Shown here one piece after another: positions 1 to 64,000 of a stretch of 64,000 nt of DNA. A model generated the notes under the pieces. The model saw only the letters and a list, made by a program, of their open reading frames with translations, was not told the DNA's origin and ran no database searches. Position numbers and translations under genes: made by a program. The stretch spans positions 137,896-201,895 of the forward strand of contig CBDCWR010000006.1 of the NCBI GenBank assembly GCA_965223385.1, written 5' to 3'. Source of the DNA: Candidatus Multivoraceae bacterium. Its GTDB lineage: Bacteria; Acidobacteriota; Thermoanaerobaculia; Multivoradales; Multivoraceae. Within the stretch, counting starts at the first letter, position 1. The number at the start of each line of letters is the position of its first letter.

Positions 1-411
1 TGCAGCGAGTCGCGATGTTGGGCCAGAACCGCACCTTCGGTGTAGTCGAAGTGCACGCGCATCCCCGTGCTCGGGTCGCGGGGCGTGCGCACCTGGCCAC
101 CCGGGCTCAGGGTCCTGTTCGCCTCCTCGCGCTCCGCCTCGGGCTCGAGGGTCTTGCCGATCTTGGTGTTGAGCCGGAAGGCCTCGCGCGGCCCGCAGCT
201 TTCGAGGGCAAGACCGAGGCGGCGCTCCGAGCGACCGAGGCCATACCAGGGGGCGGTATCGTAGAAACGAACTCCGAGCTCCCAGGCGGTGCAGACCGCC
301 GACTCGCTCGCCGCGTTGGTGACCGTCGCCGCGCCGATAGGACCACCGCCGAATCCGAGGGGGGTGACCTCGAGGGGGCTCTTGCCGAGGCGACGTGGTG
401 CGAGATTCATC
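1..411 (-). CDS. aldo/keto reductase family oxidoreductase (partial; N-terminus at 411, C-terminus beyond window start)
   Basis: The reverse-strand translation starts MNLAPRRLGKSPLEVTPLGFGGGPIG...RFYDTAPWYGLGRSERRLG, a typical AKR N-terminus. The reading frame is open to the window edge. Confidence 0.75.
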
Positions 412-460
412 GAGACTCCTCGTGTCGTGTCCGATCCGTCGACCGACCTACGAGAACAGC

Positions 461-1591
461 ATGCCAGAGACCGTGGCCACACCCTCGATCGTCGGTGCAC
501 CGGAAGGGCAGCGCCTTCACCCCACGCGGCGGGGGCGCTGCCTTCGACCGAGGCTGCTCGCCCTGGCGCTCATTGGCCTCGTCCTGCCACGGGCAGCCGA
601 GGCGACGTGGTCGATCGTGGCCGTCGATGCCGACACCGGCGAGGTGGGCAGCGCCGGCGCGTCCTGTACACCCTTCGTCGCCGGCATCGTGGGCCTCGTC
701 CCCGGCCGCGGAGCCCTCGTCGACCAGGCGATCTCGGCGCCGGGGCACCTCCGCCGCACGGCCCTTCGCCGGATGGCCGAAGGTGCCACGCCGGAAGAGG
801 TTCTCGAGATCCTCACGGATCCCCAGGCTCGCCCCGATCTCCACAACGGCCAGTACGGCATCGTGACACTCGCGCACCTGGATGCGGCGACCGCCTTCAC
901 GGGTCGTGAGGCGTCCGAGCAGCGCGGGCACCTCGTCGCTTCCGGCGTGGCGGTTCAGGGCAACCTCCTGGTGGACGAGGCCGTCGTTCCGGCGGCGCTC
1001 GAGGCATTCGACGCGAGCGCCGGCCTGCCGCTGCACGAACGGCTCCTCCGCGCGCTCGAAGCGGGCTCGGCGCGCGGCGGTGACCGGCGCTGCGTGGAGC
1101 AGACGGCGCAGTCGGCGTACCTCCTGGTGGCGCGGCTGGGGGACGCCCGCAACAGCGCGTCATGTGGCCTGATCTCTCCCTATCTCCGCCGCGAAAGCAA
1201 TCCGGTCGCCTGGCTGCGCGAGCGCCTCGACAGCAGGGGGTGTGCTCCCGCCCGCCTGCTCCCGATGAGCGGCTTCGAGCTCCTCGGGCTTTCGCTGCTC
1301 GCGCCGCCGCTCCTCGTGGTGCTGAGCGTGCTGGGCCTGCCGAGTGTGCGCAGGCGGCCCTCGTGGACGTGGGCTCTCCTCGGGCTGGTGCTTTCGCCCC
1401 TCCTGCTCGCCGCGTTCCTGCTGGCTCTCCGCGTGGGCGGCTACTCCTCCGGCATCTGGCGCGAGATGTTCCTTCTCGCCACCGCGGTCTCCGCGCTCCT
1501 CGGGGGAGTGACTGCCGGAGCCGCGGCGCTGCTCGCCGGGCTGATGCAGCGAGTGCGTCGGGCAGGTGCCGCACCGCGGGCGCCGGACTGA
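461..1591 (+). CDS. DUF1028-family Ntn-hydrolase-like protein, secreted, with C-terminal hydrophobic anchor
   Basis: A signal peptide (RLLALALIGLVLPRAAEA) is followed by TWSIVAVDADTGEVGSAGASC, the DUF1028 N-terminal nucleophile motif. The C-terminus carries about three TM-like helices. I chose the internal Met because it precedes the signal peptide. Confidence 0.65.
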   Translation: MPETVATPSIVGAPEGQRLHPTRRGRCLRPRLLALALIGLVLPRAAEATWSIVAVDADTGEVGSAGASCTPFVAGIVGLVPGRGALVDQAISAPGHLRRTALRRMAEGATPEEVLEILTDPQARPDLHNGQYGIVTLAHLDAATAFTGREASEQRGHLVASGVAVQGNLLVDEAVVPAALEAFDASAGLPLHERLLRALEAGSARGGDRRCVEQTAQSAYLLVARLGDARNSASCGLISPYLRRESNPVAWLRERLDSRGCAPARLLPMSGFELLGLSLLAPPLLVVLSVLGLPSVRRRPSWTWALLGLVLSPLLLAAFLLALRVGGYSSGIWREMFLLATAVSALLGGVTAGAAALLAGLMQRVRRAGAAPRAPD

Positions 1592-1607
1592 ACGCGCCGG
1601 CGACCTG

Positions 1608-3167
1608 CTAGATCACGGCCTCGATGAGCGACGGCCCCGGCTGCCCGAGCGACGCCTCCAGAGCCCGGTTGAGCTCCTCGGCCGTCGTGGCCTGCCAGGC
1701 GGGCATACCCATCCCCTCGGCCAGCTTCACCCAGCCGATGTCGGGATTGGAGAGGTCGAGCATGCTCATGGCCTTCGGCCCCGGCGAGTGGGCGCCGACG
1801 CGGTCGAACTCGATCTGGAGGATGGCGTACTTGCGGTTGGAGAAGATGACGGTGGTGATGTCCAGCGCCTCGCGCGCCTGTGTCCACAGAGCCTGCACCG
1901 TGTACATGCCGCTGCCGTCCGCCTGCAGGTTGATCACCCGACGATCGGGGCAGGCGACGGCGGCGCCCGTGGCTGCGGGAAGGCCGTAGCCGATGGAGCC
2001 ACCCGTGAGGATGAGCCAGTCGTGGGGTGGGCAGCCCATCGTGGAGAAGTAGGTCCCCGCCCCGGACATGCCGCCTTCGTCCACGACGATGGCGTTCTCC
2101 GGCATGAGGGCGCCGACGGCCGCGCCGATCGTTCGGGGGTCGAGAGCGCCCGTCGGCAGATCGGGCCGCGCGGCGGCAACCAGCTCGGGCTCCGTGCCAC
2201 CGGCACCCACCGCCTCGACCAGCGCCTCGAGCGAGCCTTCGATGTCGCCGTCGCGCTCGACCAGCGTGTGCAGAGTGCAGTCTTCCGGTGTCAGCCAGTT
2301 CGGCTTGTCCGGATAGGCGAAGAAGGTGACGGGCGCCTGCGTGCTGATGAGGACGATGTGCTTCGTGCCGGCGAGCACCTCGGCCGCCTGCTCGCCGAAG
2401 TAGGGCAGGCGCTCGACGTCGACGCGCCCGGCGCCGCGCTCGATGCGCGGCACGAAGGTGTCCATGATCAGGCGGGCGCCGGTCTTCTGCGCCACCCGAT
2501 TCGCCAGCGCCGTACGCTCGGCGGTGAGCGGGCCGTTGATCAGCATGACCGCTGGCTCGCCGTTCATCAGCGCGCGCGCTGCGCCCTCGACCTGGTTGCT
2601 GTCGACCGGCCTGGGTGCCGGAGCGGGGAGTGGCTTGGCGGAGGCGGTCGTGCGGTTCCAGGCGGTGTCGGCCGGCAGGATGAGCGTGGCCACCTGGCCC
2701 GGCGGCGTCAGCGCGGCCTGCACGGCGAGAGCGCCGTCCGCCGCGACGTGGTCGGCCGACTCCGAGGCCCGCACCCAGCCGGAGACAGGCGCCGCAATTC
2801 CGGCGACGTCGGAGCTGAGTGGAGCGTCGTACTGCCGATGGTAGGTGGCGTGGTCGCCCACCACGTTGACGACCGGGGTGCGGGCCTTCTTCGCGTTGTG
2901 GAGATTGGCGAGCCCGTTGCCGAGACCCGGGCCCAGGTGGAGCAACGTTGCGGCCGGCAGCCCTTTCATGCGCGCATACCCGTCCGCCGCGCCTGTGACG
3001 ACCCCCTCGAACAGACCGAGCACGCAGCGCATCTGGGGGTTGGTATCGAGCGCGGCCACGAAGTGCATCTCGGACGTGCCCGGGTTCGTGAAGCAGACGT
3101 CCACTCCGGCGTCGACGAAGGTCTGCACGAGGCTCTCGGCGCCGCTGCGGTCCTGGGCTTCGGTCAT
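1608..3167 (-). CDS. thiamine-diphosphate-dependent enzyme, acetolactate synthase large-subunit-like
   Basis: A 519-aa ORF shows the ThDP Pyr, middle and PP domains (GDGS...N motif near the C-terminus: LQADGSGMYTVQALW...FSNRKY). The sequence AAGGAG sits upstream of the ATG at 3167. Confidence 0.85.
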   Translation of the reverse strand: MTEAQDRSGAESLVQTFVDAGVDVCFTNPGTSEMHFVAALDTNPQMRCVLGLFEGVVTGAADGYARMKGLPAATLLHLGPGLGNGLANLHNAKKARTPVVNVVGDHATYHRQYDAPLSSDVAGIAAPVSGWVRASESADHVAADGALAVQAALTPPGQVATLILPADTAWNRTTASAKPLPAPAPRPVDSNQVEGAARALMNGEPAVMLINGPLTAERTALANRVAQKTGARLIMDTFVPRIERGAGRVDVERLPYFGEQAAEVLAGTKHIVLISTQAPVTFFAYPDKPNWLTPEDCTLHTLVERDGDIEGSLEALVEAVGAGGTEPELVAAARPDLPTGALDPRTIGAAVGALMPENAIVVDEGGMSGAGTYFSTMGCPPHDWLILTGGSIGYGLPAATGAAVACPDRRVINLQADGSGMYTVQALWTQAREALDITTVIFSNRKYAILQIEFDRVGAHSPGPKAMSMLDLSNPDIGWVKLAEGMGMPAWQATTAEELNRALEASLGQPGPSLIEAVI

Positions 3168-3321
3168 GGCGATCTCCTTGAGGGATGGGCTCGGCGTGCT
3201 TTTCTAGCACGCGCGTGCCCTCCCAGGTGGCGTGCCGTCGGTCCAGGGATCGTCGGATCGCCGTTCTGGGGACGTCTATCTCTCCGCGACACCCACAGCG
3301 AGAGGATCGAAGAGGAGTGAC

Positions 3322-3714
3322 ATGACACTTCGGCAGGATCACCACGACATCCGGACGGTGTTCGACGTCGCCCTGGAGAGCATCGTGAACAAAGACTGGG
3401 AGACCTGGGGCGCCCTGTTCACCGAAGACTGCATCTTTCATCCGCCCAACGAGCCTGCGGTGCACGGCCGTAACGCCCTGCGCGACTGGGGCCGCAGTGC
3501 GGGGATCGAGCGCATGACGTGGAGCGATTTCGACGTGCGCGTTCGCGGCGACATGGCCTTCGGCACGAGCGAGGCTGTCCTGCGCTATGACGCCACCGTG
3601 CCGGCGCACGCGTTGGGCGAGGTCTCGGCGAAACAGCTCTGCGTGTTCCAGCGCATCGAAGGGCGGTGGAACGCCGTCGCCGTCAGCTTCAACGCGAGCT
3701 CGCCGCCGGCCTAG
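3322..3714 (+). CDS. SnoaL/NTF2-like (DUF4440-type) small protein
   Basis: The sequence gaggag lies 6 nt before the ATG at 3322. The product is NTF2-like (WETWGALFTEDCIFHPPN...). Confidence 0.6.
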   Translation: MTLRQDHHDIRTVFDVALESIVNKDWETWGALFTEDCIFHPPNEPAVHGRNALRDWGRSAGIERMTWSDFDVRVRGDMAFGTSEAVLRYDATVPAHALGEVSAKQLCVFQRIEGRWNAVAVSFNASSPPA

Positions 3715-3723
3715 GGCGCGGCG

Positions 3724-4233
3724 CTACTCTTCCGGCTCGCCCCAGAACTCGACCATGTAGTCGAAGTAGGGCCCGCGGAGGAAGCCGTGGAAAATCTCGT
3801 TCACGAGGGAGACGCCGCGCCGTGCTGCCGTCTCGAGGGAGCACGAGCTCGCGGTGAGGGTCACCGAGACGTGGCCATTGCGGTTGGTGCAGCGCAGCTC
3901 GATCTCGTGGGGATCGAAGCGCCGATGGGCGGGGAGGTCTGGCTCCGCCTTCGACGCGAGAAAGCGGCGCAGCGCGCGATCCATCTCCGAGGGGTACGGC
4001 ACTCCCGGCAGGAGATCACGAAAGACGACCTGCTGCCGCTGCGCGTCCACATCCACACGGAACGAGGCGCCGGAGAACCAGCGGAAGCGCGCCCGGCCGC
4101 GATGCGTGCCGCGCAGCTCGTCCGCGTATCCCTGGAAGACGCCGCGGCGCGCGTAGTCGCGTAGGGCCTCGAGCGGGGCCGCGGCCGGGTGCGTCGAGGC
4201 GACACCCTCCTCCCTGTGCGCGGTCTCCTCCAT
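3724..4233 (-). CDS. hypothetical protein (possible third gene of cyt c / ThDP-enzyme operon)
   Basis: A 169-aa ORF lies 20 nt downstream of the ThDP-enzyme stop on the same strand. Its composition is not junk-like (YFDYMVEFWGEPEE). I recognise no family. Confidence 0.4.
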   Translation of the reverse strand: MEETAHREEGVASTHPAAAPLEALRDYARRGVFQGYADELRGTHRGRARFRWFSGASFRVDVDAQRQQVVFRDLLPGVPYPSEMDRALRRFLASKAEPDLPAHRRFDPHEIELRCTNRNGHVSVTLTASSCSLETAARRGVSLVNEIFHGFLRGPYFDYMVEFWGEPEE

Positions 4234-4253
4234 GGCCGTCCGTGCCTTGGCGA

Positions 4254-6233
4254 CTAGTGGTAGTACGCCATGCAGCCCGGCTCCACCTTCTGCGGCATGC
4301 CCGGTGGGTACTCGTTGGTCCAGAACTCCTTGATCGCCTGGCAGTTGATCAGCGTCGAGACGCCCTGGTCGGCCGCGAGCCGATAGCTCCGCTCGAGCGC
4401 CTTTTTGAAGTCTTCAGCGCGGTGCACGTACTCGCCGCGCGCGCCGAGGCCTTCGGCGATCTTCTCGTAGCGCAGGTTCTCCTGGAACAGGTACATGTGC
4501 TGGGAGCGCGCGCTCCGGCGCCCCGAGCCCCACACGCCCCAGGCGTTGTTGTTGTACACGACCAGCACCACCGGCAACTTGTACTTGGCCAGCGTCTCGA
4601 TCTCCATGCCCGAGTAGGCGATGCCTGCGTCGCCGGTGATGGCCACGATCGGCGCTCCCTGGTGTGCCTTCTGCACGCCCGCGCCGTTCTGGACCGCCGC
4701 GGCGGCGCCGACCGCGTAGCCGACGTCGGGTCCGATGGCGCCGTACTGGTAGGCACCATTGAGGATCTGGCCCGGCCTCAGTGCCTGCAGATAGCGCCGC
4801 GTCGCGCGTGCGATGCCGTAGCCACCAGACACGACGGTCGTCTGGTCGGCCGGGAGGTCACCGCCGTAGAGCACGTCGGCGAGACCCTGTGCGATCACGA
4901 ACGGGTGCACGCACTCCGCCTTGGCGCTGTGCTGTAGACCAAGCGCCGTGTACTCCTCGTTCTCTTTTTGGAACTTCGCGCGCGCCGCGGCGAGCTCTGC
5001 GCGCCAACTGTCGCGGGAGGTCTTCGGGAGCGCGTTCTCGAGTGCCTCGAGGAAGGCGCGCTCGCCCGCCACGATGCCGAGATCGATCGGCAGATTGCGG
5101 CCGATGTCCTCCGGCTCCGGGTCGACGCGGATGATGCGCGCGTCGGGGTCGAACGCGTACTCCCCGGCGCCCGGCATGCAGTACTGCCCTACGAGGATCA
5201 CGAGGTCGACGGAAAGCAGGGCGTCGGGCGCAACGGAGGCGGACAGCGGGTGATCGTCGGGGAAGTGCCCGCGGCTCGGGCCGGACTCGACCACCGCGAT
5301 GTCCGCCCGTTCGGCGACCGCCCGGAGAGCGTCCCAAGCGCGGTCGTAGAAGCAGCCGGTGCTGGCCACGATCATCGGGCGCTCGGCCGTGCGGATCATC
5401 GCGACGGCCTTCTCGATGTCCTTGGGGCCGGGGTGGGGTTTGTTGTCGCTGCGGTAGCGCGATTTGTCGTAGAAGTACTCCAGGTCTTCGGGGCTCTCGA
5501 AGCGCGCGCGGGCGACCTCGCCGGGAAAGTCGAGGTGGACGGGGCGCGGCACGCCGCTCCGCAGCTGCCGGAAGGCATAGGCGGCGTACTCCCACACCCG
5601 ATTGGGCGTGATGAGGCGCTTGCCCCACTTCTTCAGGCCCTCGGTGGTCGGCTGCTGGTAGCCGCGCTGGATGTTGCGCTCGGTGTCGTCTCCGCCGACC
5701 GTCATGTTGCTCGCGAGCACGAGCAGCGGCGTGCGCGCCGAGTTCGCCGCGCCGATGTTCATGATCATGTTGGTGAAGCCCGGACCTTCGGTGCCCGAGC
5801 AGGCGGCGATCTCACCGCTCGAGCGGATGAAACCGTCGGCCGCGGCACACATGTTGCCCTCGGTGCGGCCGCCGTAGCTCGGGATCCCCTCCGCCGCGAT
5901 CGAGTTGATGACCGTGTAGTTGCCCGGCGCGCAGAAGAGTGCGCCGAGCTCCTCCTCGCGGCAGGCCCGTGCGAAGACCTGGGCGCCGATCATCGGGAAC
6001 TCGGCCGGCGTGGGGGCCTGGGCGCGCGACTCCGGAATCTCGGCGGGGATCTGGATCGGAGGCTCTGTGGTGTCTCCGGCGGCGGCCGCTCCGGCGGCTG
6101 CCAGGGGCGTCGCCTGCGTGGTCGCGAGCGCGGCCACGGCGGCGCCACCCTTGGCCGACGACTCGAGGAAGCCGCGGCGGGAGACCCCGCCGGCCGTCTT
6201 CGCAGGGCTGTTCTGGGTGCCTTTCTTCTTCAT
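4254..6233 (-). CDS. Tat-exported thiamine-diphosphate-dependent enzyme (ALS/POX/benzoylformate decarboxylase superfamily)
   Basis: The internal start MKKKGTQNSPAKTAGGVSRRGFLESSAKGGAAVAALA has the canonical twin-arginine motif SRRGFL. The ThDP domains are present (GTEGPGFTNMIMNIGAA; GDAGIAYSGMEIETL...VVYNNNAWG). A gaggag RBS is present. Confidence 0.85.
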   Translation of the reverse strand: MKKKGTQNSPAKTAGGVSRRGFLESSAKGGAAVAALATTQATPLAAAGAAAAGDTTEPPIQIPAEIPESRAQAPTPAEFPMIGAQVFARACREEELGALFCAPGNYTVINSIAAEGIPSYGGRTEGNMCAAADGFIRSSGEIAACSGTEGPGFTNMIMNIGAANSARTPLLVLASNMTVGGDDTERNIQRGYQQPTTEGLKKWGKRLITPNRVWEYAAYAFRQLRSGVPRPVHLDFPGEVARARFESPEDLEYFYDKSRYRSDNKPHPGPKDIEKAVAMIRTAERPMIVASTGCFYDRAWDALRAVAERADIAVVESGPSRGHFPDDHPLSASVAPDALLSVDLVILVGQYCMPGAGEYAFDPDARIIRVDPEPEDIGRNLPIDLGIVAGERAFLEALENALPKTSRDSWRAELAAARAKFQKENEEYTALGLQHSAKAECVHPFVIAQGLADVLYGGDLPADQTTVVSGGYGIARATRRYLQALRPGQILNGAYQYGAIGPDVGYAVGAAAAVQNGAGVQKAHQGAPIVAITGDAGIAYSGMEIETLAKYKLPVVLVVYNNNAWGVWGSGRRSARSQHMYLFQENLRYEKIAEGLGARGEYVHRAEDFKKALERSYRLAADQGVSTLINCQAIKEFWTNEYPPGMPQKVEPGCMAYYH

Positions 6234-6289
6234 CGCCGGATCTCCTCGTCGGCTGTCCTGTCTCGGGTCTCGTCGGAGGCGCTTCGGAG

Positions 6290-6820
6290 TCAACCGCCGC
6301 CGGCGGGCTCGGGGCGCAGCTGGGCTGGTCCGATGCTCCGCAGGAACTGCACGAGCTGCCAGATCTGGCCGTCCTCCAGCTGCAGCTGGAACGCGGGCAT
6401 GTCGTAGCCGGCCCCTTGCTTGATCGAGCGGAAGATCTCGCCGTCGGTGGCGCCGTAGCGGTACACGTCGGGATTTGTCAGGTCGGTCGCCTCGAAGTCG
6501 AAGTTGTCGAGCGCGCGGCCGTCCTTGCCGTGGCAGTTCTGACACAGGCGAAGGTAGTGCTTCTTGCCCGCCGCGATGGTCTCGGGAACGTAGGGTGCGG
6601 GGTTGGCGACCTCACGCGCCTGCTCCTGGGTGAGCTCCTCGGCGCGCGTGAGCGATGTGGTGTGCCACGTGTGAGGCGCCGTGCCGTGGATGTAGCCGAC
6701 GGCCGCGCAGCGGATGATCGTCGCTTCGAGGCTCGGCGTGCTGTACGCAGGGGGTGGTGAGGTGCACGTCACCAGGAGCGCGCACGCCAGAGCACCGCCG
6801 ACAGTGGACTTCGGACTCAT
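6290..6820 (-). CDS. monohaem c-type cytochrome, secreted or lipoprotein
   Basis: MSPKSTVGGALACALLVTCTSPP is the signal peptide. A single CQNCH haem-binding motif is present. The gene sits 56 nt upstream of the Tat-ThDP enzyme on the same strand. Confidence 0.8.
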   Translation of the reverse strand: MSPKSTVGGALACALLVTCTSPPPAYSTPSLEATIIRCAAVGYIHGTAPHTWHTTSLTRAEELTQEQAREVANPAPYVPETIAAGKKHYLRLCQNCHGKDGRALDNFDFEATDLTNPDVYRYGATDGEIFRSIKQGAGYDMPAFQLQLEDGQIWQLVQFLRSIGPAQLRPEPAGGG

Positions 6821-6999
6821 GAGAGTGCCCCCGAGTCTACCGGGTCGCCTCGCACGGGCAGTGCGCGGAGGACCACGTGTCGAGATGGCCCGCGGTCCGG
6901 CAGTGGGTCTGTGCGGGCGCGCTCGACGCGGGGTGCGATGATCTGGCCGAAGGATTTGAGCCGACGGACCCAGGGTGAACTCGAGGAGGTCAGCACTTC

Positions 7000-7326
7000 G
7001 TGACCGACAAGATCGTTGCTGCGGTGTGCCACGAGCTGGCGCCCGACGAGAACCAGCTCGAGCCCGATCTTCCGTTCGTGCCCGGCGGCGAGGCTGCGGG
7101 GGTGATCTCGAAGGTCGGGGCTGACGTGCAGGGAATCCGCGCAGGGGACGAGGTGGCGGTGGGCATGCGCTTCGGTGCCTACGCCGAAGCCGTCGACGTG
7201 CCGGCCGGCGCCGTGAGCCCGAAGCCACCCGCCATGAACTTCGCCAAGGCCGCGTCCTACCAGACGGCCTATCTCGCGGCGTACGTGGCTCTCGACCCCG
7301 TCGAAGACGAGGGAGGCTCGCGATGA
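7000..7326 (+). CDS. medium-chain dehydrogenase/reductase N-terminal (GroES-like) domain only; probable gene remnant
   Basis: The sequence PDLPFVPGGEAAGVISKVGADVQGIRAGDEVA...GAYAEAVDVP matches the MDR catalytic domain. The Rossmann domain is absent. The gene overlaps the next gene by 4 bp (ATGA). Confidence 0.45.
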   Translation: MTDKIVAAVCHELAPDENQLEPDLPFVPGGEAAGVISKVGADVQGIRAGDEVAVGMRFGAYAEAVDVPAGAVSPKPPAMNFAKAASYQTAYLAAYVALDPVEDEGGSR

Positions 7327-8426
7327 AGGTGCTGGACACACGTGAAGACGGCTCGCAGCTGCTGCAGATCGACGCGCTCGACGAGGTGGATCTGCAGGCC
7401 CTGCTCGACATGGTCGATGGAGCTTGGCGCCTCGACTACGCCGGCGAGCCGCGGGAGGACTTCGACGAGCCCACGCTGCGCAAGATGATGCGCGGCGGGG
7501 AGACCTTCGGCGTGGTCTCGACGGACGCCGACGGTGCGCCGACGGGTCTCGAGCTGGCGATGAAGCGGAAGCTCTGGGTGCCGTCTGCGCAGCGCGAGCT
7601 GTGCGCGTACTACGTCACCGCGTTCTCGGTGTCGCCGGACCACCGGCGTCGGGGCCTCGGTAAGTGGGTGCTCGGCGGCATCAACCGGGTCGCCTTCGAG
7701 GAGCGGGGGGCTGACCTGATCGTCTCGACGTTTCACGACGGCCACGCCGGGTCCCCGACCGTGCAGGCCACCTTCGACGCCATCTCTGGCTGGGGAGTGT
7801 GTCGGTTCCACCGGTCGCCGATCTTCAGTCGGCGCCTCGACCAGGAGCCGCTCGCGCCGGCCGATCCGCCTGTGCGAGCCCTTCGCCTCTTCGTGCCGGC
7901 GGGCGCCGAGGAGCTGGCCGCGGAAGATCGAGCCGGTGCCTGTGCGGCGCCATTGCAGCGCGCCGAGCTCCATGACTGGGTGCGGCACGGGGTCGGGGCC
8001 ACCTTCCTCTGGGAGGGCAGCTTCCGGGAGCGGTTCCTGCACGAGAGAGGTGCGGAGAGCGGCACGCTCTGGATCGACTTCGGAGACGGAGCCGAGGCGC
8101 TCGCGCTGTACGACACGATGGCCATGAGTCTCGACGAGCGCAAACTGCGCCCGGTCGGCCAGCTGCAGGGGCTGTTCGTCCGCGGTGGGGGTGCAGCGAC
8201 CGCGGACCAGGGAGAGCGTGTGCTGCGCACCGTGGCCCAGGAGCTCGTGCAGCGCAACTGCTTCGCGCTGAGCCTGCTCGACCTCGGAGCGGTGCCCGCT
8301 CCGGCTCTGGAGGAGCTGGGCTTCAGGCCGCTCGACGACATCATGGCCTTCGCCGTACGGGGCCCGCGCGAGAACGTCGAGCTGTTCGAGGGTCTGGAGC
8401 CGCCGTTTTTCCTCGACTGGACGTGA
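7323..8426 (+). CDS. GNAT-family N-acetyltransferase with C-terminal extension
   Basis: VSPDHRRRGLGKWVLGG is the acetyl-CoA-binding R-x-x-G-x-G motif. The protein is 367 aa. Confidence 0.7.
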   Translation: MKVLDTREDGSQLLQIDALDEVDLQALLDMVDGAWRLDYAGEPREDFDEPTLRKMMRGGETFGVVSTDADGAPTGLELAMKRKLWVPSAQRELCAYYVTAFSVSPDHRRRGLGKWVLGGINRVAFEERGADLIVSTFHDGHAGSPTVQATFDAISGWGVCRFHRSPIFSRRLDQEPLAPADPPVRALRLFVPAGAEELAAEDRAGACAAPLQRAELHDWVRHGVGATFLWEGSFRERFLHERGAESGTLWIDFGDGAEALALYDTMAMSLDERKLRPVGQLQGLFVRGGGAATADQGERVLRTVAQELVQRNCFALSLLDLGAVPAPALEELGFRPLDDIMAFAVRGPRENVELFEGLEPPFFLDWT

Positions 8427-8443
8427 CGAGGACTCGCGCGCCC

Positions 8444-8905
8444 TCAGGGCTGCATCTGGTTCTGGAACGTCGCCATGTCGAAGTAGTCGCGCCAGGCCGC
8501 GATCTTGTCGCCGCGCAGCTCGAACGCGCCCATGACCGGCAGCTCGACCTTCCGCTCGCCGAAGACGAAACGGTCGACGCGCTCGTTGTAGACCATCTTG
8601 CCGGCCTCGGCGCTGCCGAGAACTTCGAACTCCACCGACTGCGCGTTCGTCAGGTAACCGGAGATCGCGGCGCGGATCGCGTCGAGACCCTCCGCCGGAT
8701 CAGTCGGCATGTTGTGGTAGACCGCGTCTTCCGTGAAGAAGCTCATGATCTTCTCGAGATCCTGCGCATCGAACGCAGCCATGAACTCCTCCACGATGCA
8801 GAGCCGACAGGGCTCGTCCTGCTGGGCGAGAGCTGCGGGTGCGGCGACGATCGCCGTCAGCATTGCGAGGGCGCCGACTCGGAGCGGAGCGGGGATCATG
8901 CGCAT
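8444..8905 (-). CDS. secreted SnoaL/NTF2-like protein (limonene-epoxide-hydrolase-like fold)
   Basis: The start MRMIPAPLRVGALAMLTAIVAAPAALA is preceded by aaggagg. The product has an NTF2-like core. The remainder of the longer ORF is Arg-rich junk. Confidence 0.7.
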   Translation of the reverse strand: MRMIPAPLRVGALAMLTAIVAAPAALAQQDEPCRLCIVEEFMAAFDAQDLEKIMSFFTEDAVYHNMPTDPAEGLDAIRAAISGYLTNAQSVEFEVLGSAEAGKMVYNERVDRFVFGERKVELPVMGAFELRGDKIAAWRDYFDMATFQNQMQP

Positions 8906-9002
8906 GAGGCCTCCTTTGGATCTGGCGCGACCGCGTGGTCTTGCCGAGGGATGGTGGGCAGTGTAGCGACCTTCCCGCGAGAGAGCGGCTCGGCGACAGG
9001 CG

Positions 9003-9038
9003 CCCCGGGAGCCCCGGGAGCCCCGGGAGCCCCGGGAA
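9003..9038. repeat. 9-bp tandem repeat (ccccgggag) x4 in a divergent promoter region
   Basis: The sequence cgCCCCGGGAGCCCCGGGAGCCCCGGGAGCCCCGGGAaag lies between the minus-strand gene starting at 8905 and the plus-strand gene starting at 9176. Confidence 0.8.
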
Positions 9039-9175
9039 AGTAGACTGCTGCTTTCCAGCCAACAGAATTGCTTCCGCGCTCCGATTCCACGGACCGCACT
9101 TGCGCCCCGCCTTCGGCATGATGCGTGGCGGCGCGCCGGATGGCCGGCCGTGGGGAGCTCGGAGAGGAGACCGTC

Positions 9176-11245
9176 ATGAGACGGACGCTTTGGATTCAGG
9201 GCAGTACGGCGCTCGCGATGGCAGCGCTCGGGCTCGGTGCGTGCGCCCCTTCTGCGGACGTTGACGAGCCACCCCAGGAGGTGGCAGCCCAGCGCATCAC
9301 CGCTGCAGACGCCGAGCCAGGGAGCTGGCTCACCCACGGGCGGACGTACTCGGAGCAGCGGTTCTCGCCGCTCGATCAGGTCGACCTCGACTCGGTCGGT
9401 CGTCTGGGTCTCGCCTGGACGTACGACACCGGCAAGCGGCGCGGGCACGAGGCGACACCCCTCGTGGCCGACGGCGTCATGTACTTCACCTCACCGTGGA
9501 GCGTCGTGTACGCGGTCGACGCCGCCACGGGGGAGGAGAAGTGGATCTACGACCCGGACGTTCCGGGCCCCTGGGGCCGCAACGCGTGCTGTGACGTGGT
9601 CAACCGCGGAGTCGCCCTGTGGAAGGGCCACGTCTACCTCGGCACACTCGACGGCCGGCTGGTGAAGATCGACGCCGCGACGGGCGAGCCCGTGTGGGAC
9701 ATCAACACCATCGACCGTGAGCGCCCGTTCACGATCACGGGCGCACCAAGGGTCGTGAAAGGAAAGGTCATCATCGGCAACGGCGGAGCCGAGTACGGAG
9801 TGCGCGGCTACGTCAGCGCCTACGACGCGGACACCGGCGACATGTTGTGGCGCTTCTTCACCGTGCCGGGCGACCCTTCGCTGCCGTTCGAGCACGATGG
9901 CCTCGCCGAGGCGGCGGAGACCTGGAGCGGCGAGTGGTGGCACATCGGCGGCGGCGGCACGGTGTGGGACTCCATGGCCTACGACCCGGAGCTCGACCTC
10001 CTCTACGTCGGCACGGGCAACGGCACTCCCTGGGCGCGCTCGCATCGCAGCCCCGGCGGGGGCGACAACCTCTATCTGGTCTCCATCCTGGCCCTGGATC
10101 CGGACGAGGGGCGTCTGGTGTGGCACTACCAGACGACTCCCGCAGACAACTGGGACTACACGGCGACGCAGCACATCATGCTCGCGGATCTCCAGATCGA
10201 CGGGGAGCCGCGGCAGGTTCTCATGCAGGCGCCGAAGAACGGCTTCTTTTTTGTGCTCGACCGCGCGACGGGTGAGCTGATCTCGGCCGAGAAGTTCGCG
10301 CGGGTGACGTGGGCGACACACGTCGATCTCGAGACCGGGCGGCCCGTCGAGTCGGAGGAGGCCAACTACGACGAGGTGGCCCAGGTGATCTACCCCGGGC
10401 CCGGCGGCGCGCACAACTGGCAGCCGATGGCGTTCCATCCCGGGGAGGGCCTGGTCTACATTCCGGCCCACGATCGGCCGTCCTACTACGGCTTCGACGA
10501 GAACTTCGAATACACGCCGGGCGGCAACTGGAACGTCGGCCTGGGGCTGACGGACGAGGAGATCGCGAACCGTCCACCGATGGAGCGCCGCGCCTTCCTC
10601 CTGGCGTGGGATCCGGTCGCGCAGGAGGCGCGGTGGTCGCACGACCAGCCTTCGGGCTCGAACGGCGGCCTGCTCGCCACCGCCGGAGGCCTCGTCTTCC
10701 AGGGCACATCCGACGGCAAGTTTGCGGCCTACGACGCCGCCAGCGGTGAGCCGGTCTGGGACGTGCAGCTCGACATTCCGGCGCTCGCGCCGCCGGTCTC
10801 CTACGAGATCGACGGAGAGCAGTACGTGAGCATCCTTGCCGGCTTTGGCGGGGGCATCGCGCTCACCAAAGAGACGCAGGGGCGCATGTTCACCTTCAAG
10901 CTGGATGCGAACGAAGAGTTGCCCGAGGTTCCCGATCGGACGCTGGTCGTCGCCGACGTCTTCGAGCCCAGCGGGACCCCCGAGCAGATCGCACGTGGTG
11001 GCCGGCTCTACCAGCGGCACTGCCGCCGCTGTCACAACGGGCGCGGCACCATCACCGATCTGCGTTACTCCCGCGCCGCGGTGCACAACGGCTGGGACTC
11101 CATCGTGCTCGAAGGTCGCTACGGCACCATGGGCATGGACTCGTTTGCCGACGTCTTGACGCCGCGGGATGCGACGGACATCCACCGGTGGGTGATCGCC
11201 CAGATGGAAGAAGCCCGGAGCACTGCGGATGCCGATGGGCGGTGA
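9176..11245 (+). CDS. PQQ-dependent quinohaemoprotein alcohol dehydrogenase (type II ADH: PQQ propeller plus C-terminal cyt c)
   Basis: There is a lipoprotein-like signal (LGLGACAPS) and the vicinal Cys pair NACCDV. The WDYT motif indicates a Ca-type site. The C-terminal CRRCH haem c motif is present. The sequence ggagaggag sits upstream. Confidence 0.9.
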   Translation: MRRTLWIQGSTALAMAALGLGACAPSADVDEPPQEVAAQRITAADAEPGSWLTHGRTYSEQRFSPLDQVDLDSVGRLGLAWTYDTGKRRGHEATPLVADGVMYFTSPWSVVYAVDAATGEEKWIYDPDVPGPWGRNACCDVVNRGVALWKGHVYLGTLDGRLVKIDAATGEPVWDINTIDRERPFTITGAPRVVKGKVIIGNGGAEYGVRGYVSAYDADTGDMLWRFFTVPGDPSLPFEHDGLAEAAETWSGEWWHIGGGGTVWDSMAYDPELDLLYVGTGNGTPWARSHRSPGGGDNLYLVSILALDPDEGRLVWHYQTTPADNWDYTATQHIMLADLQIDGEPRQVLMQAPKNGFFFVLDRATGELISAEKFARVTWATHVDLETGRPVESEEANYDEVAQVIYPGPGGAHNWQPMAFHPGEGLVYIPAHDRPSYYGFDENFEYTPGGNWNVGLGLTDEEIANRPPMERRAFLLAWDPVAQEARWSHDQPSGSNGGLLATAGGLVFQGTSDGKFAAYDAASGEPVWDVQLDIPALAPPVSYEIDGEQYVSILAGFGGGIALTKETQGRMFTFKLDANEELPEVPDRTLVVADVFEPSGTPEQIARGGRLYQRHCRRCHNGRGTITDLRYSRAAVHNGWDSIVLEGRYGTMGMDSFADVLTPRDATDIHRWVIAQMEEARSTADADGR

Positions 11246-11347
11246 GCCGATCTCCCGCCCGACGCGCCTCGCCAAGCCGGCGACTCCGATCGTCGGAGCT
11301 GCGGAGTCCGTACAATGAACGACACGCATTCGAACGGAGGAACGCTG

Positions 11348-12307
11348 ATGAAGCGCTGGATCCCTGGACTCCTGTCCGCTCTCCTTCTCCCCATCGCCCT
11401 CCCCGCGCTCGCGCAGGACGAGCTTCCCGCGGGCGTCGAGAAAACCACCGTCGACCTTTGGAGCGACGGCACGAGACTCTCCGGCGACCTCTTCACGCCG
11501 CCCGGCTTCCAGGAGAGTGATGCACGGGGTGCGGTGCTGCTGTCGCACGGCTGGGGCGGCACGCGCGCCCACCTGAGCCAGGCGTATGCGCCGTTCATCG
11601 CCGAGGCGGGCTTCGTCGTGCTCACGATCGACTACCGCGGGTGGGGCGACAGCGACAGTCGCCTCGTGATGCGCACGAGTGCCAAGGCCCCCGAGAAGAC
11701 CGGCGCGGTGAAGGTGGAAGCGATCGCCGTGCGCGAAGAGGTCGATCCGCTCGATCAGACCGAGGACATCCGCAACGCGATCACGTGGCTCCAGGGTCAA
11801 CCCGGAGTGGATCCAACGCGCATCGGGCTCTGGGGGTCGAGCTACTCGGGTGGTCACGTCATCTGGGTCGCCGCGCACGACCCGCGCGTGAAGGTCACCG
11901 TGTCGCAGGTCGGGTCCATGGACTCGAAAGGCATCATCGACGCCCTACCTGGCGGCTGGAAGGACCTGCACACGATGCAGCAGGCGAGGGCGCGCGGCGA
12001 CGCGGCTCCGTATCCTGACGACGAGCCGCGCCCAGGCCTCCGTGGCACTCCCGACTACGTGTCCATGGCGCAGTACAGCCCGCGCGACGTGGCCCACCAG
12101 GTACGCGCCGCAGCTCTCATCATCGACGCGGCCGACGAGGAGCTCTTCGACATCAAGGAGCACGGGCAGGCGGTGTACTCGATCCTGAAGAACCGCGTGC
12201 CGACGAAGTACCACGTCGTGCCGGGCATCTCGCACTACGGCATCTATCGGGAAGCGCTCGAGGAGGCGCGCACGATGGCGATCGAGTGGTACAAGGAGCA
12301 CCTGTAG
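11348..12307 (+). CDS. secreted alpha/beta hydrolase (dienelactone hydrolase/esterase-like)
   Basis: GGAGGA sits before the ATG. There is a signal peptide. GWGGTRAH and LWGSSYSGG are nucleophile-elbow-like motifs. Confidence 0.75.
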   Translation: MKRWIPGLLSALLLPIALPALAQDELPAGVEKTTVDLWSDGTRLSGDLFTPPGFQESDARGAVLLSHGWGGTRAHLSQAYAPFIAEAGFVVLTIDYRGWGDSDSRLVMRTSAKAPEKTGAVKVEAIAVREEVDPLDQTEDIRNAITWLQGQPGVDPTRIGLWGSSYSGGHVIWVAAHDPRVKVTVSQVGSMDSKGIIDALPGGWKDLHTMQQARARGDAAPYPDDEPRPGLRGTPDYVSMAQYSPRDVAHQVRAAALIIDAADEELFDIKEHGQAVYSILKNRVPTKYHVVPGISHYGIYREALEEARTMAIEWYKEHL

Positions 12308-12338
12308 CGGACGCCTTTCCTTCGGGATCGCGACGAAG

Positions 12339-13637
12339 TCAGCCCCAGGAGGAGACGTCTCCCGACTCGAATCCGTCAGCAAACAGCGCGCCGACGTCCG
12401 GGTCGCTGGGCACGCGGAAGACCACGATCACCGGCGGGTTGGAGTACGTTCCCTGCTCGCGGTCCGCCCTCTGCATGCTGAGGTACAGCAGGCCACTGGC
12501 GGGGTCGAAGGAGCCGCCGCCGATCTGGCTCGTCGCGTGCAGTGACGGCAGCACACCGTACTCGTAGGGCCGCACGGCCGACGCCGGCGTCGTGCCGTCT
12601 TTGACGTCGAGCAGGTCGAGCACGTCCCACAGCCAGTAGTAGAGGTCGTAGTCGCTCGCATCGGGAGCGCAGTAGCCGCCGCACGTGTTGCCGTTGTTCT
12701 GGGTGCACTTGTAGCAGACGCCGCTCGCGTGGCCCCCGGTGTAGCCCAGCGTGACGTAGGTGCGGGAGCGTGGCGCCACGAAGCCGTAGACCACGCGCGA
12801 CAGGTGGGTCCACAGGTCGTTCGTGCCGGAGCTGTTGCTCAGATCCGCGTGCAGCGGCTCGGCGAGCGTGAAGTCGAGGAGCTTCGTCGTGGGGATGGGC
12901 TGCGGAACGGTCGTTCCCAGAAGGTCGGCGGCATCGAAGCTGAAGGCCGAAGGCCCGACGCTCGTGCGGGAGATGATCGGAATGCCGCTCGACTGCCCGG
13001 TGATGTGGGTGCCACCGAGCAGGCTCTGCCAGGCGACGGGAATGGGCGAGACCCACCCGGAGGTGTGGCCGGCGCCCCCCTGGAAGGTGTGAAAGCCGGT
13101 GGCGGGCGACGCGGCGAGGTCGAGCGCGTCGGTGAGCATCATCGTCGTGTGGGTGTTGTCGCCGGGTGCGTCGTAGTACTCGTAGGCGTTCACGAGGAGC
13201 TGCCGCTGGCCGCTGGCATCCCGCAGGATCTCGAGCCCACCGATGCGGTCGAGGCTCTGCGGGTTGCCGCTGGGCGCCCGGCTGAGCACCTGGACGAAGG
13301 GCTGGAGCGGAGCTGCGGCCATCGGCAGGTTGGACAGTACGGGGCTGGGATCGAGGCCCGGGATCGCAAACTCGGAGAGCGCCTGATGGTGCGCGTGCCC
13401 GACGAGCAGGATCGTGTCGCGTTCCGCGTCGACCTCGATCGGCCCTTCCGAGTAGTTGAGAGAGGAGGCGCCGAAGGTGCTGGCGGGAAGTCGGAACGCT
13501 CCCTCGTACTGGAGATCGGCGAGGTGGAGGCGCGGCAGAGAGCGGGGGTCCTGGGCGCCGACTGGAAGGGTCAGGACGCTCGCCAGGACGAGCGCCGCGA
13601 TGGTCCGGCTCTTTGTACATCTTGGACCGCGTCTCAT
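12339..13637 (-). CDS. secreted hypothetical protein
   Basis: A 432-aa ORF with a signal peptide (IAALVLASVLTLPVGAQD). It has balanced non-junk composition (CYKCTQNNGNTCGGYC). I recognise no family. Confidence 0.55.
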   Translation of the reverse strand: MRRGPRCTKSRTIAALVLASVLTLPVGAQDPRSLPRLHLADLQYEGAFRLPASTFGASSLNYSEGPIEVDAERDTILLVGHAHHQALSEFAIPGLDPSPVLSNLPMAAAPLQPFVQVLSRAPSGNPQSLDRIGGLEILRDASGQRQLLVNAYEYYDAPGDNTHTTMMLTDALDLAASPATGFHTFQGGAGHTSGWVSPIPVAWQSLLGGTHITGQSSGIPIISRTSVGPSAFSFDAADLLGTTVPQPIPTTKLLDFTLAEPLHADLSNSSGTNDLWTHLSRVVYGFVAPRSRTYVTLGYTGGHASGVCYKCTQNNGNTCGGYCAPDASDYDLYYWLWDVLDLLDVKDGTTPASAVRPYEYGVLPSLHATSQIGGGSFDPASGLLYLSMQRADREQGTYSNPPVIVVFRVPSDPDVGALFADGFESGDVSSWG

Positions 13638-13654
13638 CGGCTAAATATAGCAAG

Positions 13655-13670
13655 AATGCTATGGATACCG
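13655..13670. promoter_or_regulatory. AT-rich inverted repeat ATAGCA-N4-TGCTAT in a 5-prime leader
   Basis: A perfect 6-bp inverted repeat in an AT-rich patch immediately upstream of the start of the 12339..13637 gene. Confidence 0.25.
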
Positions 13671-13764
13671 GAGTGCTGGGGCGCGACGTGCGGGCGCTCG
13701 TGCTCGGAAGCCGACGTGGCCTCCAAGGGAGGCGTCCGGCACTTCGCCACGTCTTGGCGGTTTC

Positions 13765-14166
13765 TCAGCGGAGTGGCGCGACCCGGAGGACCTTGCCGTC
13801 GAGCTGGGCCGCAAGCCCCTGCGACTTGAGGATCGTGGCCAGGGCGTCGGTCCAGCGCACGTCGTGCAGCTCCACGGTCACGGGGCGGCCGCGGACGCTC
13901 GGGTCGAGAACCAGGTTGACGCGCGCGAGCCGGGCGAAGGCGCGGAGCACCTCGGAGAGCTCGGCGTCTTTGAGGCTCAGCGAGATGCGGGCAACCTCCT
14001 GTTGCGCCGGCTTCGGAGCGCGCAGAGTCAGCGTCTGGCCCGAGGCGGAACGATCCGTGGTCTGAGGCGCACACAAGGTCCAGAACAGGACGAGTGCTGT
14101 GGGCAGGAGCGTACATATCGATCGAATTCTATGTCCGGGGCCCACGATAGGCTCACGCGCCCCCAT
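13765..14166 (-). CDS. small STN-domain (secretin/TonB N-terminal) protein; start uncertain
   Basis: ISLSLKDAELSEVLRAFARLARVNLVLDPSVRGRPVTVELHDVRWTDALATILKSQGLAAQLDGKVLRV matches the STN domain consensus well. It has an N-terminal hydrophobic segment. It would overlap the divergent promoter of the ccr-like gene. Confidence 0.4.
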   Translation of the reverse strand: MGAREPIVGPGHRIRSICTLLPTALVLFWTLCAPQTTDRSASGQTLTLRAPKPAQQEVARISLSLKDAELSEVLRAFARLARVNLVLDPSVRGRPVTVELHDVRWTDALATILKSQGLAAQLDGKVLRVAPLR

Positions 14167-14188
14167 CACTCGTACCAAGGAGCTCGCC

Positions 14189-16933
14189 GTGACAAAGGTC
14201 TCTGACGCCATCTGGGAGCTCGGCGCCCTGCCGACGCTCGCACGCCAGGTGCCGGCTTCCATGAAGGCCCTGACCCTTCACCGGGATCGCTACGGCGCCC
14301 CGCGCGACGTCCTGGCCTGCGAGATGGTGGCCGTTCCGCGACTCGGGCCGGCGGATGCGCAGCGTGTCCTCGTGAGCATCCTGGCGAGTGGCCCCAACTT
14401 CAACACGAACTTCGCGGCCCTCGGCCTGCCGGTGCCTGTCTTTCCGCGCGGCGACTCCGAGACCCTCCACATCCCCGGGAGTGACGCGCTCGGCATCGTC
14501 GTCGATGCCGGCCCGGCGGTGGGCTCCGTCAGGGTCGGCCAGGCGGTGATCCTCGACTCCTGGACGGGGAGTACGATCCGAGGCTACGAGACCCACGACG
14601 GCTTCAATGCGCAGTTTGCGGTGGTCGACGAGGAGCGGGCGATTCCCGTTCCGCCGGAGATGCAGGACCAGAGCCCCGAGCAGCTGGCCGCGATGCTGCT
14701 CACCTACGGAACGGCGTACCGCTGCGTCGTCGAGCGGCTGCGCTTCCAGCCCGGGCAGTCGATGCTGGTCCTCGGTGGCGGCAAGGGCACGAGCTACGCG
14801 GGAGCACAGATCGCCAAGGCGCTGGGCGGTCGCGTCGTGCTCATGGGCTCGAATCCGGACCTTGGCGCCGAGCTCATCGAGCGCGGGGTCGCCGACGCGT
14901 TCGTGAACCGTCGCGAGATCCCGCGGGAGGTGTACGGCGTGCTCGAGGAGGGCGAGAGCCACGCGGAGTGGATCGCGCGCACGCAACCCTTCCGCGACGC
15001 CATCTTCGATGCCAACGAGGGTCAGCCGGTCGACAAGGTGTTCGAGCACACCGGGGGCAAGAACTTCCCGCTCCTGGCGTCGGTGCTGTCGGACGGCGGC
15101 GGTTTGGCCTTCTTCGGCGCCACCGGGCAGGGTCTCAAGGGGGAGTACAAGGAGACCTTCTTCTACGACCACCGGCGCTTCGTGCTCGACGCGCGCTGGG
15201 TGTGGATGCGCCAGAAGCAGGTACTGTTCCGCCAGGCGGAGCCTGGGGAGATCTTCCGGGAGATTGGCCTGCTTCCCGGCCGTCGGGGGCTCATCTGGGG
15301 GGCCGATGCATACGCGCTGAGCTTTGCGAAAGCGGCGCGCGAGCGCCAGGCCGACCTCGCGGTGATCGCCTCGCACAGCGAGGAGGCGGATGGGATCGAG
15401 CGGATGGTGGAGCTTGGAGTCGAGCGTGCCCACATCCTCGACCGGGACACCTTCACGCTGGTGTCGGACATGCCGGACCCTCTGCTCGAGGAAGGCACGC
15501 CCAACCCGGCCTACGACCGCGACTTCATGGGCGCCGCCAAGGCGATCGGTCGTGCGATCTGGGGTGTCTTCGGACCGCGCGTCAGCCCCGACTTCATCGT
15601 GGAGCGGCCGGATCAGAGCACGCTGCACTACAGCACGTTTCTGGCGCGCGACTTCGATGAGAACGACGCCATGCCGACCGGCTTCGTGGTGGCACGAGGT
15701 GCGAGTGACCTCGACGTGCTCGGCTCGCACATGTACCACGCCTCGCAGGCGCGCGAGGTCGTGCGCCTGCTGGCGGAGAAGCGCATCGTCATGCAGCAGG
15801 AAGATCTCGACATCGTCTCGCTGGCCGAGCTGCCCGAGGTGCAGCAGAAGATGCTCGACGGCACGATGGAGAAGCCGAAAGGAGTCGCGCTGGTCCAGGC
15901 CGACCGCGCCGGGAGGCCGATCTCCGAATACGAAGCCGCCTACCTGGGGGACGTCGTGCAGGAGTCGGATCCGCAGGCCGGCCAGTTCATCGACGTGCGG
16001 GTCCTGCACGGCACGGCGCTGGTCACGCTCGACCGCCCGGCGGCGCTGAACGCTCTGAGCGAGGAGCTTCTGGCGCAGCTCGGCGCGGTCGTACGCGACG
16101 TCTCCAGCTCAGGGGCGCTTGGAGGCAAAGAGGTCGCCTCGATGATCGTGCGCGGCGCCGGGCGCGCCTTCGTCGCCGGTGCGGACATCCAGGTGTTCAT
16201 AGGCAAGACGGCAGCGCAGCTCGAGACGCTCGCGGCCGACAACATGGCCGTCTTCTCGGCGCTCGAGGAGCTTCCCATTCCCGTGGTCTCGCTGATCGAC
16301 GGCTTTGCGCTCGGCGGCGGGAACGAGCTCGCGATGGCGACCCACTACCGGATCGTCACGGAGAACGCGGCTCTGGGCCAACCCGAGGTGAAGCTGGGGA
16401 TCATCCCCGGCTACGGCGGGATGCAGCGGCTGCCCCGGCTCGTGGGGCCGCGCAAGGCCGCCGAGCTCTCGGTCAACGGCGAATCGATCGGCCCGGACGA
16501 GGCGGTTGCACTGGGTCTGGCGCACGAGACCTGCCCTTCGAGCACGGCGCTCGCGCGGGCGTTTGTGGTGGCGCAGGCCATGGCACGAGGCGAGATGGAC
16601 GTCGAGCGCGCCGACTGGGGTGCCCTCGCCGCTGCGCAGCAGGGCGCCATGGCGGCCCTCCTCGCGGACGCGGACGTTGCGGACCTCATGTCCTCGGAGC
16701 CTCCGGCGAAGGTCCAGGCGCAGGATCTCGTCGCCGCCCGTCGTTACGCTGCGCGCATCGCGCTCGAGGCGCTCCGGGACGGCTACGGCCTGGACTTTCC
16801 GCAGGGTCTCGCGAACGATGCGCGGCTCTTTGGCGAGGTCACGGCGTCACCCTCGGGGCAGTGCTGGGCCGGTAAGTTCCTCGCCAAGGCGCCCGAGCAG
16901 TCCTCCTTCCTGACGCTCCTCGACTCGCGCTAG
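14189..16933 (+). CDS. crotonyl-CoA carboxylase/reductase-like MDR enoyl reductase fused to C-terminal enoyl-CoA hydratase (crotonase) domain
   Basis: GTG start with an aaggag RBS. The N-terminus (VSDAIWELGALP...MKALTLHRD...SGPNFNTNFAALG...HIPGSDALGIVVDAGPAV) matches Ccr. The Rossmann motif is VLGGGKGTSYAG. The C-terminal ~260 aa are classic crotonase (AFVAGADIQ; GFALGGGNELAM; GIIPGYGGMQRLPRLVG). Confidence 0.85.
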   Translation: MTKVSDAIWELGALPTLARQVPASMKALTLHRDRYGAPRDVLACEMVAVPRLGPADAQRVLVSILASGPNFNTNFAALGLPVPVFPRGDSETLHIPGSDALGIVVDAGPAVGSVRVGQAVILDSWTGSTIRGYETHDGFNAQFAVVDEERAIPVPPEMQDQSPEQLAAMLLTYGTAYRCVVERLRFQPGQSMLVLGGGKGTSYAGAQIAKALGGRVVLMGSNPDLGAELIERGVADAFVNRREIPREVYGVLEEGESHAEWIARTQPFRDAIFDANEGQPVDKVFEHTGGKNFPLLASVLSDGGGLAFFGATGQGLKGEYKETFFYDHRRFVLDARWVWMRQKQVLFRQAEPGEIFREIGLLPGRRGLIWGADAYALSFAKAARERQADLAVIASHSEEADGIERMVELGVERAHILDRDTFTLVSDMPDPLLEEGTPNPAYDRDFMGAAKAIGRAIWGVFGPRVSPDFIVERPDQSTLHYSTFLARDFDENDAMPTGFVVARGASDLDVLGSHMYHASQAREVVRLLAEKRIVMQQEDLDIVSLAELPEVQQKMLDGTMEKPKGVALVQADRAGRPISEYEAAYLGDVVQESDPQAGQFIDVRVLHGTALVTLDRPAALNALSEELLAQLGAVVRDVSSSGALGGKEVASMIVRGAGRAFVAGADIQVFIGKTAAQLETLAADNMAVFSALEELPIPVVSLIDGFALGGGNELAMATHYRIVTENAALGQPEVKLGIIPGYGGMQRLPRLVGPRKAAELSVNGESIGPDEAVALGLAHETCPSSTALARAFVVAQAMARGEMDVERADWGALAAAQQGAMAALLADADVADLMSSEPPAKVQAQDLVAARRYAARIALEALRDGYGLDFPQGLANDARLFGEVTASPSGQCWAGKFLAKAPEQSSFLTLLDSR

Positions 16934-17164
16934 AGCGCCTACCGACGGCGCCCCGGGCTCGCGGAGCGCGACGGTCCAGTCCAGAACTGGTAGATTTGTC
17001 GGTCCACCCCAGCTCCATGGGATTCAGATCGGACCGAGGCGCCAGCGCTCCTCGTCACTCCGAGTGTGTCTCGACTGCGGGTGACCAGTGGAACTTCAGG
17101 GGGACGGGATGACCGTGCATTGGCCCCAGACGCACAGAGACTCGTGGCGCTAGGTTGGAATCGC

Positions 17165-18172
17165 ATGCCGTTCGCGGCACCGGCTCGGTTCGGTGTTGGC
17201 GTCCTCTCCGAGCGGGGGCGCGTGAGGGATCTCTCGCCCTCCGGCATGTTCATCGAGACCGATGCGGAGATTCGAGCGGGCACCGAGATCGACTTCCTGC
17301 TCGAGTGTGGCGACCGCCCGGTCCGGGGTCGAGCGCGCGTCGCGCACTGCCTGTCCGCTGCCGAGCGCCTTCCGAGCGGTCTTGGCCTCAGCTTCGAGGG
17401 CCTGCCCCCGTCGACGGTCGCGGCCATCGAGCGGCTCGCTCTCGGCAACCGGAGAGCTCCCCTCGCTTCGGCGAAGGCCGTCGAGCCTCCCGAGGCTCCG
17501 GAGCCGCCCGTCAGCGCGGTGACCGTGATCGCGCCGGCCGAGGAGCTGTTCGTGCCGCTGGGCCCCCGCGTCGAGGAGACCGGAACGAGCTTCCTGGCGC
17601 AGTACGGACGTGGCCTGGCCCTCGGTGCGATGGTGCTCGCTGCGCTTGCTGGCTTCTTCGCGACCGGGGTGCTGACGAGCCCGAACGACGTCCCGCCGGC
17701 GGGGACGGGAGCGGCGGAGCCTCCCGAACTGTCGGGGAACCTCCTCGCGCAGGCGGAGCGTGAGGTCGAGGCCCGCGCGCGGAGATGGTTCGATGCGCGC
17801 GTAGAGCGCGACTTCGTCTCCTATGTGGAGAGTTTCGTCGACGAGTACTCGCCGTTTGCCGCGACGACGCATCGGCGCTGGCTGCGCGCGACGGAGATCA
17901 CCTTCTCCCAGCCCGCCGGTCCGCTGGAGCTCGTGCGACTCGAGGTGGTCGTCGAGAACGCCGTGACCGCGCGCACTGCGCTCTACGTTCTCGACCAGCG
18001 GCTCGACGAGCTCGTCCGCCAGACCGCGACGTGGACTCGAGAGGAAGACGAATGGCGCATCGACGGAGTCCAGGAGATTCCGGTTCCGCTCTTCCAGCTG
18101 GAAGCCCTCGACAGCCATCGCAACGATGCGCGCGGTCTCCTCGCCGCAGCAGACAAAGGAGAGGCGCCGTGA
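17165..18172 (+). CDS. PilZ-domain protein with central TM segment
   Basis: RVRDLSPSGMFIETDAEIRAGTEIDFLL is PilZ-like. A TM helix (ALGAMVLAALAGFFATGVL) follows. The start is uncertain. Confidence 0.55.
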   Translation: MPFAAPARFGVGVLSERGRVRDLSPSGMFIETDAEIRAGTEIDFLLECGDRPVRGRARVAHCLSAAERLPSGLGLSFEGLPPSTVAAIERLALGNRRAPLASAKAVEPPEAPEPPVSAVTVIAPAEELFVPLGPRVEETGTSFLAQYGRGLALGAMVLAALAGFFATGVLTSPNDVPPAGTGAAEPPELSGNLLAQAEREVEARARRWFDARVERDFVSYVESFVDEYSPFAATTHRRWLRATEITFSQPAGPLELVRLEVVVENAVTARTALYVLDQRLDELVRQTATWTREEDEWRIDGVQEIPVPLFQLEALDSHRNDARGLLAAADKGEAP

Positions 18173-18873
18173 GCGAGTGGACAGAAGCTCTGATCACCGA
18201 ACTGGAATCCCTGGACACGCCGACGGTGTGCAACGCGCTCGAGATCGTAGCGCCCAAACGTCGAGGCTACGGCTATACGACCAGCCCGCTCGTATGTGTG
18301 CGGCCCGAGCTCGGCTCCATGGTCGGGGTCGCCCGCACCGCCACCATTCGCGCGGCCCACCCTCCCGATCTCCGCGGCGAGGAGGCGCGCAAGCTCTCGG
18401 ACGACTACTACGCCTACATCGATCAGGGTGGGCCGAAGCCGAGCATCGTGGTGATTCAGGATCTCGACGGTGACCGTGGCTACGGCAGCTACTGGGGTGA
18501 GGTCAACAGCTCCATTCACAAGGGTCTCGGCTGCAAGGGGGTCATCACCGACGGCTGCGTGCGGGACATCCCGGACATTGCCGAGGGCTTCCAGATGCTG
18601 GCTGGCAGCATCCTGCCGTCCCACGCGTACGTGCACGTGGTCGACTTCTCCCGCCCAGTCGACGTGGCCGGCATGCGTGTTCGGCACGGCGACATCATCC
18701 ACGCCGACCAGCACGGGGCGGTGGTGGTTCCCGCGGACGTCGCGGCGAAGGTCAAGGAGGCCGCCGCGCAGATCGTGCGCCGGGAGCGGGTCATCATCGA
18801 CGCGGCGAACGAGCCGGGCTTCGACATCGACCGGCTCCGCAAGGCCCAGGGAGACGCTGCCGAGATTCACTGA
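18169..18873 (+). CDS. RraA-family protein (RraA / 4-hydroxy-4-methyl-2-oxoglutarate aldolase / DlpA-like)
   Basis: GTG start overlaps the PilZ stop (GTGA). An aaaggagagg RBS is present. GSYWGEVNSSIHKGLGCKGVITDGCVRD are RraA-family motifs. Confidence 0.8.
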   Translation: MSEWTEALITELESLDTPTVCNALEIVAPKRRGYGYTTSPLVCVRPELGSMVGVARTATIRAAHPPDLRGEEARKLSDDYYAYIDQGGPKPSIVVIQDLDGDRGYGSYWGEVNSSIHKGLGCKGVITDGCVRDIPDIAEGFQMLAGSILPSHAYVHVVDFSRPVDVAGMRVRHGDIIHADQHGAVVVPADVAAKVKEAAAQIVRRERVIIDAANEPGFDIDRLRKAQGDAAEIH

Positions 18874-18901
18874 GCCGTGCGAGGAGCACGGCTCAGTGAA
18901 T
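18866..18901 (+). terminator. 16-bp perfect-stem hairpin (loop GAGGA) embedding the RraA stop codon; putative intrinsic terminator
   Basis: The sequence is ATTCACTGAGCCGTGC-gagga-GCACGGCTCAGTGAAT. It has no long T-tract, which is common in high-GC genomes. Confidence 0.5.
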
Positions 18902-18971
18902 TCGTCCGTCACGCTCGAAGCGGCGGCGCTGCTAGGCTGTCGGGACGCCCCAACAGCTCGGAGGATCGGTC

Positions 18972-20690
18972 ATGAGAGGTTCTCTTTCCGCACGGCGCAT
19001 CGCATCGACGCTCCTGGTTCTTGCCGGCTTCGTTGTCGGCGTCGTCGCCGGCTGCGCGCCGGCCCCAGAGATCGCCGCGGATGCAGGCGTGTCCGCGCCG
19101 CTCGGCGCCATCTCTTCGGCGCATCCGCTCGCTTCCGCGGCCGGGATTGCGGTGCTCGAAGAAGGGGGCAACGCGTTCGACGCCGCGGTGGCGGTGGCGG
19201 CCGTGCTCACCGTCGTCGAGCCCCAGAACTCGAATCTCTTCGGAGGGTACGGCACGCTGATCGTGCACGAGGGTGCCACCGGGGCGACACGCTACCTCGA
19301 CAATAACGGTCGGTTTCCCGCACTCACCAATTCGGACGTCTTCCGCGCCGCCGCGAGCCGCGCGGAGATCATGCGCACCGCGCAGGCGGTGTCCACCCCG
19401 GGCAACCTCCAGGGGTTCGAGAAGCTGTGGTCGGAGGCGGGCACCATGGAGTGGTCGCGTCTCCTGGCGCCGGCGATCCAGCTCGCGGAGGAGGGGGTCG
19501 CCGTGAGCGCGCCGCTCGCGCGCGCCATCGAGGGCGCCTGGCAGTGGATGTCCGACGAGACGCGCTCCTTCTACGGCAGCAGCGACGCACCGCTCGCCGA
19601 GGGTGAGCTCTTGGTCCAGGCCGATCTGGCGGCGAGCCTGCGTCTCGCAGCGGAGTACGGGTCGAAGGTGCTCGTGGAGGGGCAGATCGCCGAAGCGCTC
19701 GAGCGGGAGATGGTGCGTCGCGGAGGGTTCCTGCGCATCGCCGATCTCGAGCAGCACACCAACGACTGGCTCGACCCGATCTCCATCGAGTACCGCGGCG
19801 CGAAGGTGGTCACGGCGGGGCCACCCTCCAACTCGTTCGCCGCACTCGTGTGCCTCGGTCTGATGAGCCAGTTCGACGCGGCTTCGCTCGGCCACAACAG
19901 CGCCGAGTACCTGCACCGCTTCGCCGAGTCGACGAAGCACGCTTTCTGGGCGCGCCTTGCCTACGCCGGTGGTCCGGAGGTGAGCCCGCCGCCGCTCGAG
20001 CGCATCCTGAGCGCGAGCTACTGGCAGGAGCAGACGTCGCAGTTCGCAGACACCGCGTCCACCTTCGAGCCACCGGCGATTCGCGCCGCCGAGGGTGAGA
20101 GCACGACGCACTACGTCGTTGCGGACGCCTCCGGCAACGTCGTGTCGGCCACCATCACGCTCGGTCACGGCTTCGGCAGCGCTGTCATGGTCGAGGGCAC
20201 GGGTATCTGGCTCAACAACTCCATGGCGTACTCGACCTACGAGCCGAAGGGCAATCCGATGGACGCGCTCCCCGGGGCGCGCAAGCACTCGTCGAAGTCA
20301 CCGGTGATGATCTTCCGCGACGGGCTCCCCTGGGTGGCGATCGGCACGCCGGGTGGCCACACCATCCCGCAGACCACGCCGCAGATGGTCGCCAATCTGC
20401 TCGACTTCGGCATGACCGTCCAGGAGGCGGTCGATGCGCCGAGGGTCGCGTTCGCCGAGCCCGACCAGCTGCTGGTGGAGACGCGTCTCGCGGCCGACGT
20501 GCGCGCAGCTCTCGCCGAGCGCGGGCACCGCGTCGAAGAGGCGTCGGGGATCGGCCTGGCGCACGGCCTCCGCATCGAGCGCGATGCTGCGGGCGCAGTC
20601 GTCGGCTTCGAGACCGGCGCGGACACCCGCGGTGTCGGTGCGGGCGTGGTGGCGGGACGCGCGGTCTCGGCACCCGTCTCCGGAGGCTGA
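18972..20690 (+). CDS. ggt: gamma-glutamyltranspeptidase, lipoprotein
   Basis: A lipobox (VVAGCAP) is present. GGT motifs are present (GGNAFDAAVAVAAVL; ATITLGHGFGS; GTPGGHTIPQT). The sequence ggaggatcggtcATG provides the RBS. Confidence 0.9.
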   Translation: MRGSLSARRIASTLLVLAGFVVGVVAGCAPAPEIAADAGVSAPLGAISSAHPLASAAGIAVLEEGGNAFDAAVAVAAVLTVVEPQNSNLFGGYGTLIVHEGATGATRYLDNNGRFPALTNSDVFRAAASRAEIMRTAQAVSTPGNLQGFEKLWSEAGTMEWSRLLAPAIQLAEEGVAVSAPLARAIEGAWQWMSDETRSFYGSSDAPLAEGELLVQADLAASLRLAAEYGSKVLVEGQIAEALEREMVRRGGFLRIADLEQHTNDWLDPISIEYRGAKVVTAGPPSNSFAALVCLGLMSQFDAASLGHNSAEYLHRFAESTKHAFWARLAYAGGPEVSPPPLERILSASYWQEQTSQFADTASTFEPPAIRAAEGESTTHYVVADASGNVVSATITLGHGFGSAVMVEGTGIWLNNSMAYSTYEPKGNPMDALPGARKHSSKSPVMIFRDGLPWVAIGTPGGHTIPQTTPQMVANLLDFGMTVQEAVDAPRVAFAEPDQLLVETRLAADVRAALAERGHRVEEASGIGLAHGLRIERDAAGAVVGFETGADTRGVGAGVVAGRAVSAPVSGG

Positions 20691-20777
20691 GGCCCCCTCG
20701 AAGCGTCGAGCTCCGACCCGCGTCCAAGAGGGTGTTCGTTCTCCTTTCGCCGGTTGGTTTCCTTTTCCTCCTCCCGC

Positions 20778-20803
20778 GTGTCTCACCTCGGTGAGAGCGA
20801 CAC
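20778..20803 (+). terminator. GC-rich imperfect hairpin between ggt and the vWA gene (possible terminator or attenuator)
   Basis: The sequence is GTGTCTCACC-tcg-GTGAGAgcGACAC. No U-tract follows. Confidence 0.3.
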
Positions 20804-20892
20804 ACCGTGCTGTCCGCTGGAACCGCGAGTCTCCTTCGTGGTCCAAGAGAAGCGAGGGACATCGCGGACAGACGACGAGAGGAGTGACTCCC

Positions 20893-22701
20893 ATGCTCGA
20901 ACCGACGCATCCACGCAGTCCATTCAGAAACGCGGGTGAGGCCCTTCTGGCCCTGATCGTGGGCGGCCTGCTTCTCCTGGCCGCCTGCTCGACCGGCGCC
21001 CCGCAGAGCCAGCCCGCGCAGGAGCTCGACGCGGCTCCCGTCAATACGCCGAGGTCGGCTTCCCAAGAACATCCTGAGCCGGCGACCGAACATTCGGTTC
21101 CGGGTGAAACTCCGATGGCCATCCCCGAAGCGCCGCCGGAGCCAGAGCCTTCCGGTCCGATCTACGTCGAGGCCATGAACGCTCGCGCAAAGGCGCCTCA
21201 GGTGCAGAGGGTGGCGCTCAGCGCCTCGACCACCGTCTACGATCCTGGTCGACCGAGCTTCAACACCGAGTCGTACGACGTCGTGCGCGAGAGCCGCTTC
21301 CTGTCGCCGGTCGATGAGCCGCGCTCGACGTTCTCGATCGACGTCGACACGGCCTCCTACGCGAACGCGCGTCGCTTCATCACCCGCCAGCACCAGCTGC
21401 CGCCGGCAGACGCGGTGCGCATCGAGGAGATGCTCAACTACTTCACGTACGACTACCCCGATCCCTCGGGGCAGCATCCGTTTGCGGTGGTCACCGAGGT
21501 CTCGGAGGCGCCCTGGAACCGCGAGCACCGCCTCGTACACATCGGCATTCAAGGCCAGCGCCTGGAGAAGGAGAGTCTCCCGCCGAGCAACCTCGTCTTC
21601 CTGATCGACGTTTCCGGATCGATGAGCTCGCCCGACAAGCTGCCGCTGCTCCGGCGCGCCTTCGCGCTGATGGTGGAACAGCTGGGCGCGGACGACTCGG
21701 TCGCCATCGTCGTGTATGCCGGTTCGGCCGGGCTCGTCCTGCCTGCGACGCCGGGCAGCGACAAGGGCACCATTCTGTCGAGCCTCGGGTCCCTGCGGGC
21801 CGGTGGCTCTACGGCGGGGGGCGCCGGGCTGACGCTCGCCTACGACGTGGCCCAGCAGAACTTCATCGACGGCGGCAACAACCGGGTCGTGCTGGCGACC
21901 GACGGCGACTTCAACGTGGGGCCGTCGAGTGATGCCGAGATGGTGCGGCTCATCGAGGCGCGGCGCGCGTCGGGGATCGACCTCTCGGTGCTCGGCTTTG
22001 GCACGGGCAACTACCAGGACTCCAAGATGGAGAAGCTCGCCAAGCATGGCAACGGCAACGCGTCGTACATCGACAGCCTGCTCGAAGCGAAGAAGGTGCT
22101 CGTGACCGAGCTCGGCGGAACCCTCGTCTCGATCGCGCGCGACGTGAAGATCCAGGTCGAGTTCAACCCGGCCGTGGTCAAGGGTTACCGCCTCATCGGC
22201 TACGAGAACCGCCGTCTCGCGGCGGCCGACTTCAACGACGACACGAAAGACGCGGGCGAGCTGGGAGCGGGGCACTCGGTCACCGCCCTCTACGACGTCA
22301 TCCTCGCGAGCTCCGACGAGGTGGTGCCCACGGCCGACGAGCTGCGCTACCGGCAGCCGAGTGCAACCGACGCGCGGACCGACGAGATGCTGACGGTCAA
22401 GCTCCGCTACAAGCGCCCCGGCACGGAGCGCAGCCTCCTTCTCGAGCGCCAGCTCTGGAACGAAGCGACACCACTCGCGGCGGCCTCGGACGACTTCCGC
22501 TTCTCGGCGGCCGTCGCGGAGATCGGGCTTCTCCTTCGGCGGTCGGAGCACCGGTACGAGGCGAGCTGGGAGCGTGCGATCGAGCTGGCTCAGGGAGCTC
22601 TGGCGGGAGACCCGCGGGGGTACCGGGCCGACTTCGTCGAGCTGGCCCAGCAGGCGAGCCTCCTGTCGCGGTCTCAGGCGGCGCTGCGGCCGGGCGACTG
22701 A
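20893..22701 (+). CDS. von Willebrand factor A domain lipoprotein, YfbK-like (vWA plus DUF3520-type C-terminus)
   Basis: An agaggag RBS is present. A lipobox (LLLAACS) is present. The vWA MIDAS motif is LVFLIDVSGSMSS...LATDGDFNVG. Confidence 0.85.
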   Translation: MLEPTHPRSPFRNAGEALLALIVGGLLLLAACSTGAPQSQPAQELDAAPVNTPRSASQEHPEPATEHSVPGETPMAIPEAPPEPEPSGPIYVEAMNARAKAPQVQRVALSASTTVYDPGRPSFNTESYDVVRESRFLSPVDEPRSTFSIDVDTASYANARRFITRQHQLPPADAVRIEEMLNYFTYDYPDPSGQHPFAVVTEVSEAPWNREHRLVHIGIQGQRLEKESLPPSNLVFLIDVSGSMSSPDKLPLLRRAFALMVEQLGADDSVAIVVYAGSAGLVLPATPGSDKGTILSSLGSLRAGGSTAGGAGLTLAYDVAQQNFIDGGNNRVVLATDGDFNVGPSSDAEMVRLIEARRASGIDLSVLGFGTGNYQDSKMEKLAKHGNGNASYIDSLLEAKKVLVTELGGTLVSIARDVKIQVEFNPAVVKGYRLIGYENRRLAAADFNDDTKDAGELGAGHSVTALYDVILASSDEVVPTADELRYRQPSATDARTDEMLTVKLRYKRPGTERSLLLERQLWNEATPLAAASDDFRFSAAVAEIGLLLRRSEHRYEASWERAIELAQGALAGDPRGYRADFVELAQQASLLSRSQAALRPGD

Positions 22702-22903
22702 CCTCGGGTCTGCGAGTCACCCCAGTTCGGCCTCGGCGGTGGCAATTCTTGTCATGCGCACTTCCTGCTGTGCCGGGCAGCCGGAAGGAAGGTGGCGCGT
22801 TTCCTGGCGTACGACTTGCAGCGGAAAGGCGGAGAAGCGTCGCGTGGCGCCTTGCGAGCGCGGCGCATCTCACCAACCGAAGGTCGATCGAAGGCGAAAC
22901 CTC

Positions 22904-23587
22904 ATGCGCAAGATCCAGAGAACCGCGGTCCGCGTGGCGGCGCTCATGGCGCTCGTCGTAGCGAGCACCGCCCCGACGACGGCACAGAACCTCGACGCGC
23001 TGATCACCAGCCGCGACGTCGAAGGCCTGCGCGAGAGGGGGCCCGCCGTCATGTCGGAGCTGGCCTCGGTGTACGCCGACACGCACGACCTCGATCGCCG
23101 GGCCGACATTGCCGGACTCTTCTACGCGCTCGGTTGGATCTCTCCCGAGGCCGAGCGCGTGCTCTTCGAAGACGTCCACACAGATCACCGCGACCTGCGG
23201 ATCAACGCGCAGTACGCCCTCGGCCGGGTGAGCAACGACGACCGCGTGGTCGACGTGCTGTTCGAGAACATGCGCAGCGACCACCGCTGGCTGTTTCGCG
23301 ACAAGGCGGCCTGCAGCCTCGCGTACGACCAGATCCACCTCTCGGATCGCCAGAAGGTCCGCCTGTACCTGCGCCTGATCGACGCTCTCGGCGACCCTGA
23401 CGCCGGGACGCGCGCGCTCGCGATTCAGGTGCTGGTGGTGCAGACGGGCCAGGACAAGGGATACGACCCCAATGCGTCGGTGGCCGCACGGCAGGTGGCT
23501 ACGCAGCGCTGGTGGCAGTGGCTGGCTGAGTATCGCGCCCACGCCCAGAGTGGCTCGACCCAGAGTGGCTCGACCGAGAGTGGCTAG
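22904..23587 (+). CDS. secreted HEAT/ARM-like repeat protein
   Basis: Signal peptide AALMALVVASTAP. Repeated helical motifs are present. The C-terminus carries a QSGSTQSGSTESG tail encoded by a 15-bp tandem repeat. Confidence 0.5.
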   Translation: MRKIQRTAVRVAALMALVVASTAPTTAQNLDALITSRDVEGLRERGPAVMSELASVYADTHDLDRRADIAGLFYALGWISPEAERVLFEDVHTDHRDLRINAQYALGRVSNDDRVVDVLFENMRSDHRWLFRDKAACSLAYDQIHLSDRQKVRLYLRLIDALGDPDAGTRALAIQVLVVQTGQDKGYDPNASVAARQVATQRWWQWLAEYRAHAQSGSTQSGSTESG

Positions 23588-23591
23588 CACG

Positions 23592-25196
23592 GTGCGATCC
23601 GTGGGAGTCCAAGCGGCGGCCGCGCTCGTCGCTGCGGCAGCCGTGCTCCTCGTACAAGGCCCCTCCCTGGCCCAGGAAGCGGACCTTGGTCTCCTGGTGA
23701 GCTACAGCTTCGACGAGGAGCGGCTCGACTCCGGGCCCGATACGTTCTCCGTCTTCGAGAGCTCCAAGGGCACCGTCAACCTGACCTCGCACTACCGGCT
23801 CAGCGGCTACACCGCGATCGAGATCCGAGACGTCCGTGGAGACCATGAGTTCCCCGAGCTGCAGGGCTACTTTCCCGTGCGAGACAGCGGCCGGCTGTGG
23901 GCGCACTTTGCGCTCCTTCTCACCGATCCACGCGAAGAGCTCAATATCGCCCTGGCCGGGCCGCAGTGGTTCCGTCTCGGCAAGGACGGCATCGCATTCT
24001 GGTTGACCACGCGCGACGGCTACCTCACCCACGTGTCGGACAGCATTCCCAAGAAGATCTTCCAGCCGAGACCCTTCGTCTGGTACCACGTCGATCTGGA
24101 GATCGACCTCGAGGGTGGTGTCTACGATCTGCGGATCGAGGAGGAAGGCTCCTCGGAGCCGGTCGTCGAGCTGTTGGATCAACAGAATGCCGCGTCGCAG
24201 CCGGGGTCGGCGGTCGACAAGTTCTCCTTCATCGGCGATCGCGGGCAGGACACTTCGAACGTCGTCTACTACGTGGACGACGTGGCGCTTGCGGTCGGCG
24301 AGCGAGTCGAAATGGAGCCTCTGGTCGCTCCGGGGCGGCGTCGCCTGTTCGTCGATCAACTGGACGACCTGCGGGACGAAGGGTTGGCCTCCTGTCTCCC
24401 CGCTCGAGATCTCGCCGACTACGGCGTCACGCCCGAGCTCGCGCGCCGGCTCGGCGAGGGTGGCGCGGCCGCGTCACTTGCGGCGCTCACGCGCCTGGGC
24501 GAGGAATCGAGCTCGGACCCAGCGGTGGAGCCTCTCGTCCGCGCGCATCGTGCATGGAGTCAGGGCTGCCGTCATCTCGCGCGCGGTGAGATCGAGGCGG
24601 CCGTCGCTGCGCTCGAGACGGCTGTCGACCTGGTCGAGACCTCGCGCGTGTACGAGGCAGCCTTCGCGCTTGCGCTGGCGCACGCCGGCGAAGTGACGCG
24701 CGCCGACGAGTGGCTCTCGTGGCTCGAAGAAGAGTGGCTCGACGACCCGCGCCTTCCGGCCCTCGTCGCCCGTATGGCCGTCGCGAAGGGAGATGCGGAA
24801 GGCGCGCGGGCGAGGCTGGCCACCGAGGCCTACGCGCATCTCGACGGCAGCCGCTCGGGCCTCTCCCGGCGCGGTGGTGAGCTCTCCAGTCTCGAGTACT
24901 ACGCGCTTCTCCTGTGGCTCGCGGACTTCGACGAAGCGCAGAGCTTCGCACTCGCGATGGCGGCACGCTTCGAGCCCCCAGATGGGGAGCCTGGTCGCTG
25001 GCTGGAGCGTGCAGGCGACGCGGCGTTCCACGCGGGCGCCTACGGCGAGGCGCTCGACTTCTACGAGCGCGTCCTCTCCGGCCGCGCCTCCGACCGGGTA
25101 CTCCTCAAGCTCTCGGATGTGCACTTTCGCCGGGGTGACCTCGACGCCGAGCGGGAGCTTCGGGAGGCGATCTACGGCAGCTTGAGCTTCGACTGA
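23592..25196 (+). CDS. secreted hypothetical protein, beta-rich N-domain plus TPR-like C-terminal half
   Basis: GTG start directly after the previous stop. There is a signal peptide. The protein is 535 aa. Confidence 0.5.
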   Translation: MRSVGVQAAAALVAAAAVLLVQGPSLAQEADLGLLVSYSFDEERLDSGPDTFSVFESSKGTVNLTSHYRLSGYTAIEIRDVRGDHEFPELQGYFPVRDSGRLWAHFALLLTDPREELNIALAGPQWFRLGKDGIAFWLTTRDGYLTHVSDSIPKKIFQPRPFVWYHVDLEIDLEGGVYDLRIEEEGSSEPVVELLDQQNAASQPGSAVDKFSFIGDRGQDTSNVVYYVDDVALAVGERVEMEPLVAPGRRRLFVDQLDDLRDEGLASCLPARDLADYGVTPELARRLGEGGAAASLAALTRLGEESSSDPAVEPLVRAHRAWSQGCRHLARGEIEAAVAALETAVDLVETSRVYEAAFALALAHAGEVTRADEWLSWLEEEWLDDPRLPALVARMAVAKGDAEGARARLATEAYAHLDGSRSGLSRRGGELSSLEYYALLLWLADFDEAQSFALAMAARFEPPDGEPGRWLERAGDAAFHAGAYGEALDFYERVLSGRASDRVLLKLSDVHFRRGDLDAERELREAIYGSLSFD

Positions 25197-25211
25197 ACGG
25201 GGCCGCGGGCT

Positions 25212-25691
25212 TCAGGAGAGCCCGAACAGGTGCTCCCAGCGCTCGAGCTCCTCGGCGGCTTGCATCACCGTCATCGTGTGACCCAGCGTGAGCGGCGGCA
25301 AACCGTTGCTGAAGACGAGGCGGATCTCATGGCTCGTGCTCGTGAGATCCTCGGGGTCGGTGTGCGTTTCCCGACGGACGCTCTCGACCCTGAGGAGGTC
25401 GGCGACGGGGCCACGGTGACTCTGCAGGCGCCCCACGATGCCGCGACGGAGCTCGTAGCGGCCTCCGTCCCGCCGAAGAACGAAACGACAGCGCCAGAGG
25501 CTCCAGAAGATCGAAAGTGCCGCGAGGGGCACCGTGAGAAGGAGGCCGACGGCAGCGTAGAACCTCAGCTCGTCGGCGGCGGGATCCAGGAAGCGTAGGA
25601 GCCACGCGGAGACGCCGAGGAGCACGACCGCCGCGAGGGAGGAGCGCGTCGGGTCGTGCTGCAGGACCAACTGCTGCGGCGAGTCTTCGAC
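25212..25691 (-). CDS. hypothetical membrane protein
   Basis: There are two TM-like segments (LAAVVLLGVSAWLL; AAVGLLLTVPLAALSIFW). The start is uncertain. Confidence 0.3.
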   Translation of the reverse strand, partial: VEDSPQQLVLQHDPTRSSLAAVVLLGVSAWLLRFLDPAADELRFYAAVGLLLTVPLAALSIFWSLWRCRFVLRRDGGRYELRRGIVGRLQSHRGPVADLLRVESVRRETHTDPEDLTSTSHEIRLVFSNGLPPLTLGHTMTVMQAAEELERWEHLFGLS

Positions 25692-25777
25692 GAGGCGCGG
25701 CGTGGGCTCGAGTCTTCCGCCGACGTGTCGCACGGTCTGGATTGTACGAAGGGGCCTGAACCTCGGGCGTGCCCGGG

Positions 25778-26044
25778 CTACCCGGTCAGAGCCAGAGCGA
25801 GGCCCAGAAAGGCACACTCGCGCAGCGAGACCACGAGTCCGAGCAGTGCCAGCACCAGGAAGACCACCGGCACACCGAAGACCCGGGTCGCGCGGTCGGG
25901 CCCCCGAAGGTACTGCGGCGCCCCGTACGCCATCGCGAGACCGAAGCCTCCGGTCATGTGCAACCAGAACCTGGCGCGCGACCGAAACGAGTTGCCAGCG
26001 GCGATCCGCGCGCGCCACAGCTCACAACAGTAGGGCTCGAACAT
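25778..26044 (-). CDS. small hypothetical membrane protein downstream of padR
   Basis: TM segments (GFGLAMAYGAP; VPVVFLVLALLGLVVSL). A membrane protein downstream of a PadR regulator is a typical arrangement. Confidence 0.35.
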   Translation of the reverse strand: MFEPYCCELWRARIAAGNSFRSRARFWLHMTGGFGLAMAYGAPQYLRGPDRATRVFGVPVVFLVLALLGLVVSLRECAFLGLALALTG

Positions 26045-26108
26045 GAGCTGTCGCAGCTCGCGTGGCAGCAGCCGTCCGAGAAGGCGGGTACCGCGCAGGG
26101 TCGAGCCG

Positions 26109-26426
26109 TCAGGCAAGGGACTCTTTCCTTCGGGAGAGCGCAATGACGCGCTCGTGAAAGCGGGCCGTGGCGTCACGTGAGCGCCTGCCCTTCGCCGTGG
26201 TGGAGTAGGCGCGCTCGCGCACGATCTGGCCGTTCAGGATCTCCTGCTCGTACCTGCCACGCACGAGGCCACTCTCTTCGAGCCGCGACATGAGACGGTA
26301 GAACGTGGGGCCCGCCTTCGGGAGCCCCAGAGCCGCGAGCTCCTCACGCACCTCGCGACCCGAGAGCTCCGTCTCGGACAGGATGCAGAGCACGGCGAAC
26401 TGGAGGTGGGGGAGTGGGGTCTTCAT
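26109..26426 (-). CDS. PadR-family transcriptional regulator
   Basis: MKTPLPHLQFAVLCILSETELSGREVREELAALGLPKAGPTFYRLMSRLEESGLVRGRYE is the PadR winged helix. Confidence 0.75.
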   Translation of the reverse strand: MKTPLPHLQFAVLCILSETELSGREVREELAALGLPKAGPTFYRLMSRLEESGLVRGRYEQEILNGQIVRERAYSTTAKGRRSRDATARFHERVIALSRRKESLA

Positions 26427-26596
26427 GCCAGAGATGCTTCTTTGACAGGTTACCTCATGGAAGGTGAGCATCTTCTGCGCCCGTCGCTGGCTCGAGTCAG
26501 AGCGCGAGGCTCCCCAGTGCCGAGCCGTGGGCGAGAGCGTCGGGTCTTTGGATGTCAACTCCTTCGCAGGAGGAGGCCATGCTCAGTGCTTTCGAG

Positions 26597-26620
26597 TTAT
26601 GTTACATTATGTAATGTGAC
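26597..26620. promoter_or_regulatory. AT-rich 13-bp perfect palindrome TTACATTATGTAA (ATGT/ACAT half-sites); putative PadR operator
   Basis: The sequence ttATGTTACATTATGTAATGTga is the only strongly AT-rich patch in the padR/MBL divergent intergenic region. It sits 50-80 nt upstream of the MBL start. Confidence 0.5.
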
Positions 26621-26675
26621 TGAGCGTCAGCATGCAGATCAGACGAAGGGCGGGCGGTGGCCACGCTGGAGAAGG

Positions 26676-27689
26676 GTGCTTCTGGCCGGGGTCGTCCTCG
26701 TGCTGGGATGCGCGATTCTGGTGTGGCTCTCCTTCTGGCGGGTCATGTCGAGCGTCATGGAGCGCCAGTCCAGGCAGGCCGAGATCGTCGTCACCCAGAT
26801 CGCGGATCACCTGTACATGCTCGACGCGACGCTCGGCGACCGACAGCTGGGTGCCAGCCACGTCGTCTCCATCGGTACGGAAGGAGTGCTGTTCGTCGAC
26901 GCGCCGATGACCCAGGCCCTTCACGACAAGGTCTGGGCCGCGCTCGAGGGCATCGAGCCGACCGTCGCAGAGCGTTTGCTGACCGTGATCAACACGCACG
27001 CTCATCCGGACCATGCGCGCGGCAATGCCTTCTGGCCGCCATCCACCGAGATCGTCGCGCACCGCAGCACGAGGGATCGGCTGGCGGACAGCGTGCGGCC
27101 ATTCTGGTTCCTTCCTGCGGTCCCACCGCTCCGCGGGAGCGCACTGCCGAGTGCCACCTTCGAGCGCACCCACGCGCTGGAGCGCGCCAGCGAGACGGTC
27201 CAGCTTCTCCATGTGGGGGCGGGGCACACCGACGGAGACGTGGTCGTCTTCTTCGAGCGATCGCGCGTCGTTCATCTCGGAGACCTCTTCCATGGGGTCG
27301 GCGGCCATCCAGCCGCCGACTGGCGCAACTCCGGCGGGGATCCGAGGGGCCTGGTCGAGGGTCTCGATGCGGTCCTCTCGCGGCTTCCGGACGACGTGCG
27401 CGTCGTCGGGGGACACGGCGGTGTCGGTCAGGTCTGGTCGAGAGAAGACCTGGAGACCTACCGCAACCTGGTCGCTGAGATGACCGAGAGCGTCTGGTCG
27501 AAGATCCAGAGCGGCCATACGCAGGACGAGGTGCTCCAGGAAGGTGTTCCGCAGGAGTGGCGCTGGTGGTTCGAGCGCGCCCGGAACGACTCCGTCATGC
27601 ACGGGCCCGCCGAGGGGTGGCTCGAGAACCTCTTCCAGGCGCTCTTGCACGGCGAGCGCGCAGCGCCGACGCCCGCGCCGCGCCCCTGA
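26676..27689 (+). CDS. metallo-beta-lactamase-fold hydrolase with N-terminal membrane anchor
   Basis: A ggagaagg RBS precedes a GTG start. INTHAHPDHARGN is the HxHxDH motif. Downstream His residues include GAGHTDGD. Confidence 0.75.
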   Translation: MLLAGVVLVLGCAILVWLSFWRVMSSVMERQSRQAEIVVTQIADHLYMLDATLGDRQLGASHVVSIGTEGVLFVDAPMTQALHDKVWAALEGIEPTVAERLLTVINTHAHPDHARGNAFWPPSTEIVAHRSTRDRLADSVRPFWFLPAVPPLRGSALPSATFERTHALERASETVQLLHVGAGHTDGDVVVFFERSRVVHLGDLFHGVGGHPAADWRNSGGDPRGLVEGLDAVLSRLPDDVRVVGGHGGVGQVWSREDLETYRNLVAEMTESVWSKIQSGHTQDEVLQEGVPQEWRWWFERARNDSVMHGPAEGWLENLFQALLHGERAAPTPAPRP

Positions 27690-27729
27690 GCCCTGCTCCT
27701 CCGGGGAGCGTGCGTGGCATCATCGACGC

Positions 27730-29112
27730 ATGACCCGCCGCCTGACGTCGCTCCTGCTGCTCGCCGCGCTGGTGCTCGCCGGCACCGGCGCATTGTCGGC
27801 CGCCGGACCCGAGATCGAGGTGGGCCAGCTGTTTCCGGACCTTGCGCTGCGCACCCTCGACGGCGACGTGCGGCGCGTCTCGGACTATCGCGGCACGAAG
27901 CTGGTCCTGCACGTCTTCGCCTCGTGGTGAGCGGGCTGCCGCGTTCACGTGCCCGGGTGGCACGACGCGACCGCGGAGCTCCAGCGCACCGGCAAGGTGC
28001 AGATGCTCGGCATCATCCAGGAGCAGAACCCGGATCGGTGCCGGCTCTTCATGCAGTGGAAGGAGATGAGCTGGCCGATCCTGGTGGACACCTTCGACCA
28101 GCTGGAAGTGAGCGTGGTGCCGCTGACGTACGCGATCGACGAGCACGGCATCGTGCGCCGCGCGGGCCTGCGCCTGCGCGACGCCGAGACGATCGAAGAG
28201 ACGTTTCTCGACCATTCGTGGCCCGCCCCTGAAGCCGTGGGGCCGAAGATCGAAGAGAGCTCGTGGCAGGTGCAGGCGCGCCGCGCCACGTCCGGCAATG
28301 CGGAGGATGTCGCGCAGGCCGTCGCGACGTTCCGCCGCCTCGCCCTGGCAGATCCCGACGACGGCTGGGCGCACTTCCGCCTCGCAGCCGCGCATCGCCT
28401 GCGGTACGACTCATCTGCGCGCCAGCCGGGTGACTTCCAGGCGGCCGTCGACCACTGGCAGCGGGCGCTCGAGATCGATCCGAACAACTACATCTGGCGC
28501 CGCCGCATCCAGCAGTACGGCCCGCGGCTGATCAAGCCGTACCCCTTCTACGACTGGATCCCCCGGGCACGGGAGGAGATCGCCGCGCGCGGGGAGGAGC
28601 CCGCGCCGCTGGTGGTCGAGCCGAGTGGCGCAGAGATCGCGCGGCCTGCCCAGGAGCTCGTCGCGGCCGGAGGCGAGACGAGCCCGGACCCCGAAGCGAA
28701 GGTGCTGCAGGACGGAGTGGGGTCCACCGGGCGCCTCATCGAGATCGAGACGACCGCGGTACCGCGGGCGCTCGCGCCCGGCGAGACCCTGCGCGCCCAC
28801 ATCGTGCTGCGCCCCAACGAAGATCTCCTGGCGCACTGGAACAACGAATCGGACCCCCTCGAGATCTGGGTCGACGCGCCTCCCAGCTGGGCGATCGAGT
28901 CGCGGTTGCTCCGCACCGTCAACGCCGATGCGGCGGTGAGCACCGAGACGCGAAGGGTCGAAGTGGAGCTCTCCGTGCCGGCCGACGCACCTCCGGGTGA
29001 TGTCCGCCTCCCGGGCTACGCGCTCTACTACGTGTGCGAGGACGAGATCGGGACCTGCCTCTACCGCCGCCAGGATCTCGAGGTCACGGTCGAGGTTCTG
29101 CCATCTCGCTGA
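27730..29112 (+). CDS. periplasmic TlpA/redoxin-like thiol-disulfide oxidoreductase with C-terminal TPR/beta domain; candidate selenoprotein (in-frame TGA at 27928-27930 read as Sec: WUAGC)
   Basis: ORFs 27544..27930 and 27949..29112 are in the same frame. They are separated only by TGA exactly at the first Cys of the redox motif (KLVLHVFASW-TGA-AGCRV). The thioredoxin fold continues after it (WPILVD...VPLTYAIDEHGIV). There is a signal peptide. Confidence 0.6.
27948..27964 (+). other. candidate bacterial SECIS stem-loop
   Basis: The sequence CGTGCC-cgggt-GGCACG is a perfect 6-bp stem with a G-rich loop. It starts 17 nt downstream of the in-frame UGA. Confidence 0.4.
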
Positions 29113-29173
29113 GCCGGCACTCCCACGAGGAGTCTTCGCCTTTCCGCTCCGTGGCAGAGAACTCCTTGGAGCG

Positions 29174-30922
29174 CTAGTCGGGAAGGGCGAACACGAACAG
29201 GTTGTTGCCCGAGCTCGGCTTGAGCTCCGGGGTGAGCCCCACGCGCAGCGCCGCCGACGGGCTGCCGGTGCTCGCGGCGACGTACTGCCGGCCGTCGACG
29301 GCGAACGAGATCGGGAACCCGGTGAGCGGCGAGCCGAGGTTGATCTTCCAGAGCACGTCGCCGGTCTCGTGGTCGAGCGCCATGAAACGACCGTTCATGT
29401 CACCCACGAAGATCAGACCGCCAGCGGTCGCAAACAGCGACATGGTCGCCGCGCGCTGCTCGAAGACAAACAGCGACTTCCCGGTCGATGCCGAGACCGC
29501 GTGGACGGTGCCGCTCTTGTCGGTGCCGGGCGCGATCTGGTGCTCGGCGTCGAGCGCGTAGATGGGGAGTCGCCCGGCCTTCGTGGCGGTCATCGTGGCG
29601 CACGCGTTGCGCATGGGCATGTACATCGCGTTGGTGATGGGGCTGTAGGCGCCGGCCTGCCAGTCTTTGCCGCCGATGTAGGTCGGGCACACGAGCGCCT
29701 TCTGCTCGAGCTCGCTGAACACCACCTCGGAGTTCTCGCTCACGGCGCCCGTGGCGCCGTCGATCATGTCGATCACGTTCTGGTACACGGTCGGCCGCGC
29801 CCAGAGGAACTCCCCTGTCTCGCGGTCGAGCGTGTACACCACGCCGGTCTTGCCCGGGATGCCGGTCATCACCTTGCGCCGCTCGCCGGGCTCGATGCGG
29901 GGGTTGATCCAGGCGACCTCGTCTGGGCTCGGCGCCACCTCGGTGTCGACGAGCAGACGCTCGAACGGGTGGTCGAGATCCCAGTGGTCGTTCAGGTGCT
30001 GGTAGTGCCAGGCGATCTCGCCCGTCGCCCCCCGCAGAGCGAGCGTGGAGTTGTGGTACAGGTGTCGGTTGTCTTTGCTGCTCAGCAGGAACTTCGGCGC
30101 AGGAGAGGTGACCGAGGTACCGATGTAGACGAGGTCGAGCTCGGGGTCGTAGCTCGGCACCATCCACGTGCCGACGTGGGTGCGCTTCTCGAACGGCACG
30201 TCGCCCCACGTCTCGTCACCGGGCTCGCCCGGGGCGGGTACCGTGCGGCGGCGCCAGAGCTCTCGCCCGGTCTTGGCGTCGTGCGCCGTGACCACGCAGG
30301 CGTCGGGGCCGCCGCGCGGAAGGCAGCTGCGCCCCGAGAAGATCTTGCCGCCGCCCACGATCGGCCCCGAGCCCTGCATCGTGGGGTGCGTGTCGTAGTT
30401 CAGGATCTCGGTCTGCCACGCCTGCTCCCCGGTCTCGGCGTCGAGCGCAAAGACGAAGCCGTCGGTGCTCGTGTCGAGGATCAGGCGACCGTAGATCGCG
30501 AGGTTGCGGTTGTTGGCCGTGAGGCCGAGCTTGCCCTGTTTGACGAGGCTCTCGTGCCGCTCGCGGCTGTGCTCCCAGATCAGATCGCCTGTCACCGCGT
30601 CGATCGCCTGCGTCACGTCGGCCGGGTTTGGCATGTAGAGAACGCCGCCGTACGCGAGCGGCGTGCCCTGCTGCCGCCCATCGTGCAGAGCGCGCGTCCA
30701 CACGAGCCGCAGGTTCTGCACGTTGCTGCGGTCGATCTGTTCGAGCGGGCTGAACGCCCAGCCGTCCTGTGTACGTCGCCACATGAGCCAGTCGTCGTCG
30801 GACGGGCTCTGCAGCATCTCGTCCGTCACCGGGACAAAAGTGCGGCCCGCGGAGCCCGTCTGGGCCTCGAGAAGCCATGGGGTGACCGCAAGGGCGGCGC
30901 CGAGAAGAGCCGTGCGCAGCAT
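29174..30922 (-). CDS. PQQ-dependent dehydrogenase, methanol/ethanol family-like, with DxD (WDLD) lanthanide-type signature
   Basis: A signal peptide is present. Eight-bladed propeller motifs are present (W...G). HLNDHWDLDHP has Asp two residues after the catalytic Asp, as in XoxF/PedH. There is no vicinal CC. Confidence 0.8.
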   Translation of the reverse strand: MLRTALLGAALAVTPWLLEAQTGSAGRTFVPVTDEMLQSPSDDDWLMWRRTQDGWAFSPLEQIDRSNVQNLRLVWTRALHDGRQQGTPLAYGGVLYMPNPADVTQAIDAVTGDLIWEHSRERHESLVKQGKLGLTANNRNLAIYGRLILDTSTDGFVFALDAETGEQAWQTEILNYDTHPTMQGSGPIVGGGKIFSGRSCLPRGGPDACVVTAHDAKTGRELWRRRTVPAPGEPGDETWGDVPFEKRTHVGTWMVPSYDPELDLVYIGTSVTSPAPKFLLSSKDNRHLYHNSTLALRGATGEIAWHYQHLNDHWDLDHPFERLLVDTEVAPSPDEVAWINPRIEPGERRKVMTGIPGKTGVVYTLDRETGEFLWARPTVYQNVIDMIDGATGAVSENSEVVFSELEQKALVCPTYIGGKDWQAGAYSPITNAMYMPMRNACATMTATKAGRLPIYALDAEHQIAPGTDKSGTVHAVSASTGKSLFVFEQRAATMSLFATAGGLIFVGDMNGRFMALDHETGDVLWKINLGSPLTGFPISFAVDGRQYVAASTGSPSAALRVGLTPELKPSSGNNLFVFALPD

Positions 30923-31055
30923 GGGACCGACCTTTCTGTTGGGGAGAAGGTCAACCATCGTAGCGGATGGCAGCGGACGCGGCCGCCGCCGTCGACCGAG
31001 GTCCTTGCGGCGAAGGGCCACTCACGACGTCCGAGGCAGACGGCCTCGGCCTCTT

Positions 31056-31565
31056 TCACTCTGCCGCGAGCAGTGCCTGCCAGCGCTCCGGGTAGATCTG
31101 CAGGATCTCGATCAGGGCGCCGTCAGGGTCCCTGCACACGGCGATCTCGGCCAGCTTGCCGTGCCCCGGCTGCGGCGTCGACAGGAACTCGACCCCCTCC
31201 GCCTCGAGACGTGTCACCTCGGCGGGGAGATCTTCGGTCGCGAGACAGATGCGCACGAGTCCGCGGTCGCGGTTCTCGAGTGGCGCTCGGGGGCTCTCCG
31301 CATCGATCTCGGTGAGATCGAGCTTCGGGAATCCGTCGCCGAGCTGCAGGATGCACGCGCGTCCCCCGGTGCCGCGCTCGAGGCCAAGCGCCTCGGCTGC
31401 GCCGTCCGGCAGCTGCCCCGCCTCGTCAGCGCTCAGTGCGAGATAGGGGATCCCCGGAAGGAAGACCTCGAAGCCGAGCTTCCGGTAGAACTCGATCGCT
31501 CGCTCGAGGCTGGCGACGTTGAGGTTGATGTGCCCCCAGCTGAACCGCGGCTGGACTTGTGTCAT
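31056..31565 (-). CDS. VOC/glyoxalase-family protein
   Basis: The start is MTQVQPRFSWGHINLNV. Two beta-alpha-beta-beta-beta modules are present. Confidence 0.7.
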   Translation of the reverse strand: MTQVQPRFSWGHINLNVASLERAIEFYRKLGFEVFLPGIPYLALSADEAGQLPDGAAEALGLERGTGGRACILQLGDGFPKLDLTEIDAESPRAPLENRDRGLVRICLATEDLPAEVTRLEAEGVEFLSTPQPGHGKLAEIAVCRDPDGALIEILQIYPERWQALLAAE

Positions 31566-31677
31566 CGAGTGCTCCTTGCGCGTGAACCGTCGGAGGAGTG
31601 TGTCGGAGCACGGCGCTCCGTTGGCTCCCCTACGGCCTTGTCTCGGGGGTGATGCGCTGTCCTCTCGACGAGGAGTG

Positions 31678-33315
31678 CTACGCCGACCGGCAGAAGCACG
31701 ACGAGCCGATGACCACGTCGGCACGCGCCATCACCAGATCGAGCTGCTGGCTCACCAGGACCCTCTCGACGGCCTCGCCACGGCGCTCCAGACACTCGTG
31801 GAGGCCGTGCAGCGCCCACACGTTGCCGGGGTGCTGGCAGGGTCGGTAGAGCTCGTCGGTGAGACCGAGGTCGGCACGGTAGAGCTGCTCCGCCTCGTCG
31901 TAGCGCTCCTGCTCCATGAGCAGCGCGGCGAGCGCGTGCCGTGGCGGCTGCATCCAGCCCCAGGGCTCGTCGTAGACGAGGTTGTCGCTGAAGTTGGCGG
32001 CGCTCCGCAGGTGCTCGAGACCCGTGCTGATGTCGCCGGCCTTGTAGTGCAGCTCTCCCTGCGCCATCTCGGCCGCGATCTCGAGCACCGCACTCGCCGG
32101 GTTGTTGAACATGTAGCGCGACTCCTGCACGGCGTCTTTTGCGGCGAAGAACGCCTCCAGCTCGCTCTTGGCCTCGTCAGCGCGCCCGAGGTTCGCGAGC
32201 GCGATCGTGCGGGCGTAGCGGAGCAGAGCGGTGGTGAAGCTGAACAGCTCGGCATCATCCGGAAGCGGCACGTCCAGGATCTCTTCCCACATGCCGAACC
32301 GCACCATCACGTGCGAGTGGATGCCCCAGAAGGCCTCGAAGAGGTCCGGCAGGAACGCGACGGTCTCCGTCGGCAGCAGGCGATGCAGCTCCTCGGCGGA
32401 GTCGAGCGCCACCTGCTTCTGGCCGAGCAGCATGGCGCCGTAGGCCTCGAAGTGCACGTTGTGGACGCGGTACACCGTGTAGAAGTTCTCGGCGCCACGG
32501 AGGTCGGTGTACCGCCGGTCGACGCGCGCCGCCTGGTGGTTCCGCGCGATGGTGTTCTGGTAGTCGCCGCAGAGCACGTCGATGTGTGTCGCCATGTGGA
32601 CGAGGTGGCCCGACTCCGGCGACTGCCGCACGAGCGCATCGCCGTGCGGAAGGGCCAGCTCCGGGGTGGGCGACATCTCCATCAGATGGATGTACATGTG
32701 CAGCAGCCCGGGGTGCTTCCACGCCGCTGTGTCGCGTGCGAAGGCGGTCTCGAGCACCGTGCGCGCCTCCTCGGTGGACGCCCCGTCCGCCGGTGTGCCG
32801 GTGGGCAGGTCCCAGAGCCGCCACGGGGTGCGCCCCATCAGGCTCTCGGCGAACACGCTGCAGACGTCGAGGTCGGTGGCGTGGGCCTCGTACACGGGGC
32901 GCATCGCTTCGGCGAAGGCATCGTTGTAGGGGCCGTAGTCTTCGGTGGCCGGATCGTCGGGGTAGCGGACCTTCAGAGCCTCGAGCATTACGCGCTCGAC
33001 CGCGCTGCTTTCTGGGATCGCGAGGCCGTCGGCGATCGCCCGGTGCGCGGTCTCGAGAGCAGCCTCGCGCTCGGCCGGCTCGAACATCTCCCACAGCTTG
33101 TTGTAGTTCGGTCCGATCGCGTACGCGATTCCCCACTGGGCCATGGCGCAGCCCGGGTCCGCCTCGAGCGCGGCTTCGAAGCAGACGATGGCCTCGTCGT
33201 GGTTGAACCCGTAGAGCCAGTTGAGGCCCTGGTCGAACCAACGTTGAGCGGTCGAGTCGGTGGACACCACGCGGCTGTGGTCGCCCAGGTCGAAGTGGGC
33301 TGGACTTGTGGTCAT
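31678..33315 (-). CDS. cytoplasmic TPR-repeat protein
   Basis: MTTSPAHFDLGDH... follows a gaggagg RBS. Multiple TPR-like helices are present (AIVCFEAALEADPGCAMAQWGIAYA). Confidence 0.7.
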   Translation of the reverse strand: MTTSPAHFDLGDHSRVVSTDSTAQRWFDQGLNWLYGFNHDEAIVCFEAALEADPGCAMAQWGIAYAIGPNYNKLWEMFEPAEREAALETAHRAIADGLAIPESSAVERVMLEALKVRYPDDPATEDYGPYNDAFAEAMRPVYEAHATDLDVCSVFAESLMGRTPWRLWDLPTGTPADGASTEEARTVLETAFARDTAAWKHPGLLHMYIHLMEMSPTPELALPHGDALVRQSPESGHLVHMATHIDVLCGDYQNTIARNHQAARVDRRYTDLRGAENFYTVYRVHNVHFEAYGAMLLGQKQVALDSAEELHRLLPTETVAFLPDLFEAFWGIHSHVMVRFGMWEEILDVPLPDDAELFSFTTALLRYARTIALANLGRADEAKSELEAFFAAKDAVQESRYMFNNPASAVLEIAAEMAQGELHYKAGDISTGLEHLRSAANFSDNLVYDEPWGWMQPPRHALAALLMEQERYDEAEQLYRADLGLTDELYRPCQHPGNVWALHGLHECLERRGEAVERVLVSQQLDLVMARADVVIGSSCFCRSA

Positions 33316-33466
33316 CGTGGCCTCCTCGAGACAAGATGGTGGGCTGGGGCGATCCAGTGTACTCGCGAGGGACGTGTCGACGAGGGACCCGTCATCGCGT
33401 CGTGCGCGTGGTGGAACGTCGGCTCGCTTCGAGGGCAAGTAGGCTCGTCGTGGAGGAGCCGTCACG

Positions 33467-34858
33467 TTGATCTCACGTCGGAGCTTTCTCGGATCTGCCT
33501 TCGCCGGGCTCTGTGCCGGCGGTGCAATGGTGTCCTGTGCGGGGCGCAGCGCATCCGACCGCGATCGGTTCGGCGGCTGGACGCAGCTCCAGCTCGGTGC
33601 CACGGGTTTCTTCCGCACCGAGCACGACGGCCAGCGCTGGTGGCTCGTCACGCCCGATGGGCACGCGTTCATCACCTGGGGCGTCAACCATTACCACGCC
33701 GACTGGTGGGCGCAGGAGTACAACCGGAACCACTGGCTCGAGCGCTTCGGCGCGCAGGAGGTCGGCGACGCGGCCTGGAACGACGGTTTCCGCGAGGCGG
33801 CACTGGCGGATCTGCGTCGCCTGGGTCTCAATACGCTCGGCATCCACACGAGCGCGCCGATGCTCACGCATCCGCCAGGCCACGCCCGCTTCCCTTTCGT
33901 TGCTCCGTACGAGCCTCTGAAGCTGTCGCACTACCTGAAACCCGGGCCGGAGGAGTACGCCGACGTCTTCGCGCCGGAGTTCGAAGCCCTCTGTGAGCGC
34001 ACGGCGGCGGAGACGGCCGCGCCTTACCGTGACGACCCGATGGTGCTCGGATACTGCATGGCCGACTGCCCTCCGCTGACCGATAGCGAAGCGGAGTGGG
34101 CCGGCACCACCACCTGGCCGCGACGGCTCCGCAACTTCGGGGCGCGGGCGGCGGGCAAACAGGCGTTCGTGGCGTGCATGCGGGAGCGCTACGGCGACGT
34201 GGCGGGGTTCAACGCCGTGTACGGAAGCAGCTTCGGTGCTTGGACCGACCTCCTCGAGGCGGAGGACTGGCGGCAGGAACAGGCGCCGGAGAGCGAGGCC
34301 GAGCGCGACGACAACGCAGCCTTCCTGCTCGTCTGCGTGAAGCGCTACTACGCGGTGGCCAAGTCGGCGCTTCGCGCGGCTGACCCGCACCATCTCTTCC
34401 TGGGCGACAAGATCAACGGCGACACCGACGGCCTGGGCGCGGTGGTGGGAGTCACGAGTCGCTTCACCGACGTCGTGAACACCCAGCACTACGCGCGTTG
34501 GGAGGGTCAGCGCGCCACGATGGATCGCTGGACGGAGACGGTCGGGCAGCCCTTCCTCAACGGCGATGCGGCGTACACCACACCGACCGACACGATGCCC
34601 AGCCCGTGGGGTCAGCACGCGCGCGGCATGGCCGAGCGCGCCCGCTGGACCCGCGAGCTCATGGAGAACGCCACCGCACGGCCCGACTTCGTGGGCTGGC
34701 ACATGTGCGGGATCATCGACACGTCGGTCGAGATGCCGGGCAAGGAGCAGAACCAGCACCAGGGCCTCATGACGACGCGCGGAGAGTTCTACCCCGAGAT
34801 GGAGGCGATGATCCGCGACGTCTCCGACCGGCTGTACGAGATCGCTTCGCGGACGTAG
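33467..34858 (+). CDS. Tat-exported putative glycoside hydrolase (TIM-barrel-like)
   Basis: TTG start with a ggaggag RBS. (M)ISRRSFLGSAFAGL is a twin-arginine signal. The product is 463 aa. Confidence 0.55.
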   Translation: MISRRSFLGSAFAGLCAGGAMVSCAGRSASDRDRFGGWTQLQLGATGFFRTEHDGQRWWLVTPDGHAFITWGVNHYHADWWAQEYNRNHWLERFGAQEVGDAAWNDGFREAALADLRRLGLNTLGIHTSAPMLTHPPGHARFPFVAPYEPLKLSHYLKPGPEEYADVFAPEFEALCERTAAETAAPYRDDPMVLGYCMADCPPLTDSEAEWAGTTTWPRRLRNFGARAAGKQAFVACMRERYGDVAGFNAVYGSSFGAWTDLLEAEDWRQEQAPESEAERDDNAAFLLVCVKRYYAVAKSALRAADPHHLFLGDKINGDTDGLGAVVGVTSRFTDVVNTQHYARWEGQRATMDRWTETVGQPFLNGDAAYTTPTDTMPSPWGQHARGMAERARWTRELMENATARPDFVGWHMCGIIDTSVEMPGKEQNQHQGLMTTRGEFYPEMEAMIRDVSDRLYEIASRT

Positions 34859-34888
34859 CGTGGCCTGCCGCGGCGGAGTCGGCCCCGG

Positions 34889-35435
34889 TCAGGCCATGGA
34901 GCGGAGCCGAAACCAGGCGAGTCCGGCGATCGCCACTCCCAGGAGGAGCAGGCCGGCGGGAGACACTGCCGGAACGGCGAACGCGTTCGCTGGCTGGCTG
35001 TAGATGACGATTGTCAGACGTGCATCTCCCGTCGTCGCCACGCTGCCGTCGGTTCGGAAGCCGAAGATCTCCCCCTCCTGTACATGGATGCTCGACCGCC
35101 CTGTCAGCGGGCCCGTGACACCGGGGGGGGTATGTCAGTCGCAGTGGCGTATCGACCCCGTTGTGGGTGATCACGACATCTCCGGGAGCGTCGAGTGTGT
35201 TCGTTCGCGCCAGGACCCCGAGAGAAGTAATCACGAGGTCTTCCGGGGCCGCGAACTCACGGTGCTGGGCCGTGCCCCCAGTGATTCCGAGATTGGTGAA
35301 GGGGCCGATCGCCTCACTGGCGCCCGGGATCCCCAGGCAAAGGCCGAGTGCGAAGAGGAGCGCGGCGACCGCGCGGCGGCGGTGGAAACGGTGGGTATGG
35401 ACTCCATGTTGGCGAACGTCGTTCGAGATCTGCAT
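34889..35435 (-). pseudogene. VPXXXP-CTERM (PEP-CTERM-like) sorting-signal protein, paralog A, single-nt frameshift near 35088
   Basis: The N-terminal part is in the 35435 frame. The C-terminal part (IHVQEGEIFGFRTDGSVATTGDARLTIVIYSQPANAFAVPAVSPAGLLLLGVAIAGLAWFRLRSMA) is in another frame and aligns to paralog B. An agggagg RBS is present. Confidence 0.55.
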
Positions 35436-35451
35436 TCGGGCCTCCCTGGTC

Positions 35452-35470
35452 TATGCTCTTTCAGCATAGT
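35452..35470. promoter_or_regulatory. inverted repeat CTATGCT-N5-AGCATAG in the paralog A leader
   Basis: A perfect 7-bp inverted repeat lies immediately upstream of the RBS of the gene starting at 35435. Confidence 0.25.
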
Positions 35471-35528
35471 ACTGGGGGAGGCTCTCTGGGTGACGAGGGC
35501 CGTGGCCTCGATGCCGCTGCGCAGCGCG

Positions 35529-35580
35529 TCGAGCTGTAGGTGCGGTCCGGCTGCTAGGGCCCCGGTCCAGACAGGGGAGA
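35529..35580. repeat. copy 1 of a ~50-bp duplicated leader segment (tccggctgctagggc...cagacaggggagATGagaatc); a remnant of the BamB-like gene 5-prime end
   Basis: It is near-identical to 36548..36597. It belongs to a tandem duplication unit. Confidence 0.6.
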
Positions 35581-35622
35581 TGAGAATCGGGGCGGCCCTG
35601 CTCCGGTGCAGGACCGTACCTC

Positions 35623-36168
35623 CTAAGCTACAGAGCGCATTCGGAGGAGGGCGAGCCCTGCAATCGCTCCGCCGAGCAGAAGCAGCCCGGCAGGCGATAC
35701 CGCGGGGACCGCAAATGCGTTCGCCGGTTGGCTGTAGATCACGACGTTGATGGGGGCAGATCCAGTTGTTGCTTGCTGACCGTCCATGCGGAGCTCGATG
35801 ACGTCACCCGCTTGCGCGTGGACGCTCACGGCTCGGGTTGCGGGGCCCGTTTGGCCCGGCGAGTACGTGACTGTGAGGGGTGTCACAACGCCGTTGAGCA
35901 GAAGGGACACGGTCCCTGGTCCGTCGAGAGTGTTCCTTTCCGCGTGAGCGCCGAGCGAGGTGAGCACCAGATCTTCTCCGGCGACGAACTCGTAGCGTGC
36001 GACCAGGTTCCCCGGAACCGTGATGTTGTAGACGGCGCCGATCGCTTCACCTGGATCAGGGGCCGCAAGAGTGAAAAAGCAGACGATGAAGAGGAGCGGA
36101 GCGCTTCTACGCTTCTTCGAGCTTCCGCTTCGGACTCGGGTAGGCGGACAGTTGCGGTGGATCAACAC
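35623..36168 (-). CDS. VPXXXP-CTERM (PEP-CTERM-like) sorting-signal protein, paralog B
   Basis: GTG start with a gaaggagg RBS. There is a signal peptide. The C-terminus AFAVPAVSPAGLLLLGGAIAGLALLRMRSVA has a VPxxxP motif, a TM helix and a basic tail. Confidence 0.65.
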   Translation of the reverse strand: MLIHRNCPPTRVRSGSSKKRRSAPLLFIVCFFTLAAPDPGEAIGAVYNITVPGNLVARYEFVAGEDLVLTSLGAHAERNTLDGPGTVSLLLNGVVTPLTVTYSPGQTGPATRAVSVHAQAGDVIELRMDGQQATTGSAPINVVIYSQPANAFAVPAVSPAGLLLLGGAIAGLALLRMRSVA

Positions 36169-36547
36169 GGAGCCTCCTTCATAGAAGATGCTGCAGCGAC
36201 ATACGTGCTGGAGCATACCGATGCCGTCGGAGTGAGTGGTGTACCGCAGACGATGAGAGGATGACGCCCTACTTCCGGAGGGCGAATCAAGATGGCGCTG
36301 CAAGGGGACCCGTGGACCGGGCCGATCTCTTCGGGGAGGCCGGCTTCGAGGGAAACACGGGGTCCGCAGGAGTGAGGACGACCTCCTCGAGCTGCTGCAC
36401 GACGTCGACGGCGCCCGCGCGGGCGACCCGGGTCGATGGACCGGAGTGCCCGACTTCTCTCGACGGCGCTTGCGCTATAGCTGCCACCTGGCGAACTGTT
36501 CGGAGTGCGTGCGGCGGTGTGGAACGGGTGTCCGCCCGATGCGCAAC

Positions 36548-36597
36548 AGGGATGCCGTCCGGCTGCTAGGGTCCTCGACCAGACAAGGGGAATGCGA
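36548..36597. repeat. copy 2 of the duplicated leader segment, here preceding the intact BamB-like gene start
   Basis: The sequence is tccggctgctagggtcctcgaccagacaaggggaATGcgaATGaac. Confidence 0.6.
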
Positions 36598-37875
36598 ATG
36601 AACAAAAAGGCCATGGCGCTCGGGCTCGGAATGGCACTGGCCGCCTGCCTCGTGCTCGCGGAATCGAACGACTGGTACCAGTGGGGAGGCCCGGACCGGA
36701 ACTTCCAGGCGTCTCCGGACGGCATCGCCGACGCGTGGCCCGAAGGCGGTCCGAAGGAGCTGTGGAGCAGGACGCTCGGGGACGGTCACTCAGCGATCGC
36801 GGCCGTGGGCGGCAAGCTCTACACGATGTACCGGGCGCGGCCCGAGGGTCTGGCCGAGAACGAGTTCGGCGGCGAAGAGGCGATCATCGCGCTCGACGCC
36901 GCCACCGGCGAGACGCTCTGGGAGCACACGTACGCCTCCGAAGAGATGAACTTCCGCTTCGGCGCCGGGCCTCACTCCACGCCGCTCGTGGTGGGCGGTC
37001 GCGTGTTTGCCGTCGGTACAAACAAGCAGTTCCACGCGCTCGACGCCGACACGGGCGAGGTGCTGTGGGCGTACGACCTGGTCGAGGAGATGGACGCGAC
37101 CCCCGCGCTCGTGCGCTCACAGGTGAAAGCCGGCTACGGGTCGAACCCGATCGCCTACGAAGACACGGTGATTGCGGTCGTTGGAGGCGAAGGTCAGGCC
37201 GTGGTGGCGTTCGACCAGAGCGACGGCAAGGTGGTCTGGAAGACCGGCGACTTCCTCGTCGCCTGCGCCGCGCCGATCCTCATCGACGTCGACGGCCAGA
37301 CGCAGCTGGTCGTGGTCGGCGGCGAAACGGCGTACGGGCTCGACCCGGCGACCGGCGACGTGCTCTGGCAGCACGACCAGCAGGCGCCCGGCGACATGAA
37401 CAACAGCACGCCGGTCTTCGGCGACAACCGCCTCTACATGTCGGTCGCCTACGGCATCGGCGGGCGCGCGCTCGACCTGTCGCGCTCCGCCTCGGGCAGC
37501 GAGGCGAAAGAGGCGTGGTTCAGCAAGGACCTCCAGTTGATGTTCAGCAACGGCCTGCTTCTCGGCGACTTCGTCGTGGGATCGTCGGGCGACTTCGGCC
37601 CGGCGTTCATGGTGGCGCTCGACTGGAAGACCGGCGAGCGGCTCTGGCGCGAGCGCGGCTTCGGTCGTAGCTCGCTCCTCCAGCTCGGCGACAAGACGCT
37701 CATCCTCGACGAAGACGGCACGCTCTCTCTGGCGAAGCTCAGCCGCGAAGGTCTCGAGGTAATCAGCCAGGCCGAGGTGCTGACCGGACGCGCGTGGACC
37801 GTGCCAACCCCCGTGGGCAGCACGATCTACCTGCGCGATCGGCAGGTGATCAAGGCCCTCGACCTGGGCGAGTAG
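36592..37875 (+). CDS. secreted PQQ-repeat beta-propeller protein (BamB-like)
   Basis: Signal peptide MRMNKKAMALGLGMALAACLVLA. Repeated propeller motifs are present (GKLY...DAATGETLW). Confidence 0.75.
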   Translation: MRMNKKAMALGLGMALAACLVLAESNDWYQWGGPDRNFQASPDGIADAWPEGGPKELWSRTLGDGHSAIAAVGGKLYTMYRARPEGLAENEFGGEEAIIALDAATGETLWEHTYASEEMNFRFGAGPHSTPLVVGGRVFAVGTNKQFHALDADTGEVLWAYDLVEEMDATPALVRSQVKAGYGSNPIAYEDTVIAVVGGEGQAVVAFDQSDGKVVWKTGDFLVACAAPILIDVDGQTQLVVVGGETAYGLDPATGDVLWQHDQQAPGDMNNSTPVFGDNRLYMSVAYGIGGRALDLSRSASGSEAKEAWFSKDLQLMFSNGLLLGDFVVGSSGDFGPAFMVALDWKTGERLWRERGFGRSSLLQLGDKTLILDEDGTLSLAKLSREGLEVISQAEVLTGRAWTVPTPVGSTIYLRDRQVIKALDLGE

Positions 37876-37886
37876 CACCTATGTCC

Positions 37887-40343
37887 TCACTCCTGCCGGA
37901 GCAGTCGGGCGGGATCCGCGGCGCCCGCCTTCCGCGCAGGGGCGAGGACCGCCGCGGAAGCGGTGCTCAGGAGCAGAAGACCCGCCGCGAGATAGGCGCG
38001 TGGCTCCAGAGCTGAGACCTCGAACAAGAGCGTCTGTGCACGACTGGCACCGAGGGCCGCGATACCGGTACCAAGAGCCAGGCCAGCGACGACAGGCAGC
38101 ATGGCCCGACCGACCACCGCACGCCGCAGGGCCCGAGGCGTTGCGCCGAGCGCCGCACGCGTCCCAAACTCCGGCAGCGTTCGTGCCACCCAGGTCGACA
38201 AGCTGGCGAAGAGACCGGCCGCCACGAGTGCGAGCCCCAGAAGCCCGGCTACCGTGGTCAATCCACTCGCAACCCGTGTGGCCCAGGTCGAGCCTTCGAC
38301 CCAGGTCGACCACCAAGTGCTCTGGAATGCCTGGTGCGGTGCCTCGAGCCGCAGAGCTGCGCTCACGGCTGCGAGGGCCGCCGGCGACTGCTCCCGGAGG
38401 CGCACGTTGAACATCAGCTTCGAGATGTAGTGCTGACGAAACGGTACGTAGAAGTGGGGGGTTGGTGCGCGCTCCGTGGCGCTGAATACCTTCGTGTCTT
38501 CGACGACGCCGACCACCTGCACGACCCGTCCTAGGACGTCGAAGGTCTCGCCAACTGCCGGCTTGCCCGGCCAGGCCTTCTGGGCGAACGTGGTGTTGAC
38601 GACCACGACCGGCGAGCTCCCGGCTCGGTCGTTTTCGTCGAGCCAGCGGCCGGCGAGCAGCCCGACGTCCAAAGTCTCGAAGTACCCCTCCGAGACTGTG
38701 TTGAACGCTGCGAAGAGAGGTGGCTCACCATCTTCCAGCGGTAGCACGGAGGCCATCATGTTGCCGAAGTGCATCGTGCTGGTGGAGGCGCTCTCGACCA
38801 TCGGATGAGCGCGAAGCGCGGCGAGCATGCGGCCCACCAGTTCTCGGGTCTCCTGCTCTTCGTCGCCGCCGCTGCCGAACTCGTAGGTGAAGACAGCCAC
38901 ACGCTCCGGGTCGAAGCCGAGCGGTTGCTCGAGTGCCGCTCGCAAGCTCTGGAACGTCAATGCCGCGGCGACGAGGAGGATCACGGCGAAAGCCACCTGG
39001 GTGCCCAGAACGAGGCGCCCCGTACAACTTGCGGAGTGGGAAATGCGTGCGCGTAGGTTGGGGCTGACGGCAAGGCGTAGTGCGGGGGCCGCGGCAAACC
39101 AAGCGGAGAACAGAGAGAGACCGAGTGCGATGGTGATGACCCGGCCGTTCAAGCCCAGGTCGAGAACTTCTGCCGCGAGCCGCGGCGAGCGCAGGTGCCA
39201 GAGCGCTTGCAGGAGTACGGCGGCGATCGGAGCGCCGACGCCGGCGCCGACGAGGGCCACGAAGCCAGCCTCCCGAAGCTGAGAGAAGACCAGGTGACGG
39301 GTTCTTGCGCCAAGGGAGCGACGAATTGCGAGCTCCTGGCGCCGCCCTTCTCCTCTCAGAAGAAAGAGGGAAGCCACGTTCGAGCCTGCGATGAGAAGAA
39401 CGATCGCGCCTACCCCGAAGAGGAAGGGAATGGCCTGCAGCTGTCGGTGTGAGAGCGGCTGGATCTCGCTGACGCTTTCGGCTTTCAGGCTGCGAGGAAG
39501 GCCGTTGGAGGCAGGCCTCAGTGAGTGAAGCTCCGGACCAACTGTCTCGAGCTGCGCCAGGAGACTTCCTGCCTTGCCTTGGTGGAGCCTGATCCAAGGC
39601 GTCAGTTGGCTGGGCAGGGCATCGGTCACTGCACTTTCGAAGTAGACGGTCTTTTCCACGATGCCTCTAGCCTGGAGAGGCATCCAGACGGCGATGGGAT
39701 TGTCGGTCGCCGAGAGCCCCTTGAAGCCAGGGCCGGCAACGCCCACGACCGTCACGAGCTCCTGGTTCAGCAGGAGATTGCGACCGAGCATCGGATGCTC
39801 GCGAACGGAGCTCGCGGCGCTCCCACTGTCTTCAGGAGCCGTTTCGCCCACTGGAAGTGCAAGAGACCTGGCGAGAGGCTCGCTGAGCACGACGCGTCTG
39901 GATGTGGACACATCGTTCTCGAAGGTTCCTGCCGCGAGTGGCGCGCCGATCACGTCGAAGTAGTCGTCGCTGACATAGAAGCCGGCGACCAATCGGGCTC
40001 CCTCCGCATCATCCTGAGCCATCCGAAGATTGAGCCACCCGGCGGGTGTCGACGCGGCGACGCTGTGCCGCCCTCCCTCTTCGAGGACCTGATCGAGAGT
40101 CTCGAAGTCCTCGCGCATGAGCGGAAGCCCCTGGGTGGGCTCGCTCGGGTTGGTCGTCACGGAGACCCGGAAGAGGCGCTCGGGCTCCGCCACGCCAAGG
40201 GGATCGCGAAGTACCTGGAACGAAGCCTCGAGCAGAGCCGTATTGAGACCAACCCCCACGGCCATCGTGAGAGCCGAGCCCACGAAGAACCATGGGCTTT
40301 GGAGAAGACGTCTCACTTCGCCGCGTAGCACTCCGCCAGCCAT
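37887..40343 (-). CDS. ADOP-type duplicated FtsX/MacB-like ABC permease (orphan; no adjacent ATPase)
   Basis: The 818-aa product has an N-terminus (LQSPWFFVGSALTMAVGVGLNTALLE) typical of ADOP permeases. It has two FtsX 4-TM modules, each preceded by a periplasmic domain. Confidence 0.85.
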   Translation of the reverse strand: MAGGVLRGEVRRLLQSPWFFVGSALTMAVGVGLNTALLEASFQVLRDPLGVAEPERLFRVSVTTNPSEPTQGLPLMREDFETLDQVLEEGGRHSVAASTPAGWLNLRMAQDDAEGARLVAGFYVSDDYFDVIGAPLAAGTFENDVSTSRRVVLSEPLARSLALPVGETAPEDSGSAASSVREHPMLGRNLLLNQELVTVVGVAGPGFKGLSATDNPIAVWMPLQARGIVEKTVYFESAVTDALPSQLTPWIRLHQGKAGSLLAQLETVGPELHSLRPASNGLPRSLKAESVSEIQPLSHRQLQAIPFLFGVGAIVLLIAGSNVASLFLLRGEGRRQELAIRRSLGARTRHLVFSQLREAGFVALVGAGVGAPIAAVLLQALWHLRSPRLAAEVLDLGLNGRVITIALGLSLFSAWFAAAPALRLAVSPNLRARISHSASCTGRLVLGTQVAFAVILLVAAALTFQSLRAALEQPLGFDPERVAVFTYEFGSGGDEEQETRELVGRMLAALRAHPMVESASTSTMHFGNMMASVLPLEDGEPPLFAAFNTVSEGYFETLDVGLLAGRWLDENDRAGSSPVVVVNTTFAQKAWPGKPAVGETFDVLGRVVQVVGVVEDTKVFSATERAPTPHFYVPFRQHYISKLMFNVRLREQSPAALAAVSAALRLEAPHQAFQSTWWSTWVEGSTWATRVASGLTTVAGLLGLALVAAGLFASLSTWVARTLPEFGTRAALGATPRALRRAVVGRAMLPVVAGLALGTGIAALGASRAQTLLFEVSALEPRAYLAAGLLLLSTASAAVLAPARKAGAADPARLLRQE

Positions 40344-40441
40344 CGTCTCCTCCCCTCGCGATCCGTCGTTGCGATTTGCCGCTACTGGCTTTGAGACCCG
40401 TTTCGGCAGCGGAGGTTTCCGGAGCAGCCTCCGGCTCTTCT

Positions 40442-42307
40442 CTACTTCGCGCGGTAGACGATGAGCGCGTTGCCCGGCATCTGACCGAACAGGCTGTAGC
40501 CGGAGTTGACCAGCAGCAGGTCGTCCACCAGCTGGACGCCGGAGCTGTCGATCGACCCGCCGTGCGCGTCGATTCCGTTCACCGCCTCGAGCTCCCGCTT
40601 CGTCTGGTCCTGCCAGAGCACTTCACCCGTCGCCGCGTCGAAGGCGAACACGCGGCCGTCGAGCGCGCCCGCGAAGACCAGCTCCGAGTTGGACATCGGC
40701 GCCGCGGAGAACGCAAACTGGAAGGGGCACTCGGGCCAGGGGGTCTTGGACGCGCGGAGGGCCGCGACATCGAGCTCGCAGGCCCGCTCGGCCTTGTGCT
40801 CCCACAGCGTTTCGCCGCTCAGGAGATCGAGTGCGTAGAGCCCGGGCTTGGGGTCATAGCCCTGCCTCGGAAAGGCGGGGTCGTTGATCGGCACGAAGAC
40901 GCGGTCGCCCGCGACGGTCAGGCCCCAGTGCACTCCGCCGAGAGCGGAGCCGGCGCCGACCCGGTTCTGCCACAGCACCTCACCCGTGTCGGGATCGAGC
41001 GCGTGCACCTCGCCCGACTTCTGGCCGGCCACCACGATGTCCTTGCCGCTCGAGTGCGTGGCGAGGACCGCGGCTGCACCGAAGTCGAAGTCGGGGCCGT
41101 CTTCTTCCGGGCAGTTGGGGCCCTTGCGTCGGCCACAGGCCATGTTCCAGGCGTCCTCGCGTGTACCCTGGAACGACCAGCGGATCGCCCCGGTGGTCAT
41201 GTCGAGCGCCAGGATCGAGTCGCTGTGCTGCGTGGCGGGTGACGACGTGTTCTCGCCGGTGCCGATGTAGAGCTGGTTGCGTGCGGCGTCGATCGTGGGT
41301 GTGGTCCACACCGGCACCCCCGACGGCCCCCACTGCTGCACGCCCTCGCTCGAGACGTAGGTCGGCACCGCCTCTTTGGTCATGTGCGTGGTCCAGATCA
41401 CTTCGCCCGTGGCGGCGTCGAGCGCGAGCACCGCACCGCGGCTCTTGCAGCACTCGTACTTCGGGTTGGTCGCCAGCACCACGCCGAAGGCCGACACGGG
41501 GACGAAGAGGCGGTCGCCGCGGTCGTCCGAGAACGGGACGGGGGTGCCCGTGGTGGTGTTCGCCGGGTGCTGGGCAACGGACCGGCTCCACAGCGGTTCA
41601 CCGGTGTGCGCGTTGATGGCGTAGACGGTGGCGCCGTTGTCGCCCACGAACAGCGCGGTCTGGTCGCCCGCCTTGCCGAGCGCCATCGAGGTGCGGAGGG
41701 TCGCCTCCGTGTCGTGGTTCCACTTGATGCAGCCACTGTCCCGGTCGAGGGCGTACACCTGACCGGACACGCCGGCGACGAAGACCGTGTCTTCTGTGAC
41801 GACGGGCTGAGATCTCGCCTCCGCGACGTCCGGAATCGCGAAGACCCATGCCGGCTCCAGGCGCCCGGCGTTGGCCTTCGTGATGGTGGAGGTGGGCTGG
41901 TGGCGGGAGTTCGCGAGGTCGATGCCCCAACCGCCGACGCCGACGCCCCCGGTGCTCACTGTCTTGCCCTTGCAGAAGGCCGTCTCCGGCATGGCGTCGT
42001 GCTCCTTGGCGCCACCCGCGCTCAGGTACTCCGAGATCGTCATCATCTGGTCCGACGTGAGCATGGAGGCCTGCTCCTGCATCTTGCCGGACGTCATCGA
42101 GGTCAGGACCTGGTCCATGCTCATCTGCTGGAGCGCGCCGAGAAGGGGGCCCTCCGAGCGGCCCTGGCTGCGGTGGCAGGAGAGGCAGTGTCTGCGAAAG
42201 AGCTGCTCGCCGTCGTCGCCGGAGGCGCCTTCCTGGGCGGGGGCGGAAGCTGCGAACGGTGCTTGGAGGAGCAAGAGCGAGATGACGAGTGAACGGCGAA
42301 GAAGCAT
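40442..42307 (-). CDS. cytochrome c-PQQ dehydrogenase (polyvinyl-alcohol-dehydrogenase-like quinohaemoprotein)
   Basis: A signal peptide is present. N-terminal CLSCH haem c motif. PQQ propeller with vicinal YECCKS. Confidence 0.85.
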   Translation of the reverse strand: MLLRRSLVISLLLLQAPFAASAPAQEGASGDDGEQLFRRHCLSCHRSQGRSEGPLLGALQQMSMDQVLTSMTSGKMQEQASMLTSDQMMTISEYLSAGGAKEHDAMPETAFCKGKTVSTGGVGVGGWGIDLANSRHQPTSTITKANAGRLEPAWVFAIPDVAEARSQPVVTEDTVFVAGVSGQVYALDRDSGCIKWNHDTEATLRTSMALGKAGDQTALFVGDNGATVYAINAHTGEPLWSRSVAQHPANTTTGTPVPFSDDRGDRLFVPVSAFGVVLATNPKYECCKSRGAVLALDAATGEVIWTTHMTKEAVPTYVSSEGVQQWGPSGVPVWTTPTIDAARNQLYIGTGENTSSPATQHSDSILALDMTTGAIRWSFQGTREDAWNMACGRRKGPNCPEEDGPDFDFGAAAVLATHSSGKDIVVAGQKSGEVHALDPDTGEVLWQNRVGAGSALGGVHWGLTVAGDRVFVPINDPAFPRQGYDPKPGLYALDLLSGETLWEHKAERACELDVAALRASKTPWPECPFQFAFSAAPMSNSELVFAGALDGRVFAFDAATGEVLWQDQTKRELEAVNGIDAHGGSIDSSGVQLVDDLLLVNSGYSLFGQMPGNALIVYRAK

Positions 42308-42594
42308 GGCGGTTTCCTGTCTCGGAGAACGATTCCGCACGGGAGAGCTCCGTGCGGGGCGGAAGAGCGAACGTCGAGGCTATCCCGTTTGCGCGCCTGG
42401 ATGGATGGTGACAAGAGGCTGGGTCGTCGTGCGTCCGGTGCGTCGATGGGATCCCGCTGGAAGCGCGCTCGTCGCCAGAGACGCTCGTATACTGCCTGCG
42501 CTCACCCACCACGAGGACCGCGCCGACCAACCGTTGCCGACCCGGTAGCGGAGCGAAGCGGCGCCTTGCCGCCACCGCAGGACCGGAGACCCTC

Positions 42595-44215
42595 ATGCCG
42601 CGAACGAATGTCATCCCTCGACCGATCGTGATGCGTCGTGTGATCGCCCGCGGAGCGGTGGCCGTGGTCGCCCTGGGAGTTGGTGGGTGTCTGCCGTCGG
42701 GCGACGAGCCGCACCCCCAGGCGGCGGCCTGCGAGGCGCTCGGGACCCTGGAGCACGGACTGGCCCAGACCGAGGTGACGCTCGCCGAGCTCGTGCCTGC
42801 CGGTGGCCTGGCGTTCGAGGAGGGAGCGGCGCCCCTCGACCTGCCGGCACTGTGCCGTGTGCAGGGCCGCATCGAGCCCCAGATCCAGTTCGAGGTGTGG
42901 CTCCCCGCGGAGGGGTGGAACGGCCGGTACCAGGGCGTGGGCAACGGCGGGATGGCCGGCACCATCAGCTACCCGGCCATGGCCCGCGCACTCTCCGATG
43001 GCTACGCGACGGCGAGCACGGACACGGGGCACCAGTCCTCGGGTGTGCCCTTCGACGCGACGTGGGCCAACGACCGCCCGGAGCTCATCGACGACTTCGG
43101 ACACCGCTCGCTGCACCTGACGACCGTGGCCGGGAAAGAAGCTCACGGAGCTCTTCTACGGCGAGCCCGCGCATCACGCCTACTACGTCGGCTGCTCCAA
43201 GGGTGGCCAGCAGGGGCTCATGGAGGCGCAACGCTACCCCGACGACTTCGACGGCATCCTCGCCGGCAACCCGGCGAACGACTGGACGCGCTTCTACGCC
43301 GGTGCCCACCTCTGGTACTCGCTGGCGCTGCTGCGCGACGAAGAGAGCTGGATTCCGCCGGCGGGCGTGCAGCTCCTCGGCGATGCGGTGAATGCGGCGT
43401 GCGACGGGCTCGACGGCATCGAAGACGGAGTTCTGTCCGACCCCACTCAGTGCACCTTCGACCCTTCCGCGTTGCTCTGTGAAGGAGGTGCGACGGAGGG
43501 GTGCCTGACCGCAAAACAGGTGCAGGCGGTGAAGGACATCTGGGCCGGCGCGCGCGACAGCGAAGGTAACGTGATCTTCCCGGGTCTGGTTCCGGGGGGC
43601 GAGGCGAGCCCCGGCGGCTGGGCTCTCTGGGTGACCGGCCCGGAGCCCTTCCGCAGCCTCCACTGGCTCGCCGGCGAAGGCTTCTTCCGCCACATGGTCT
43701 TCGGCGACCCCGACTGGGACTTCCGCACCTTCGACTTCGATCGCGACCTGCCGCTCGCCCTCGAGCGCGTCGGGGCACAGCTCGACTCCGCCGATCCGAA
43801 TCTCGCACCGCTGCGCGACCGCGGGAGCAAGCTCCTCGTGTACCACGGCCTCTCCGACGCCGACATCTCGCCGCTCGGCTCCACGGCCTACTACGACCGC
43901 GTCGTCGATCATCTCGCGGACGGTGCACCGGCAGAGGAGGCGCTTGCCAGCACCCAGGACTTCTTCCGTCTCTTCCTGGTTCCGGGCATGGGGCACTGTC
44001 GCGGGGGGCCGGGCTACGACACGTTCGACGCTCTCGGCGCGCTCGAGGCGTGGGTCGAAGAGGGTGTCGCGCCGCAGTCCATCGAGGCGCGGCGCATGGA
44101 CGACCAGGGCAACGTGCTGCGCACGCGCCCCCTGTGCCCCTATCCGCAGAAGGCGGTGTACGACGGTTCGGGGGACCCCGACGCTGCGTCCAGCTTCCGC
44201 TGCGAGGCGCCGTAG
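42595..44215 (+). pseudogene. tannase/feruloyl-esterase-family lipoprotein, +1 frameshift at an AAA run near 43135-43137
   Basis: Family motifs are present (ALCRVQGRIEPQIQFEVWLPAEGWNGRYQGVGNGG). The frame switches between HLTTVAGK and KLTELFYGEPAHHAYYVGCSKGGQQGLMEAQRYPDDFDG. A lipobox (ALGVGGC) is present. Confidence 0.7.
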
Positions 44216-44224
44216 CGCCGAGGT

Positions 44225-45733
44225 CTACCAGCGGGTCCGCAGCCCGAGGCGGAGACGATCGCGCCCGTCGAACTGGCCGAAGAGCCCGAAGGCGTCGCCG
44301 TAGAACGCGTCCCCGGCGACCTCGAGCCGCGTGGAGGGCAGCACCTCCAGCCGCACGCGGAGCTGCACCCAGCCGTCGTCGCGGTCGAGACCGTGCACCC
44401 AGAGAAGGCGGATCTCGTGCTCGCTCGAGTCGCCGAAGATGTGCTGCGCGAGCGCCGTCACGCTCGCCACCTGACGGCCGCGCAGGGACAGGCCGTGGAG
44501 ATCGTGGAGCTGCGTTTCGAAGTACTGCGCACTGAGCAGGGTGTCCCCGAGGCGCCAGTCGAGGCCCAGGACGAACGCAAACTCGTCCGCCGGCTCGAGG
44601 CCGCTCGGGAGGCCCAGATCGAGCACCTGTGCGAGCTTGTCGGGCGTGTAGGCGGCTTCGCCGCGAAGCACCCAGGCGCCAAAGGCGTTGGCGAAGCTGA
44701 GCCCGTAGAGGTCGACACGCTGAAACGTCGGCTCGAAGGCAACCGTCAGCTGCGGGGCCATGGCGGGGGCAGCTGCCGCCTCGAAGCTGCGTCGGAAGAG
44801 GGGCAACGGGTCGAGGTGTCGGAGCCGGTAGAGCGCGAGGTCCCATGCGCCCAGCCGGGTCTTGAGGCGGACGCCGAAGTCGGCGCCGGCAGTGGGTCCG
44901 TCGCCCGCCGTGCGCTCGAACGTGGTGTCGATGCCGAGTGCGGCCAGGTCGTCGAGCGCGATCTGGGTGACGCCCAGGCGCGCGAGGGCCTCGACGAACG
45001 GGTCGTCGGACGCGTTCGCGAGCGCGCTCACGGGCAAGGCGCCGAGTGCCTCCGGTGTGGTGTCGAGCGCGCCGCGAAGGAGAGCCTCCCCGGCCGCTTC
45101 GGGGCGAAAGAGAGGAGATGCCATCTCGAAGGTGGCCCTACCCACGTCGGAGCCCTCGGGGAAGTGGTGCACGGTGGGGTCGGCGATCCAGATCAGCTGC
45201 AGCTCGCTCGTCGATCCGAGCTGCAGGTCGAGGTTTGCCGTCCACAGCGGAATGCGCGACGCCTCGAAGTCTTCGGCCCAGAGCTCACGAAACGACTGCG
45301 GGTTGACGACGTCCAGCACCTTCAGCCCGTCCGCCTCACCCCAGACGGTCTGTTGCTTCCCCAGCGTGAGGAAGGCGCGACGGTAGATGCAGTTGACCGT
45401 GGCCTCCCGCAGCTCCAGCTCGCCGTGATTGCCGAGGAACGCACGTTGCGAGACCGCCGATCGCCAGCTCCGGTCGCGTGGCTGGCCCGGCTCGAGGCGG
45501 TCGGCTTCGTCGGCGCGCAGTCGAACCTCTCCCCGCACCGAGCAGCGACGGGTGGTGTCGGCCTCGAGCGCGAGCAGCGCTTCCAGCTCCAGCTGTTGGG
45601 TGCTGCGGCTCGACGAGGCCGCGCGCACGGCCACCGAGCCCGAGGGCCGGACCTCGACCGCGCGCGCGGCATGGGTCGCCCAGGCGAGGAGCAGGAGGCT
45701 CACCGCGGCGTAGGCGCGGCCGGGCGTGCACAT
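44225..45733 (-). CDS. outer-membrane beta-barrel protein, DUF1302-like
   Basis: Signal peptide. The product is beta-strand-rich and ends ...GLRTRW. It is the last gene of the MT/RND operon. Confidence 0.55.
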   Translation of the reverse strand: MCTPGRAYAAVSLLLLAWATHAARAVEVRPSGSVAVRAASSSRSTQQLELEALLALEADTTRRCSVRGEVRLRADEADRLEPGQPRDRSWRSAVSQRAFLGNHGELELREATVNCIYRRAFLTLGKQQTVWGEADGLKVLDVVNPQSFRELWAEDFEASRIPLWTANLDLQLGSTSELQLIWIADPTVHHFPEGSDVGRATFEMASPLFRPEAAGEALLRGALDTTPEALGALPVSALANASDDPFVEALARLGVTQIALDDLAALGIDTTFERTAGDGPTAGADFGVRLKTRLGAWDLALYRLRHLDPLPLFRRSFEAAAAPAMAPQLTVAFEPTFQRVDLYGLSFANAFGAWVLRGEAAYTPDKLAQVLDLGLPSGLEPADEFAFVLGLDWRLGDTLLSAQYFETQLHDLHGLSLRGRQVASVTALAQHIFGDSSEHEIRLLWVHGLDRDDGWVQLRVRLEVLPSTRLEVAGDAFYGDAFGLFGQFDGRDRLRLGLRTRW

Positions 45734-45737
45734 CCGG

Positions 45738-46598
45738 TCAGCGGGGTGCACCGCGCTGCAGCTGCGCCTGGGAGAAGACCTGATCCGACAGCTCGGTCTG
45801 ATAGTCGGTCGCCCGGAAGTGGAAGGTGGAGCGCGTGCCGCGCGTGTGGTTCTGGGCTTCGATCAGGAGCGCCGTCCAGACCCCCTGGATCTGCTCGAGC
45901 TTCCGGCTGTGCACGGTGCGCAGCACCTCGCCCGCGGCGTCGCGGTACTCGATGCGACGCGGATAGTCGCTCGCCTGATCCACCCAGACGCGCGCTGCGG
46001 CGTGTCCGAGCTGGCGGGCAACGTCGGCGTTCTTGACGCGGCCCTCGACCACGTAGCACGCGTTGCCGTCGACCTCCTCATCGTCCAACCGGGACCACTC
46101 CGACTCGCTCACCTCGAACTTGCCATCCTTCTTCACATCCTCGTAGGTGAGATCGGTCGCCATGAACCAGTCGCCCCGCTCCGATGCCGAGATGCGGCGA
46201 ACCCGCTTGAGAGACGGCAGGTAGAGCCACTGGTCGTCCTCCTTCCCCCCATCCGTGTAGTCGACCGTGAGGAAGCCGGTGCCGCGGACGTTTGCCGGCG
46301 ACTCGTAGAACAGAGCCGTGCGCCTCCGATCGGCACCCTCGCGGCGGAAGATGCGCGCATGGCGGGAGCGCTCTTTGCCGCGCCGGTCCCGCATGACGAT
46401 CTCGACCTCCTGACTCTTGAACGTTCCCCCGTCGCGGGCCTCCATGCGCTGCGCGATCCCGAGGCCGTCGGCCGGATCTGCAGCCGACCCGGCAGCTGCG
46501 CCGAGCCAGGGGACCAGCACGAGCGCGGCTACGGAGCCCAGGGAGAGACGTTGGCGGAGCTCGGCGGACTGGGATGGGAGGCTCTGTCGCGATCGCAT
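45738..46598 (-). CDS. LolA-like outer-membrane lipoprotein-sorting family protein
   Basis: Signal peptide. The sequence WLYLPSLKRVRRISASERGDWFMATDLTYEDV is typical of the family found next to RND/MMPL exporters. Confidence 0.6.
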   Translation of the reverse strand: MRSRQSLPSQSAELRQRLSLGSVAALVLVPWLGAAAGSAADPADGLGIAQRMEARDGGTFKSQEVEIVMRDRRGKERSRHARIFRREGADRRRTALFYESPANVRGTGFLTVDYTDGGKEDDQWLYLPSLKRVRRISASERGDWFMATDLTYEDVKKDGKFEVSESEWSRLDDEEVDGNACYVVEGRVKNADVARQLGHAAARVWVDQASDYPRRIEYRDAAGEVLRTVHSRKLEQIQGVWTALLIEAQNHTRGTRSTFHFRATDYQTELSDQVFSQAQLQRGAPR

Positions 46599-46618
46599 CG
46601 GTGGTACCTCGGGTTGGT

Positions 46619-48905
46619 TCAGGAGAGGGCCTGATTGGCCAGGGCGGGGGAGGCGGTCTCGTTCGCCCGGGAGGGGGTCGGCTCACCAGCCCCGGCGAGG
46701 CAGAGGAGAGACGGCAGGAGAAGCACGTCGGCGGCGAAGGCGACGAGCAGGCTCAGTGTGGTGGCGAGACCAAAGTGCACGAGGGGGAGGAACCCGCTGA
46801 AGCCGAGAGCCAGGAACCCGGTTCCCAGGCTCGCGGTGGTGACGAGCAGCGCGCGCCCGACGCGATGGAAGACCTCCTCGAGGGAGCGGCCGGGCGCGAG
46901 GTGACCGAGCACGTGTGCGGTGTCGTCGACAGCCAGCCCGAGGGCCACGCAGCCGACGATGGCCGTGGCGAACGAGAGCGGCACGCCGAGCCAGCCCAGA
47001 ATGCCGAGGCAGACCAGGATGGGCAGGGTGTTCGGGATCATCGCCAAGGCGGCGAGTCGGGCCGAGCGCAGCACCAACAGCATGGCGACGAAGATCGCAG
47101 CCACTGCGACCAGGAGTCCGCGGACCATGCCGTGCGCGATGGCGTCCATGGCTTTGGGAAAGAGCAGCCAGGTGCCGAGGACCTCGGTGTCGACACCCGC
47201 GGGAGGGGTGACGTCGAGCAAGCGGTCGCGCAGAGCCAGGATCTCGCTCGACGAGCGACTGTTGACACGCAGGACGAGGTTGAGGGCGCTCCGGTCGAAG
47301 TCGATGTAGTGGCGAAGGTCGTCCGGGTCGCCGGCGTTCTCGTAGAGGACCATGTACTGCATCGCGAGGGCCTCGTCGGAGAAGTAGGAGCGCTCTCTCT
47401 CCGGATCGAGGACATCGTCCATCAGTGCGAAGTAGTCGAGCAGCGAGAGGCTGCGCGTGACGATGGGCGAGGTCTCCGCGCTCCGAAGCCACTGGCGCGC
47501 GAAGCGCATCACGTGCGGCTGCGAGCGCGCCGTCGGGCATGCCGGTGGAGATCACCGCGTGGAGGAAAAGGCTGCCGCCGAGGTTCTCCTGGAGGAAACG
47601 GTCGCTCTGACGGTGGTAGTGATCCGGCTTCCAGAAGGTGAGCGGGTCCGACTCGATCTCGAGCCGCGCCATTCCCGCAGCGGCCAACGCCACGAGCGGA
47701 GCTGCGATGGCGAGCGTGCGCCAGGGGTGGCGCGCCCACGAGATGCCGCGGACCGTGAGCCCTCCGAGGCCGGCGAAAGGGAGCGTGTCGATGCGCAGCT
47801 CGAAGCGCTGCACGAGGGCCGGAAGGAGCAGGAGACTGGCGCAGAGGCATCCAAGAATGCCGACGGCCAGACTCAATCCGAGACTACGGATCGACGGCAC
47901 CGGCATGACCAGGAGCGCCAGGAAGCCGGCACCGGTGGAGAAGGCCGAGAGCATGCAGGATCTCGCGCACAGGCGCAGGAGGCCCACCCCCGGCGCTTCG
48001 TCCTCGGGAACGGCGGCCAGCAGCTGGATCATGTACAGCGCGTACGTGGAAGAGGTCGCGAGCAGCACGGTCGGCATCGTCGACAGCACGACGTTGAGTG
48101 GTGTGCCCGAGAGGCCGAGCCAGGCGATTGCGACGAGCTCGGTCCACGCGATGACGACCACCAGCAGCCCGAGCGCCCAGACCTTGCGGACGAAGAGCCA
48201 GAGGAGTGCGAGCACCAGGACAACGGCGATCGTGGTGAGAACGATCAGGTCGCGAAGTACGATGGTCGTCGATTCGTGCTCGGCGGCGGGATAGCCCGCG
48301 ACCCACACCGGGACATTCGCGCCGGAGGCGAGGTCGTACACGCGCTGGACCAGGCTCTCGTTGAGCTTGGCCTGCGACGGGAACGGCGTCCCCTCTCCCG
48401 CGATCCGCGGCACGATGACCGTGGCGACGGCACCGAGGTCGGCAGAGACGAGGCTCCCCTCGTAGAGTCGATGGCCGCGGATGCGCGCGCGCAACGCTTC
48501 GATGTCTGCGTTCTCGACGCCGTCGGAGACCAGAGGCGACGCGTCGACGAACGTCGGGTCCGTGGCGCGCGCGCGCACGTCCTCCACGTTCGTCAGGTCG
48601 ATCACCTCGTCGACCTCCGGCAGGCTCTCGATCTCGAGGCGAAAGCGCTCGAGCATCTGGAGGGTGCCGTGGTCCAGCTTGTCGTCGCCCAGGTCGTAGC
48701 CCACGACCAGGATCTCGTCGTTCGAGAAGTCGAGCCGCACCTCCTCGTTGCGCGCGAGCTCGGGGTCGCTGTCGAGGAGCAGCTCGTCCAGTCCAGGCGC
48801 AACCTCCACGCGCACGGCAAGACCGGCGAGGAGCACGCCTGCCAGAGCGAACCCACAGAGGATGGCGGTCGAGCGGTGCTCCACCCAACCTTCGAGGAGC
48901 CTCAT
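46619..48905 (-). CDS. RND-superfamily (MMPL/HpnN-like) exporter, reading frame broken near 47500
   Basis: The N-terminal half lies in ORF 46683..48905 (TM plus periplasmic domain, becoming Arg-rich junk after ...ALRAPVASERGD). The C-terminal half lies in ORF 46619..47512 (MMRFARQWL... six TM helices). Confidence 0.7.
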
Positions 48906-48911
48906 GGCGCG

Positions 48912-49868
48912 TCAGTCGCAGTCGATGCAGAGGAAGAGATTGACGCCCAGCGGCTCCTGCAGCACGCGCACCTGGCCCTCTCCGAATCCGCACTGTCTGG
49001 CGAGGCTTCGGAGCTGCTCCTCGCTCCGGTGGATCAGGTGCCACTCTCCGAAGCGCATGTAGCTGAGGCTCGGGTTGTTGATCGAGAAGTTGCCCACCAC
49101 GATCTGCCCGCCTGGGGCGGCCAGTCCGCCCATGCGCTCGAGCAGGCGGCAGAAGTAGCTGTCACTCAGGTAGTCGAAGAGCCCGGCGGACCAGATCCAG
49201 TCGAACCTCTCCTTCGTCCGGTAGCGAAAGACGTTCTTCTGGACGAACGTGATGCGATCGAGATACGGCGCGCAGAGCTGCTTCGCGAACTCGATTGCGT
49301 TCGTGTCCTGGTCGACGCAGGTGAGCTCCACGTTGGCGTCCGGGTCCTCCTGGAAGAGCTCGGAGACGTCGCGGCACGGCCCGCTCGCGAGGTCGAGCAC
49401 CCGAAGAGGCTCCGGACCGGAGTGTCGCTCGAGGCGCTCCCGAAGGGCGCCCTTGAAGAAGTCCTTCCGGTTGCGCACGGCGGTTGGCGCAGACGACTGG
49501 TGGAAGTAGGCGTCCCACCGGACCAGCTCGGGCACCCGCGTGGTGCGCTGCTGGTAGATCCAGTCGATGATCTCGAAGTCGCCGGCGTAGCCGCGCAGTT
49601 TCAGGTAGGCCCGGCCCTGGCTGGTCTCCGGGGTCCAGGCACGAGGCATGGCGTGGCGGATCGTGTTGATCGACGCATCGTCGAGGAGGCCGGCGTCGTA
49701 GCGGACGAAGAGACCGTCGAGCCACTCCTCGAAGGCGGAGTAGTCGTCCGGCATGGGGCCGCCGCTCGCGTAGAGCTCCGACGCGAACGCGACGTCGGCG
49801 GCAATGTCCGAGCCGCGCAGGTGTGCTTCTTGGGGTCGAGGTTGTTCGAACGTGATTCCCGCTTCCAT
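48912..49868 (-). CDS. class I SAM-dependent methyltransferase
   Basis: VLDLASGPCRD is the motif I GxGxG-like SAM-binding site. The stop lies 7 nt before the RND start. Confidence 0.75.
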   Translation of the reverse strand: MEAGITFEQPRPQEAHLRGSDIAADVAFASELYASGGPMPDDYSAFEEWLDGLFVRYDAGLLDDASINTIRHAMPRAWTPETSQGRAYLKLRGYAGDFEIIDWIYQQRTTRVPELVRWDAYFHQSSAPTAVRNRKDFFKGALRERLERHSGPEPLRVLDLASGPCRDVSELFQEDPDANVELTCVDQDTNAIEFAKQLCAPYLDRITFVQKNVFRYRTKERFDWIWSAGLFDYLSDSYFCRLLERMGGLAAPGGQIVVGNFSINNPSLSYMRFGEWHLIHRSEEQLRSLARQCGFGEGQVRVLQEPLGVNLFLCIDCD

Positions 49869-50224
49869 CACCAGCTCCGATGTACTTCGTTGACGTCCAT
49901 GACGGCTCGCGGAGGCGCGGTCGAGGTGCAAGGCTCGATCAACAGATCGTCATTGCCTACGCCGCGGTATCCGAGATTTCCGCCGCATCGCCCGGTGGGA
50001 CGGACCTGTCGAGGTCTTTTTCGTTCACGAAGCGCGGAAGGAGGTTCTGAGGTCCGGACTCGAACCTCGGGCTGCCCAGTTTCTGGGCGGATCGCGCCCT
50101 CCGAGGGGCGCGCGGGGAGATCTATGCATGAACAGCTATTAGAATGGGGGATGCGCGGTCACGGGTCCGCCGCGCTGGGAGGTGTCCGACGGACTCGAGG
50201 CTCGAAATGACCTGGGAGGCCAAC

Positions 50225-50698
50225 ATGCGCCGACTCTCCTTCCTGTTTGCTCTTCTCTCCTTCAGCTTGCTGGTGACACCGGCATCTCTTTCGGCGCAGA
50301 CGCCTCTCGACCTGCAGGAGATCCAGACGCTCATGGCGGATCTGGACGGGGCCCTGATGGCTCTGCGTGCCGACGAGATGATGGCGCTTTTCACCGACGA
50401 CGCCACGGTCGAGACCCGGGGCTGCGGCAAGGAGCCGGCGCGCCAGGCCGTGGCGGAGTTCGCGGCCGACGTGCGCTCGATGCAGCCGGTCGTCGAGTCG
50501 TATCGGCGGAGTCGCTCGGCCCTCCAGGTCCTGCCGGTCGACGGCGGCGAGGGGGCAGTGGTGCGCTCGACCGTCACCGAGGACATTCGTGCTGGGGAGA
50601 TGCGGCAGTCCGGCGCGTCGTCGGAGGTGACGACCCTGGTGCGCAACGGCGAGGGCTTCCGCATCCGGTCGATCCGCGCAGCCACGCTCTGCAGCTAG
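50225..50698 (+). CDS. secreted NTF2-like (DUF4440/SnoaL-like) protein
   Basis: gggagg sits before the ATG. Signal peptide LLSFSLLVTPASLSAQ. Confidence 0.6.
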   Translation: MRRLSFLFALLSFSLLVTPASLSAQTPLDLQEIQTLMADLDGALMALRADEMMALFTDDATVETRGCGKEPARQAVAEFAADVRSMQPVVESYRRSRSALQVLPVDGGEGAVVRSTVTEDIRAGEMRQSGASSEVTTLVRNGEGFRIRSIRAATLCS

Positions 50699-50767
50699 GC
50701 AGGTCTGCGCCTCAGAGACTTCGAGATGAGCGCGCGGCTCGCTTGCGGCGCGCGGCGAGTCGCCGTC

Positions 50768-50800
50768 GATTGACATGCAACCGGAAAGTTGCATATAGTC
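50768..50800 (+). promoter_or_regulatory. sigma-70-like promoter (TTGACA-N17/18-TATAGT) overlapping the perfect inverted repeat ATGCAAC-N6-GTTGCAT; putative ArsR operator
   Basis: The sequence gaTTGACATGCAACcggaaaGTTGCATATAGTcc lies immediately upstream of the arsR-like start. Confidence 0.55.
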
Positions 50801-50805
50801 CAGAG

Positions 50806-51120
50806 ATGCACACGGCGAGCCCCGATGTCTTCAGCGCCCTCGGCGACGCAACGCGGCGTCAGATCCTGGACCGTCTGCGCGACGAAGGCGCCCTGTCGGT
50901 GAAGGAGCTCGCAGAAGACCTGCCGATCACGCGGCAGGCCGTGACCAAACACCTCGACACCCTGGTCTCGGTCGGCCTGGTCGTCAGCTCCCGCGAAGGG
51001 CGTGAGAGACGGCACCAGCTGAAGCCCGAGGGACTCGTGCAGGCGCACGCGTGGCTCGAGCAGCACGCGGCGGCCTGGGACCGCCGTCTCGAGCGACTCG
51101 AACGGCATCTCGACCGGTAG
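50806..51120 (+). CDS. ArsR/SmtB-family transcriptional regulator
   Basis: ALGDATRRQILDRLRDEGALSVKELAEDLPITRQAVTKHLDTLVSVGLV is the HTH. Confidence 0.8.
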   Translation: MHTASPDVFSALGDATRRQILDRLRDEGALSVKELAEDLPITRQAVTKHLDTLVSVGLVVSSREGRERRHQLKPEGLVQAHAWLEQHAAAWDRRLERLERHLDR

Positions 51121-51131
51121 GAGGACGAGCC

Positions 51132-51539
51132 ATGGACTGGATCATCGAACGGACGCTCGAGCTGAAGGCGTCGCCGGAGCGCGTCTGGAAGGCGATCACC
51201 GATCCACGGGAGCTGGAGCAATGGTTCCCGGACCAGGCCGAGCTCGAGGTCGTGTCCGGAGCGAAGGGTCACTTTCACTGGGAGAATCACGGCGGCGGCG
51301 CCGTGCACGTCGTGGAGGTGGACGAGCCCCGCTACCTCTCCTGGCGGTGGGCCGGCGGTGACCAGCGCGACATCGAGGAGTACTCGACCCTCGTCGAGTG
51401 GACCCTCTCTGCGCGCAGCGACGGCGGCACGACGCTCCATCTGAAGGAGACCGGGTTCGACAACCAGAAGAACTACGACGACAACAGCGGTGGCTGGGAC
51501 TCGGAGCTCGGCGAGCTGGTCGACTACCTGGCGGCGTAG
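51132..51539 (+). CDS. SRPBCC/AHSA1-domain protein
   Basis: GGAGGA sits before the ATG. The product is Aha1-like (WKAITDPRELEQWFP). ArsR/SRPBCC is a typical gene pair. Confidence 0.8.
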   Translation: MDWIIERTLELKASPERVWKAITDPRELEQWFPDQAELEVVSGAKGHFHWENHGGGAVHVVEVDEPRYLSWRWAGGDQRDIEEYSTLVEWTLSARSDGGTTLHLKETGFDNQKNYDDNSGGWDSELGELVDYLAA

Positions 51540-51598
51540 CGCAGGTGGCCGAGGCCCGGGCACGCAGCGGCGTGTCCGGTGGGCGATCTCAGAGGCTG

Positions 51599-53263
51599 CT
51601 AGAGGCAGGTTGCCAGCGAGTTGGTGTCGGTGACGGCATTCGCCGGCTGGCCGAGCGGGTTGGAGTAGCGCTTTCGCGAGCCGGTGACCGAGTCCGTCAC
51701 CGTCACGTCGAATGCGACGTTCGTGGTCGCGGCAAAGAACGTCCAGTACCTGTCGTTGAGCCCGCAGCCGTCGAGCACCTTCACGAGCATCTCGAAGTTG
51801 TCGTTGGTGAAGAACCAGAAGAGGCCCGAGTCGGTGATGCCTGGGACCTCCACTGCAGATCCGGGCCCCGTGGTCGCCGAGAAGTCCTCCCAGTTCACCT
51901 CGACCTGGAAGCGCCCCTCGTTCAGGCACAACGCCTGCGCGGTGGGCGTACAGGTGAACGGCGCGACCGGTTCGAGCTCTTCGCCGCTGCCTCCGACTCC
52001 GTCGTCCCCTCCGCTCCCGCCTTCGCCCTCGGCGACGATGAAACGACCGTCGAGCACGATCGCATCGATCCCAAGGCCGACCGCGTCCGTCACCGTGACG
52101 CCGAGGCGTCCGTCCCACTGCACTCCCCCCAGGTCCTGTTCGTCGAGCACCAGCCGACCGAGCTCGGTCGAGCCCCGCATCAGTGCGACCGAGGCGCGGA
52201 CCACACGCTCATGCGGGAAGTCGAGAGGGTCCTCCGACTGCAGCGCGCCAAGCGACACCGCGCCGCTCGTCAGCGGGTTGCCGAAGCTGGTGAAGCCGAC
52301 CGGAAACAGGTCGCTGCCGTCGCGGCTGAAGAGCCGGATCCGGAGGTCGAGGGTTCGGCCGTCCGACTGGAGCGTTGCGCTCTCGCGGACCCGCGGGACG
52401 GTCCCGACGTTGTTGTAGCGCGGCAGGTTCTCGGCTCGGTCGTCGAAGGTCACCACGCTGCTGCCGGGCACCTGGATGTCGAAAAGCACTCCACTCGGTA
52501 GCCCGAGGAGTGGTTTGATGGAGTACGTGCTCCCCTCGGGGCCGACCGCAGCGCTGTATTGCCCGCGCCGCGGTCCAGGCGGCTCGGGAGCGTCCAGCGC
52601 CATGCCCACGAGCTGCGCCGTGAAGGGCAGTCCGCCACTCGGATCCTGAATCGGAATGTCGGCGAGGACGAGCGGCTGGTGGGGTTGCACGGTGCGCGAC
52701 ATGCCGCCGTCGGCGTACTCCAGGGTCGCAGCGCGCCGCGCGCGATGGGCGGCGACCAGACCGTCCACGGCGCTCTGCGCCTCCGCAGCAACTCGGGAAT
52801 CGAGATCCCAGGCAAGCGGCTGCTGACGCGTCAGCCGCAAGACGTCCGGTCGCAGGCCGGAGCAGGTCGCGAAGGCATCGGTGTCCGTGACCGCGTTGGC
52901 GGCCTGGCCGAGAGCGTTGAAGTAGCTCCGTCTGGTTCCGGTCTCCGTGTCGGTGACCCGCATCGTGAGCTCCACGTTCGTCGTCGCGGCCATGAACACC
53001 CAGAACCGGTCGTTCAGGCCGCAGCCGTCGAGCACCTTCACGAGCAGCTCGAGGTTGCTCTGGTCGAAGAAGTAGAACAGCCCCGAGGTCTCCGACAGGG
53101 GTACGGTCATGCCGGCGCCGGTGTTGGACTGAAAGTCCCTCCAGGTGATCTCGATCTGGAAGCGATCGTCGTCGCCGAGGCAGAGCACGGTGTCGGACGC
53201 GATGCAGTCCGACGGCCCCGTGCTCGTGGAGTAACCGAGGTCTTCCAGGAGCGCGGTCGTCAC
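51599..53263 (-). CDS. large protein with two copies of an unrecognised ~115-aa four-Cys domain flanking a ~300-aa central region; no N-terminal signal peptide
   Basis: Repeat 1 is CIASDTVLCLGDDDRFQIEITWRDF...LLVKVLDGCGLNDRFWVFMAATTNV...ANAVTDTDAFATC. Repeat 2 is CTPTAQALCLNEGRFQVEVNWEDF...MLVKVLDGCGLNDRYWTFFAATTNV...ANAVTDTNSLATC. The two copies are ~65% identical. The GTG start overlaps the protease stop (GTGA). Confidence 0.7.
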   Translation of the reverse strand: MTTALLEDLGYSTSTGPSDCIASDTVLCLGDDDRFQIEITWRDFQSNTGAGMTVPLSETSGLFYFFDQSNLELLVKVLDGCGLNDRFWVFMAATTNVELTMRVTDTETGTRRSYFNALGQAANAVTDTDAFATCSGLRPDVLRLTRQQPLAWDLDSRVAAEAQSAVDGLVAAHRARRAATLEYADGGMSRTVQPHQPLVLADIPIQDPSGGLPFTAQLVGMALDAPEPPGPRRGQYSAAVGPEGSTYSIKPLLGLPSGVLFDIQVPGSSVVTFDDRAENLPRYNNVGTVPRVRESATLQSDGRTLDLRIRLFSRDGSDLFPVGFTSFGNPLTSGAVSLGALQSEDPLDFPHERVVRASVALMRGSTELGRLVLDEQDLGGVQWDGRLGVTVTDAVGLGIDAIVLDGRFIVAEGEGGSGGDDGVGGSGEELEPVAPFTCTPTAQALCLNEGRFQVEVNWEDFSATTGPGSAVEVPGITDSGLFWFFTNDNFEMLVKVLDGCGLNDRYWTFFAATTNVAFDVTVTDSVTGSRKRYSNPLGQPANAVTDTNSLATCL

Positions 53264-54177
53264 GATGTCTGCGGCCCCGCGACGTTGAAGGGCTCCATGA
53301 TCTCGTCCGGAAAGAGCGCGATGTCCCAGTGGGACACGGAGCTCCCGAGCTCGAGCGGATCGGGAGAGTACATGCGGACTTCGCCCGAAGGCTCCACCCC
53401 GTCGATCAGCGCCCCGGCCGCCTGGCGGCTACTGGGGCCTTCCCAGACGAGTCGTCCGCTCGCGGCGGACGCTGCACGCTGCGCGTCGCTCAGGTCGCTC
53501 CAGAGCTCTCCGGAGATGCCGTCCTTGAGATGAATGGAGAACGCGTCGTCGAAGCCGACCAGCTTCTGCCCGGTGCTGAGATCGACGAAGCTCACGAAGC
53601 CGAGGCCATGCGCGACCTCGTGGAGCACGGTGGTGAAGAAGTCGGGTCGGCCGGTGGGTGGCGGGGTGTCGATTCCGTACCACCACCCGAAGCCGCCGAG
53701 GCAGCCCGGTGCGCCTTCGATGGCGCCGTTGAAACGTGCGAAGACGTCGGCGCTCGTCGGATCGAGGTCGCTGCCGGAAAGGGCGTTGGCGAGCGCGACC
53801 GGATACCACGTCTGGGATCGCGGCGCGGCAGCGAAGTCTCGGAACGCGTCGATCGGGCTCGCCTGCCCGAGCAGCGCCGACGTGTCGTCGCAGAAGAGAT
53901 CCGGCATCTCCGCTTCGACCTCGATCTCGACGTCGCTGGCGAGGATCTCGCCCCAACGGTCGAGTGCAGCCTGGAAGGCGTTGACGCGCTGCTGGCCGAG
54001 GGTGGTCCCCGGGTTGCCGGGCGCGGGGCCGACGGGCGTCGGGTCGTTGAAACCGACGCCGGGGCCGTCGAGAACCGTCAGTCGGAAGTTCGTGGCCGTC
54101 GCGGGCGTCGCGACGAGGAGTGCCAACAGGACGCTGCTGACGAAGTGATGTGTACCCAGCAGCGGTCGCCGAGCCAT
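53260..54177 (-). CDS. secreted zinc metalloprotease (HEXXH)
   Basis: Signal peptide MARRPLLGTHHFVSSVLLALLVATPATA. The HEXXH motif is TTVLHEVAHGLGF. A downstream SVSHWD is present. A ggag RBS is present. Confidence 0.7.
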   Translation of the reverse strand: MARRPLLGTHHFVSSVLLALLVATPATATNFRLTVLDGPGVGFNDPTPVGPAPGNPGTTLGQQRVNAFQAALDRWGEILASDVEIEVEAEMPDLFCDDTSALLGQASPIDAFRDFAAAPRSQTWYPVALANALSGSDLDPTSADVFARFNGAIEGAPGCLGGFGWWYGIDTPPPTGRPDFFTTVLHEVAHGLGFVSFVDLSTGQKLVGFDDAFSIHLKDGISGELWSDLSDAQRAASAASGRLVWEGPSSRQAAGALIDGVEPSGEVRMYSPDPLELGSSVSHWDIALFPDEIMEPFNVAGPQTS

Positions 54178-54617
54178 CAGCGATTCTCCGTCGTGCCCTG
54201 GCCGGCCCCCTCTGCAGCCGGGTCGGCAGTCAGCGCGGCTGCCGAAGCGGGCACCAGCGTTCCGTCTGGATGAAGGCGCACCACGTTCGCGCTCATGAAG
54301 CGCCCGCGGACGCGCGTCTTGATGCCGTCCGGCATCTGCACCTCGACGGGCGGGGGCGTGGGTGCCGTGCTCCGGCCCGAGCGCGCGGACGCTCCCGGTG
54401 GCGGCACGGTGAGCTCCCCGGTGACCGGATTGCGATACGCACGCGACGCCGCCTGGCTGGCGTCGAGCGGCTCTGTCTGCGCCTCGCCTGCGGGCTCCGG
54501 TCGCGTGGGCGACGGCGTCGCGATCCACGCCGCGGCGAGCACCAGGAGAACGGCGCCGACGCTGAGCCCCCAGAGCGTGGCCCTCTTTGCCCGACGACCG
54601 GTCCTTCGTCCCCTCAT
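54177..54617 (-). CDS. hypothetical membrane-anchored Pro-rich protein
   Basis: MRGRRTGRRAKRATLWGLSVGAVLLVLAAAWI is the anchor. The stop overlaps the protease start (TGATG). Confidence 0.45.
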   Translation of the reverse strand: MRGRRTGRRAKRATLWGLSVGAVLLVLAAAWIATPSPTRPEPAGEAQTEPLDASQAASRAYRNPVTGELTVPPPGASARSGRSTAPTPPPVEVQMPDGIKTRVRGRFMSANVVRLHPDGTLVPASAAALTADPAAEGAGQGTTENR

Positions 54618-54727
54618 GCTGCCCCCCTCGTTCCAGACCTCCCCGTAGTGTAGCGGGTCGCTTCGTCCGCGGCGTCGGCCCCAGGCCTCGCCCCGAAGGA
54701 CCGGGCCGACCGGTCTGGATGAGCTCG

Positions 54728-56029
54728 TCAGAGAGGTGGTGCGCCCACCTCGCCCCCGGCACGCCAGCGAATGAGCGGCAGGTGTGCTCTGCCGAGGAAG
54801 AACTCGCCGCCGAAGAGGTAGCCCGGAGTGCTCACGACACCCTCCTCGTCGTGCTTGCACAGGACCTCCTCGGCCGGTCGCCTCCAGGCCTCCGGGTCGA
54901 AAGCTCCCGCATCACATCCTGCAGCTTCCAGGAGAGCGCGGACGGCGTCGAGATCGAGGCCGGCTCCGACTGCTGCGACACGTTCCAGAGCGAGCTCGAG
55001 AAAGCTCTCGACCCGAGCGACGTCGTAGCCGATGACGAAGAGCCAAGTGCGGTGCAGAAGCTCCGTGTCGACCTGTTGGGGAGGCAACGGCACGCGCAAG
55101 GCCTCCGCTGCCAGCTCGAGCTGACGCGCCTCCTGCGCGCGGCGGAAGGCGAAGTGGCGCTGTGTCCGCTCTCCGCCCTCGGGAGCGAGCGCCGGACGCG
55201 CCACGTGCGGCCACCACGTGACGTCGAGGCCAGACCCGCGCAGGGCACGGCGGGTCGCATGGAAGGCGAGGTGCGACTCGGGCTGGCCGAGGTCGAGGAC
55301 AACGCGCAGAGCCGGGGCGTCGCGTACCTCGGCCGGTTTGTCCTCCGAGTGGAGCTGCCGGTACGCGATGGCGGGTGCGGAGCCTCTCCCTCCTTCGAGA
55401 TGCCAGAGCACCCGCGGCAGGTGCTCGCGTCCGAAGAAGATCTCCTCATCTACCACGAACGTGGGCACGCCGAAGATGCCGGCATCGAAGATCGCGCGCT
55501 GCATCTCGTCATGCTCGTGGCGCCCCTCTCCGTGCAGGAAGTCCGCGAAGCCCGCTGTTTCGGCTCCTGCTGCCGTGAGCACCGCCTCCACCACCTCTTG
55601 GCTCTCGGCGTCGAGCTCGCGCTTCCAGAAGGGCTCGTACGCGGCGCGGATGTAGCGCCGGAGCACGTCGTGGCCCTGTCTCTTGGCCCACATGAAGCCG
55701 ATGTGCACGAGGCTCGTGTCCCAGATCTTGACGGTGCCTCGCAGCGTGAGACCTCGGAGGGAGGCATAGCGACGACAGTCGAAGTAGGCGTACTTCACGG
55801 CGCGCCACTGCTCGGGGCTGCGGTTCTGTTCCGCGACCTTGCCGCCGGCATCGAGCTTCGCCGAGCCGAGATAGCTCGGAATGTCGAGCGTCAGCGGCCG
55901 CCAGTCGAACTGGGTGCCCAAGCGGTCCTCGAGGTCCATCGCCGGGAAGGTCGCAAGGTAGGCGTAGGGGCTCTTGATGTCGAGGTAGACGATGACCGGG
56001 GCGTCGCTGCGCAGCGGATCGAAGGTCAC
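54728..56029 (-). CDS. tandem DsbA-like / 2-hydroxychromene-2-carboxylate-isomerase-family protein
   Basis: Two thioredoxin-like HCCA-isomerase-type domains are present (VIVYLDIKSPYAYL...; LVHIGFMWAKRQGH). There is no CxxC. Confidence 0.7.
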   Translation of the reverse strand: MTFDPLRSDAPVIVYLDIKSPYAYLATFPAMDLEDRLGTQFDWRPLTLDIPSYLGSAKLDAGGKVAEQNRSPEQWRAVKYAYFDCRRYASLRGLTLRGTVKIWDTSLVHIGFMWAKRQGHDVLRRYIRAAYEPFWKRELDAESQEVVEAVLTAAGAETAGFADFLHGEGRHEHDEMQRAIFDAGIFGVPTFVVDEEIFFGREHLPRVLWHLEGGRGSAPAIAYRQLHSEDKPAEVRDAPALRVVLDLGQPESHLAFHATRRALRGSGLDVTWWPHVARPALAPEGGERTQRHFAFRRAQEARQLELAAEALRVPLPPQQVDTELLHRTWLFVIGYDVARVESFLELALERVAAVGAGLDLDAVRALLEAAGCDAGAFDPEAWRRPAEEVLCKHDEEGVVSTPGYLFGGEFFLGRAHLPLIRWRAGGEVGAPPL

Positions 56030-56392
56030 GGGAAGCTCCTCATCGGACGCGGAGGCGGACGGGGAGCGTCAGCCTATCTCCCGGTGCGAACGCTCCGCGG
56101 ACATCGAGCTGTGCGTCGGTACGCCTTCACTCCGCGCTACACTCGGTGCACACGACCCAAGACCAGATCCGAGTTTCTGTGCGCGGTGCCCGCCGCCGCC
56201 GATCGCGCGAGCCCCCTGGGGCTCGCTCCGGCCATGCCGGAAAGGTGTGAGGGGGAGGGCTGACGCTGCGTCGAGGGAGGACGCAGCGCGTCCACGGGCC
56301 GCAGGGTGGCGACCCTGCGGCCCGCAACGGTAGGGACGAGCCGCTCAGCCGCCCTTCGAGCCCGCAGCGCCTCTGGAGAGATCGCGTAGCGC

Positions 56393-57619
56393 GTGCAACA
56401 CTCGCGTATGCCCGCACAGCCCGATGCATTCGCGGCGTCCGCGATCGAGCGGTTCCGCAGTGAGACGCCCCTAGTCGCAGCTGGCAGGAACCACTTGAAC
56501 CATGCCGGTGCGAGCCCTTCCCCTGAGGTGGTGCTGGCCGCCGTGCGGGAGTACCAGGAGGCGGAAGCGGTGCTCGGTGGCTACGAGACGGCCGCCGCAC
56601 GCGCCGACGAGATCCGCGCCGTATACGCGGCCGTCGGGGCGCTGCTGGGAACTGCCGCGCGCAACGTCGCGCTGGTCGAGAACGCCACGGTCGGCTTCTC
56701 TCAGGCTCTCTCCGCCTTCGACTGGCGCGCGGGAGACGTGCTGCTGACCACGCGGCACGACTACGTCTCCAACTTCCTCCACTTCCTGTCTCTACGGGAC
56801 CGTTGTGGCGTGGAGCTGGTCGTGGCGCCAGACGCAGGATGTGGGGGTGTCGATCCGGGCCAGGTGGCGGCGCTGGTGGAGCAGCATGCCCCCAAGCTCG
56901 TCACGCTCACCTGGATGCCGACCAACTCCGGCTTGCTCCAGCCCGCGGCAGAGGTGGGCGCGGTGTGTCGCGAGCACGGTGTGCCGTATCTGGTGGACGC
57001 GTGTCAGGTGGTCGGTCAGGTGCAGGTGAACGTGGGCGAGCTCGGCTGCGACTTCCTGTCGGCCACGGGCCGGAAGTTCCTCCGAGGCCCGCGCGGAACG
57101 GGAATGCTCTATGTCTCCGACCGCATGCTCGAGGCGGGTCGGTATCCGCTGTTCGTCGACCTTCACGGTGCGACGTGGGTCTCGGACGACCGCTTCGAGC
57201 TCGACGCGACGGCGGCACGCTTCGAGAACTGGGAGTTCAACTACGCGCTGCTCCTGGGGCTCGGCGCCGCGGCGCGCTACGCGATTCAGGTAGGGCTCGA
57301 GCGCATCGAGGTGCGCACCTCCAAGCTGGCGGCGTCTGCACGCGAGCTGGCGACCGAGGCCGGGTTGCGCGTGCTCGACCAGGGGCAACGGCTCGGGGCC
57401 ATCGTGACCGTGGATGCCGGCGCGCGCGACGCGGCCGCCGCGGTGGAGGCGCTGCGCGGGCAAGGTATCCACACGAGCTCCATGGATCGCGGGTCGGCGG
57501 TGCTCGACCTCGACGCAAAGGGCGCGCAGCAGCTCGTGCGGCTGTCGCCGCACTACTTCAACACCGAAGCCGAGGTGGCCGCCGGCGTCGAGGCACTGGC
57601 GGCAGCGCTCGCCGGGTAG
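56393..57619 (+). CDS. class V aminotransferase-fold PLP enzyme
   Basis: LNHAGASPSPEVV...TWMPTNSGLLQP...SATGRKFLRGPRGTGMLYV contains the PLP-Lys region. Confidence 0.85.
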   Translation: MQHSRMPAQPDAFAASAIERFRSETPLVAAGRNHLNHAGASPSPEVVLAAVREYQEAEAVLGGYETAAARADEIRAVYAAVGALLGTAARNVALVENATVGFSQALSAFDWRAGDVLLTTRHDYVSNFLHFLSLRDRCGVELVVAPDAGCGGVDPGQVAALVEQHAPKLVTLTWMPTNSGLLQPAAEVGAVCREHGVPYLVDACQVVGQVQVNVGELGCDFLSATGRKFLRGPRGTGMLYVSDRMLEAGRYPLFVDLHGATWVSDDRFELDATAARFENWEFNYALLLGLGAAARYAIQVGLERIEVRTSKLAASARELATEAGLRVLDQGQRLGAIVTVDAGARDAAAAVEALRGQGIHTSSMDRGSAVLDLDAKGAQQLVRLSPHYFNTEAEVAAGVEALAAALAG

Positions 57620-57624
57620 GCCTC

Positions 57625-58461
57625 GTGTTTGCGTCGAAAGAGCTGGCGGAGCGTATCGAGCAGGCGGAGTGCCGCCTGCTCTCGAGCTCGCTGGCGGCGA
57701 TCTCACGGACGCGGCCCGAAGCCGACACGTTCGCGGAGGAGATCTCCGGTGGCCTCGCCACCTACTCCGGTCCCGGATCGCCGCTCAACAAGGTGGCCGG
57801 CCTGGGCTTCGGCCCCGCACTCGATCTCGACCGCCTGGAGCACATCGAGCAGCTGTTCGGCGCACGCGGCGGCGAGGTGCAGGTGGAGCTCGCGACGCTG
57901 GGTGATGCCTCGGTGGCGGAGGCGCTCACCGTGCGTGGCTACCGGCTCGTCGGCTTCGAGAACGTGCTGGGTCAGAGCCTCGCCTCACGAACCGCGCCAC
58001 CCGATCTTCCGGCTGGCGTCACCGTGGAAGCCGACGCGGAGCTCGAGCTTTGGCTCGACACGGTGGTATCGGGCTTCATGACCCCGGACGTCGACGGGAT
58101 TCCAGCACACGAGTCGTACCCCCGCGAGGTGATCGAAAGTGTGCTTCGTGACATGGCCGCAGCAGAGGGCGTGCAGCGCTACCTGGCGCGGTGGGGCGGC
58201 GAGCCCGCCGGAGCGGGGAGCCTCGGCCTGGACGGCTCCGTGGCGCAGCTGAACGGAGCGTCGACCTTGCCGGCGAAGCGGCGGCGCGGCGTGCAGGCCG
58301 CGCTGCTGGCTCGACGCCTCGAGGATGCGCGCGCGGCCGGCTGTGAGGTGGCGGTGGTCACCACCCAGCCCGGGTCCACGTCGCAACACAACGTCCAGCG
58401 CCGAGGCTTTCACCTGCTGTATGCCCGGGCCGTGCTCCAGCGGGCCGTCGAAGCGAGCTAG
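57625..58461 (+). CDS. GNAT-family acetyltransferase (two-domain)
   Basis: GTG start 6 nt after the aminotransferase stop. The C-terminal motif is LPAKRRRGVQAALLARRLEDARAAGCEVAVV. Confidence 0.6.
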   Translation: MFASKELAERIEQAECRLLSSSLAAISRTRPEADTFAEEISGGLATYSGPGSPLNKVAGLGFGPALDLDRLEHIEQLFGARGGEVQVELATLGDASVAEALTVRGYRLVGFENVLGQSLASRTAPPDLPAGVTVEADAELELWLDTVVSGFMTPDVDGIPAHESYPREVIESVLRDMAAAEGVQRYLARWGGEPAGAGSLGLDGSVAQLNGASTLPAKRRRGVQAALLARRLEDARAAGCEVAVVTTQPGSTSQHNVQRRGFHLLYARAVLQRAVEAS

Positions 58462-58510
58462 CCCAGCCGCTCCCAGCTCGATCGGCGCCGAAGAGAGCCT
58501 TTGCGGGGCA

Positions 58511-58774
58511 CTAGAGCATGGAGACCATGAGTGTGCGCCCGGCGGCCCAGGCGGCTCTGTAGAGCTGCTCGAGGCTGAGTGGCTCCTGGCCCTCGCCGAC
58601 CAGGGCCTCGATGTCCGTGGCGGCGAGGCCGGTCCTGGCCACCATGTCGTCGCGGGAGAGGTTCTGCTTCGACATCTCCGTGCGTAGCTCGGAACGGATC
58701 ACCCGCTCGGTCATGCGGGCCGCACGTGCGGCAACCTCGAGGGTCGGATAACTCTCGCGGCGCACGGGACTCAT
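58511..58774 (-). CDS. small HTH (XRE-like) protein
   Basis: MSPVRRESYPTLEVAARAARMTERVIRSELRTEMSKQNLSRDDMVARTGLAATDIEALVGE. Confidence 0.4.
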   Translation of the reverse strand: MSPVRRESYPTLEVAARAARMTERVIRSELRTEMSKQNLSRDDMVARTGLAATDIEALVGEGQEPLSLEQLYRAAWAAGRTLMVSML

Positions 58775-58967
58775 GGCCCGTCTCACGCCTCCACCTGCGT
58801 CTTGCTCTGCATCTCGTCGGTGGTGCTCCGTACCGCGCTCGCGGCAGGCCTCGTCACGCTCATCTCCGGTCCTCCTCGCCCTGTGCTGCATCGCGTTCGG
58901 GCGCGTTCTCCTGGAGAGATGCGTCGGTCGTCGGTTTCGTGACACGGAAGTGGTCCGGCGCCGGCAT

Positions 58968-60998
58968 TCAGTTCCGTGGCCGCGGCGTCGGCAGAGCCAG
59001 CGCGACCAGCTCGCCGGCATGCTCTCGATGGCTCGACGCGACCACCAGGATCTGTTGGCCAGCGACCTCGTAGGTCATGGGCGCTGCGGAGACCTGAGCG
59101 GGTAGCTCGACCGCGGCCAGCACCTCGCCGGTTGCCTTGTCGTAGGCCCGCAGGAAGTGTGGCTCCGGCTCCATGGCTCGGCCCACCAGTCCGCCCCCTT
59201 CGCCCACGAAGAGGAGGGTCTTCGTGACCAGGGCGCTGGCGGTGCCGACCTGACCCATGTGTGAGAAGTCCAGACCCAGGCCCTGCAGGTCCGGGTGCTC
59301 GCGCACCTGTTTGGGAGCGCGACCGTTGGGCACCTGCCAGAGGATGGTCCCTGTGCGGAGGTCGATCGCCGTGATCCGGCTCCAGGGAGGTTTCTCGAGG
59401 GGCAGACCGCGCGGGCCGCGAGGGCCGCCCCGGTCGACGCCGAGATAGCGGTAGTCGGAGCGTGACGGGTCGGGAGGTGGCTCGAGTGCACCGCCGCTCG
59501 ACTGCGAGAGCGAAGGGACGTACAACACTCCGGTCTCGGGGTCGAAGGCTGCGCCTCCCCAGTTGGCGCCACCGCCGAAGCCCGGCATGAGCACCGTTCC
59601 GAGGTTCGCCCTGCTGCCGGAGCCGCCTTCGATGCGCACCGAGGGAGGCGTGTAGAGAGGTCCGGTGCGCCACTGAGAGAGCGTCTTCAACGCCTCGGCC
59701 CGCAGCTCCGGCGTGAAGTCGATCACGTCGCTCTCGCCGAACCCCTGACGCTCGAACGGCGGCGGCTTCGTGGGGAACGGCTGCGTCCGCGACGTCTTCT
59801 CCCCCGGAACGTCGCTCTGCGGCACCACTCGCTCCTCGATGGGCCAGACGGGCTCGCCCGTGCGGCGATCGAACACGAAGGCGAATCCCTGCTTGGTCAC
59901 CTGGACCACCGCTTCGATGTCGCGGCCGTCGACGGCGACGTCGGCGAGCACGGGGGCTGCTGGAAGGTCGTAGTCCCAGATGCCGTGATGGACGATCTGG
60001 AAGTGCCAGCGTTTGCGACCGGTCGCCGCCTCGAGGGCCACGAGGCTCTCCGCGTAGAGGTTGTCGCCGGGGCGGTGCTCGCCGTAGAAGTCGTTGTTCG
60101 ATGTCTCCACCGGCAGGTAGACGAGGCCCAGCTCCTGGTCGGCGCTCATCATCGACCAGACGCCCGTGTTGCCGGCGATCCGCCAGGACTCGCCCTCCCA
60201 GGTCTCGCTGCCCGGCTCACCGGCGCGCGGCACCGTGTGGAAGGTCCAGCGCAGCGCACCGGTGCGCACGTCGAAGCCGCGCACGTGCCCGGGGGTGGCC
60301 TTCCGGCGAGGAGCCCGGATGGTCGTGGTCACCTGGACGACCACCGTGTCGCCCACCACCGCCGGAGGCGACGTGGAGCCCACGCTCACGCTTCGACCAC
60401 CTTCGAGGCCCGCGCCCAGATCGACGAAGCCCCCTTCCCCGAAGCTGGTGACGGGCCGGCCGCGGTCCGCGTGCAGAGCCACGAGTCGGCCGTCCCCGGT
60501 GACGAGGAGCAGACGCGTGCGACCGGTCTCCGGGTCACGCCAGAAGGCCACGGCGCGCCCGGCGACATGGCGCAGCCGCTGCGGGCTCGGTGGCTGCCAC
60601 GTCCAGAGCGGTGTTCCTTCGGCCGGGTCGAGCGCCGCCACGCCGTAGCTTCCGCTGGGCGCGTAGAGCCGACCGTTCACCAGGATGGGCGTGGCCTGGT
60701 AGTTGTCGTCGGGACGGTCGAAGAAGGGCAGGCTCTTCCAGCGCCACACGACCTCCAGATCGCCGACGTTGGTGCGGTCGATCTGCGTGAGCGGAGAGTA
60801 GCGAGTGAAGCCACTGTCGCCGCCCCAGGTGTGCCACGCACCGGGGGGCGCTCCGCGTTGAGCACCGGACGGCGCAACGAGGCCCAGGGTGAGCGCTACG
60901 AGCCCCGGGAACGCGCGCCTCCACGGGCCCGCCTTCGCCGGCAGCGGGCTCCGGCGAAGGCGGCTCCTCCCTGCCGCGCGGGCGAGCCCGGTGATCAA
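58968..60998 (-). CDS. PQQ-dependent dehydrogenase (glucose/quinate or ethanol family), secreted, with WDYD motif
   Basis: WHTWGGDSGFTRYSPLTQIDRTNVGDLEVVW; propeller motifs; HHGIWDYDLPAAP. The start is assigned to a TTG overlapping the upstream gene by 4 nt and is uncertain. Confidence 0.75.
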   Translation of the reverse strand: MITGLARAAGRSRLRRSPLPAKAGPWRRAFPGLVALTLGLVAPSGAQRGAPPGAWHTWGGDSGFTRYSPLTQIDRTNVGDLEVVWRWKSLPFFDRPDDNYQATPILVNGRLYAPSGSYGVAALDPAEGTPLWTWQPPSPQRLRHVAGRAVAFWRDPETGRTRLLLVTGDGRLVALHADRGRPVTSFGEGGFVDLGAGLEGGRSVSVGSTSPPAVVGDTVVVQVTTTIRAPRRKATPGHVRGFDVRTGALRWTFHTVPRAGEPGSETWEGESWRIAGNTGVWSMMSADQELGLVYLPVETSNNDFYGEHRPGDNLYAESLVALEAATGRKRWHFQIVHHGIWDYDLPAAPVLADVAVDGRDIEAVVQVTKQGFAFVFDRRTGEPVWPIEERVVPQSDVPGEKTSRTQPFPTKPPPFERQGFGESDVIDFTPELRAEALKTLSQWRTGPLYTPPSVRIEGGSGSRANLGTVLMPGFGGGANWGGAAFDPETGVLYVPSLSQSSGGALEPPPDPSRSDYRYLGVDRGGPRGPRGLPLEKPPWSRITAIDLRTGTILWQVPNGRAPKQVREHPDLQGLGLDFSHMGQVGTASALVTKTLLFVGEGGGLVGRAMEPEPHFLRAYDKATGEVLAAVELPAQVSAAPMTYEVAGQQILVVASSHREHAGELVALALPTPRPRN

Positions 60999-62281
60999 CG
61001 GCCCGCGCCCCAGCGCCTCGCCTCCTCTTCGCTGATGGCGGTCCACGTGATGAAGCCGTGCATCATCTCGTCGGTCGAAAGCAGCCCCCACTGCACCGGG
61101 CGCTCCGTGTCGATCTCCGGGAACTCGCGTCCGCGATCGGCCGAGTTGTCCATGTGGGCGTCCACCTCGATGCGCGTGCCGGGCGGAATGAGCTTGGGCT
61201 CCTCGAGGATGTACGCGATCTGCCATTCGAAGCTGTAGCGCGGAATGTCGATCAGCACCTCTTCGGTGCCGTCCGGGTAGATCGCGGTGTAGCGCTTGTC
61301 CTTGCCGCGGTAGTGCATGTGTGGGCTGAAGGAGGTCAGCAGCGCCCACTCCGGAATCTCCATCGCGGCGCCGATGCGCCAGTTGTCGTGCCCCGGCGGA
61401 ATCTCGAAATCGAAGAACCGGCCGATGCGCGTCTGCTGGAGGTCGTAGCGCACGTCCGCGTCGTCGTCGTAGAAGACCATTCCCACGGAGACCTGGTTCT
61501 CGATGCCGGTTCCTGGCCCAGGCTCTTTGTTGTAGTGCAGCGACAGGACGATCTTCGACCCGGGGTGGAGGCGCCTGGCGAAGCCGGGCGGGTATTCGCG
61601 GGGCTCACTTCCCGTCGCGATGCCGCCGAGGAAGAATGGCTCGCGCTCGTTGCCGTTCTCGTCGGGGGGCGGCACGATGGTGGCCGTCAGATGATGGATG
61701 ATGTTGCAGTTGGGTTTGAACTCGGCGACCTTGATCCAGCGCGGCTCGGGCAGCTGCTCCGGAGTGAGCTCGAACGTGACATAAGGCTGCCAGTCTTCGA
61801 CGTCGTCGCCGACCGTGATCGGCTCCGGCATCGTGAGCACGAGATCGGGCTCGCCGATGAGCCAGCCCGTGTCCTGGAAGACGCGCGGCTGCGGCGCGTC
61901 GTCGGCGTCGCCTGCGGGCGCACCCTGGTCGACCCAGCGGACGATGAGGTCGATCTCCTCGGGTGCCAGGCTGCGGCTGTTGGCGATCTGTGCCGACGTC
62001 TCGTGGGAGGCGCCCCAGGGTGGCATGGCGCGGCTGGCGACGGCCTTGCGGATGGACTTGGCCCACGGCCGCGCGTCCTCGTAGGAGACGAGGCTCATGG
62101 GCGCGATCATGCCGGAGATCTCGGGACCGCCCGGGCGGTGACACTCCTGACAGTTCTTCTGGAAGATGGGCACGATGTCGCGGTGGAACGTCACGTCCGC
62201 GCCCGACTCGCTGCCGAATGTCAGCGTGGCGCTGAGGAGCGAGACGGCGACTGCCAGGACTGCCGTGCGTGGGAAGTTCAT
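60995..62281 (-). CDS. secreted cytochrome c domain fused to a copper type-II monooxygenase-like (PHM/DBH-like) domain
   Basis: Signal peptide. CQECH haem motif. His clusters are arranged like CuH and CuM sites (NIIHHLTA; SLHYN; SPHMHYRG; DEMMHGF). Confidence 0.65.
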   Translation of the reverse strand: MNFPRTAVLAVAVSLLSATLTFGSESGADVTFHRDIVPIFQKNCQECHRPGGPEISGMIAPMSLVSYEDARPWAKSIRKAVASRAMPPWGASHETSAQIANSRSLAPEEIDLIVRWVDQGAPAGDADDAPQPRVFQDTGWLIGEPDLVLTMPEPITVGDDVEDWQPYVTFELTPEQLPEPRWIKVAEFKPNCNIIHHLTATIVPPPDENGNEREPFFLGGIATGSEPREYPPGFARRLHPGSKIVLSLHYNKEPGPGTGIENQVSVGMVFYDDDADVRYDLQQTRIGRFFDFEIPPGHDNWRIGAAMEIPEWALLTSFSPHMHYRGKDKRYTAIYPDGTEEVLIDIPRYSFEWQIAYILEEPKLIPPGTRIEVDAHMDNSADRGREFPEIDTERPVQWGLLSTDEMMHGFITWTAISEEEARRWGAGR

Positions 62282-62362
62282 GTGATGGCTCCATTGGAAT
62301 GTCGTTGAATGGCGACTCGTGGCGATCCTGTGTCGAGCCCTCTCGGGCGTTGACCCTGAGCG

Positions 62363-63058
62363 CTACCGCGGACGCGCTCCCTCGGCTCCGGCAACGTGAA
62401 ATGCCGCGGTCCACTGGTGCTCGCCCCACTCGATGCGCAAGAGCGCTTCGTCGGTGCCTCCTTCGAGGCTGCCCTTCAAGGCACTCGTGCCGCCGGGGTG
62501 GCGGGTGTACGACGCGGGGACCACGCTGCGAACGGTGTCGGGGTCGTACTGAGAGCCCCAGGCGTCCGCCTGGTCGTTGAACACCAGCTCCCAGCCCGAA
62601 TCGTTGCGGCGCAGCCACACGCCGTACGCGCCGAGGTAGTTCGCGGCGACGTTGCCGACGGGCAGCGTCACAGGCTCGTGCGCGTGCCCGGGAAAGACGA
62701 GCGCCGTCGTCGTCGTGAGCTTGATGACGGGGGAACGGAGCAGCCGAAGCGGCGCGCCGGGCACGAGAGTGGTCACGGCGCGATACTCGCCGTCGTCCGC
62801 CGGCAGGGCGCGCGTGAACAACCGGACCTGGTCCTCGCCGTCCTCCAGGGTCGCCTCCACGCGGCGAAAGCGGTACGCGAAGGTGGTGTTGGAGCGCACG
62901 GGGGAGCGCTCGGTGACCACCTGCCGCGGCCGGTCGTCCTCGGTCTGCTCGGGAGTCTCCGCATGCGATGTCGTGTCGACGGCCGCCAGGCCCGCAAAGG
63001 CGACCGCCACCAGAGTCCAGGTGCCGAAGCACGAGGTCTTTCCACCCGCGGAGCTCAC
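62363..63058 (-). CDS. secreted hypothetical protein
   Basis: GTG start with a ggagga RBS. The signal peptide overlaps the CMD gene stop by 4 nt. Confidence 0.5.
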   Translation of the reverse strand: MSSAGGKTSCFGTWTLVAVAFAGLAAVDTTSHAETPEQTEDDRPRQVVTERSPVRSNTTFAYRFRRVEATLEDGEDQVRLFTRALPADDGEYRAVTTLVPGAPLRLLRSPVIKLTTTTALVFPGHAHEPVTLPVGNVAANYLGAYGVWLRRNDSGWELVFNDQADAWGSQYDPDTVRSVVPASYTRHPGGTSALKGSLEGGTDEALLRIEWGEHQWTAAFHVAGAEGARPR

Positions 63059-63696
63059 TCGGGGAATCCTCCGAGGCCCTCCTCCGGCTGTACACCGAAC
63101 GTGCGCAGCGCCATCGAGACGAGGTTGTACTCGCCCACGGTGAACACGACGTCCATCAGCTGCTTCTTGGAGTACGTCTTGGCGAGCTCGGCCCAGGTGG
63201 CGTCCGAGACGAAGGCGCTCTCTCGCAGCTCGTCGGTGGCGCGGAGCAGGGCGCGCTCGTGCGCCGTCCAGCCGGCTGCGTCCGGGCCTTTCGTGATGCG
63301 CTCGATCTCCGTGTCGGTCATGCCGACCTGGCGGGCGATGCGGGCGTGCTGGCCCCACTCGTACTCCGACTGGCAGAGCCAGCCGATGCGGAGGATGAGG
63401 ATCTCGCGGTCTCTTGCTGGGAGAGAGTTTTCCGCCAGCACGTAGCGCGCGAAGGTGAGCCACGCCTCGGCCAGGTCCTCGTGCTGCACGATCGTCTTGG
63501 TGACGTTGATGTTGGTGTCCCCGACGAGCCGTTTCTGACGCTCCGTCGCCTTCTCGAGCTCGATCGGCTCGATGCGCGGGGCGTCGAGGGGGCGGCGTAC
63601 GGGAAGATCTTCCGAGGGCGCAGAGTGGATTGCTCCGCCGGCGAAGAGCCAGGCGAGTCCCCAGGCGATTCGAGGCAACCACGTTCTCTCGTACAT
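63055..63696 (-). CDS. carboxymuconolactone decarboxylase (AhpD-like) family protein
   Basis: PARDREILILRIGWLCQSEYEWGQHARIARQVGMTDTEIERI is the CMD motif. Confidence 0.75.
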   Translation of the reverse strand: MYERTWLPRIAWGLAWLFAGGAIHSAPSEDLPVRRPLDAPRIEPIELEKATERQKRLVGDTNINVTKTIVQHEDLAEAWLTFARYVLAENSLPARDREILILRIGWLCQSEYEWGQHARIARQVGMTDTEIERITKGPDAAGWTAHERALLRATDELRESAFVSDATWAELAKTYSKKQLMDVVFTVGEYNLVSMALRTFGVQPEEGLGGFPE

Positions 63697-63910
63697 CACG
63701 GCCGCTCCTTTTCGTGTGGGCGTTCGAGAAGCATACACACCCGGCGACGCGCGCATGACAACGCGTCGGAAAGAGCCGCCCGGCGCGGCGCCGAAACACC
63801 CGCGCCGTGCGGGCGATTCGTGCGGACTGCTCGGGCGGTCGGCTCCCGTATCATGGGGAGCCTTGAATGCGCTGAGGCGGCGATTCTGAAGAGGGAGCGT
63901 TGCGGGAGAC

Positions 63911-64000
63911 GTGGTCGACGAACGCCGAGAGTTCGAGAGGCTGGACCGGCTGCTCGAAGAAGCGCTGCGCCGGCCGGTCGGAGAACGGTCTGGGTTCCTG
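63911..64000 (+). CDS. partial CDS, N-terminus resembling bacterial Ser/Thr protein kinases (runs off the window end)
   Basis: (V)VDERREFERLDRLLEEALRRPVGERSGFL resembles the common ...ERWQRIEELFHAALELPPEERAAFL kinase N-terminus. GAGGGAG sits upstream. Confidence 0.25.
   Translation, partial: MVDERREFERLDRLLEEALRRPVGERSGFL

Follow-up and report, generated by a model that had tools for sequence, protein, structure and literature searches.

Three adjacent genes on the minus strand of the window (the whole stretch of 64,000 nucleotides analysed here, from a Candidatus Multivoraceae bacterium) encode a cytochrome c, a thiamine diphosphate (ThDP) enzyme with a twin-arginine (Tat) signal and a small protein, and this trio suggests a kind of periplasmic oxidising enzyme that has not yet been described. 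We assign a probability of roughly 0.5 to the reading that the three genes form one self-contained periplasmic enzyme system, in which the ThDP enzyme would carry out an oxidation with the cytochrome c. An earlier note on this DNA had described a cytochrome c, a Tat-signal ThDP enzyme and a small hypothetical gene on one strand, and indeed we found all three open reading frames (ORFs) at the coordinates it gave, together with the domains and the RR motif. The note undersold the small gene, which is present as described but is kept as tightly as the cytochrome gene and is an integral third component. The cytochrome stop codon is separated from the ThDP start by 56 nt, and the ThDP stop codon from the start of the small gene by 20 nt. 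The features of the locus are as follows.

6290..6820, minus strand: monohaem class I cytochrome c, 176 aa (Pfam Cytochrome_CBB3, 1.7e-11, and Cytochrom_C)
6530..6544, minus strand: haem c attachment motif CQNCH, cytochrome residues 93-97 (read from the sequence)
6398..6400, minus strand: codon of the axial ligand Met141, in DMP (read from the sequence)
4254..6233, minus strand: three-domain ThDP enzyme, 659 aa, PYR-TH3-PP with an N-terminal Tat signal (Pfam)
6075..6233, minus strand: twin-arginine signal peptide, roughly residues 1-53 (RR conservation, AxA)
6165..6182, minus strand: SRRGFL motif, residues 18-23 of the ThDP enzyme (read from the sequence)
5991..6074, minus strand: conserved Pro/Glu-rich linker IxIPxExPxxxAEAPxPAxFPM, residues ~54-81, the predicted mature N-terminus (consensus of alignment A1)
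5859..5861, minus strand: codon of the catalytic Glu125, for ThDP activation (invariant in alignment A1)
4545..4634, minus strand: ThDP/Mg2+ binding motif GDAG...NNN, residues 534-563 (read from the sequence and alignment)
4254..4337, minus strand: highly conserved C-terminal tail, ending VEPGCMAYYH, and stop codon (alignment)
3724..4233, minus strand: putative accessory protein, 169 aa, no Pfam family (ORF)

The trio occurs in at least 540 species-level genomes, including those of soil and sludge Acidobacteriota, sponge symbionts, marine OM182 and Pseudohongiella, and its hosts belong to the Acidobacteriota, Gammaproteobacteria (OM182, Pseudohongiella), Gemmatimonadota and Sumerlaeota. Seen from the ThDP gene, the cytochrome gene lies directly upstream in 78 of 83 loci and the small gene directly downstream in 77 of the 83; seen from the small gene, the ThDP gene is immediately upstream in 64 of 75 informative metagenome loci and within 1-2 genes in several more. 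A second gene order, ThDP-(0-2 genes)-small-cytochrome c, was present in at least 11 loci, and the linkage of the trio thus survives rearrangement. No neighbouring gene was universal across the related loci. The synteny of a cytochrome c gene with a Tat-ThDP gene therefore extends to other genomes, across four phyla and in two gene orders.

The putatively exported ThDP enzymes form a sharply bounded clade with at least 42% identity, and the N-terminal extension is present in every one of the full-length representatives, at 58, 53 and 42% identity. The next relatives, at no more than 35% identity, are ordinary cytoplasmic enzymes of about 550 aa that start directly at the PYR domain and lack the extension. 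Nested inside the clade is a paralogue (50.7% identity) encoded in an NRPS cluster on a Rhizobium leguminosarum plasmid, a cytoplasmic form that lacks signal, cytochrome and small gene together. This natural control indicates that the ThDP scaffold can work without a cytochrome.

Approximately 80 residues lie upstream of the first domain of the ThDP enzyme, and they contain SRRGFL followed by an Ala/Gly-rich stretch with AxA sites. The RR pair is kept in 119 of 120 homologues (median position 14), AxA follows it in 119 of 119, and the h-region averages 0.91 in hydropathy. Apart from R19 and R20, the first 62 positions of alignment A1 are variable and contain no invariant residue, and an outlier at 42% identity shows ISRRDFF after reading through an assembly frameshift. 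Because the RR pair is so widely kept and alone invariant in a variable N-terminus, the signal cannot be put down to chance. The enzyme has what is expected of a Tat substrate on both counts, namely a motif, a weakly hydrophobic h-region and AxA, and a motif that is kept while the signal drifts, and the Tat signal first noticed as SRRGFLES is thus well supported. We infer from these sequence patterns that the ThDP enzyme is exported by Tat and shares the periplasm with the cytochrome c, which fits the strong comparative evidence. The earlier note had allowed for homologues that are uniformly cytoplasmic and never linked to a cytochrome, and the RR and cytochrome counts given above speak otherwise.

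High-GC genomes are prone to long spurious ORF extensions, and the ThDP ORF can be extended to 763 aa, so the signal might be an artefact, with translation truly starting after the RR motif and the enzyme remaining in the cytoplasm. However, no further in-frame Met occurs before residue 81, and more than 100 homologues conserve the 80 residues ahead of it in the same frame, including the RR pair, which is invariant, the linker IxIPxExP and FPM. In addition, the ATG at 6233 is closely preceded by a ribosome-binding site, GAGGAGA. We consider a downstream start, which the earlier note had also raised, extremely improbable. The linker at the mature N-terminus is predicted to be disordered, with pLDDT below 50 up to residue 61 in the AF2 model, and may be where the small protein or the cytochrome binds. 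As a separate observation, tatA lies three genes downstream in one related locus (L086).

Pfam matches to TPP_enzyme_N (residues 82-189), TPP_enzyme_M (273-398) and TPP_enzyme_C (477-629), each above the gathering score, and the AF2 model give the ThDP enzyme the three-domain PYR-TH3-PP architecture of the POX/ALS-type decarboxylase superfamily, in which the ThDP sites sit at dimer interfaces. Glu125 occupies the alignment position of the RHE(Q/E) glutamate in PoxB, IlvI and Oxc. The ThDP/Mg2+ motif is intact, with a spacing of GDA-X24-NNN (superfamily pattern GDG-X24-27-N(N)), and G534, D535, N561, N562 and N563 are invariant in alignment A1. In the C-terminal tail, 48% of the columns are invariant and the AF2 model has low pLDDT at residues 643-659; by analogy with the C-terminal tails of Oxc and PoxB, this tail probably closes over the active site as a mobile lid. 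TH3, the middle domain, and PP are conserved to the same degree (0.81 each), while in the superfamily TH3 usually varies most of the three domains and is the site of ADP or FAD binding (PMC3534367).

Compared with solved structures, the ThDP enzyme matched HKA synthase (4e-49), OXC/HACL (~1e-39 to 1e-43) and BAL (1e-36), as against the flavin oxidases PoxB (3ey9, E 1e-16, 20% identity) and pyruvate oxidase (1pox, 1e-15), and its AF2 model matched HACS/OXC/BAL/GCL structures with a TM of ~0.8. The best matches in both sequence and fold are thus the clade of OXC, 2-hydroxyacyl-CoA lyase-synthase, BAL and HKA synthase (BbmA), and the shortened middle-domain loops are common to Oxc and the enzyme studied here. 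Identity to this clade is only 21-25%, however, and its members are cytoplasmic or peroxisomal, non-redox and in many cases CoA-ester-acting, without signal peptide, cytochrome or small partner. All NCBIfam matches of the ThDP enzyme were below their cut-offs. Membership of the oxalyl-CoA decarboxylase/2-hydroxyacyl-CoA lyase family was rejected on scores far below the curated cut-offs (PRK09259, 167.9 versus 557; TIGR03254, 158 versus 739.4; HdaclCoAlyACT, 130.6 versus 600), as was membership of the pyruvate oxidase family (TIGR02720, 99.9 bits versus a cut-off of 637.85). We know of no CoA esters in the periplasm, and export of the ThDP enzyme would therefore exclude acyl-CoA chemistry.

PoxB, the E. 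coli pyruvate:quinone oxidoreductase, and the Lactobacillus pyruvate oxidase belong to the same three-domain ThDP superfamily. PoxB, whose entry 3ey9 is deposited in the PDB as 'pyruvate dehydrogenase [cytochrome]', decarboxylates its substrate oxidatively and hands the electrons of the ThDP intermediate on to the respiratory chain, and its C-terminal tail is functional. It is nevertheless cytoplasmic and peripheral to the membrane, contains FAD and reduces ubiquinone, whereas the enzyme studied here has a Tat signal and a cytochrome c partner and lacks the flavin loop. With the 3ey9 and 1pox matches as precedent, one could envisage that FAD in the middle domain takes up two electrons and relays them singly, which would make the enzyme a periplasmic pyruvate:cytochrome c oxidoreductase; the unusual conservation of the middle domain would agree with this, as would Gly293, which is invariant and closes the first strand, at the position of the G-x-G in nucleotide binders. 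We regard such a route as improbable, since the 8-9 residue GM-G--G loop that PoxB, Gcl and IlvI, all FAD enzymes of E. coli, have in common is missing from the putatively exported ThDP family, as it is from the ADP-binding Oxc. Furthermore, the G-x-G after the first middle-domain strand reads S-T-G, with Ser in place of the first Gly, the RFDDR-type segment is shortened, and sequence and fold are nearer to OXC/HACL/BAL than to PoxB, POX or ALS. An FAD-binding middle domain, suggested earlier as something to look for, thus appears unlikely, the nearest relatives being non-redox and flavin-free.

The cytochrome has an N-terminal hydrophobic export segment and a single CQNCH, and the solved structures nearest to it are CcoP haem domains. 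Among its homologues, CQxCH is present in 81 of 81 and [DE]MP in all, and 80 of the 81 are monohaem. The orthologue group is found only alongside the ThDP enzyme, down to ~45% identity; a homologue at 101 bits is still inside a trio, and those at 62 and 46 bits are in unrelated contexts. No cytochrome-ThDP fusion protein was found among the homologues searched. We propose that the cytochrome is the dedicated electron acceptor of the ThDP enzyme, which on the basis of gene linkage would be an oxidoreductase. Both proteins are acidic (median pI among homologues 5.9 for the ThDP enzyme and 5.2 for the cytochrome), and simple electrostatic docking is therefore not favoured.

None of the nearest characterised relatives is a redox enzyme, and all are flavin-free or bind ADP; the flavin-associated loop is missing, and the cytoplasmic paralogue works without a cytochrome. 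Together, this would also suit a non-redox periplasmic lyase, decarboxylase or carboligase acting on carbonyls, with the cytochrome co-transcribed for other dehydrogenases or in a regulatory or structural role. Candidates for such dehydrogenases exist, as PQQ dehydrogenases are recurrent neighbours (9125..11245 in the window, 9 of 87 loci, the P0382 locus), but most loci have none, and the copy in the window already bears its own haem c domain. We find this explanation rather unlikely, given that the cytochrome orthologues keep exclusively to the ThDP enzyme, that their linkage holds in both gene orders and all four phyla, and that no further candidate for a redox enzyme is encoded in the trio.

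The small protein is the least conserved of the three (33-55% identity), with an invariant PxHRRxD (3913..3933, minus strand) and a C-terminal GPYxxYMVxxFxEPEE. A signal peptide is absent in all of the ~30 aligned homologues, and by its sequence the protein appears to be cytoplasmic. It is basic (median pI 9.6 among homologues). Its nearest folds are cytoplasmic secretion chaperones and YbjN proteins, a weak match (Foldseek E ~0.01), and we saw no likeness in sequence or fold to the TorD/DmsD or NapD Tat chaperones. Class I type III secretion chaperones are also small and encoded beside their client, as the small protein is beside its candidate client, but they are acidic (pI about 4-5), and no type III secretion system is involved here. 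By analogy, we favour, at slightly less than even odds, a dedicated export or assembly chaperone that would grip the N-terminal linker next to the signal.

Tentatively, and compatibly with the main explanation, the small protein may instead be a signal-less structural subunit that is carried along through Tat and bridges the acidic enzyme and the acidic cytochrome. Such hitch-hiking is established for hydrogenases. It is established for PaoABC as well (PMC4273604). The missing signal peptide and the basic pI would suit this role, as would the second gene order, in which the small gene adjoins the cytochrome gene, and the lack of a small gene beside the cytochrome-less cytoplasmic paralogue. 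Against it stand the fold matches to cytoplasmic chaperones and YbjN proteins and the low conservation within the trio, which is often seen with chaperones.

Gene content, motifs, the conserved signal and the linkage of all three genes can be seen directly in the sequences, whereas actual export, complex formation, electron transfer, the substrate and the role of the small protein are inferred. In the scheme that we consider, the 659-aa enzyme would fold in the cytoplasm, bind ThDP and Mg2+ and dimerise, and the 169-aa signal-less protein would act on it during this assembly, as type III secretion chaperones act on effectors. Tat would then export the cofactor-loaded enzyme, while the cytochrome c would be exported separately by Sec and receive its haem in the periplasm. 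There, the enzyme would attack a carbonyl substrate, which might be a 2-oxo acid, an aldehyde, an acyloin or a diketone, and the cytochrome would oxidise the ThDP-bound carbanion/enamine in two one-electron steps, directly or possibly via a nucleotide cofactor, to acyl-ThDP. Hydrolysis would release a carboxylic acid, and the electrons would pass into the aerobic respiratory chain. ThDP enamines give up electrons readily to one-electron acceptors, ferricyanide among them, and in pyruvate:ferredoxin oxidoreductase (OFOR) hydroxyalkyl-ThDP undergoes flavin-free one-electron oxidation by a nearby Fe-S cluster. OFOR, however, is of a different ThDP fold family, cytoplasmic, dependent on Fe-S rather than haem and without sequence relationship to the enzyme studied here, and we know of no precedent in this superfamily for direct transfer from ThDP to haem. 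The boldest version, a new class of respiratory dehydrogenase that passes electrons from a flavin-free ThDP carbanion directly to a c-type haem, with a type III chaperone-like Tat chaperone for export of the cofactor-loaded oligomer, we judge unlikely.

Fructose dehydrogenase, gluconate 2-dehydrogenase and glucoside 3-dehydrogenase are Tat-dependent periplasmic enzymes made of a catalytic subunit, a cytochrome c and a small subunit, and they feed the respiratory chain by a three-gene logic like that of the trio. These flavoproteins differ in having a GMC-type FAD catalytic subunit, a trihaem membrane-bound cytochrome and a small subunit that bears the Tat signal. A description of fructose dehydrogenase is given in PMC8601194. 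The trio was rejected as a member of this group, since its ThDP catalytic subunit bears the signal itself, its cytochrome is monohaem and its small protein has no signal. In SorAB-type sulfite dehydrogenase, a Tat-exported molybdoenzyme is encoded alongside a Sec-exported monohaem cytochrome c subunit. This resembles the trio in pairing a cofactor-loaded Tat-exported catalytic subunit with a small monohaem cytochrome c, but SorAB uses molybdopterin in place of ThDP and has no third small protein. To our knowledge, ThDP enzymes are regarded as catalysts of the cytoplasm or of organelles, and ThDP is absent from the usual list of Tat-substrate cofactors; consistent with the earlier impression of an unrecognised arrangement, no description of such a ThDP-cytochrome system was found in the literature searched.

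If correct, the proposed system would give a function to a gene trio of at least 540 species-level genomes and would add C-C cleavage or decarboxylation coupled to oxidation as a new periplasmic respiratory cofactor chemistry. Extracellular 2-oxo acids, aldehydes or keto-sugars would be oxidised without uptake, which would be relevant to carbon turnover. It would also mean that Tat exports a dimer non-covalently loaded with ThDP and that the small protein represents a new family of accessory proteins that serve Tat export or complex assembly, and an electrode-linkable ThDP biocatalyst might become possible.

Lastly, the earlier note had pointed to a paralogous ALS-like gene nearby. It is not a meaningful paralogue, as it gives only short local matches to the exported ThDP enzyme (36 bits) and is absent from all related loci, but the gene itself exists in the window, at 1608..3167, and matches NCBIfam PRK07586 with 777 bits.

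The arrangement described by the earlier note, in which a thiamine diphosphate (ThDP) enzyme bearing a twin-arginine motif lies between a cytochrome c gene and a small gene, was borne out as stated when we read the genes, their domains and the SRRGFL motif at residues 18-23:

6290..6820, minus strand: monohaem cytochrome c, 176 aa, with a single haem site (CQNCH), a methionine ligand (DMP) and a hydrophobic segment for export at the N-terminus
4254..6233, minus strand: ThDP enzyme, 659 aa, with three Pfam domains of the pyruvate-oxidase/acetolactate-synthase (ALS) type
3724..4233, minus strand: small protein, 169 aa, starting 20 nt past the ThDP gene

The cytochrome matches Pfam Cytochrome_CBB3 and Cytochrom_C. 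The ThDP gene starts 56 nt past the cytochrome gene with a GAGGAGA ribosome-binding site in front, and both the catalytic glutamate (E125) and the GDA...NNN ThDP/Mg2+ motif of its product are intact. The first domain begins only at residue 82, preceded by a K-rich N-terminus, the SRRGFL motif, an Ala/Gly-rich stretch with AxA sites and a Pro/Glu-rich linker. As regards an extra redox centre, the enzyme has no CxxC or CxxCH motif, and its C-terminal Cys654 is not kept in distant members. The small protein has no match in Pfam, NCBIfam or PDB sequences, a search for cytochrome-ThDP or small-ThDP domain fusions found none, and a promoter/terminator scan gave no useful result. The ALS-like gene at 1608..3167, previously called a paralogue of the enzyme, turned out to be a remote superfamily relative only (36-bit local matches) and is never found beside the trio in other loci.

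A protein search for the ThDP enzyme returned more than 1,900 relatives, the best 120 of which have 66-100% identity and a length of about 650 aa. RR is present within the first 60 residues of 119 of these 120 (median position 14), followed by a moderately hydrophobic stretch and then an AxA site; the sole homologue without it has a gene call that is cut short at the N-terminus. Among 32 aligned sequences, R19 and R20 are the only invariant residues at positions 1-62 and F22 is almost invariant, while the remainder drifts freely, which is the pattern expected of a functional twin-arginine (Tat) signal and not of a mis-called start. Indeed, the next in-frame Met is residue 81, and the stretch upstream of it is kept in frame in all homologues, so the suggestion that RRGF belongs to a Tat signal has held up.

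Judging from an exhaustive search over 1.84 billion cluster representatives, the putatively exported enzymes are a discrete clade. Full-length members were found at 58, 53 and 42% identity, and below these there is a sharp fall to 35% identity or less, in proteins of about 550 aa that begin at the PYR (first) domain itself. The seeming absence of RR from the 42% member (L087, a metagenome contig, 1..330) is due to a frameshift in the contig, the upstream frame reading MEKKNGISRRDFF. None of the curated NCBIfam models reached its cut-off for the ThDP enzyme (best 179 bits, cut-offs about 500-900), and public annotation of the relatives is just 'thiamine pyrophosphate-binding protein'. The enzyme is within the ThDP decarboxylase superfamily and outside all its curated families.

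We scanned one genome per GTDB species and obtained at least 540 loci. Hosts among the best 80 loci are Acidobacteriota (Thermoanaerobaculia, Candidatus Multivorans, Holophagales, Bryobacterales, Vicinamibacteraceae and Terriglobia), Gammaproteobacteria (OM182, Pseudohongiella), Gemmatimonadota and Sumerlaeota. To judge from its nearest relatives here, the window itself probably comes from a Thermoanaerobaculia-like member of the Acidobacteriota. The pairing of a cytochrome c with a Tat-ThDP enzyme does recur in other genomes: a cytochrome homologue lies directly upstream of the ThDP gene on the same strand in 78 of 83 loci, and a small-protein homologue directly downstream in 77 of 83. Loci breaking the pattern have contig ends, one inserted gene or, in one Bryobacterales lineage, a displaced cytochrome gene. 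The reverse test, a small-protein search of metagenome contigs, gave 80 loci, 75 of them with enough upstream sequence; the ThDP gene is directly upstream of the small-protein gene in 64 of the 75 and one or two genes off in most others. A second gene order, ThDP-(0-2 genes)-small-cytochrome c, occurs in at least 11 loci, for example:

L159 (a related locus), 284..4992, also L156 and L167: Tat-ThDP enzyme, 242-aa unknown protein, 305-aa ORF, small protein, cytochrome c

Where linkage outlasts rearrangement, it argues for a functional unit far more strongly than synteny by inheritance does. Taken together, the comparative data strongly support the module and its predicted periplasmic location (probability roughly 0.9). 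At one related locus (L086, 7375..11493), three genes precede the trio, with matches to Ubie_methyltran, to no Pfam family and to ABC1/UbiB, and genes matching PRA-PH and TatA_B_E follow it, so a Tat component gene is close by.

A natural control is provided by a 613-aa paralogue on a Rhizobium leguminosarum plasmid (L084, NZ_CP071629.1, 6905..8746), with 50.7% identity over residues 81-659. This paralogue has no signal peptide, and both cytochrome and small gene are missing beside it as well, which argues that these two partners are tied to export or to a function in the periplasm and not to ThDP catalysis itself. The paralogue's neighbours are two SDR genes, an NRPS, a TauD-family dioxygenase and an AMP-binding protein. 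A rough neighbour-joining tree without bootstrap nests it in the exported clade beside a Tat-bearing member, which suggests that export was lost secondarily. The scaffold has here been taken into cytoplasmic secondary metabolism.

The cytochrome, in turn, appears dedicated to the trio: among its homologues by search score, one at 101 bits (45% identity) is still inside a trio, and those at 62 and 46 bits lie in unrelated contexts. CQxCH and [DE]MP are kept in 81 of 81 cytochrome homologues. In a Sumerlaeota MAG (L056, 5086..5949) the cytochrome is a tandem dihaem duplication with two CQQCH sites, the sole two-haem case of the 81; a protein search also gave two relatives of 273-276 aa.

No homologue of the small protein has a signal peptide. 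With a median pI of 9.6 the protein is basic, in contrast to the acidic mature enzyme (5.9) and the acidic cytochrome (5.2). We slightly favour, as a tentative assignment, a cytoplasmic export or assembly chaperone that would bind the acidic extended linker beside the Tat signal. Such a role would parallel the chaperone-binding domains behind type III signals, although the small protein is basic, unlike type III chaperones. It is also conceivable, if somewhat less probable, that the protein is a subunit without a signal of its own, which would hitch-hike on the enzyme and form a bridge from it to the cytochrome.

The predicted model of the ThDP enzyme has a pLDDT of 74.6 overall and of 80-97 in most ordered segments of the three domains. 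By sequence and predicted fold its closest relative is HKA synthase (4e-49), followed by oxalyl-CoA decarboxylase and 2-hydroxyacyl-CoA lyase/synthase (1e-39 to 1e-43), benzaldehyde lyase and formolase (1e-36) and glyoxylate carboligase (1e-25), with PoxB and pyruvate oxidase at just 1e-15 to 1e-16. CoA esters are not known to be available in the periplasm, and what the nearest relatives catalyse therefore cannot simply be carried over. The TH3 (middle) domain, as a rule the least conserved one of the superfamily and the binding place for ADP, FAD or effectors (PMC3534367), is here conserved as strongly as the PP domain (majority fraction 0.81 each). Its unusual conservation thus points to constraint by a ligand or partner. 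FAD, as in a PoxB-like oxidase, would be one such ligand, and the earlier note had raised it for this domain. We aligned the exported family with the FAD binders PoxB, Gcl and IlvI of E. coli and with the ADP binder Oxc. The three flavin enzymes have in common a segment of 8-9 residues past the HPLS-type strand (GMTGLIGFS, GMVGLQTAHRY, GMLGMHGTY), which in AHAS structures lines the flavin and herbicide site. This segment is missing from the exported family and from Oxc, and we therefore judge it quite unlikely that the exported enzyme binds FAD. The C-terminal tail, VEPGCMAYYH, is highly conserved with low model confidence and resembles the tails of Oxc and PoxB, which are mobile active-site lids.

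The best supported reading, which we hold with moderate confidence, is oxidative. A ThDP-bound carbanion would be formed from a 2-oxo acid, an aldehyde or an acyloin/diketone, the cytochrome c would oxidise it in two one-electron steps, and the resulting acyl-ThDP would be hydrolysed. One-electron oxidation of ThDP intermediates is chemically easy, with ferricyanide, DCPIP and the Fe-S clusters of pyruvate:ferredoxin oxidoreductase as acceptors. For the periplasmic oxidising system proposed earlier, the signal and the linkage proved to be conserved, but it is gene linkage only that points to the cytochrome as electron acceptor. We consider the main rival, a non-redox periplasmic lyase or decarboxylase, somewhat unlikely. 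If true, the oxidative reading would give the ThDP decarboxylase superfamily a new kind of acceptor, a haem.

The logic of the trio is like that of periplasmic dehydrogenase-cytochrome c systems such as SorAB, flavocytochromes and the three-subunit fructose and glucoside dehydrogenases. What sets it apart is that the catalytic subunit is a ThDP enzyme with its own Tat signal and the accessory protein is of a new family. A full-text literature search turned up no account of any ThDP enzyme that is periplasmic or Tat-exported, nor of one paired with a cytochrome c, and a search on BbmA, the closest solved relative, found nothing relevant.

Lastly, we looked to neighbouring genes for the substrate. 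In the window these include:

8444..8965, minus strand, and 3232..3714, plus strand: two SnoaL/NTF2-fold genes flanking the trio, neither kept in related loci
9125..11245, plus strand: quinohaemoprotein PQQ alcohol dehydrogenase with a C-terminal haem c domain (TIGR03075, 647 bits), 2.3 kb from the trio

One of the two SnoaL/NTF2-fold products is limonene-1,2-epoxide-hydrolase-like with an N-terminal hydrophobic segment, and the window also has an alpha/beta hydrolase. None of the window's ALS-like, SnoaL, GNAT-like, LEH-like and alpha/beta hydrolase neighbours is recurrent in 87 related loci. PQQ dehydrogenases are near the trio in 9 of these 87 and at the P0382 locus. When 80 flanking genes of 20 diverse loci were scanned against Pfam, the recurring neighbours were Cyclase (PF04199, 8), epoxide hydrolase (6), amidohydrolase (6) and PQQ (2), all lineage-restricted and none universal. 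The recurrent neighbours are periplasmic or secreted hydrolases and PQQ dehydrogenases, hinting, as weak leads only, that the substrate may be a carbonyl compound released by hydrolysis or oxidation in the periplasm. Bryobacterales loci have a Cyclase-family (PF04199) lipoprotein, at times between the cytochrome and enzyme genes, together with an amidohydrolase and an epoxide hydrolase. In two related loci (L046, 4893..5696; L069, 4794..5600) an opposite-strand ORF of 267-268 aa with a lipoprotein-like N-terminus lies between the cytochrome and ThDP genes, the same position as the Cyclase neighbours of 8 of the 20 diverse loci. Members of PF04199 include isatin hydrolase and kynurenine formamidase, with aryl-glyoxylates among their products; such products are a possible substrate lead. 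Two further observations concern dehydrogenase-like genes of the window. A 108-aa ORF at 7000..7326 (plus strand) matches the second half of the ADH_N (GroES-like) domain only and seems to be what is left of a truncated zinc-type dehydrogenase or quinone oxidoreductase; immediately after it comes a 367-aa ORF whose GNAT match is marginal. The 944-aa ORF at 14099..16933 (plus strand) is an unusual fusion of ADH_N and ADH_zinc_N with a C-terminal enoyl-CoA hydratase domain.

Follow-up and report, generated by a model that had tools for sequence, protein, structure and literature searches.

An intact gene for a fused Ccr-type reductase and crotonase in a Candidatus Multivoraceae bacterium, a predicted ligase-less relative of propionyl-CoA synthase (PCS)

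The gene and its surroundings

The window, i.e. the whole stretch of 64,000 nucleotides that was analyzed (Candidatus Multivoraceae bacterium, GCA_965223385.1 CBDCWR010000006.1:137896-201895), contains one uninterrupted gene of 914 codons plus a stop, as identified in the ORF list, whose product joins a reductase to a hydratase. The features of the locus are summarized in Table 1. At its longest the frame is open over 14099-16933 (944 aa); the GTG at 14189 is the start of the 914-aa product. No stop or frameshift was seen when the sequence was read from 14189 to 16933, and no promoter-like or terminator-like sites were detected around the gene. With a GC3 of 0.88 the gene is typical for the genes of this window of 68% GC. 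The public protein P0001 (914 aa) is 100% identical to the product. The initial annotation had described a single polypeptide of 915 aa; the single chain is borne out by the uninterrupted frame and by P0001, and the length is corrected to 914 aa. The AlphaFold2 model of the protein has a pLDDT of 90.8 and a pTM of 0.89, the latter indicating a defined domain arrangement and nothing beyond that.

Table 1. Coordinates of the fusion gene and its features, counted from the first letter of the window
Feature	Position	Strand	Basis
Shine-Dalgarno-like AAGGAG, 5 nt upstream of GTG	14178..14183	+	read in sequence
Complete reductase-hydratase fusion gene	14189..16933	+	ORF list, P0001, AlphaFold2 model
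Ccr-type N-terminal extension and first part of MDR catalytic domain (aa 1-165)	14189..14683	+	4gi2/AntE alignment, ADH_N
N72/T73	14402-14407	+	residue conservation
S98	14480-14482	+	residue conservation
I130-R-G-Y133-E134	14576-14590	+	residue conservation
Rossmann lobe 1 (aa 166-345), presumed NADPH site	14684..15223	+	ADH_zinc_N, Ccr cofactor-domain alignment
Glycine-rich VLGGGKGTSYAG in lobe 1	14768-14803	+	
Rossmann lobe 2 (aa 352-512), the 'insertion'	15242..15724	+	profile A2 matches, P0192 alignment, model
Degenerate glycine motif GLIWGADAYALS in lobe 2	15287-15322	+	
GSH514M, H514 equivalent to Ccr His365	15722-15733	+	P0192 alignment, conservation
C-terminal return to MDR catalytic domain (aa 513-595)	15725..15973	+	P0192 alignment
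Crotonase-fold enoyl-CoA hydratase core (aa 598-805)	15980..16603	+	ECH_1 E = 2.6e-40, PDB matches
Catalytic E713	16325-16327	+	motif, conservation
Catalytic E733	16385-16387	+	motif, conservation
Helical C-terminal hydratase extension (aa 806-914)	16604..16930	+	PCS/FadB/FadJ alignment, model

The fusion family is widespread and is seen in uncultured bacteria only: its architecture recurs, at 60-78% identity, in over 400 protein clusters with lengths of 890-930 aa, and all 80 related loci retrieved belong to metagenome-assembled genomes (MAGs). The literature searched gave no published description of the family, nor of the ~2,580-aa mega-fusion treated below. That the long ORF is an artefact, either a frameshift or misassembly joining two ordinary genes or an insertion made by the assembly, is extremely improbable: no supporting evidence was found, the clusters derive from independent assemblies and include the second lobe, the best 80 related loci retrieved show the same architecture, one confident model spans all domains, and the Shine-Dalgarno sequence and start codon are in place. 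An assembly artefact is excluded for practical purposes, because the gene contains no stop or frameshift and full-length homologues are numerous.

The neighbors of the gene in the window (an STN-domain ORF, PilZ, RraA-like, GGT and VWA proteins, PQQ dehydrogenases) are uninformative. No CoA ligase or transferase gene that could supply a substrate lies near the fusion gene in the window, Pfam scans revealed no ethylmalonyl-CoA pathway genes there, and the window contains no malonyl-CoA-reductase-like gene. ORF clustering of the related loci, together with Pfam scans of the window, gave no operon partner for the clade to which the window belongs.

Domains and active-site residues

According to domain and alignment evidence, aa 1-595 form a reductase of the Ccr/ECR type (crotonyl-CoA carboxylase/reductase and other enoyl-CoA carboxylase/reductases). 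Pfam assigns ADH_N to aa 58-155, ADH_zinc_N to aa 204-317 and ECH_1 to aa 608-805, the three families named in the initial annotation. Residues 6-345 align at E = 2.4e-32 with residues 17-353 of Ccr from Methylobacterium extorquens (4gi2). The aligned part takes in the N-terminal extension peculiar to Ccr, with its DLYELGEIPPLG-type start, which agrees with the Ccr-like N-terminus that had been read from the sequence. The score against the Ccr equivalog model NCBIfam TIGR01751 is 180.1 bits, below the cut-off of 378.55 bits. Within lobe 1, G196, G197, G198, G200, T201 and S202 are invariant in the homologues, and the Ccr-like motif WVWMRQKQ closes the lobe.

An extra segment of about 200 aa (LIWGADAYALSF...), resembling a second nucleotide-binding lobe, had been reported within the reductase. 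Such a lobe is present at aa ~352-512, and its profile (A2) matches the Rossmann domains of Ccr (4gi2 residues 208-323, E = 1.3e-7; AntE, E = 6e-6) as well as residues 1599-1729 of PCS 6eqo (E = 3e-3). Lobes 1 and 2 both align to one and the same stretch of the Ccr-like protein P0192, lobe 2 collinearly, and in the model the strand-helix order of lobe 1 recurs in lobe 2. Aligned directly with each other, the two lobes are in register but fall short of significance (BLAST E = 6.7; hhalign E = 0.27). The distance from the Glu to the His of the active site is 380 residues here versus 194-200 in Ccr, which puts the extra piece at about 185 aa. Since each lobe matches Ccr separately, the 'insertion' is, judging from these alignments, an internal duplication, in which the Rossmann (cofactor) domain of the Ccr type was copied in tandem over ~185 aa and then diverged. 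When aa 346-600, i.e. lobe 2 plus the C-terminal catalytic piece, were used as query, only 43 matches were obtained among 1.84 billion representatives.

The C-terminal catalytic piece was assigned by alignment with P0192, where 'VLGSHMYHASQA' stands opposite 'LQGSHFAHLKQA' at the return to the MDR domain. PDB searches with the single sequence and with a profile gave no Ccr match for this piece; a weak, in-register match to an MDR C-terminus was obtained (E = 0.15). Neither H514 nor M515 varies among the 94 homologues.

The residues N72, Y133, E134 and H514 are the equivalents of Asn81, Phe170, Glu171 and His365 in the CO2 pocket of KsCcr and are invariant in 94/94 homologues; the first three are the positions to which the initial annotation had pointed. 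The second-shell residues T73 (90/94) and S98 (92/94) are nearly invariant. The acyl pocket is predicted to be small: two bulky residues, I130 and M515, are invariant there, and Ccr has Ile and Phe at the same positions. CinF, which accepts C8 substrates, reportedly carries Ala and Gly there. The roles of the CO2-pocket residues were established in KsCcr, whose F170Y variant is fully (100%) carboxylating, and the -4 numbering offset used in comparing pocket positions was confirmed from the same source (PMC6628652).

A loop of about 17 aa before the GYET motif, present in both Ccr and PCS, is absent from the family, and the model is unreliable at this place (pLDDT < 50 at aa 129-134). The missing loop could open the reductase site to water.

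Residues 598-914 make up the crotonase, in which both catalytic glutamates are present and which ends in a helical tail. The glutamates lie in the motifs GGGNE713LAM and GQPE733VKLG and are both invariant in 94 homologues; on established motif knowledge we take them to be the counterparts of E144 and E164 of rat ECH. PDB matches include enoyl-CoA hydratases and, strongly, the 3-hydroxypropionyl-CoA dehydratase 5zai (E = 1.7e-32). The extension aligns with residues 1100-1192 of PCS and with the linker regions of FadB and FadJ, and is all-helical in the model. Of the crotonase portion described earlier, the catalytic motifs hold; its length has to be extended from 260 to about 315 aa when the helical tail is included.

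Related enzymes and the sister clade

PCS 6eqo is the top PDB match by sequence (E = 2.3e-50; hydratase q610-891 versus 907-1192, reductase q34-489 versus 1266-1729) and also the top match by fold (Foldseek E = 8e-35, 656-666 aligned columns), followed by Ccrs with ~600 columns and a gap (target-normalized TM-scores 0.67-0.79). Taken by sequence, the reductase half scores 115 bits against genuine Ccr versus 84 bits against PCS, and the hydratase 132 bits against a stand-alone hydratase versus 101 bits against PCS. The kinship with PCS is distant, since PCS was not among the matches of the lobe-2 search.

PCS (Erythrobacter sp. NAP1 / Chloroflexus aurantiacus, 6EQO) is a textbook example of a protein nanoreactor hiding a toxic intermediate, with an enclosed chamber that retains acrylyl-CoA. 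Like the protein described here, it combines a Ccr-related MDR reductase with a duplicated Rossmann domain and a crotonase-fold dehydratase with a helical C-terminal extension. It differs in its length of 1,850 aa and its order ligase-dehydratase-reductase, whereas the 914-aa fusion protein has the order reductase-dehydratase and no AMP-binding/ligase domain. Identity is only ~22-26%, and at the second-shell position (counted in the alignment) PCS has Asp (D1302) where the fusion family and KsCcr have Thr (T73). The fusion family also retains the Ccr N-terminal extension and has lost the loop before GYET. A hydratase-reductase fusion with a duplicated lobe is thus already known within PCS, of which the present protein is, by its domain order, a permuted variant without the ligase.

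With the Ccr/ECRs (KsCcr 6OWE, M. extorquens Ccr 4GI2, AntE, CinF) the protein shares the N-terminal extension, the MDR fold, the Asn, Tyr/Phe, Glu, His and Ser of the CO2 pocket, and the motifs NFN/NYN, GYET, WMRQK and GSH; at the second-shell Thr, common to KsCcr and the family, M. extorquens Ccr has Gly. Ccr enzymes, which are homo-oligomers (tetramers in KsCcr) of ~430-450 aa, differ from the fusion protein in having only one Rossmann domain, in lacking a fused hydratase and in carrying Phe, not Met, after the His. The 3-hydroxypropionyl-CoA dehydratase and acryloyl-CoA reductase of Metallosphaera sedula (5ZAI) and Nitrosopumilus perform the two-step chemistry proposed below as separate, unfused enzymes; the comparison here covers the hydratase only. 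A convergent architecture is found in P0193 (711 aa), in which an Ecr-like reductase is joined to a MaoC-type hydratase.

In the sister clade a tandem-SDR protein of ~1,665 aa follows directly on the reductase-hydratase. This holds for 22/84 related loci: in 16 the two are fused in frame (~2,580 aa), and in six the partner is encoded by its own gene immediately downstream. Among multidomain PDB entries the partner matches the bifunctional malonyl-CoA reductases 8hjw and 8hi4 best; the match is limited to both catalytic SDR domains, and 4dyv, a generic SDR, scores no lower. The partner resembles malonyl-CoA reductase (8HJW, 8HI4, 6K8V) in its tandem SDR modules, each with a long extension, and differs in the reversed order of the modules (C-like before N-like) and in an extra N-terminal domain of 540 aa. 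This domain has no Pfam or PDB sequence match, and the Foldseek list for the model containing it was filled by crotonase and SDR matches. Malonyl-CoA reductase makes 3-hydroxypropionate and PCS consumes it, both in the 3-hydroxypropionate bi-cycle. The partner loci were counted as a functional coupling of the sister-clade reductase-hydratase to a further reductase, in favor of the explanation preferred below. The clade of the window itself never carries the SDR partner, so any transfer of function from the sister clade is indirect.

Next to the gene in the closest relatives lies a 131-aa VOC/glyoxalase gene, which was considered as a methylmalonyl-CoA epimerase and was not supported as such by NCBIfam.

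Predicted reaction and its meaning

The product of the gene is probably a bifunctional enzyme, 3-hydroxyacyl-CoA dehydratase and NADPH-dependent enoyl-CoA reductase in one; it would amount to a PCS that lacks the ligase and has its other two domains swapped. The C-terminal crotonase, using Glu713 and Glu733, would dehydrate a short 3-hydroxyacyl-CoA to the 2-enoyl-CoA; most likely 3-hydroxypropionyl-CoA would yield acrylyl-CoA, or alternatively (S)-3-hydroxybutyryl-CoA would yield crotonyl-CoA. The reactive enoyl-CoA may then be taken up by the Ccr-type reductase in the N-terminal part of the same polypeptide, where NADPH bound in lobe 1 would supply the hydride, the flux presumably running in this direction. 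The resulting enolate would either be protonated, giving propionyl- or butyryl-CoA, or capture CO2, giving (2S)-methyl- or (2S)-ethylmalonyl-CoA. Lobe 2, which has lost the glycine-rich motif for dinucleotide binding, would have a structural role, replacing the Rossmann domain that a neighboring subunit contributes in Ccr oligomers, and in that place would let the reductase work within the fusion protein. Incorporation of CO2 by the fusion reductase could well occur, although the expectation falls somewhat below even.

It is quite possible, if not quite probable, that the protein is a genuine ECR, a reductive carboxylase that carries its hydratase within the same chain, leading from 3-hydroxybutyryl-CoA via crotonyl-CoA to (2S)-ethylmalonyl-CoA or from 3-hydroxypropionyl-CoA via acrylyl-CoA to (2S)-methylmalonyl-CoA; by the latter route CO2 would be fixed without the ATP that a biotin carboxylase consumes. 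The conservation of all four KsCcr pocket residues and, nearly, of the two second-shell ones argues for this, as do the tyrosine at position 133, which in KsCcr F170Y leaves carboxylation at 100% (PMC6628652), the second-shell Thr shared with KsCcr where the physiological reductase PCS has Asp, the higher score of the N-terminal half against genuine Ccr, and the retained Ccr N-terminal extension. PCS, however, retains at least the Asn and the Tyr-Glu pair and yet is mainly a reductase, with carboxylation only latent (PMC10176493), so that these residues are not sufficient for carboxylation. The score far below the equivalog cut-off, the deleted and poorly modeled loop that could leave the site open to water, the lack of ethylmalonyl-CoA pathway genes in the window and the VOC-family neighbor not recognized as an epimerase also count against a carboxylase.

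Somewhat doubtful, but to be taken seriously, is a plain non-carboxylating dehydratase-reductase of the PCS kind, by which acrylate or 3-hydroxypropionate would be detoxified or assimilated to propionyl-CoA while toxic acrylyl-CoA is kept enclosed. PCS is nearest by fold and in two derived features common to both, the second Rossmann lobe and the hydratase extension, and the sister-clade proteins are fused to the malonyl-CoA-reductase-like tandem SDR; but the protein has no ligase domain and the window no adjacent ligase gene, the CO2 pocket would hardly be expected to be invariant and Ccr-like, with Thr73, were CO2 irrelevant, and the kinship with PCS is remote.

A more far-reaching proposal, which is unlikely as it stands, sees in the family a naturally occurring reductive carboxylase of acrylyl-CoA (or crotonyl-CoA) that brings along a dehydratase, and in the ~2,580-aa sister-clade protein, with its malonyl-CoA-reductase-like tandem SDR and 540-aa domain, an assembly line from malonyl-CoA to methylmalonyl- or propionyl-CoA.

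It is very unlikely that the substrates are instead medium-chain, branched or alicyclic acyl-CoAs of anaerobic hydrocarbon or fatty-acid metabolism, the short-chain likeness reflecting family only. Many homologues do occur in MAGs labeled Desulfobacterales, Desulfatibacillum or Desulfuromonadales, in which metabolism of this kind is well known, and branched-chain-type ABC transporter genes lie near the fusion gene in ~26 loci; these genes are, however, on the opposite strand and in one lineage only, the pocket positions 130 and 515 hold bulky, invariant residues (Ile and Met) as they do in crotonyl-specific Ccr, and the best hydratase matches are short-chain enzymes.

As a probable dehydratase-reductase, the fusion family brings together an intact ECR CO2 pocket, a PCS-type duplicated lobe and its own hydratase, and it illustrates how PCS-like nanoreactors may have been assembled, by duplication of the cofactor domain followed by domain shuffling. 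ECRs have been described as the fastest CO2-fixing enzymes known. The protein is a compact candidate for converting 3-hydroxyacyl-CoA directly to alkylmalonyl-CoA, and may be of use in synthetic CO2-fixation cycles; if the assembly-line proposal were true, nature would have, in the sister-clade protein, its own counterpart of the synthetic HOPAC logic. The 2,580-aa fusions point to a route of the 3-hydroxypropionate type in lineages for which genome surveys had listed no key enzymes of such a pathway (PMC9386147). If the assembly-line proposal is true, the family would represent an unrecognized module for CO2 assimilation or 3-hydroxypropionate metabolism in uncultured Acidobacteriota, Acidimicrobiia and Deferrimicrobia-like bacteria.

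The reductase-hydratase gene and its family

The open reading frame for ER-ECH, a crotonyl-CoA carboxylase/reductase (Ccr)-type enoyl-CoA reductase (ER) fused to a crotonase-fold hydratase (ECH), spans 14099-16933 on the forward strand of the window, which has a G+C content of 68%. The start is a GTG at 14189, with AAGGAG 5 nt ahead of it, and the resulting 914-aa product is identical to the public protein P0001. The third-position G+C of the gene (0.88) matches that of the other genes in the window. The Pfam scan proposed in the initial annotation matched ADH_N, ADH_zinc_N and ECH_1 (see table). The best NCBIfam reductase model was TIGR01751 (crotonyl-CoA carboxylase/reductase), with 180 bits, far under its 378-bit cut-off.

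Among 5.8 billion proteins searched, more than 400 clusters matched ER-ECH; together with the identity to P0001, this bears out the reading of 14189-16933 as a single reductase-crotonase polypeptide. The best 120 of these clusters are almost all 890-930 aa long, with 61-78% identity and 97-100% coverage; their fullest annotation is 'enoyl-CoA hydratase-related protein'. These lengths and coverages speak against ordinary genes joined by error or an insertion from assembly; ER-ECH is a large family, not an artefact. With one genome taken per GTDB species, 139 stretches code for a relative. All 80 loci retrieved from these are from metagenome-assembled genomes (MAGs), none from a cultured isolate; the labels include Acidobacteriota, Thermoanaerobaculia, Acidimicrobiales, Gaiellaceae, Pseudomonadales, Desulfobacterales, Deferrimicrobiaceae, Methylomirabilis and Accumulibacter. 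A 94-member alignment has a mean column identity of 70%, and the AlphaFold2 model built from it covers all domains (pLDDT 90.8, pTM 0.89).

Features of ER-ECH, the window and related genome loci (L numbers)
Feature	Location	Strand	Remark
ADH_N	aa 58-155 of ER-ECH		Pfam
ADH_zinc_N	aa 204-317 of ER-ECH		Pfam
ECH_1	aa 608-805 of ER-ECH		Pfam, E = 2.6e-40
STN-domain ORF	13765-14262	-	upstream of ER-ECH; only recognisable part is C-terminal STN / GspD-N0
Thiamine-diphosphate enzymes	1611-3203; 4257-6611	-
PQQ proteins	9122-11245; 36481-37872	+	Pfam context
PQQ proteins	29177-31021; 40445-42379	-	Pfam context
DUF1302, LolA-like/DUF1329, MMPL-family cluster	44228-47551	-
VOC/glyoxalase gene, 131 aa	L090:7494-7886; L091:7464-7856; L007:9515-9904; L005:12844-13233		adjoins ER-ECH
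In-frame fusions	L085:10001-17659; L086:10001-17671
Partner, N-terminal 538 aa	L061:12716-14329		model m75b420d886b3
ADP-forming CoA ligase, 672 aa	L087:3481-5499; L088:3459-5477	-
AMP-forming CoA ligase, 538 aa	L085:17681-19297; L086:18112-19728	-

The duplicated cofactor domain and propionyl-CoA synthase

The N-terminal 345 residues, which end with the Rossmann lobe 1 (aa 166-345), match Ccr from M. extorquens (4gi2, E = 2.4e-32) as far as the motif YVWMRQKRI (WVWMRQKQV in ER-ECH). In a profile search, the following lobe 2 (aa 352-512) matched residues 208-323 of 4gi2 (E = 1.3e-7), in the Rossmann domain of the same Ccr, and the Rossmann domain of AntE (E = 6e-6). P0192, a Ccr-like protein of 431 aa found in the representative library, pairs through residues 19-340 with aa 8-319 of ER-ECH, and its residues 208-417 are separately collinear with aa 361-576 (pairwise E = 1.8e-14, whole-library E = 1.4e-5). 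By these separate alignments and the profile matches, the two lobes map onto one and the same stretch of Ccr. In the model, strands and helices follow one another in lobe 2 as they do in lobe 1; direct comparison of the two lobes gave no significant similarity. Glu134 and His514 are 380 residues apart. The corresponding distance in Ccrs is 194-200 residues, which leaves about 185 aa for the extra piece.

The initial annotation had described this piece as a ~200-aa insertion resembling a second nucleotide-binding lobe. The Rossmann-type lobe stands, as a duplicated Ccr cofactor domain; nucleotide binding probably does not, as the motif is altered. Lobe 1 retains the glycine-rich VLGGGKGTSYAG; lobe 2 has GLIWGADAYALS at the position of Ccr LIWGASGGLG, with W370, G371 and D373 invariant among the 94 members. 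From these motifs we infer that NADPH would bind in lobe 1 and that lobe 2 is structural, presumably standing in for the Rossmann domain that the partner subunit provides in Ccr oligomers. Joined as one query, lobe 2 and the C-terminal catalytic piece (aa 346-600) found only 43 matches among 1.84 billion representatives (E ≤ 1e-3) and are nearly private to the family.

The best PDB sequence match to the whole of ER-ECH is propionyl-CoA synthase (PCS; 6eqo, E = 2.3e-50). Its hydratase and helical tail (907-1192) align with residues 610-891 of ER-ECH, and its reductase (1266-1729), through the second-lobe region, with residues 34-489. Foldseek also placed 6eqo first for the model (E = 8e-35, 656-666 aligned columns), followed by Ccrs with about 600 columns, the gap at lobe 2 included, and the lobe-2 profile matches PCS residues 1599-1729 (E = 3e-3). 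PCS and ER-ECH thus have the duplication and the extended hydratase in common, and by sequence and model PCS is the closest characterised relative. The kinship is old, since in sequence both halves resemble stand-alone enzymes more closely than PCS (reductase 115 bits against Ccr, 84 against PCS; hydratase 132 bits against a stand-alone hydratase, 101 against PCS). The fusion, at first regarded as unfamiliar, thus has a counterpart sharing the duplicated lobe and extended hydratase, but in another domain order: PCS is a ligase-dehydratase-reductase of 1,850 aa, ER-ECH a reductase-dehydratase without ligase.

Two other fusions in the representative library were noted. P0193 (711 aa) combines an Ecr-like MDR reductase with a MaoC-type (R-specific) hydratase and is thus analogous to ER-ECH in build, with another hydratase fold; P0196 (939 aa) is a distant reductase-ECH fusion with 35% identity and matches to ADH_zinc_N and ADH_zinc_N_2.

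Gene surroundings and the sister clade

Pfam scans and ORFs revealed no related neighbour of ER-ECH in the window, and no promoter-like or terminator-like site was detected near it. Genes for PilZ, RraA-like, gamma-glutamyltranspeptidase and VWA proteins lie downstream; several PQQ dehydrogenases, two TPP enzymes and one tannase lie elsewhere in the window. The STN / GspD-N0 domain is the N-terminus of secretins or TonB receptors. The longest form of this small STN-domain ORF shares about 70 nt with the start of ER-ECH; the ORF may begin further in, or it may be a fragment. DUF1302, LolA-like/DUF1329 and MMPL proteins are a set typical of Gram-negative outer-membrane lipid or hydrophobic-compound export, and this cluster and the STN-domain ORF point to a diderm rather than an actinobacterial host. 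Of the four PQQ proteins in the table, three are PQQ-dependent dehydrogenases, two of which carry a fused cytochrome c domain; the fourth (36481-37872), a beta-propeller protein with PQQ repeats, may be BamB-like. At 4257-6611 about 200 open codons precede the TPP_enzyme_N domain; they may form an N-terminal extension or be plain upstream sequence.

Among the loci examined, close relatives of ER-ECH are mostly solitary too. In the closest, a VOC/glyoxalase gene adjoins it (see table); the window holds no copy. This gene was considered as a methylmalonyl-CoA epimerase and rejected, as it does not match the model for that enzyme.

The lobe-2 query also found P0164 (2,552 aa), in which ER-ECH is followed by two SDR modules. 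A tblastn search of all 84 loci with its C-terminal 1,662 aa located this partner, a tandem-SDR protein of about 1,665 aa, immediately behind the ER-ECH gene in 22 of them. The frame runs without a stop in 16, giving about 2,580 aa; in the other six (L028, L043, L044, L045, L060, L067) a stop is followed by a separate partner gene 21-36 nt downstream. In-frame fusions of about 2,550-2,580 aa are present in L085, L086, L047, L048, L050, L055, L061, L062, L070, L076, L081 and L084. A database search with the partner yielded 107 clusters, and in every context examined it is fused to, or directly after, ER-ECH.

The order of the fusion is ER (double lobe), ECH, a 540-aa domain and two SDR-led modules of about 555-570 aa each. 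For the 540-aa domain, Pfam and the PDB yielded no sequence match, and none was visible with Foldseek. The domain is conserved and is predicted to be well folded (pLDDT 80-94 in the L061 model); its invariant motifs HPILEW and PHMVAVLCES contain His, Glu and Cys, and it might provide the CoA activation that is otherwise missing. The best multidomain PDB matches of the partner are the bifunctional malonyl-CoA reductases (MCR) 8hjw, whose residues 4-214 match the second module, and 8hi4, whose residues 583-791 match the first, so the module order is reversed. Only in its catalytic SDR domains does the partner resemble MCR, and a generic SDR reaches an equal score, so 'MCR-like' serves as a lead rather than as an assignment of membership.

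In a neighbour-joining tree the fused and operon forms all group in a single clade. ER-ECH of the window falls in a different one, whose members are all stand-alone and whose MAGs carry the labels Acidimicrobiales, Acidobacteriota, Actinomycetes and Gammaproteobacteria. Fused and operon loci have in common the order GcpE, SIR2, SCP2, CoaE, AlaDH, (optional ADP-forming acyl-CoA synthetase), CSD, ER-ECH, partner, and probably form one lineage although their labels vary. Nearby on the other strand are genes for AMP-forming or ADP-forming CoA ligases, which are candidates for the function of the in-cis ligase of PCS.

Catalytic residues and predicted function

The crotonase signature reported initially was confirmed: the hydratase motifs are GGGNE713LAM and GQPE733VKLG, and both glutamates, which we take to be the catalytic equivalents of rat ECH E144 and E164, are invariant in the 94 members. 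The CO2 pocket of K. setae Ccr consists of N81, F170, E171 and H365, N81 being oriented by T82 and S119, and an F170Y variant still shows 100% carboxylation (PMC6628652). Alignment of these residues, also suggested in the initial annotation, gave N72-T73, S98, Y133-E134 and H514 in ER-ECH; N72, Y133, E134 and H514 are invariant, T73 is present in 90 and S98 in 92 of the 94 members. PCS has an Asp (D1302, counted from the alignment to 6eqo) at the T73 position, and its carboxylase activity is reported to be only latent, engineering being needed to bring it out (PMC10176493). Judged by its residues, the ER-ECH pocket is intact and more Ccr-like than that of PCS; by analogy with PCS, such a pocket alone would not be sufficient for CO2 incorporation.

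Bulky residues are invariant at two positions: I130, which precedes Y133 by three residues, and M515, which immediately follows H514. Crotonyl-specific Ccr has Ile and Phe at these positions, and CinF small residues. The two bulky residues suggest C3-C4 substrates. For the CinF/Ccr position comparison, a numbering offset of -4 was confirmed (PMC6628652). The family is without a loop of about 17 aa, present in Ccr and PCS, just ahead of GYET. The model is unreliable at aa 129-134 (window 14576-14590), where AlphaFold confidence is below 50. Arg131 is invariant in the family; Ccr has Trp and PCS Gln at this position.

Because it combines a hydratase with an irreversible NADPH enoyl reductase in a single polypeptide, ER-ECH would run from 3-hydroxyacyl-CoA via enoyl-CoA to acyl-CoA or carboxy-acyl-CoA, as in PCS. 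The derived features common to PCS, the small acyl pocket and the relatives fused to a protein resembling a 3-hydroxypropionate-making enzyme favour 3-hydroxypropionyl-CoA and acrylyl-CoA as the putative substrates. The greater resemblance of the reductase half to Ccr than to PCS makes crotonyl-CoA a serious alternative. A literature search found no description of the ER-ECH family or of the 2,580-aa fusion; the central PCS papers, which may mention two-domain relatives, were outside its scope. ER-ECH of the window belongs to the PCS/ECR (enoyl-CoA carboxylase/reductase) type, and the predicted enzyme is of real interest to work on CO2-fixing reductases.

Follow-up and report, generated by a model that had tools for sequence, protein, structure and literature searches.

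In the 64-kb stretch of DNA analysed here (hereafter the window), translation of the frame at 27730-29112 of the forward strand gave 460 codons interrupted by one in-frame stop, a TGA at 27928-27930, in the context ...KLVLHVFASW*AGCRVHVPGWHD... The source annotation cuts the gene in two, a 66-aa ORF before the TGA (P0282) and a 387-aa ORF after it (P0001), both of which share one 2.04-Mb contig. It had already been noticed from the letters alone that two ORFs of the same frame were parted here by a TGA only, and the single internal stop in the translation confirmed it. Otherwise UGA serves as an ordinary stop in this genome, where TGA ends the MBL gene and the LEH gene as well as the redoxin gene itself, and a scan of the window for other genes with an in-frame TGA gave only adjacent ordinary genes and no further selenoprotein candidate. 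The features of the locus, some of them predicted, are the following:

27730-29112 (+): complete CDS of the predicted selenoprotein, 460 codons including selenocysteine (Sec), with its own stop TGA at 29110-29112
27730-27804 (+): signal-peptide-like N-terminus, MTRRLTSLLLLAALVLAGTGALSAA, read from the sequence, with a presumed cleavage site
27820-28161 (+): TlpA/ResA-like thioredoxin-fold domain, residues 31-144, by Pfam and PDB sequence matches
27928-27930 (+): putative Sec codon UGA, residue 67, first position of U-A-G-C, corresponding to the first Cys of CxxC; TGA in 81/81 loci
27937-27939 (+): codon of the predicted resolving Cys, C70 of UxxC; invariant Cys, TGC in 64 and TGT in 17 of the 81 loci
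27948-27964 (+): candidate bSECIS apical hairpin, stem CGUGCC/GGCACG and loop CGGGU (27954-27958), from synonymous constraint, pairing and MFE
28261-28638 (+): all-helical TPR-like middle domain, helices 111-236 of the AF2 model (model numbering is residue minus 67), pLDDT > 90, and Pfam TPR
28477-28557 (+): most conserved motif of the family, DPNNYIWRRRIQQYGPRLxKPYPFYDW, a run of invariant columns in alignments A1 and A3
28738-29097 (+): C-terminal Ig-like beta-sandwich domain
29035-29058 (+): Cys pair C436...C443 (CX6C), one residue on each side of the turn joining the final two strands; invariant in A1 and A3

The upstream gene encodes an MBL-fold protein and is itself preceded by a divergent PadR-type gene. 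The earlier note had placed the redoxin gene in an operon with the MBL gene under the PadR-type regulator. Both genes are indeed present locally, but the arrangement is not conserved: over the 81 loci compared (the window and 80 relatives), MBL was found in one other locus and a PQQ dehydrogenase in one, and no conserved gene neighbours hinting at function were observed. Therefore, the MBL/PadR arrangement is regarded as local context and not as part of the system.

Domain architecture and the redox site

The N-terminus of the protein resembles a signal peptide, and a comparable basic and hydrophobic N-terminus was found in 69 of the 81 family members, some of them with a lipobox; consequently, the protein is predicted to be exported and to act outside the cytoplasm. 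When U was replaced by C, Pfam assigned residues 31-144 to AhpC-TSA (PF00578; 47.2 bits, cutoff 26) and to Redoxin (PF08534; 30 bits, cutoff 26.6), and sequence matches to solved structures comprised Etrx1 (2yp6), TlpA (1jfu), ResA (1st9) and StoA (3erw). The TGA aligned with the first Cys of the CxxC motif in 2yp6, 4hqz and 3kcm, and FASW-U-AGC-RVHVP was aligned with FWASW-C-GPC-KKSMP of the TlpA-like 2yp6. This alignment indicates that the TGA occupies the nucleophilic first-Cys position of CxxC, in agreement with the original proposal that it falls at the redox-active position of a thioredoxin fold. The W-U-A-G-C active site is present, and V130-P131, which would form the cis-Pro loop, is invariant and presumably adopts the cis conformation. 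A peroxiredoxin (Prx) selenoprotein was also considered and rejected, since the PxxxTxxC/U motif is absent and HVFASWUAGC has neither Thr at -3 nor Pro at -7.

The AF2 model of the 393 residues following the UGA (pLDDT 92, pTM 0.89) comprised what is left of the thioredoxin fold, then a TPR-like domain made up entirely of helices and, at the C-terminus, a beta-sandwich. Pfam gave TPR signals at residues ~191-253 and a weak beta-sandwich signal at 377-426. The long TPR/beta-sandwich extension announced by the earlier note is thus present as a TPR-like helical domain followed by a sandwich, but the latter can be described only as a generic Ig-like fold. A redox Ig domain of the nDsbD type was tried for the C-terminus and discarded, because many unrelated Ig-like folds scored equally or higher, and no sequence similarity to E. 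coli nDsbD was detected (hhalign probability 0.04). In the paralog P0275 the C-terminal Cys pair is gone along with the active-site U and C.

Conservation of the in-frame UGA and linkage to Sec genes

A protein search with the U-to-C sequence retrieved 2,038 relatives, and the best 120 of them, which were examined, aligned to only ~79-85% of the query. The full-length matches among these best 120 started at (M/V)HVPGWH or MPGWH, directly after the redox motif, the exceptions being P0008, which starts at a later Met, and the contig-end fragment P0019, which starts at AGCRVHVPGWH. That protein matches begin just past the TGA indicates that gene callers meet the same stop everywhere. In fact, members with visible source names appear as truncated hypothetical proteins in GenBank, and MAG records carry a 66-aa piece together with a ~390-aa 'hypothetical/TPR protein'.

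At the DNA level, with each GTDB species represented by one genome, a relative was present in 499 genomes, and the best 80 loci were analysed together with the window. These belonged to Acidobacteriota (Thermoanaerobaculia, Bryobacterales, Vicinamibacterales, Blastocatellia and Terriglobia), Gemmatimonadota (including Longimicrobiales), Planctomycetota (Phycisphaerae and Isosphaeraceae) and Verrucomicrobiota. The TGA stood at the identical alignment column in all 81 loci, across the four phyla and down to 46% identity, and neither TGC nor TGT was found at the Sec column in any of them. The downstream 75-mers were all distinct in 81/81 loci, so these relatives are not contaminant copies of one sequence. 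Moreover, the frame upstream of the TGA was conserved as F/Y-R-G-x-K-x-x-L-H-x-F/W-A-S-W over the 81 loci, with synonymous codons varying at the conserved residues, such as Gly -37 (GGC 42, GGT 17, GGG 15 and GGA 7). The dN/dS between the window and its closest relative (L001) was 0.15 upstream and 0.10 downstream of the TGA, and with the two closest relatives it ranged from 0.15 to 0.24 over the 40 codons upstream and from 0.10 to 0.12 downstream. As judged from these substitution ratios, purifying selection acts at the protein level on both sides of the TGA. The invariance of the TGA, together with the low dN/dS on both sides of it, makes a pattern beyond what a pseudogene or a sequencing artefact can yield. 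The earlier note had argued against a simple sequencing artefact and had named the truncation of all orthologs at this point, as in a pseudogene, as the outcome that would count against its reading. The retention of the TGA in 80 independently assembled relatives, none with a Cys codon, upheld the former argument, and the truncation turned out to be one of annotation, as frame and selection continue upstream of the stop in a family with TGA in 81/81 loci.

The search for Cys-containing forms was extended with HMMER to 1.84 billion cluster representatives, which gave 776 clusters at 50% identity, 329 of them at E <= 1e-30. Nearly all of the best 150 of the 776 cluster representatives began at residue 1 of the HMMER query, and no Cys-form (CxxC) orthologue was found among these best 150 or in a search with the N-terminal domain. 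The only full-length relative found was P0275, a degenerate paralog with Ser at both active-site positions. The absence of a Cys-containing orthologue is unusual for selenoprotein families and counts against the selenoprotein reading. An alignment with Cys-containing orthologs had been suggested as a check; in the solved TlpA-like proteins the TGA matches the first Cys, and no Cys form came from the family itself.

With regard to the Sec machinery, tRNA-Sec, selA, selB and selD were not found in the 64-kb window, the sel genes having been sought by tblastn with the E. coli proteins. Among the 80 related loci, six carried a Sec gene within 6 kb of the redoxin gene. In L051 and L062, tRNA-Sec, selA, selB and selD form a block adjoining the redoxin gene and divergently transcribed; L024 has tRNA-Sec alone, ~110 nt upstream of the gene; L060 has selB immediately upstream; and L006 and L020 have selA upstream. 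A linkage of 6/80 is far above what chance positioning in genomes of several megabases would produce. In both L051 and L062, selD is itself a Sec-encoding gene (SCAG-U-AGK). The L051 selD hairpin has a GGU apical loop, and the fold of selD in L062, which is an Isosphaeraceae MAG, is less clear.

It could be argued that the family truly encodes Sec and that the source genome of the window has lost the machinery, leaving a relic in which the UGA either terminates translation or allows low-level read-through with Cys or Trp. A 64-kb window that holds neither Sec machinery nor a second selenoprotein candidate would fit such a loss. However, the absence of sel genes from the window carries little weight, because 64 kb is ~3% or less of the genome, and both the dN/dS values relative to the closest relative (0.15 upstream and 0.10 downstream) and the intact SECIS and signal peptide speak against decay. 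This explanation is accordingly held to be unlikely, while still being the best placed of the three alternatives considered.

The hairpin downstream of the UGA

The stem arms CGTGCC (27948-27953) and GGCACG (27959-27964) form a perfect 6-bp stem that starts 17 nt after the TGA, and the stem and G-rich loop described in the earlier note were thus verified on the sequence. The MFE of the hairpin was -9.6 kcal/mol, and the pattern TGA-N18-GTGCCNGNNTGGCAC occurred once in the window, compared with 0.02 occurrences expected by chance. The 63 nt following the UGA in the window, taken alone, folded no better than shuffled sequences (z = -0.3; 68% GC), so the significance of the hairpin rests on comparative analysis only. 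An Rfam scan of 27700-28200 gave no match to a SECIS family, a result that carries no information, given how narrow the bacterial SECIS models are.

A codon alignment of the 81 genes was used to compute synonymous-codon entropy at columns that were at least 90% conserved. The normalised entropy was 0-0.42 at codons +6 to +11 relative to the UGA, compared with ~0.35-1.0, and mostly 0.6-1.0, at the other conserved columns; Gly +2, likewise biased (0.42), was the sole other four-fold site equally low. Outside codons +6 to +11, columns of Val, Pro and Gly in the gene draw freely on three or four codons. The codons of the hairpin are the following:

Codon +6: His, CAC in 74/81
Codon +7: Val, GTG in 81/81
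Codon +8: Pro, CCC in 75/80
Codon +9: Gly, GGG in 71/75
Codon +10: Trp, TGG (single codon)
Codon +11: His, CAC in 77/80

The consensus structure given by RNAalifold was the 5-bp core of the same hairpin, and the 6-bp stem was paired in 97.9% of cells, compared with at most 64% when the partners were slid. The closing pair was C-G (63 sequences), U-A (3) or U-G (3), the change from C-G to U-A being compensatory. Double changes were found at one pair only (3 sequences), and classical compensatory covariation is almost absent because the stem is nearly invariant. The wobble positions of the loop also covary: CCC-GGG gives the loop C-GGG-U, and the rarer CC[A/G]-G[G/U]C gives A/G-GGC/GUC-U, in which an extra A-U or G-U pair is closed around a triloop. 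Loop positions 2 and 3 are always G followed by G or U, fitting N1-G-[G/U]-N-N2. The lower stem predicted from the window alone was not conserved in the family; the window hairpin itself is intact and identical to the family consensus.

The published bSECIS model specifies an apical loop of 3-9 nt, an upper stem of 4-16 bp and an MFE <= -7.5 kcal/mol, with 16-37 nt from the UGA to the loop and a G in the first two loop positions, usually followed by G/U, within the pattern N1-G-[G/U]-N-N2 (PMC13188914). The hairpin agrees with every one of these values, having a 5-nt loop, a 6-bp stem, G-G at loop positions 2-3, a spacing of 23 nt and -9.6 kcal/mol. The proposal of a SECIS-like hairpin was therefore sustained, both by this agreement and by a collapse of synonymous entropy confined to the hairpin codons. 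Folding the region and comparing it with bacterial SECIS models, as had been recommended, led to a divided outcome, in which the single-sequence fold against shuffles and Rfam lent no support and the published bSECIS values and the comparative constraint did. The strict conservation of HVPGWH probably reflects the dual coding of protein and SECIS, since ordinary TlpA-like proteins vary at those positions.

Alternatively, the hairpin could be some other RNA or DNA element, such as a pause site, an attenuator or the context of an internal start at GTG 27949, with the UGA being bypassed in another way, e.g. by SECIS-independent read-through. The missing Rfam match and the fact that gene callers do start at the GTG within the stem could be taken in its favor. 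Nevertheless, the hairpin agrees with the bSECIS model in all four respects and lies where such elements are canonically placed, just 3′ of the UGA (PMC13188914), sel genes or tRNA-Sec are physically linked to the redoxin gene in six genomes, and translation from GTG 27949 would yield a product missing both active-site residues along with the initial third of the thioredoxin fold; together, these points render this explanation very improbable. As for a pseudogene or assembly error, in which a TGC/TGT was mutated or miscalled to TGA and the gene is dead or only seemingly broken, the other disruptions claimed for the window by the earlier note and the two separate ORFs of the source annotation would suit it, but it can practically be dismissed in view of a TGA shared with each of the 80 relatives, which were assembled independently, extend down to 46% identity and never show a Cys codon there, of purifying selection upstream and downstream of this TGA in the lineage of the window, and of a hairpin that still equals the family consensus.

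Proposed recoding, significance and comparison with known systems

The selenoprotein reading is supported by the TGA in 81/81 loci, the synonymous collapse at the hairpin and the sel genes or tRNA-Sec adjacent to the gene in six loci, and it is very probable, on sequence grounds, that 27730-29112 encodes one 460-residue exported selenoprotein rather than two ORFs. According to the mechanism proposed here, the ribosome would reach the UGA at 27928, and the hairpin located 18-34 nt downstream (CGUGCC-CGGGU-GGCACG) would act as a bacterial SECIS, recruiting SelB-GTP-Sec-tRNA(Sec), so that selenocysteine would be inserted in place of termination; the comparative evidence argues strongly for such a SelB-dependent recoding of this UGA. 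The product would consist of a signal peptide, the TlpA/ResA-like domain with U67-A-G-C70, the TPR-like domain and the Ig-like sandwich with its Cys pair. By analogy with CxxC redoxins, it would be a TlpA-like thiol/selenol-disulfide oxidoreductase exported from the cytoplasm. Sec67 would be its exposed nucleophile and would attack, within the cell envelope, an oxidised substrate such as a disulfide or a sulfenate, with C70 resolving the intermediate as a selenenylsulfide. More speculatively, the C-terminal Cys pair, which is invariant and was lost together with the active site in a single paralog, may be a second redox centre or a substrate-docking module exchanging with the Sec site.

A broader proposal is possible but on balance doubtful, namely that these proteins make up a new Sec-obligate family without Cys orthologues in soil and sediment Acidobacteriota, Gemmatimonadota, Planctomycetota and Verrucomicrobiota, forming an exported three-domain module whose TlpA-like Sec site exchanges with the Cys pair of the Ig domain, whose SECIS fixes HVPGWH across phyla, and whose frequent linkage to selABCD would suggest that it is a principal reason why these lineages retain the Sec trait. 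Recognition of the family would correct annotations, flag genomes as Sec-users and extend selenoproteome surveys of seldom-discussed soil phyla. It is of interest because it is widespread and multi-domain, seems to be Sec-obligate, is mis-annotated in the records examined and has an unusually constrained SECIS; the recoding mechanism itself is textbook. For SECIS biology, it would offer an unusually clean natural experiment, in which a near-invariant hairpin is dual-coded with HVPGWH and the loop variants obey N1-G-[G/U]-N-N2.

Among known systems, the TlpA/ResA/CcmG/Etrx-type proteins (1jfu, 1st9, 2yp6, 3erw) are likewise exported and share the fold, the V-P of the cis-Pro loop and an active site that corresponds residue for residue (FWASWCGPC and FASWUAGC). 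They differ in that they use Cys, are single-domain proteins of ~140-190 aa and have defined partners (CcdA/DsbD; cytochrome c or Cu-protein maturation), whereas neither a partner nor a substrate is indicated for the redoxin family. In the plant thylakoid lumen, SOQ1 combines a Trx-like domain, an NHL domain and an nDsbD-like C-terminal domain with a CX5C pair (bioRxiv 10.1101/2021.03.16.435614; PDB 7djl). The linker of SOQ1 is NHL, whereas that of the redoxin family is TPR-like, SOQ1 has no Sec, and unrelated Ig-like folds score as well as or better than its C-terminal domain in comparisons with the Ig-like domain described here.

The best NCBIfam match was NF041054, the 'ResA-like WAxxUGC motif-containing protein', which is also a ResA/TlpA-like selenoprotein. 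Residues 13-259 aligned with positions 57-315 of its 354-position profile, running past the Trx domain into the helical region, and the profile has no equivalent of the C-terminal sandwich of the redoxin. Membership in NF041054 was rejected, given a score of 67.2 bits against a cutoff of 300 and a motif, FASW-U-A-G-C (UxxC), other than WAxx-U-G-C.

Among prokaryotic selenoproteins, the UxxC type with a thioredoxin fold is the most common. A catalogue from 2026 lists 119 selenoprotein families, several of them TlpA- or redoxin-like (PMC13188914), and the redoxin family may be identical to one of its entries, e.g. PF08534 'Redoxin family protein', the catalogue having been compared by description only. 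A description of the redoxin-TPR-Ig architecture was not found in PMC13188914, PMC2398784, PMC5029168 or PMC12013277, and a listing under a generic name may exist. The catalogued Trx-like selenoproteins and the family described here have in common a Trx/TlpA-like fold, Sec in place of the N-terminal Cys of CxxC, a SECIS immediately downstream in the coding region and a redox function that is only predicted. Unlike them, and with no Cys orthologues found, the redoxin family has a TPR-like domain, the NNYIWRRRIQQYGPRLxKPYPFYDW motif, an Ig-like domain with CX6C and a near-invariant SECIS that encodes HVPGWH.

Selenocysteine machinery beside the redoxin gene

In six related loci from different lineages, the redoxin gene was directly adjoined by the selenocysteine (Sec) machinery, namely tRNA-Sec and/or selA, selB and selD. 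Two of these loci, L051 and L062, carried a complete tRNA-Sec-selA-selB-selD block, placed divergently from the redoxin gene. In both, the adjoining selD is a selenoprotein gene as well, with an in-frame TGA in the context MDYGSCAG-TGA-AGKLP. The hairpin following this UGA presented a GGU apical loop in L051, and the fold was less clear in L062.

Sec machinery genes adjoining the redoxin gene in the six loci, and in-frame TGA codons of selD
L051 1164-5878, tRNA-Sec-selA-selB-selD block
L051 5846-5848 (-), in-frame TGA of selD
L062 1205-5748, tRNA-Sec-selA-selB-selD block
L062 5803-5805 (-), in-frame TGA of selD
L024 5761-5855, tRNA-Sec
L060 2-1468, selB
L006 1434-2843, selA
L020 188-1582, selA

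In the window, the redoxin gene was surrounded (26109-27689 and 29174-31724) by genes for a PadR-type regulator (-), an MBL-fold hydrolase (+), a PQQ-dependent dehydrogenase (-) and a glyoxalase-fold protein (-), none of which was a conserved neighbour of the redoxin family.

The proposed SECIS loop and the annotation of the split gene

Within the SECIS loop, the Pro and Gly codons covaried at their third positions (columns 33/36 of the alignment A2, window 27954/27957), the codon pair being either CCC-GGG or CC[A/G]-G[G/U]C. The latter form, found in L006, L020, L027, L057 and L080, converts the 5-nt loop into a triloop with an A-U or G-U closing pair.

The source genome annotation, on a contig of 2,042,114 bp, presented the redoxin gene as two proteins, and the members of the family whose GenBank names were looked up were likewise truncated and named 'hypothetical protein'.

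Source annotation of the redoxin gene
27730-27927 (+), P0282, 66 aa
27949-29112 (+), P0001, 387 aa, starting at a GTG within the SECIS stem

Long ORFs parted by a same-frame TGA were also observed at two further places in the window, 7736-9490 (-) and 46686-49949 (-), and both were rejected as selenoprotein candidates, being merely neighbouring genes: in one pair, an ORF without a Pfam match comes after an LEH/SnoaL-domain protein, and in the other, an MMPL transporter comes after a methyltransferase.

Protein features across the family

A degenerate full-length paralog of 481 aa (P0275), recovered in the search of cluster representatives, carried FASS-S-ASS in place of the family motif FASW-U-AGC and substitutions of both C-terminal cysteines (YALYTVKRVDTDSSLYLRQD), amounting to the joint loss of all four redox residues.

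The N-termini of Bryobacterales members (L010, L024, L028, L040, L054, L066 and L067) presented a lipobox-like signal sequence (...L-[SAL]-[AS]-C-G...), which suggests that these members are anchored as lipoproteins; the window protein, by contrast, had a signal peptide of the AxA type. Outside the active site, the most conserved segment of the family was DPNNYIWRRRIQQYGPRLxKPYPFYDW (window 28477-28557), near-invariant in four phyla.
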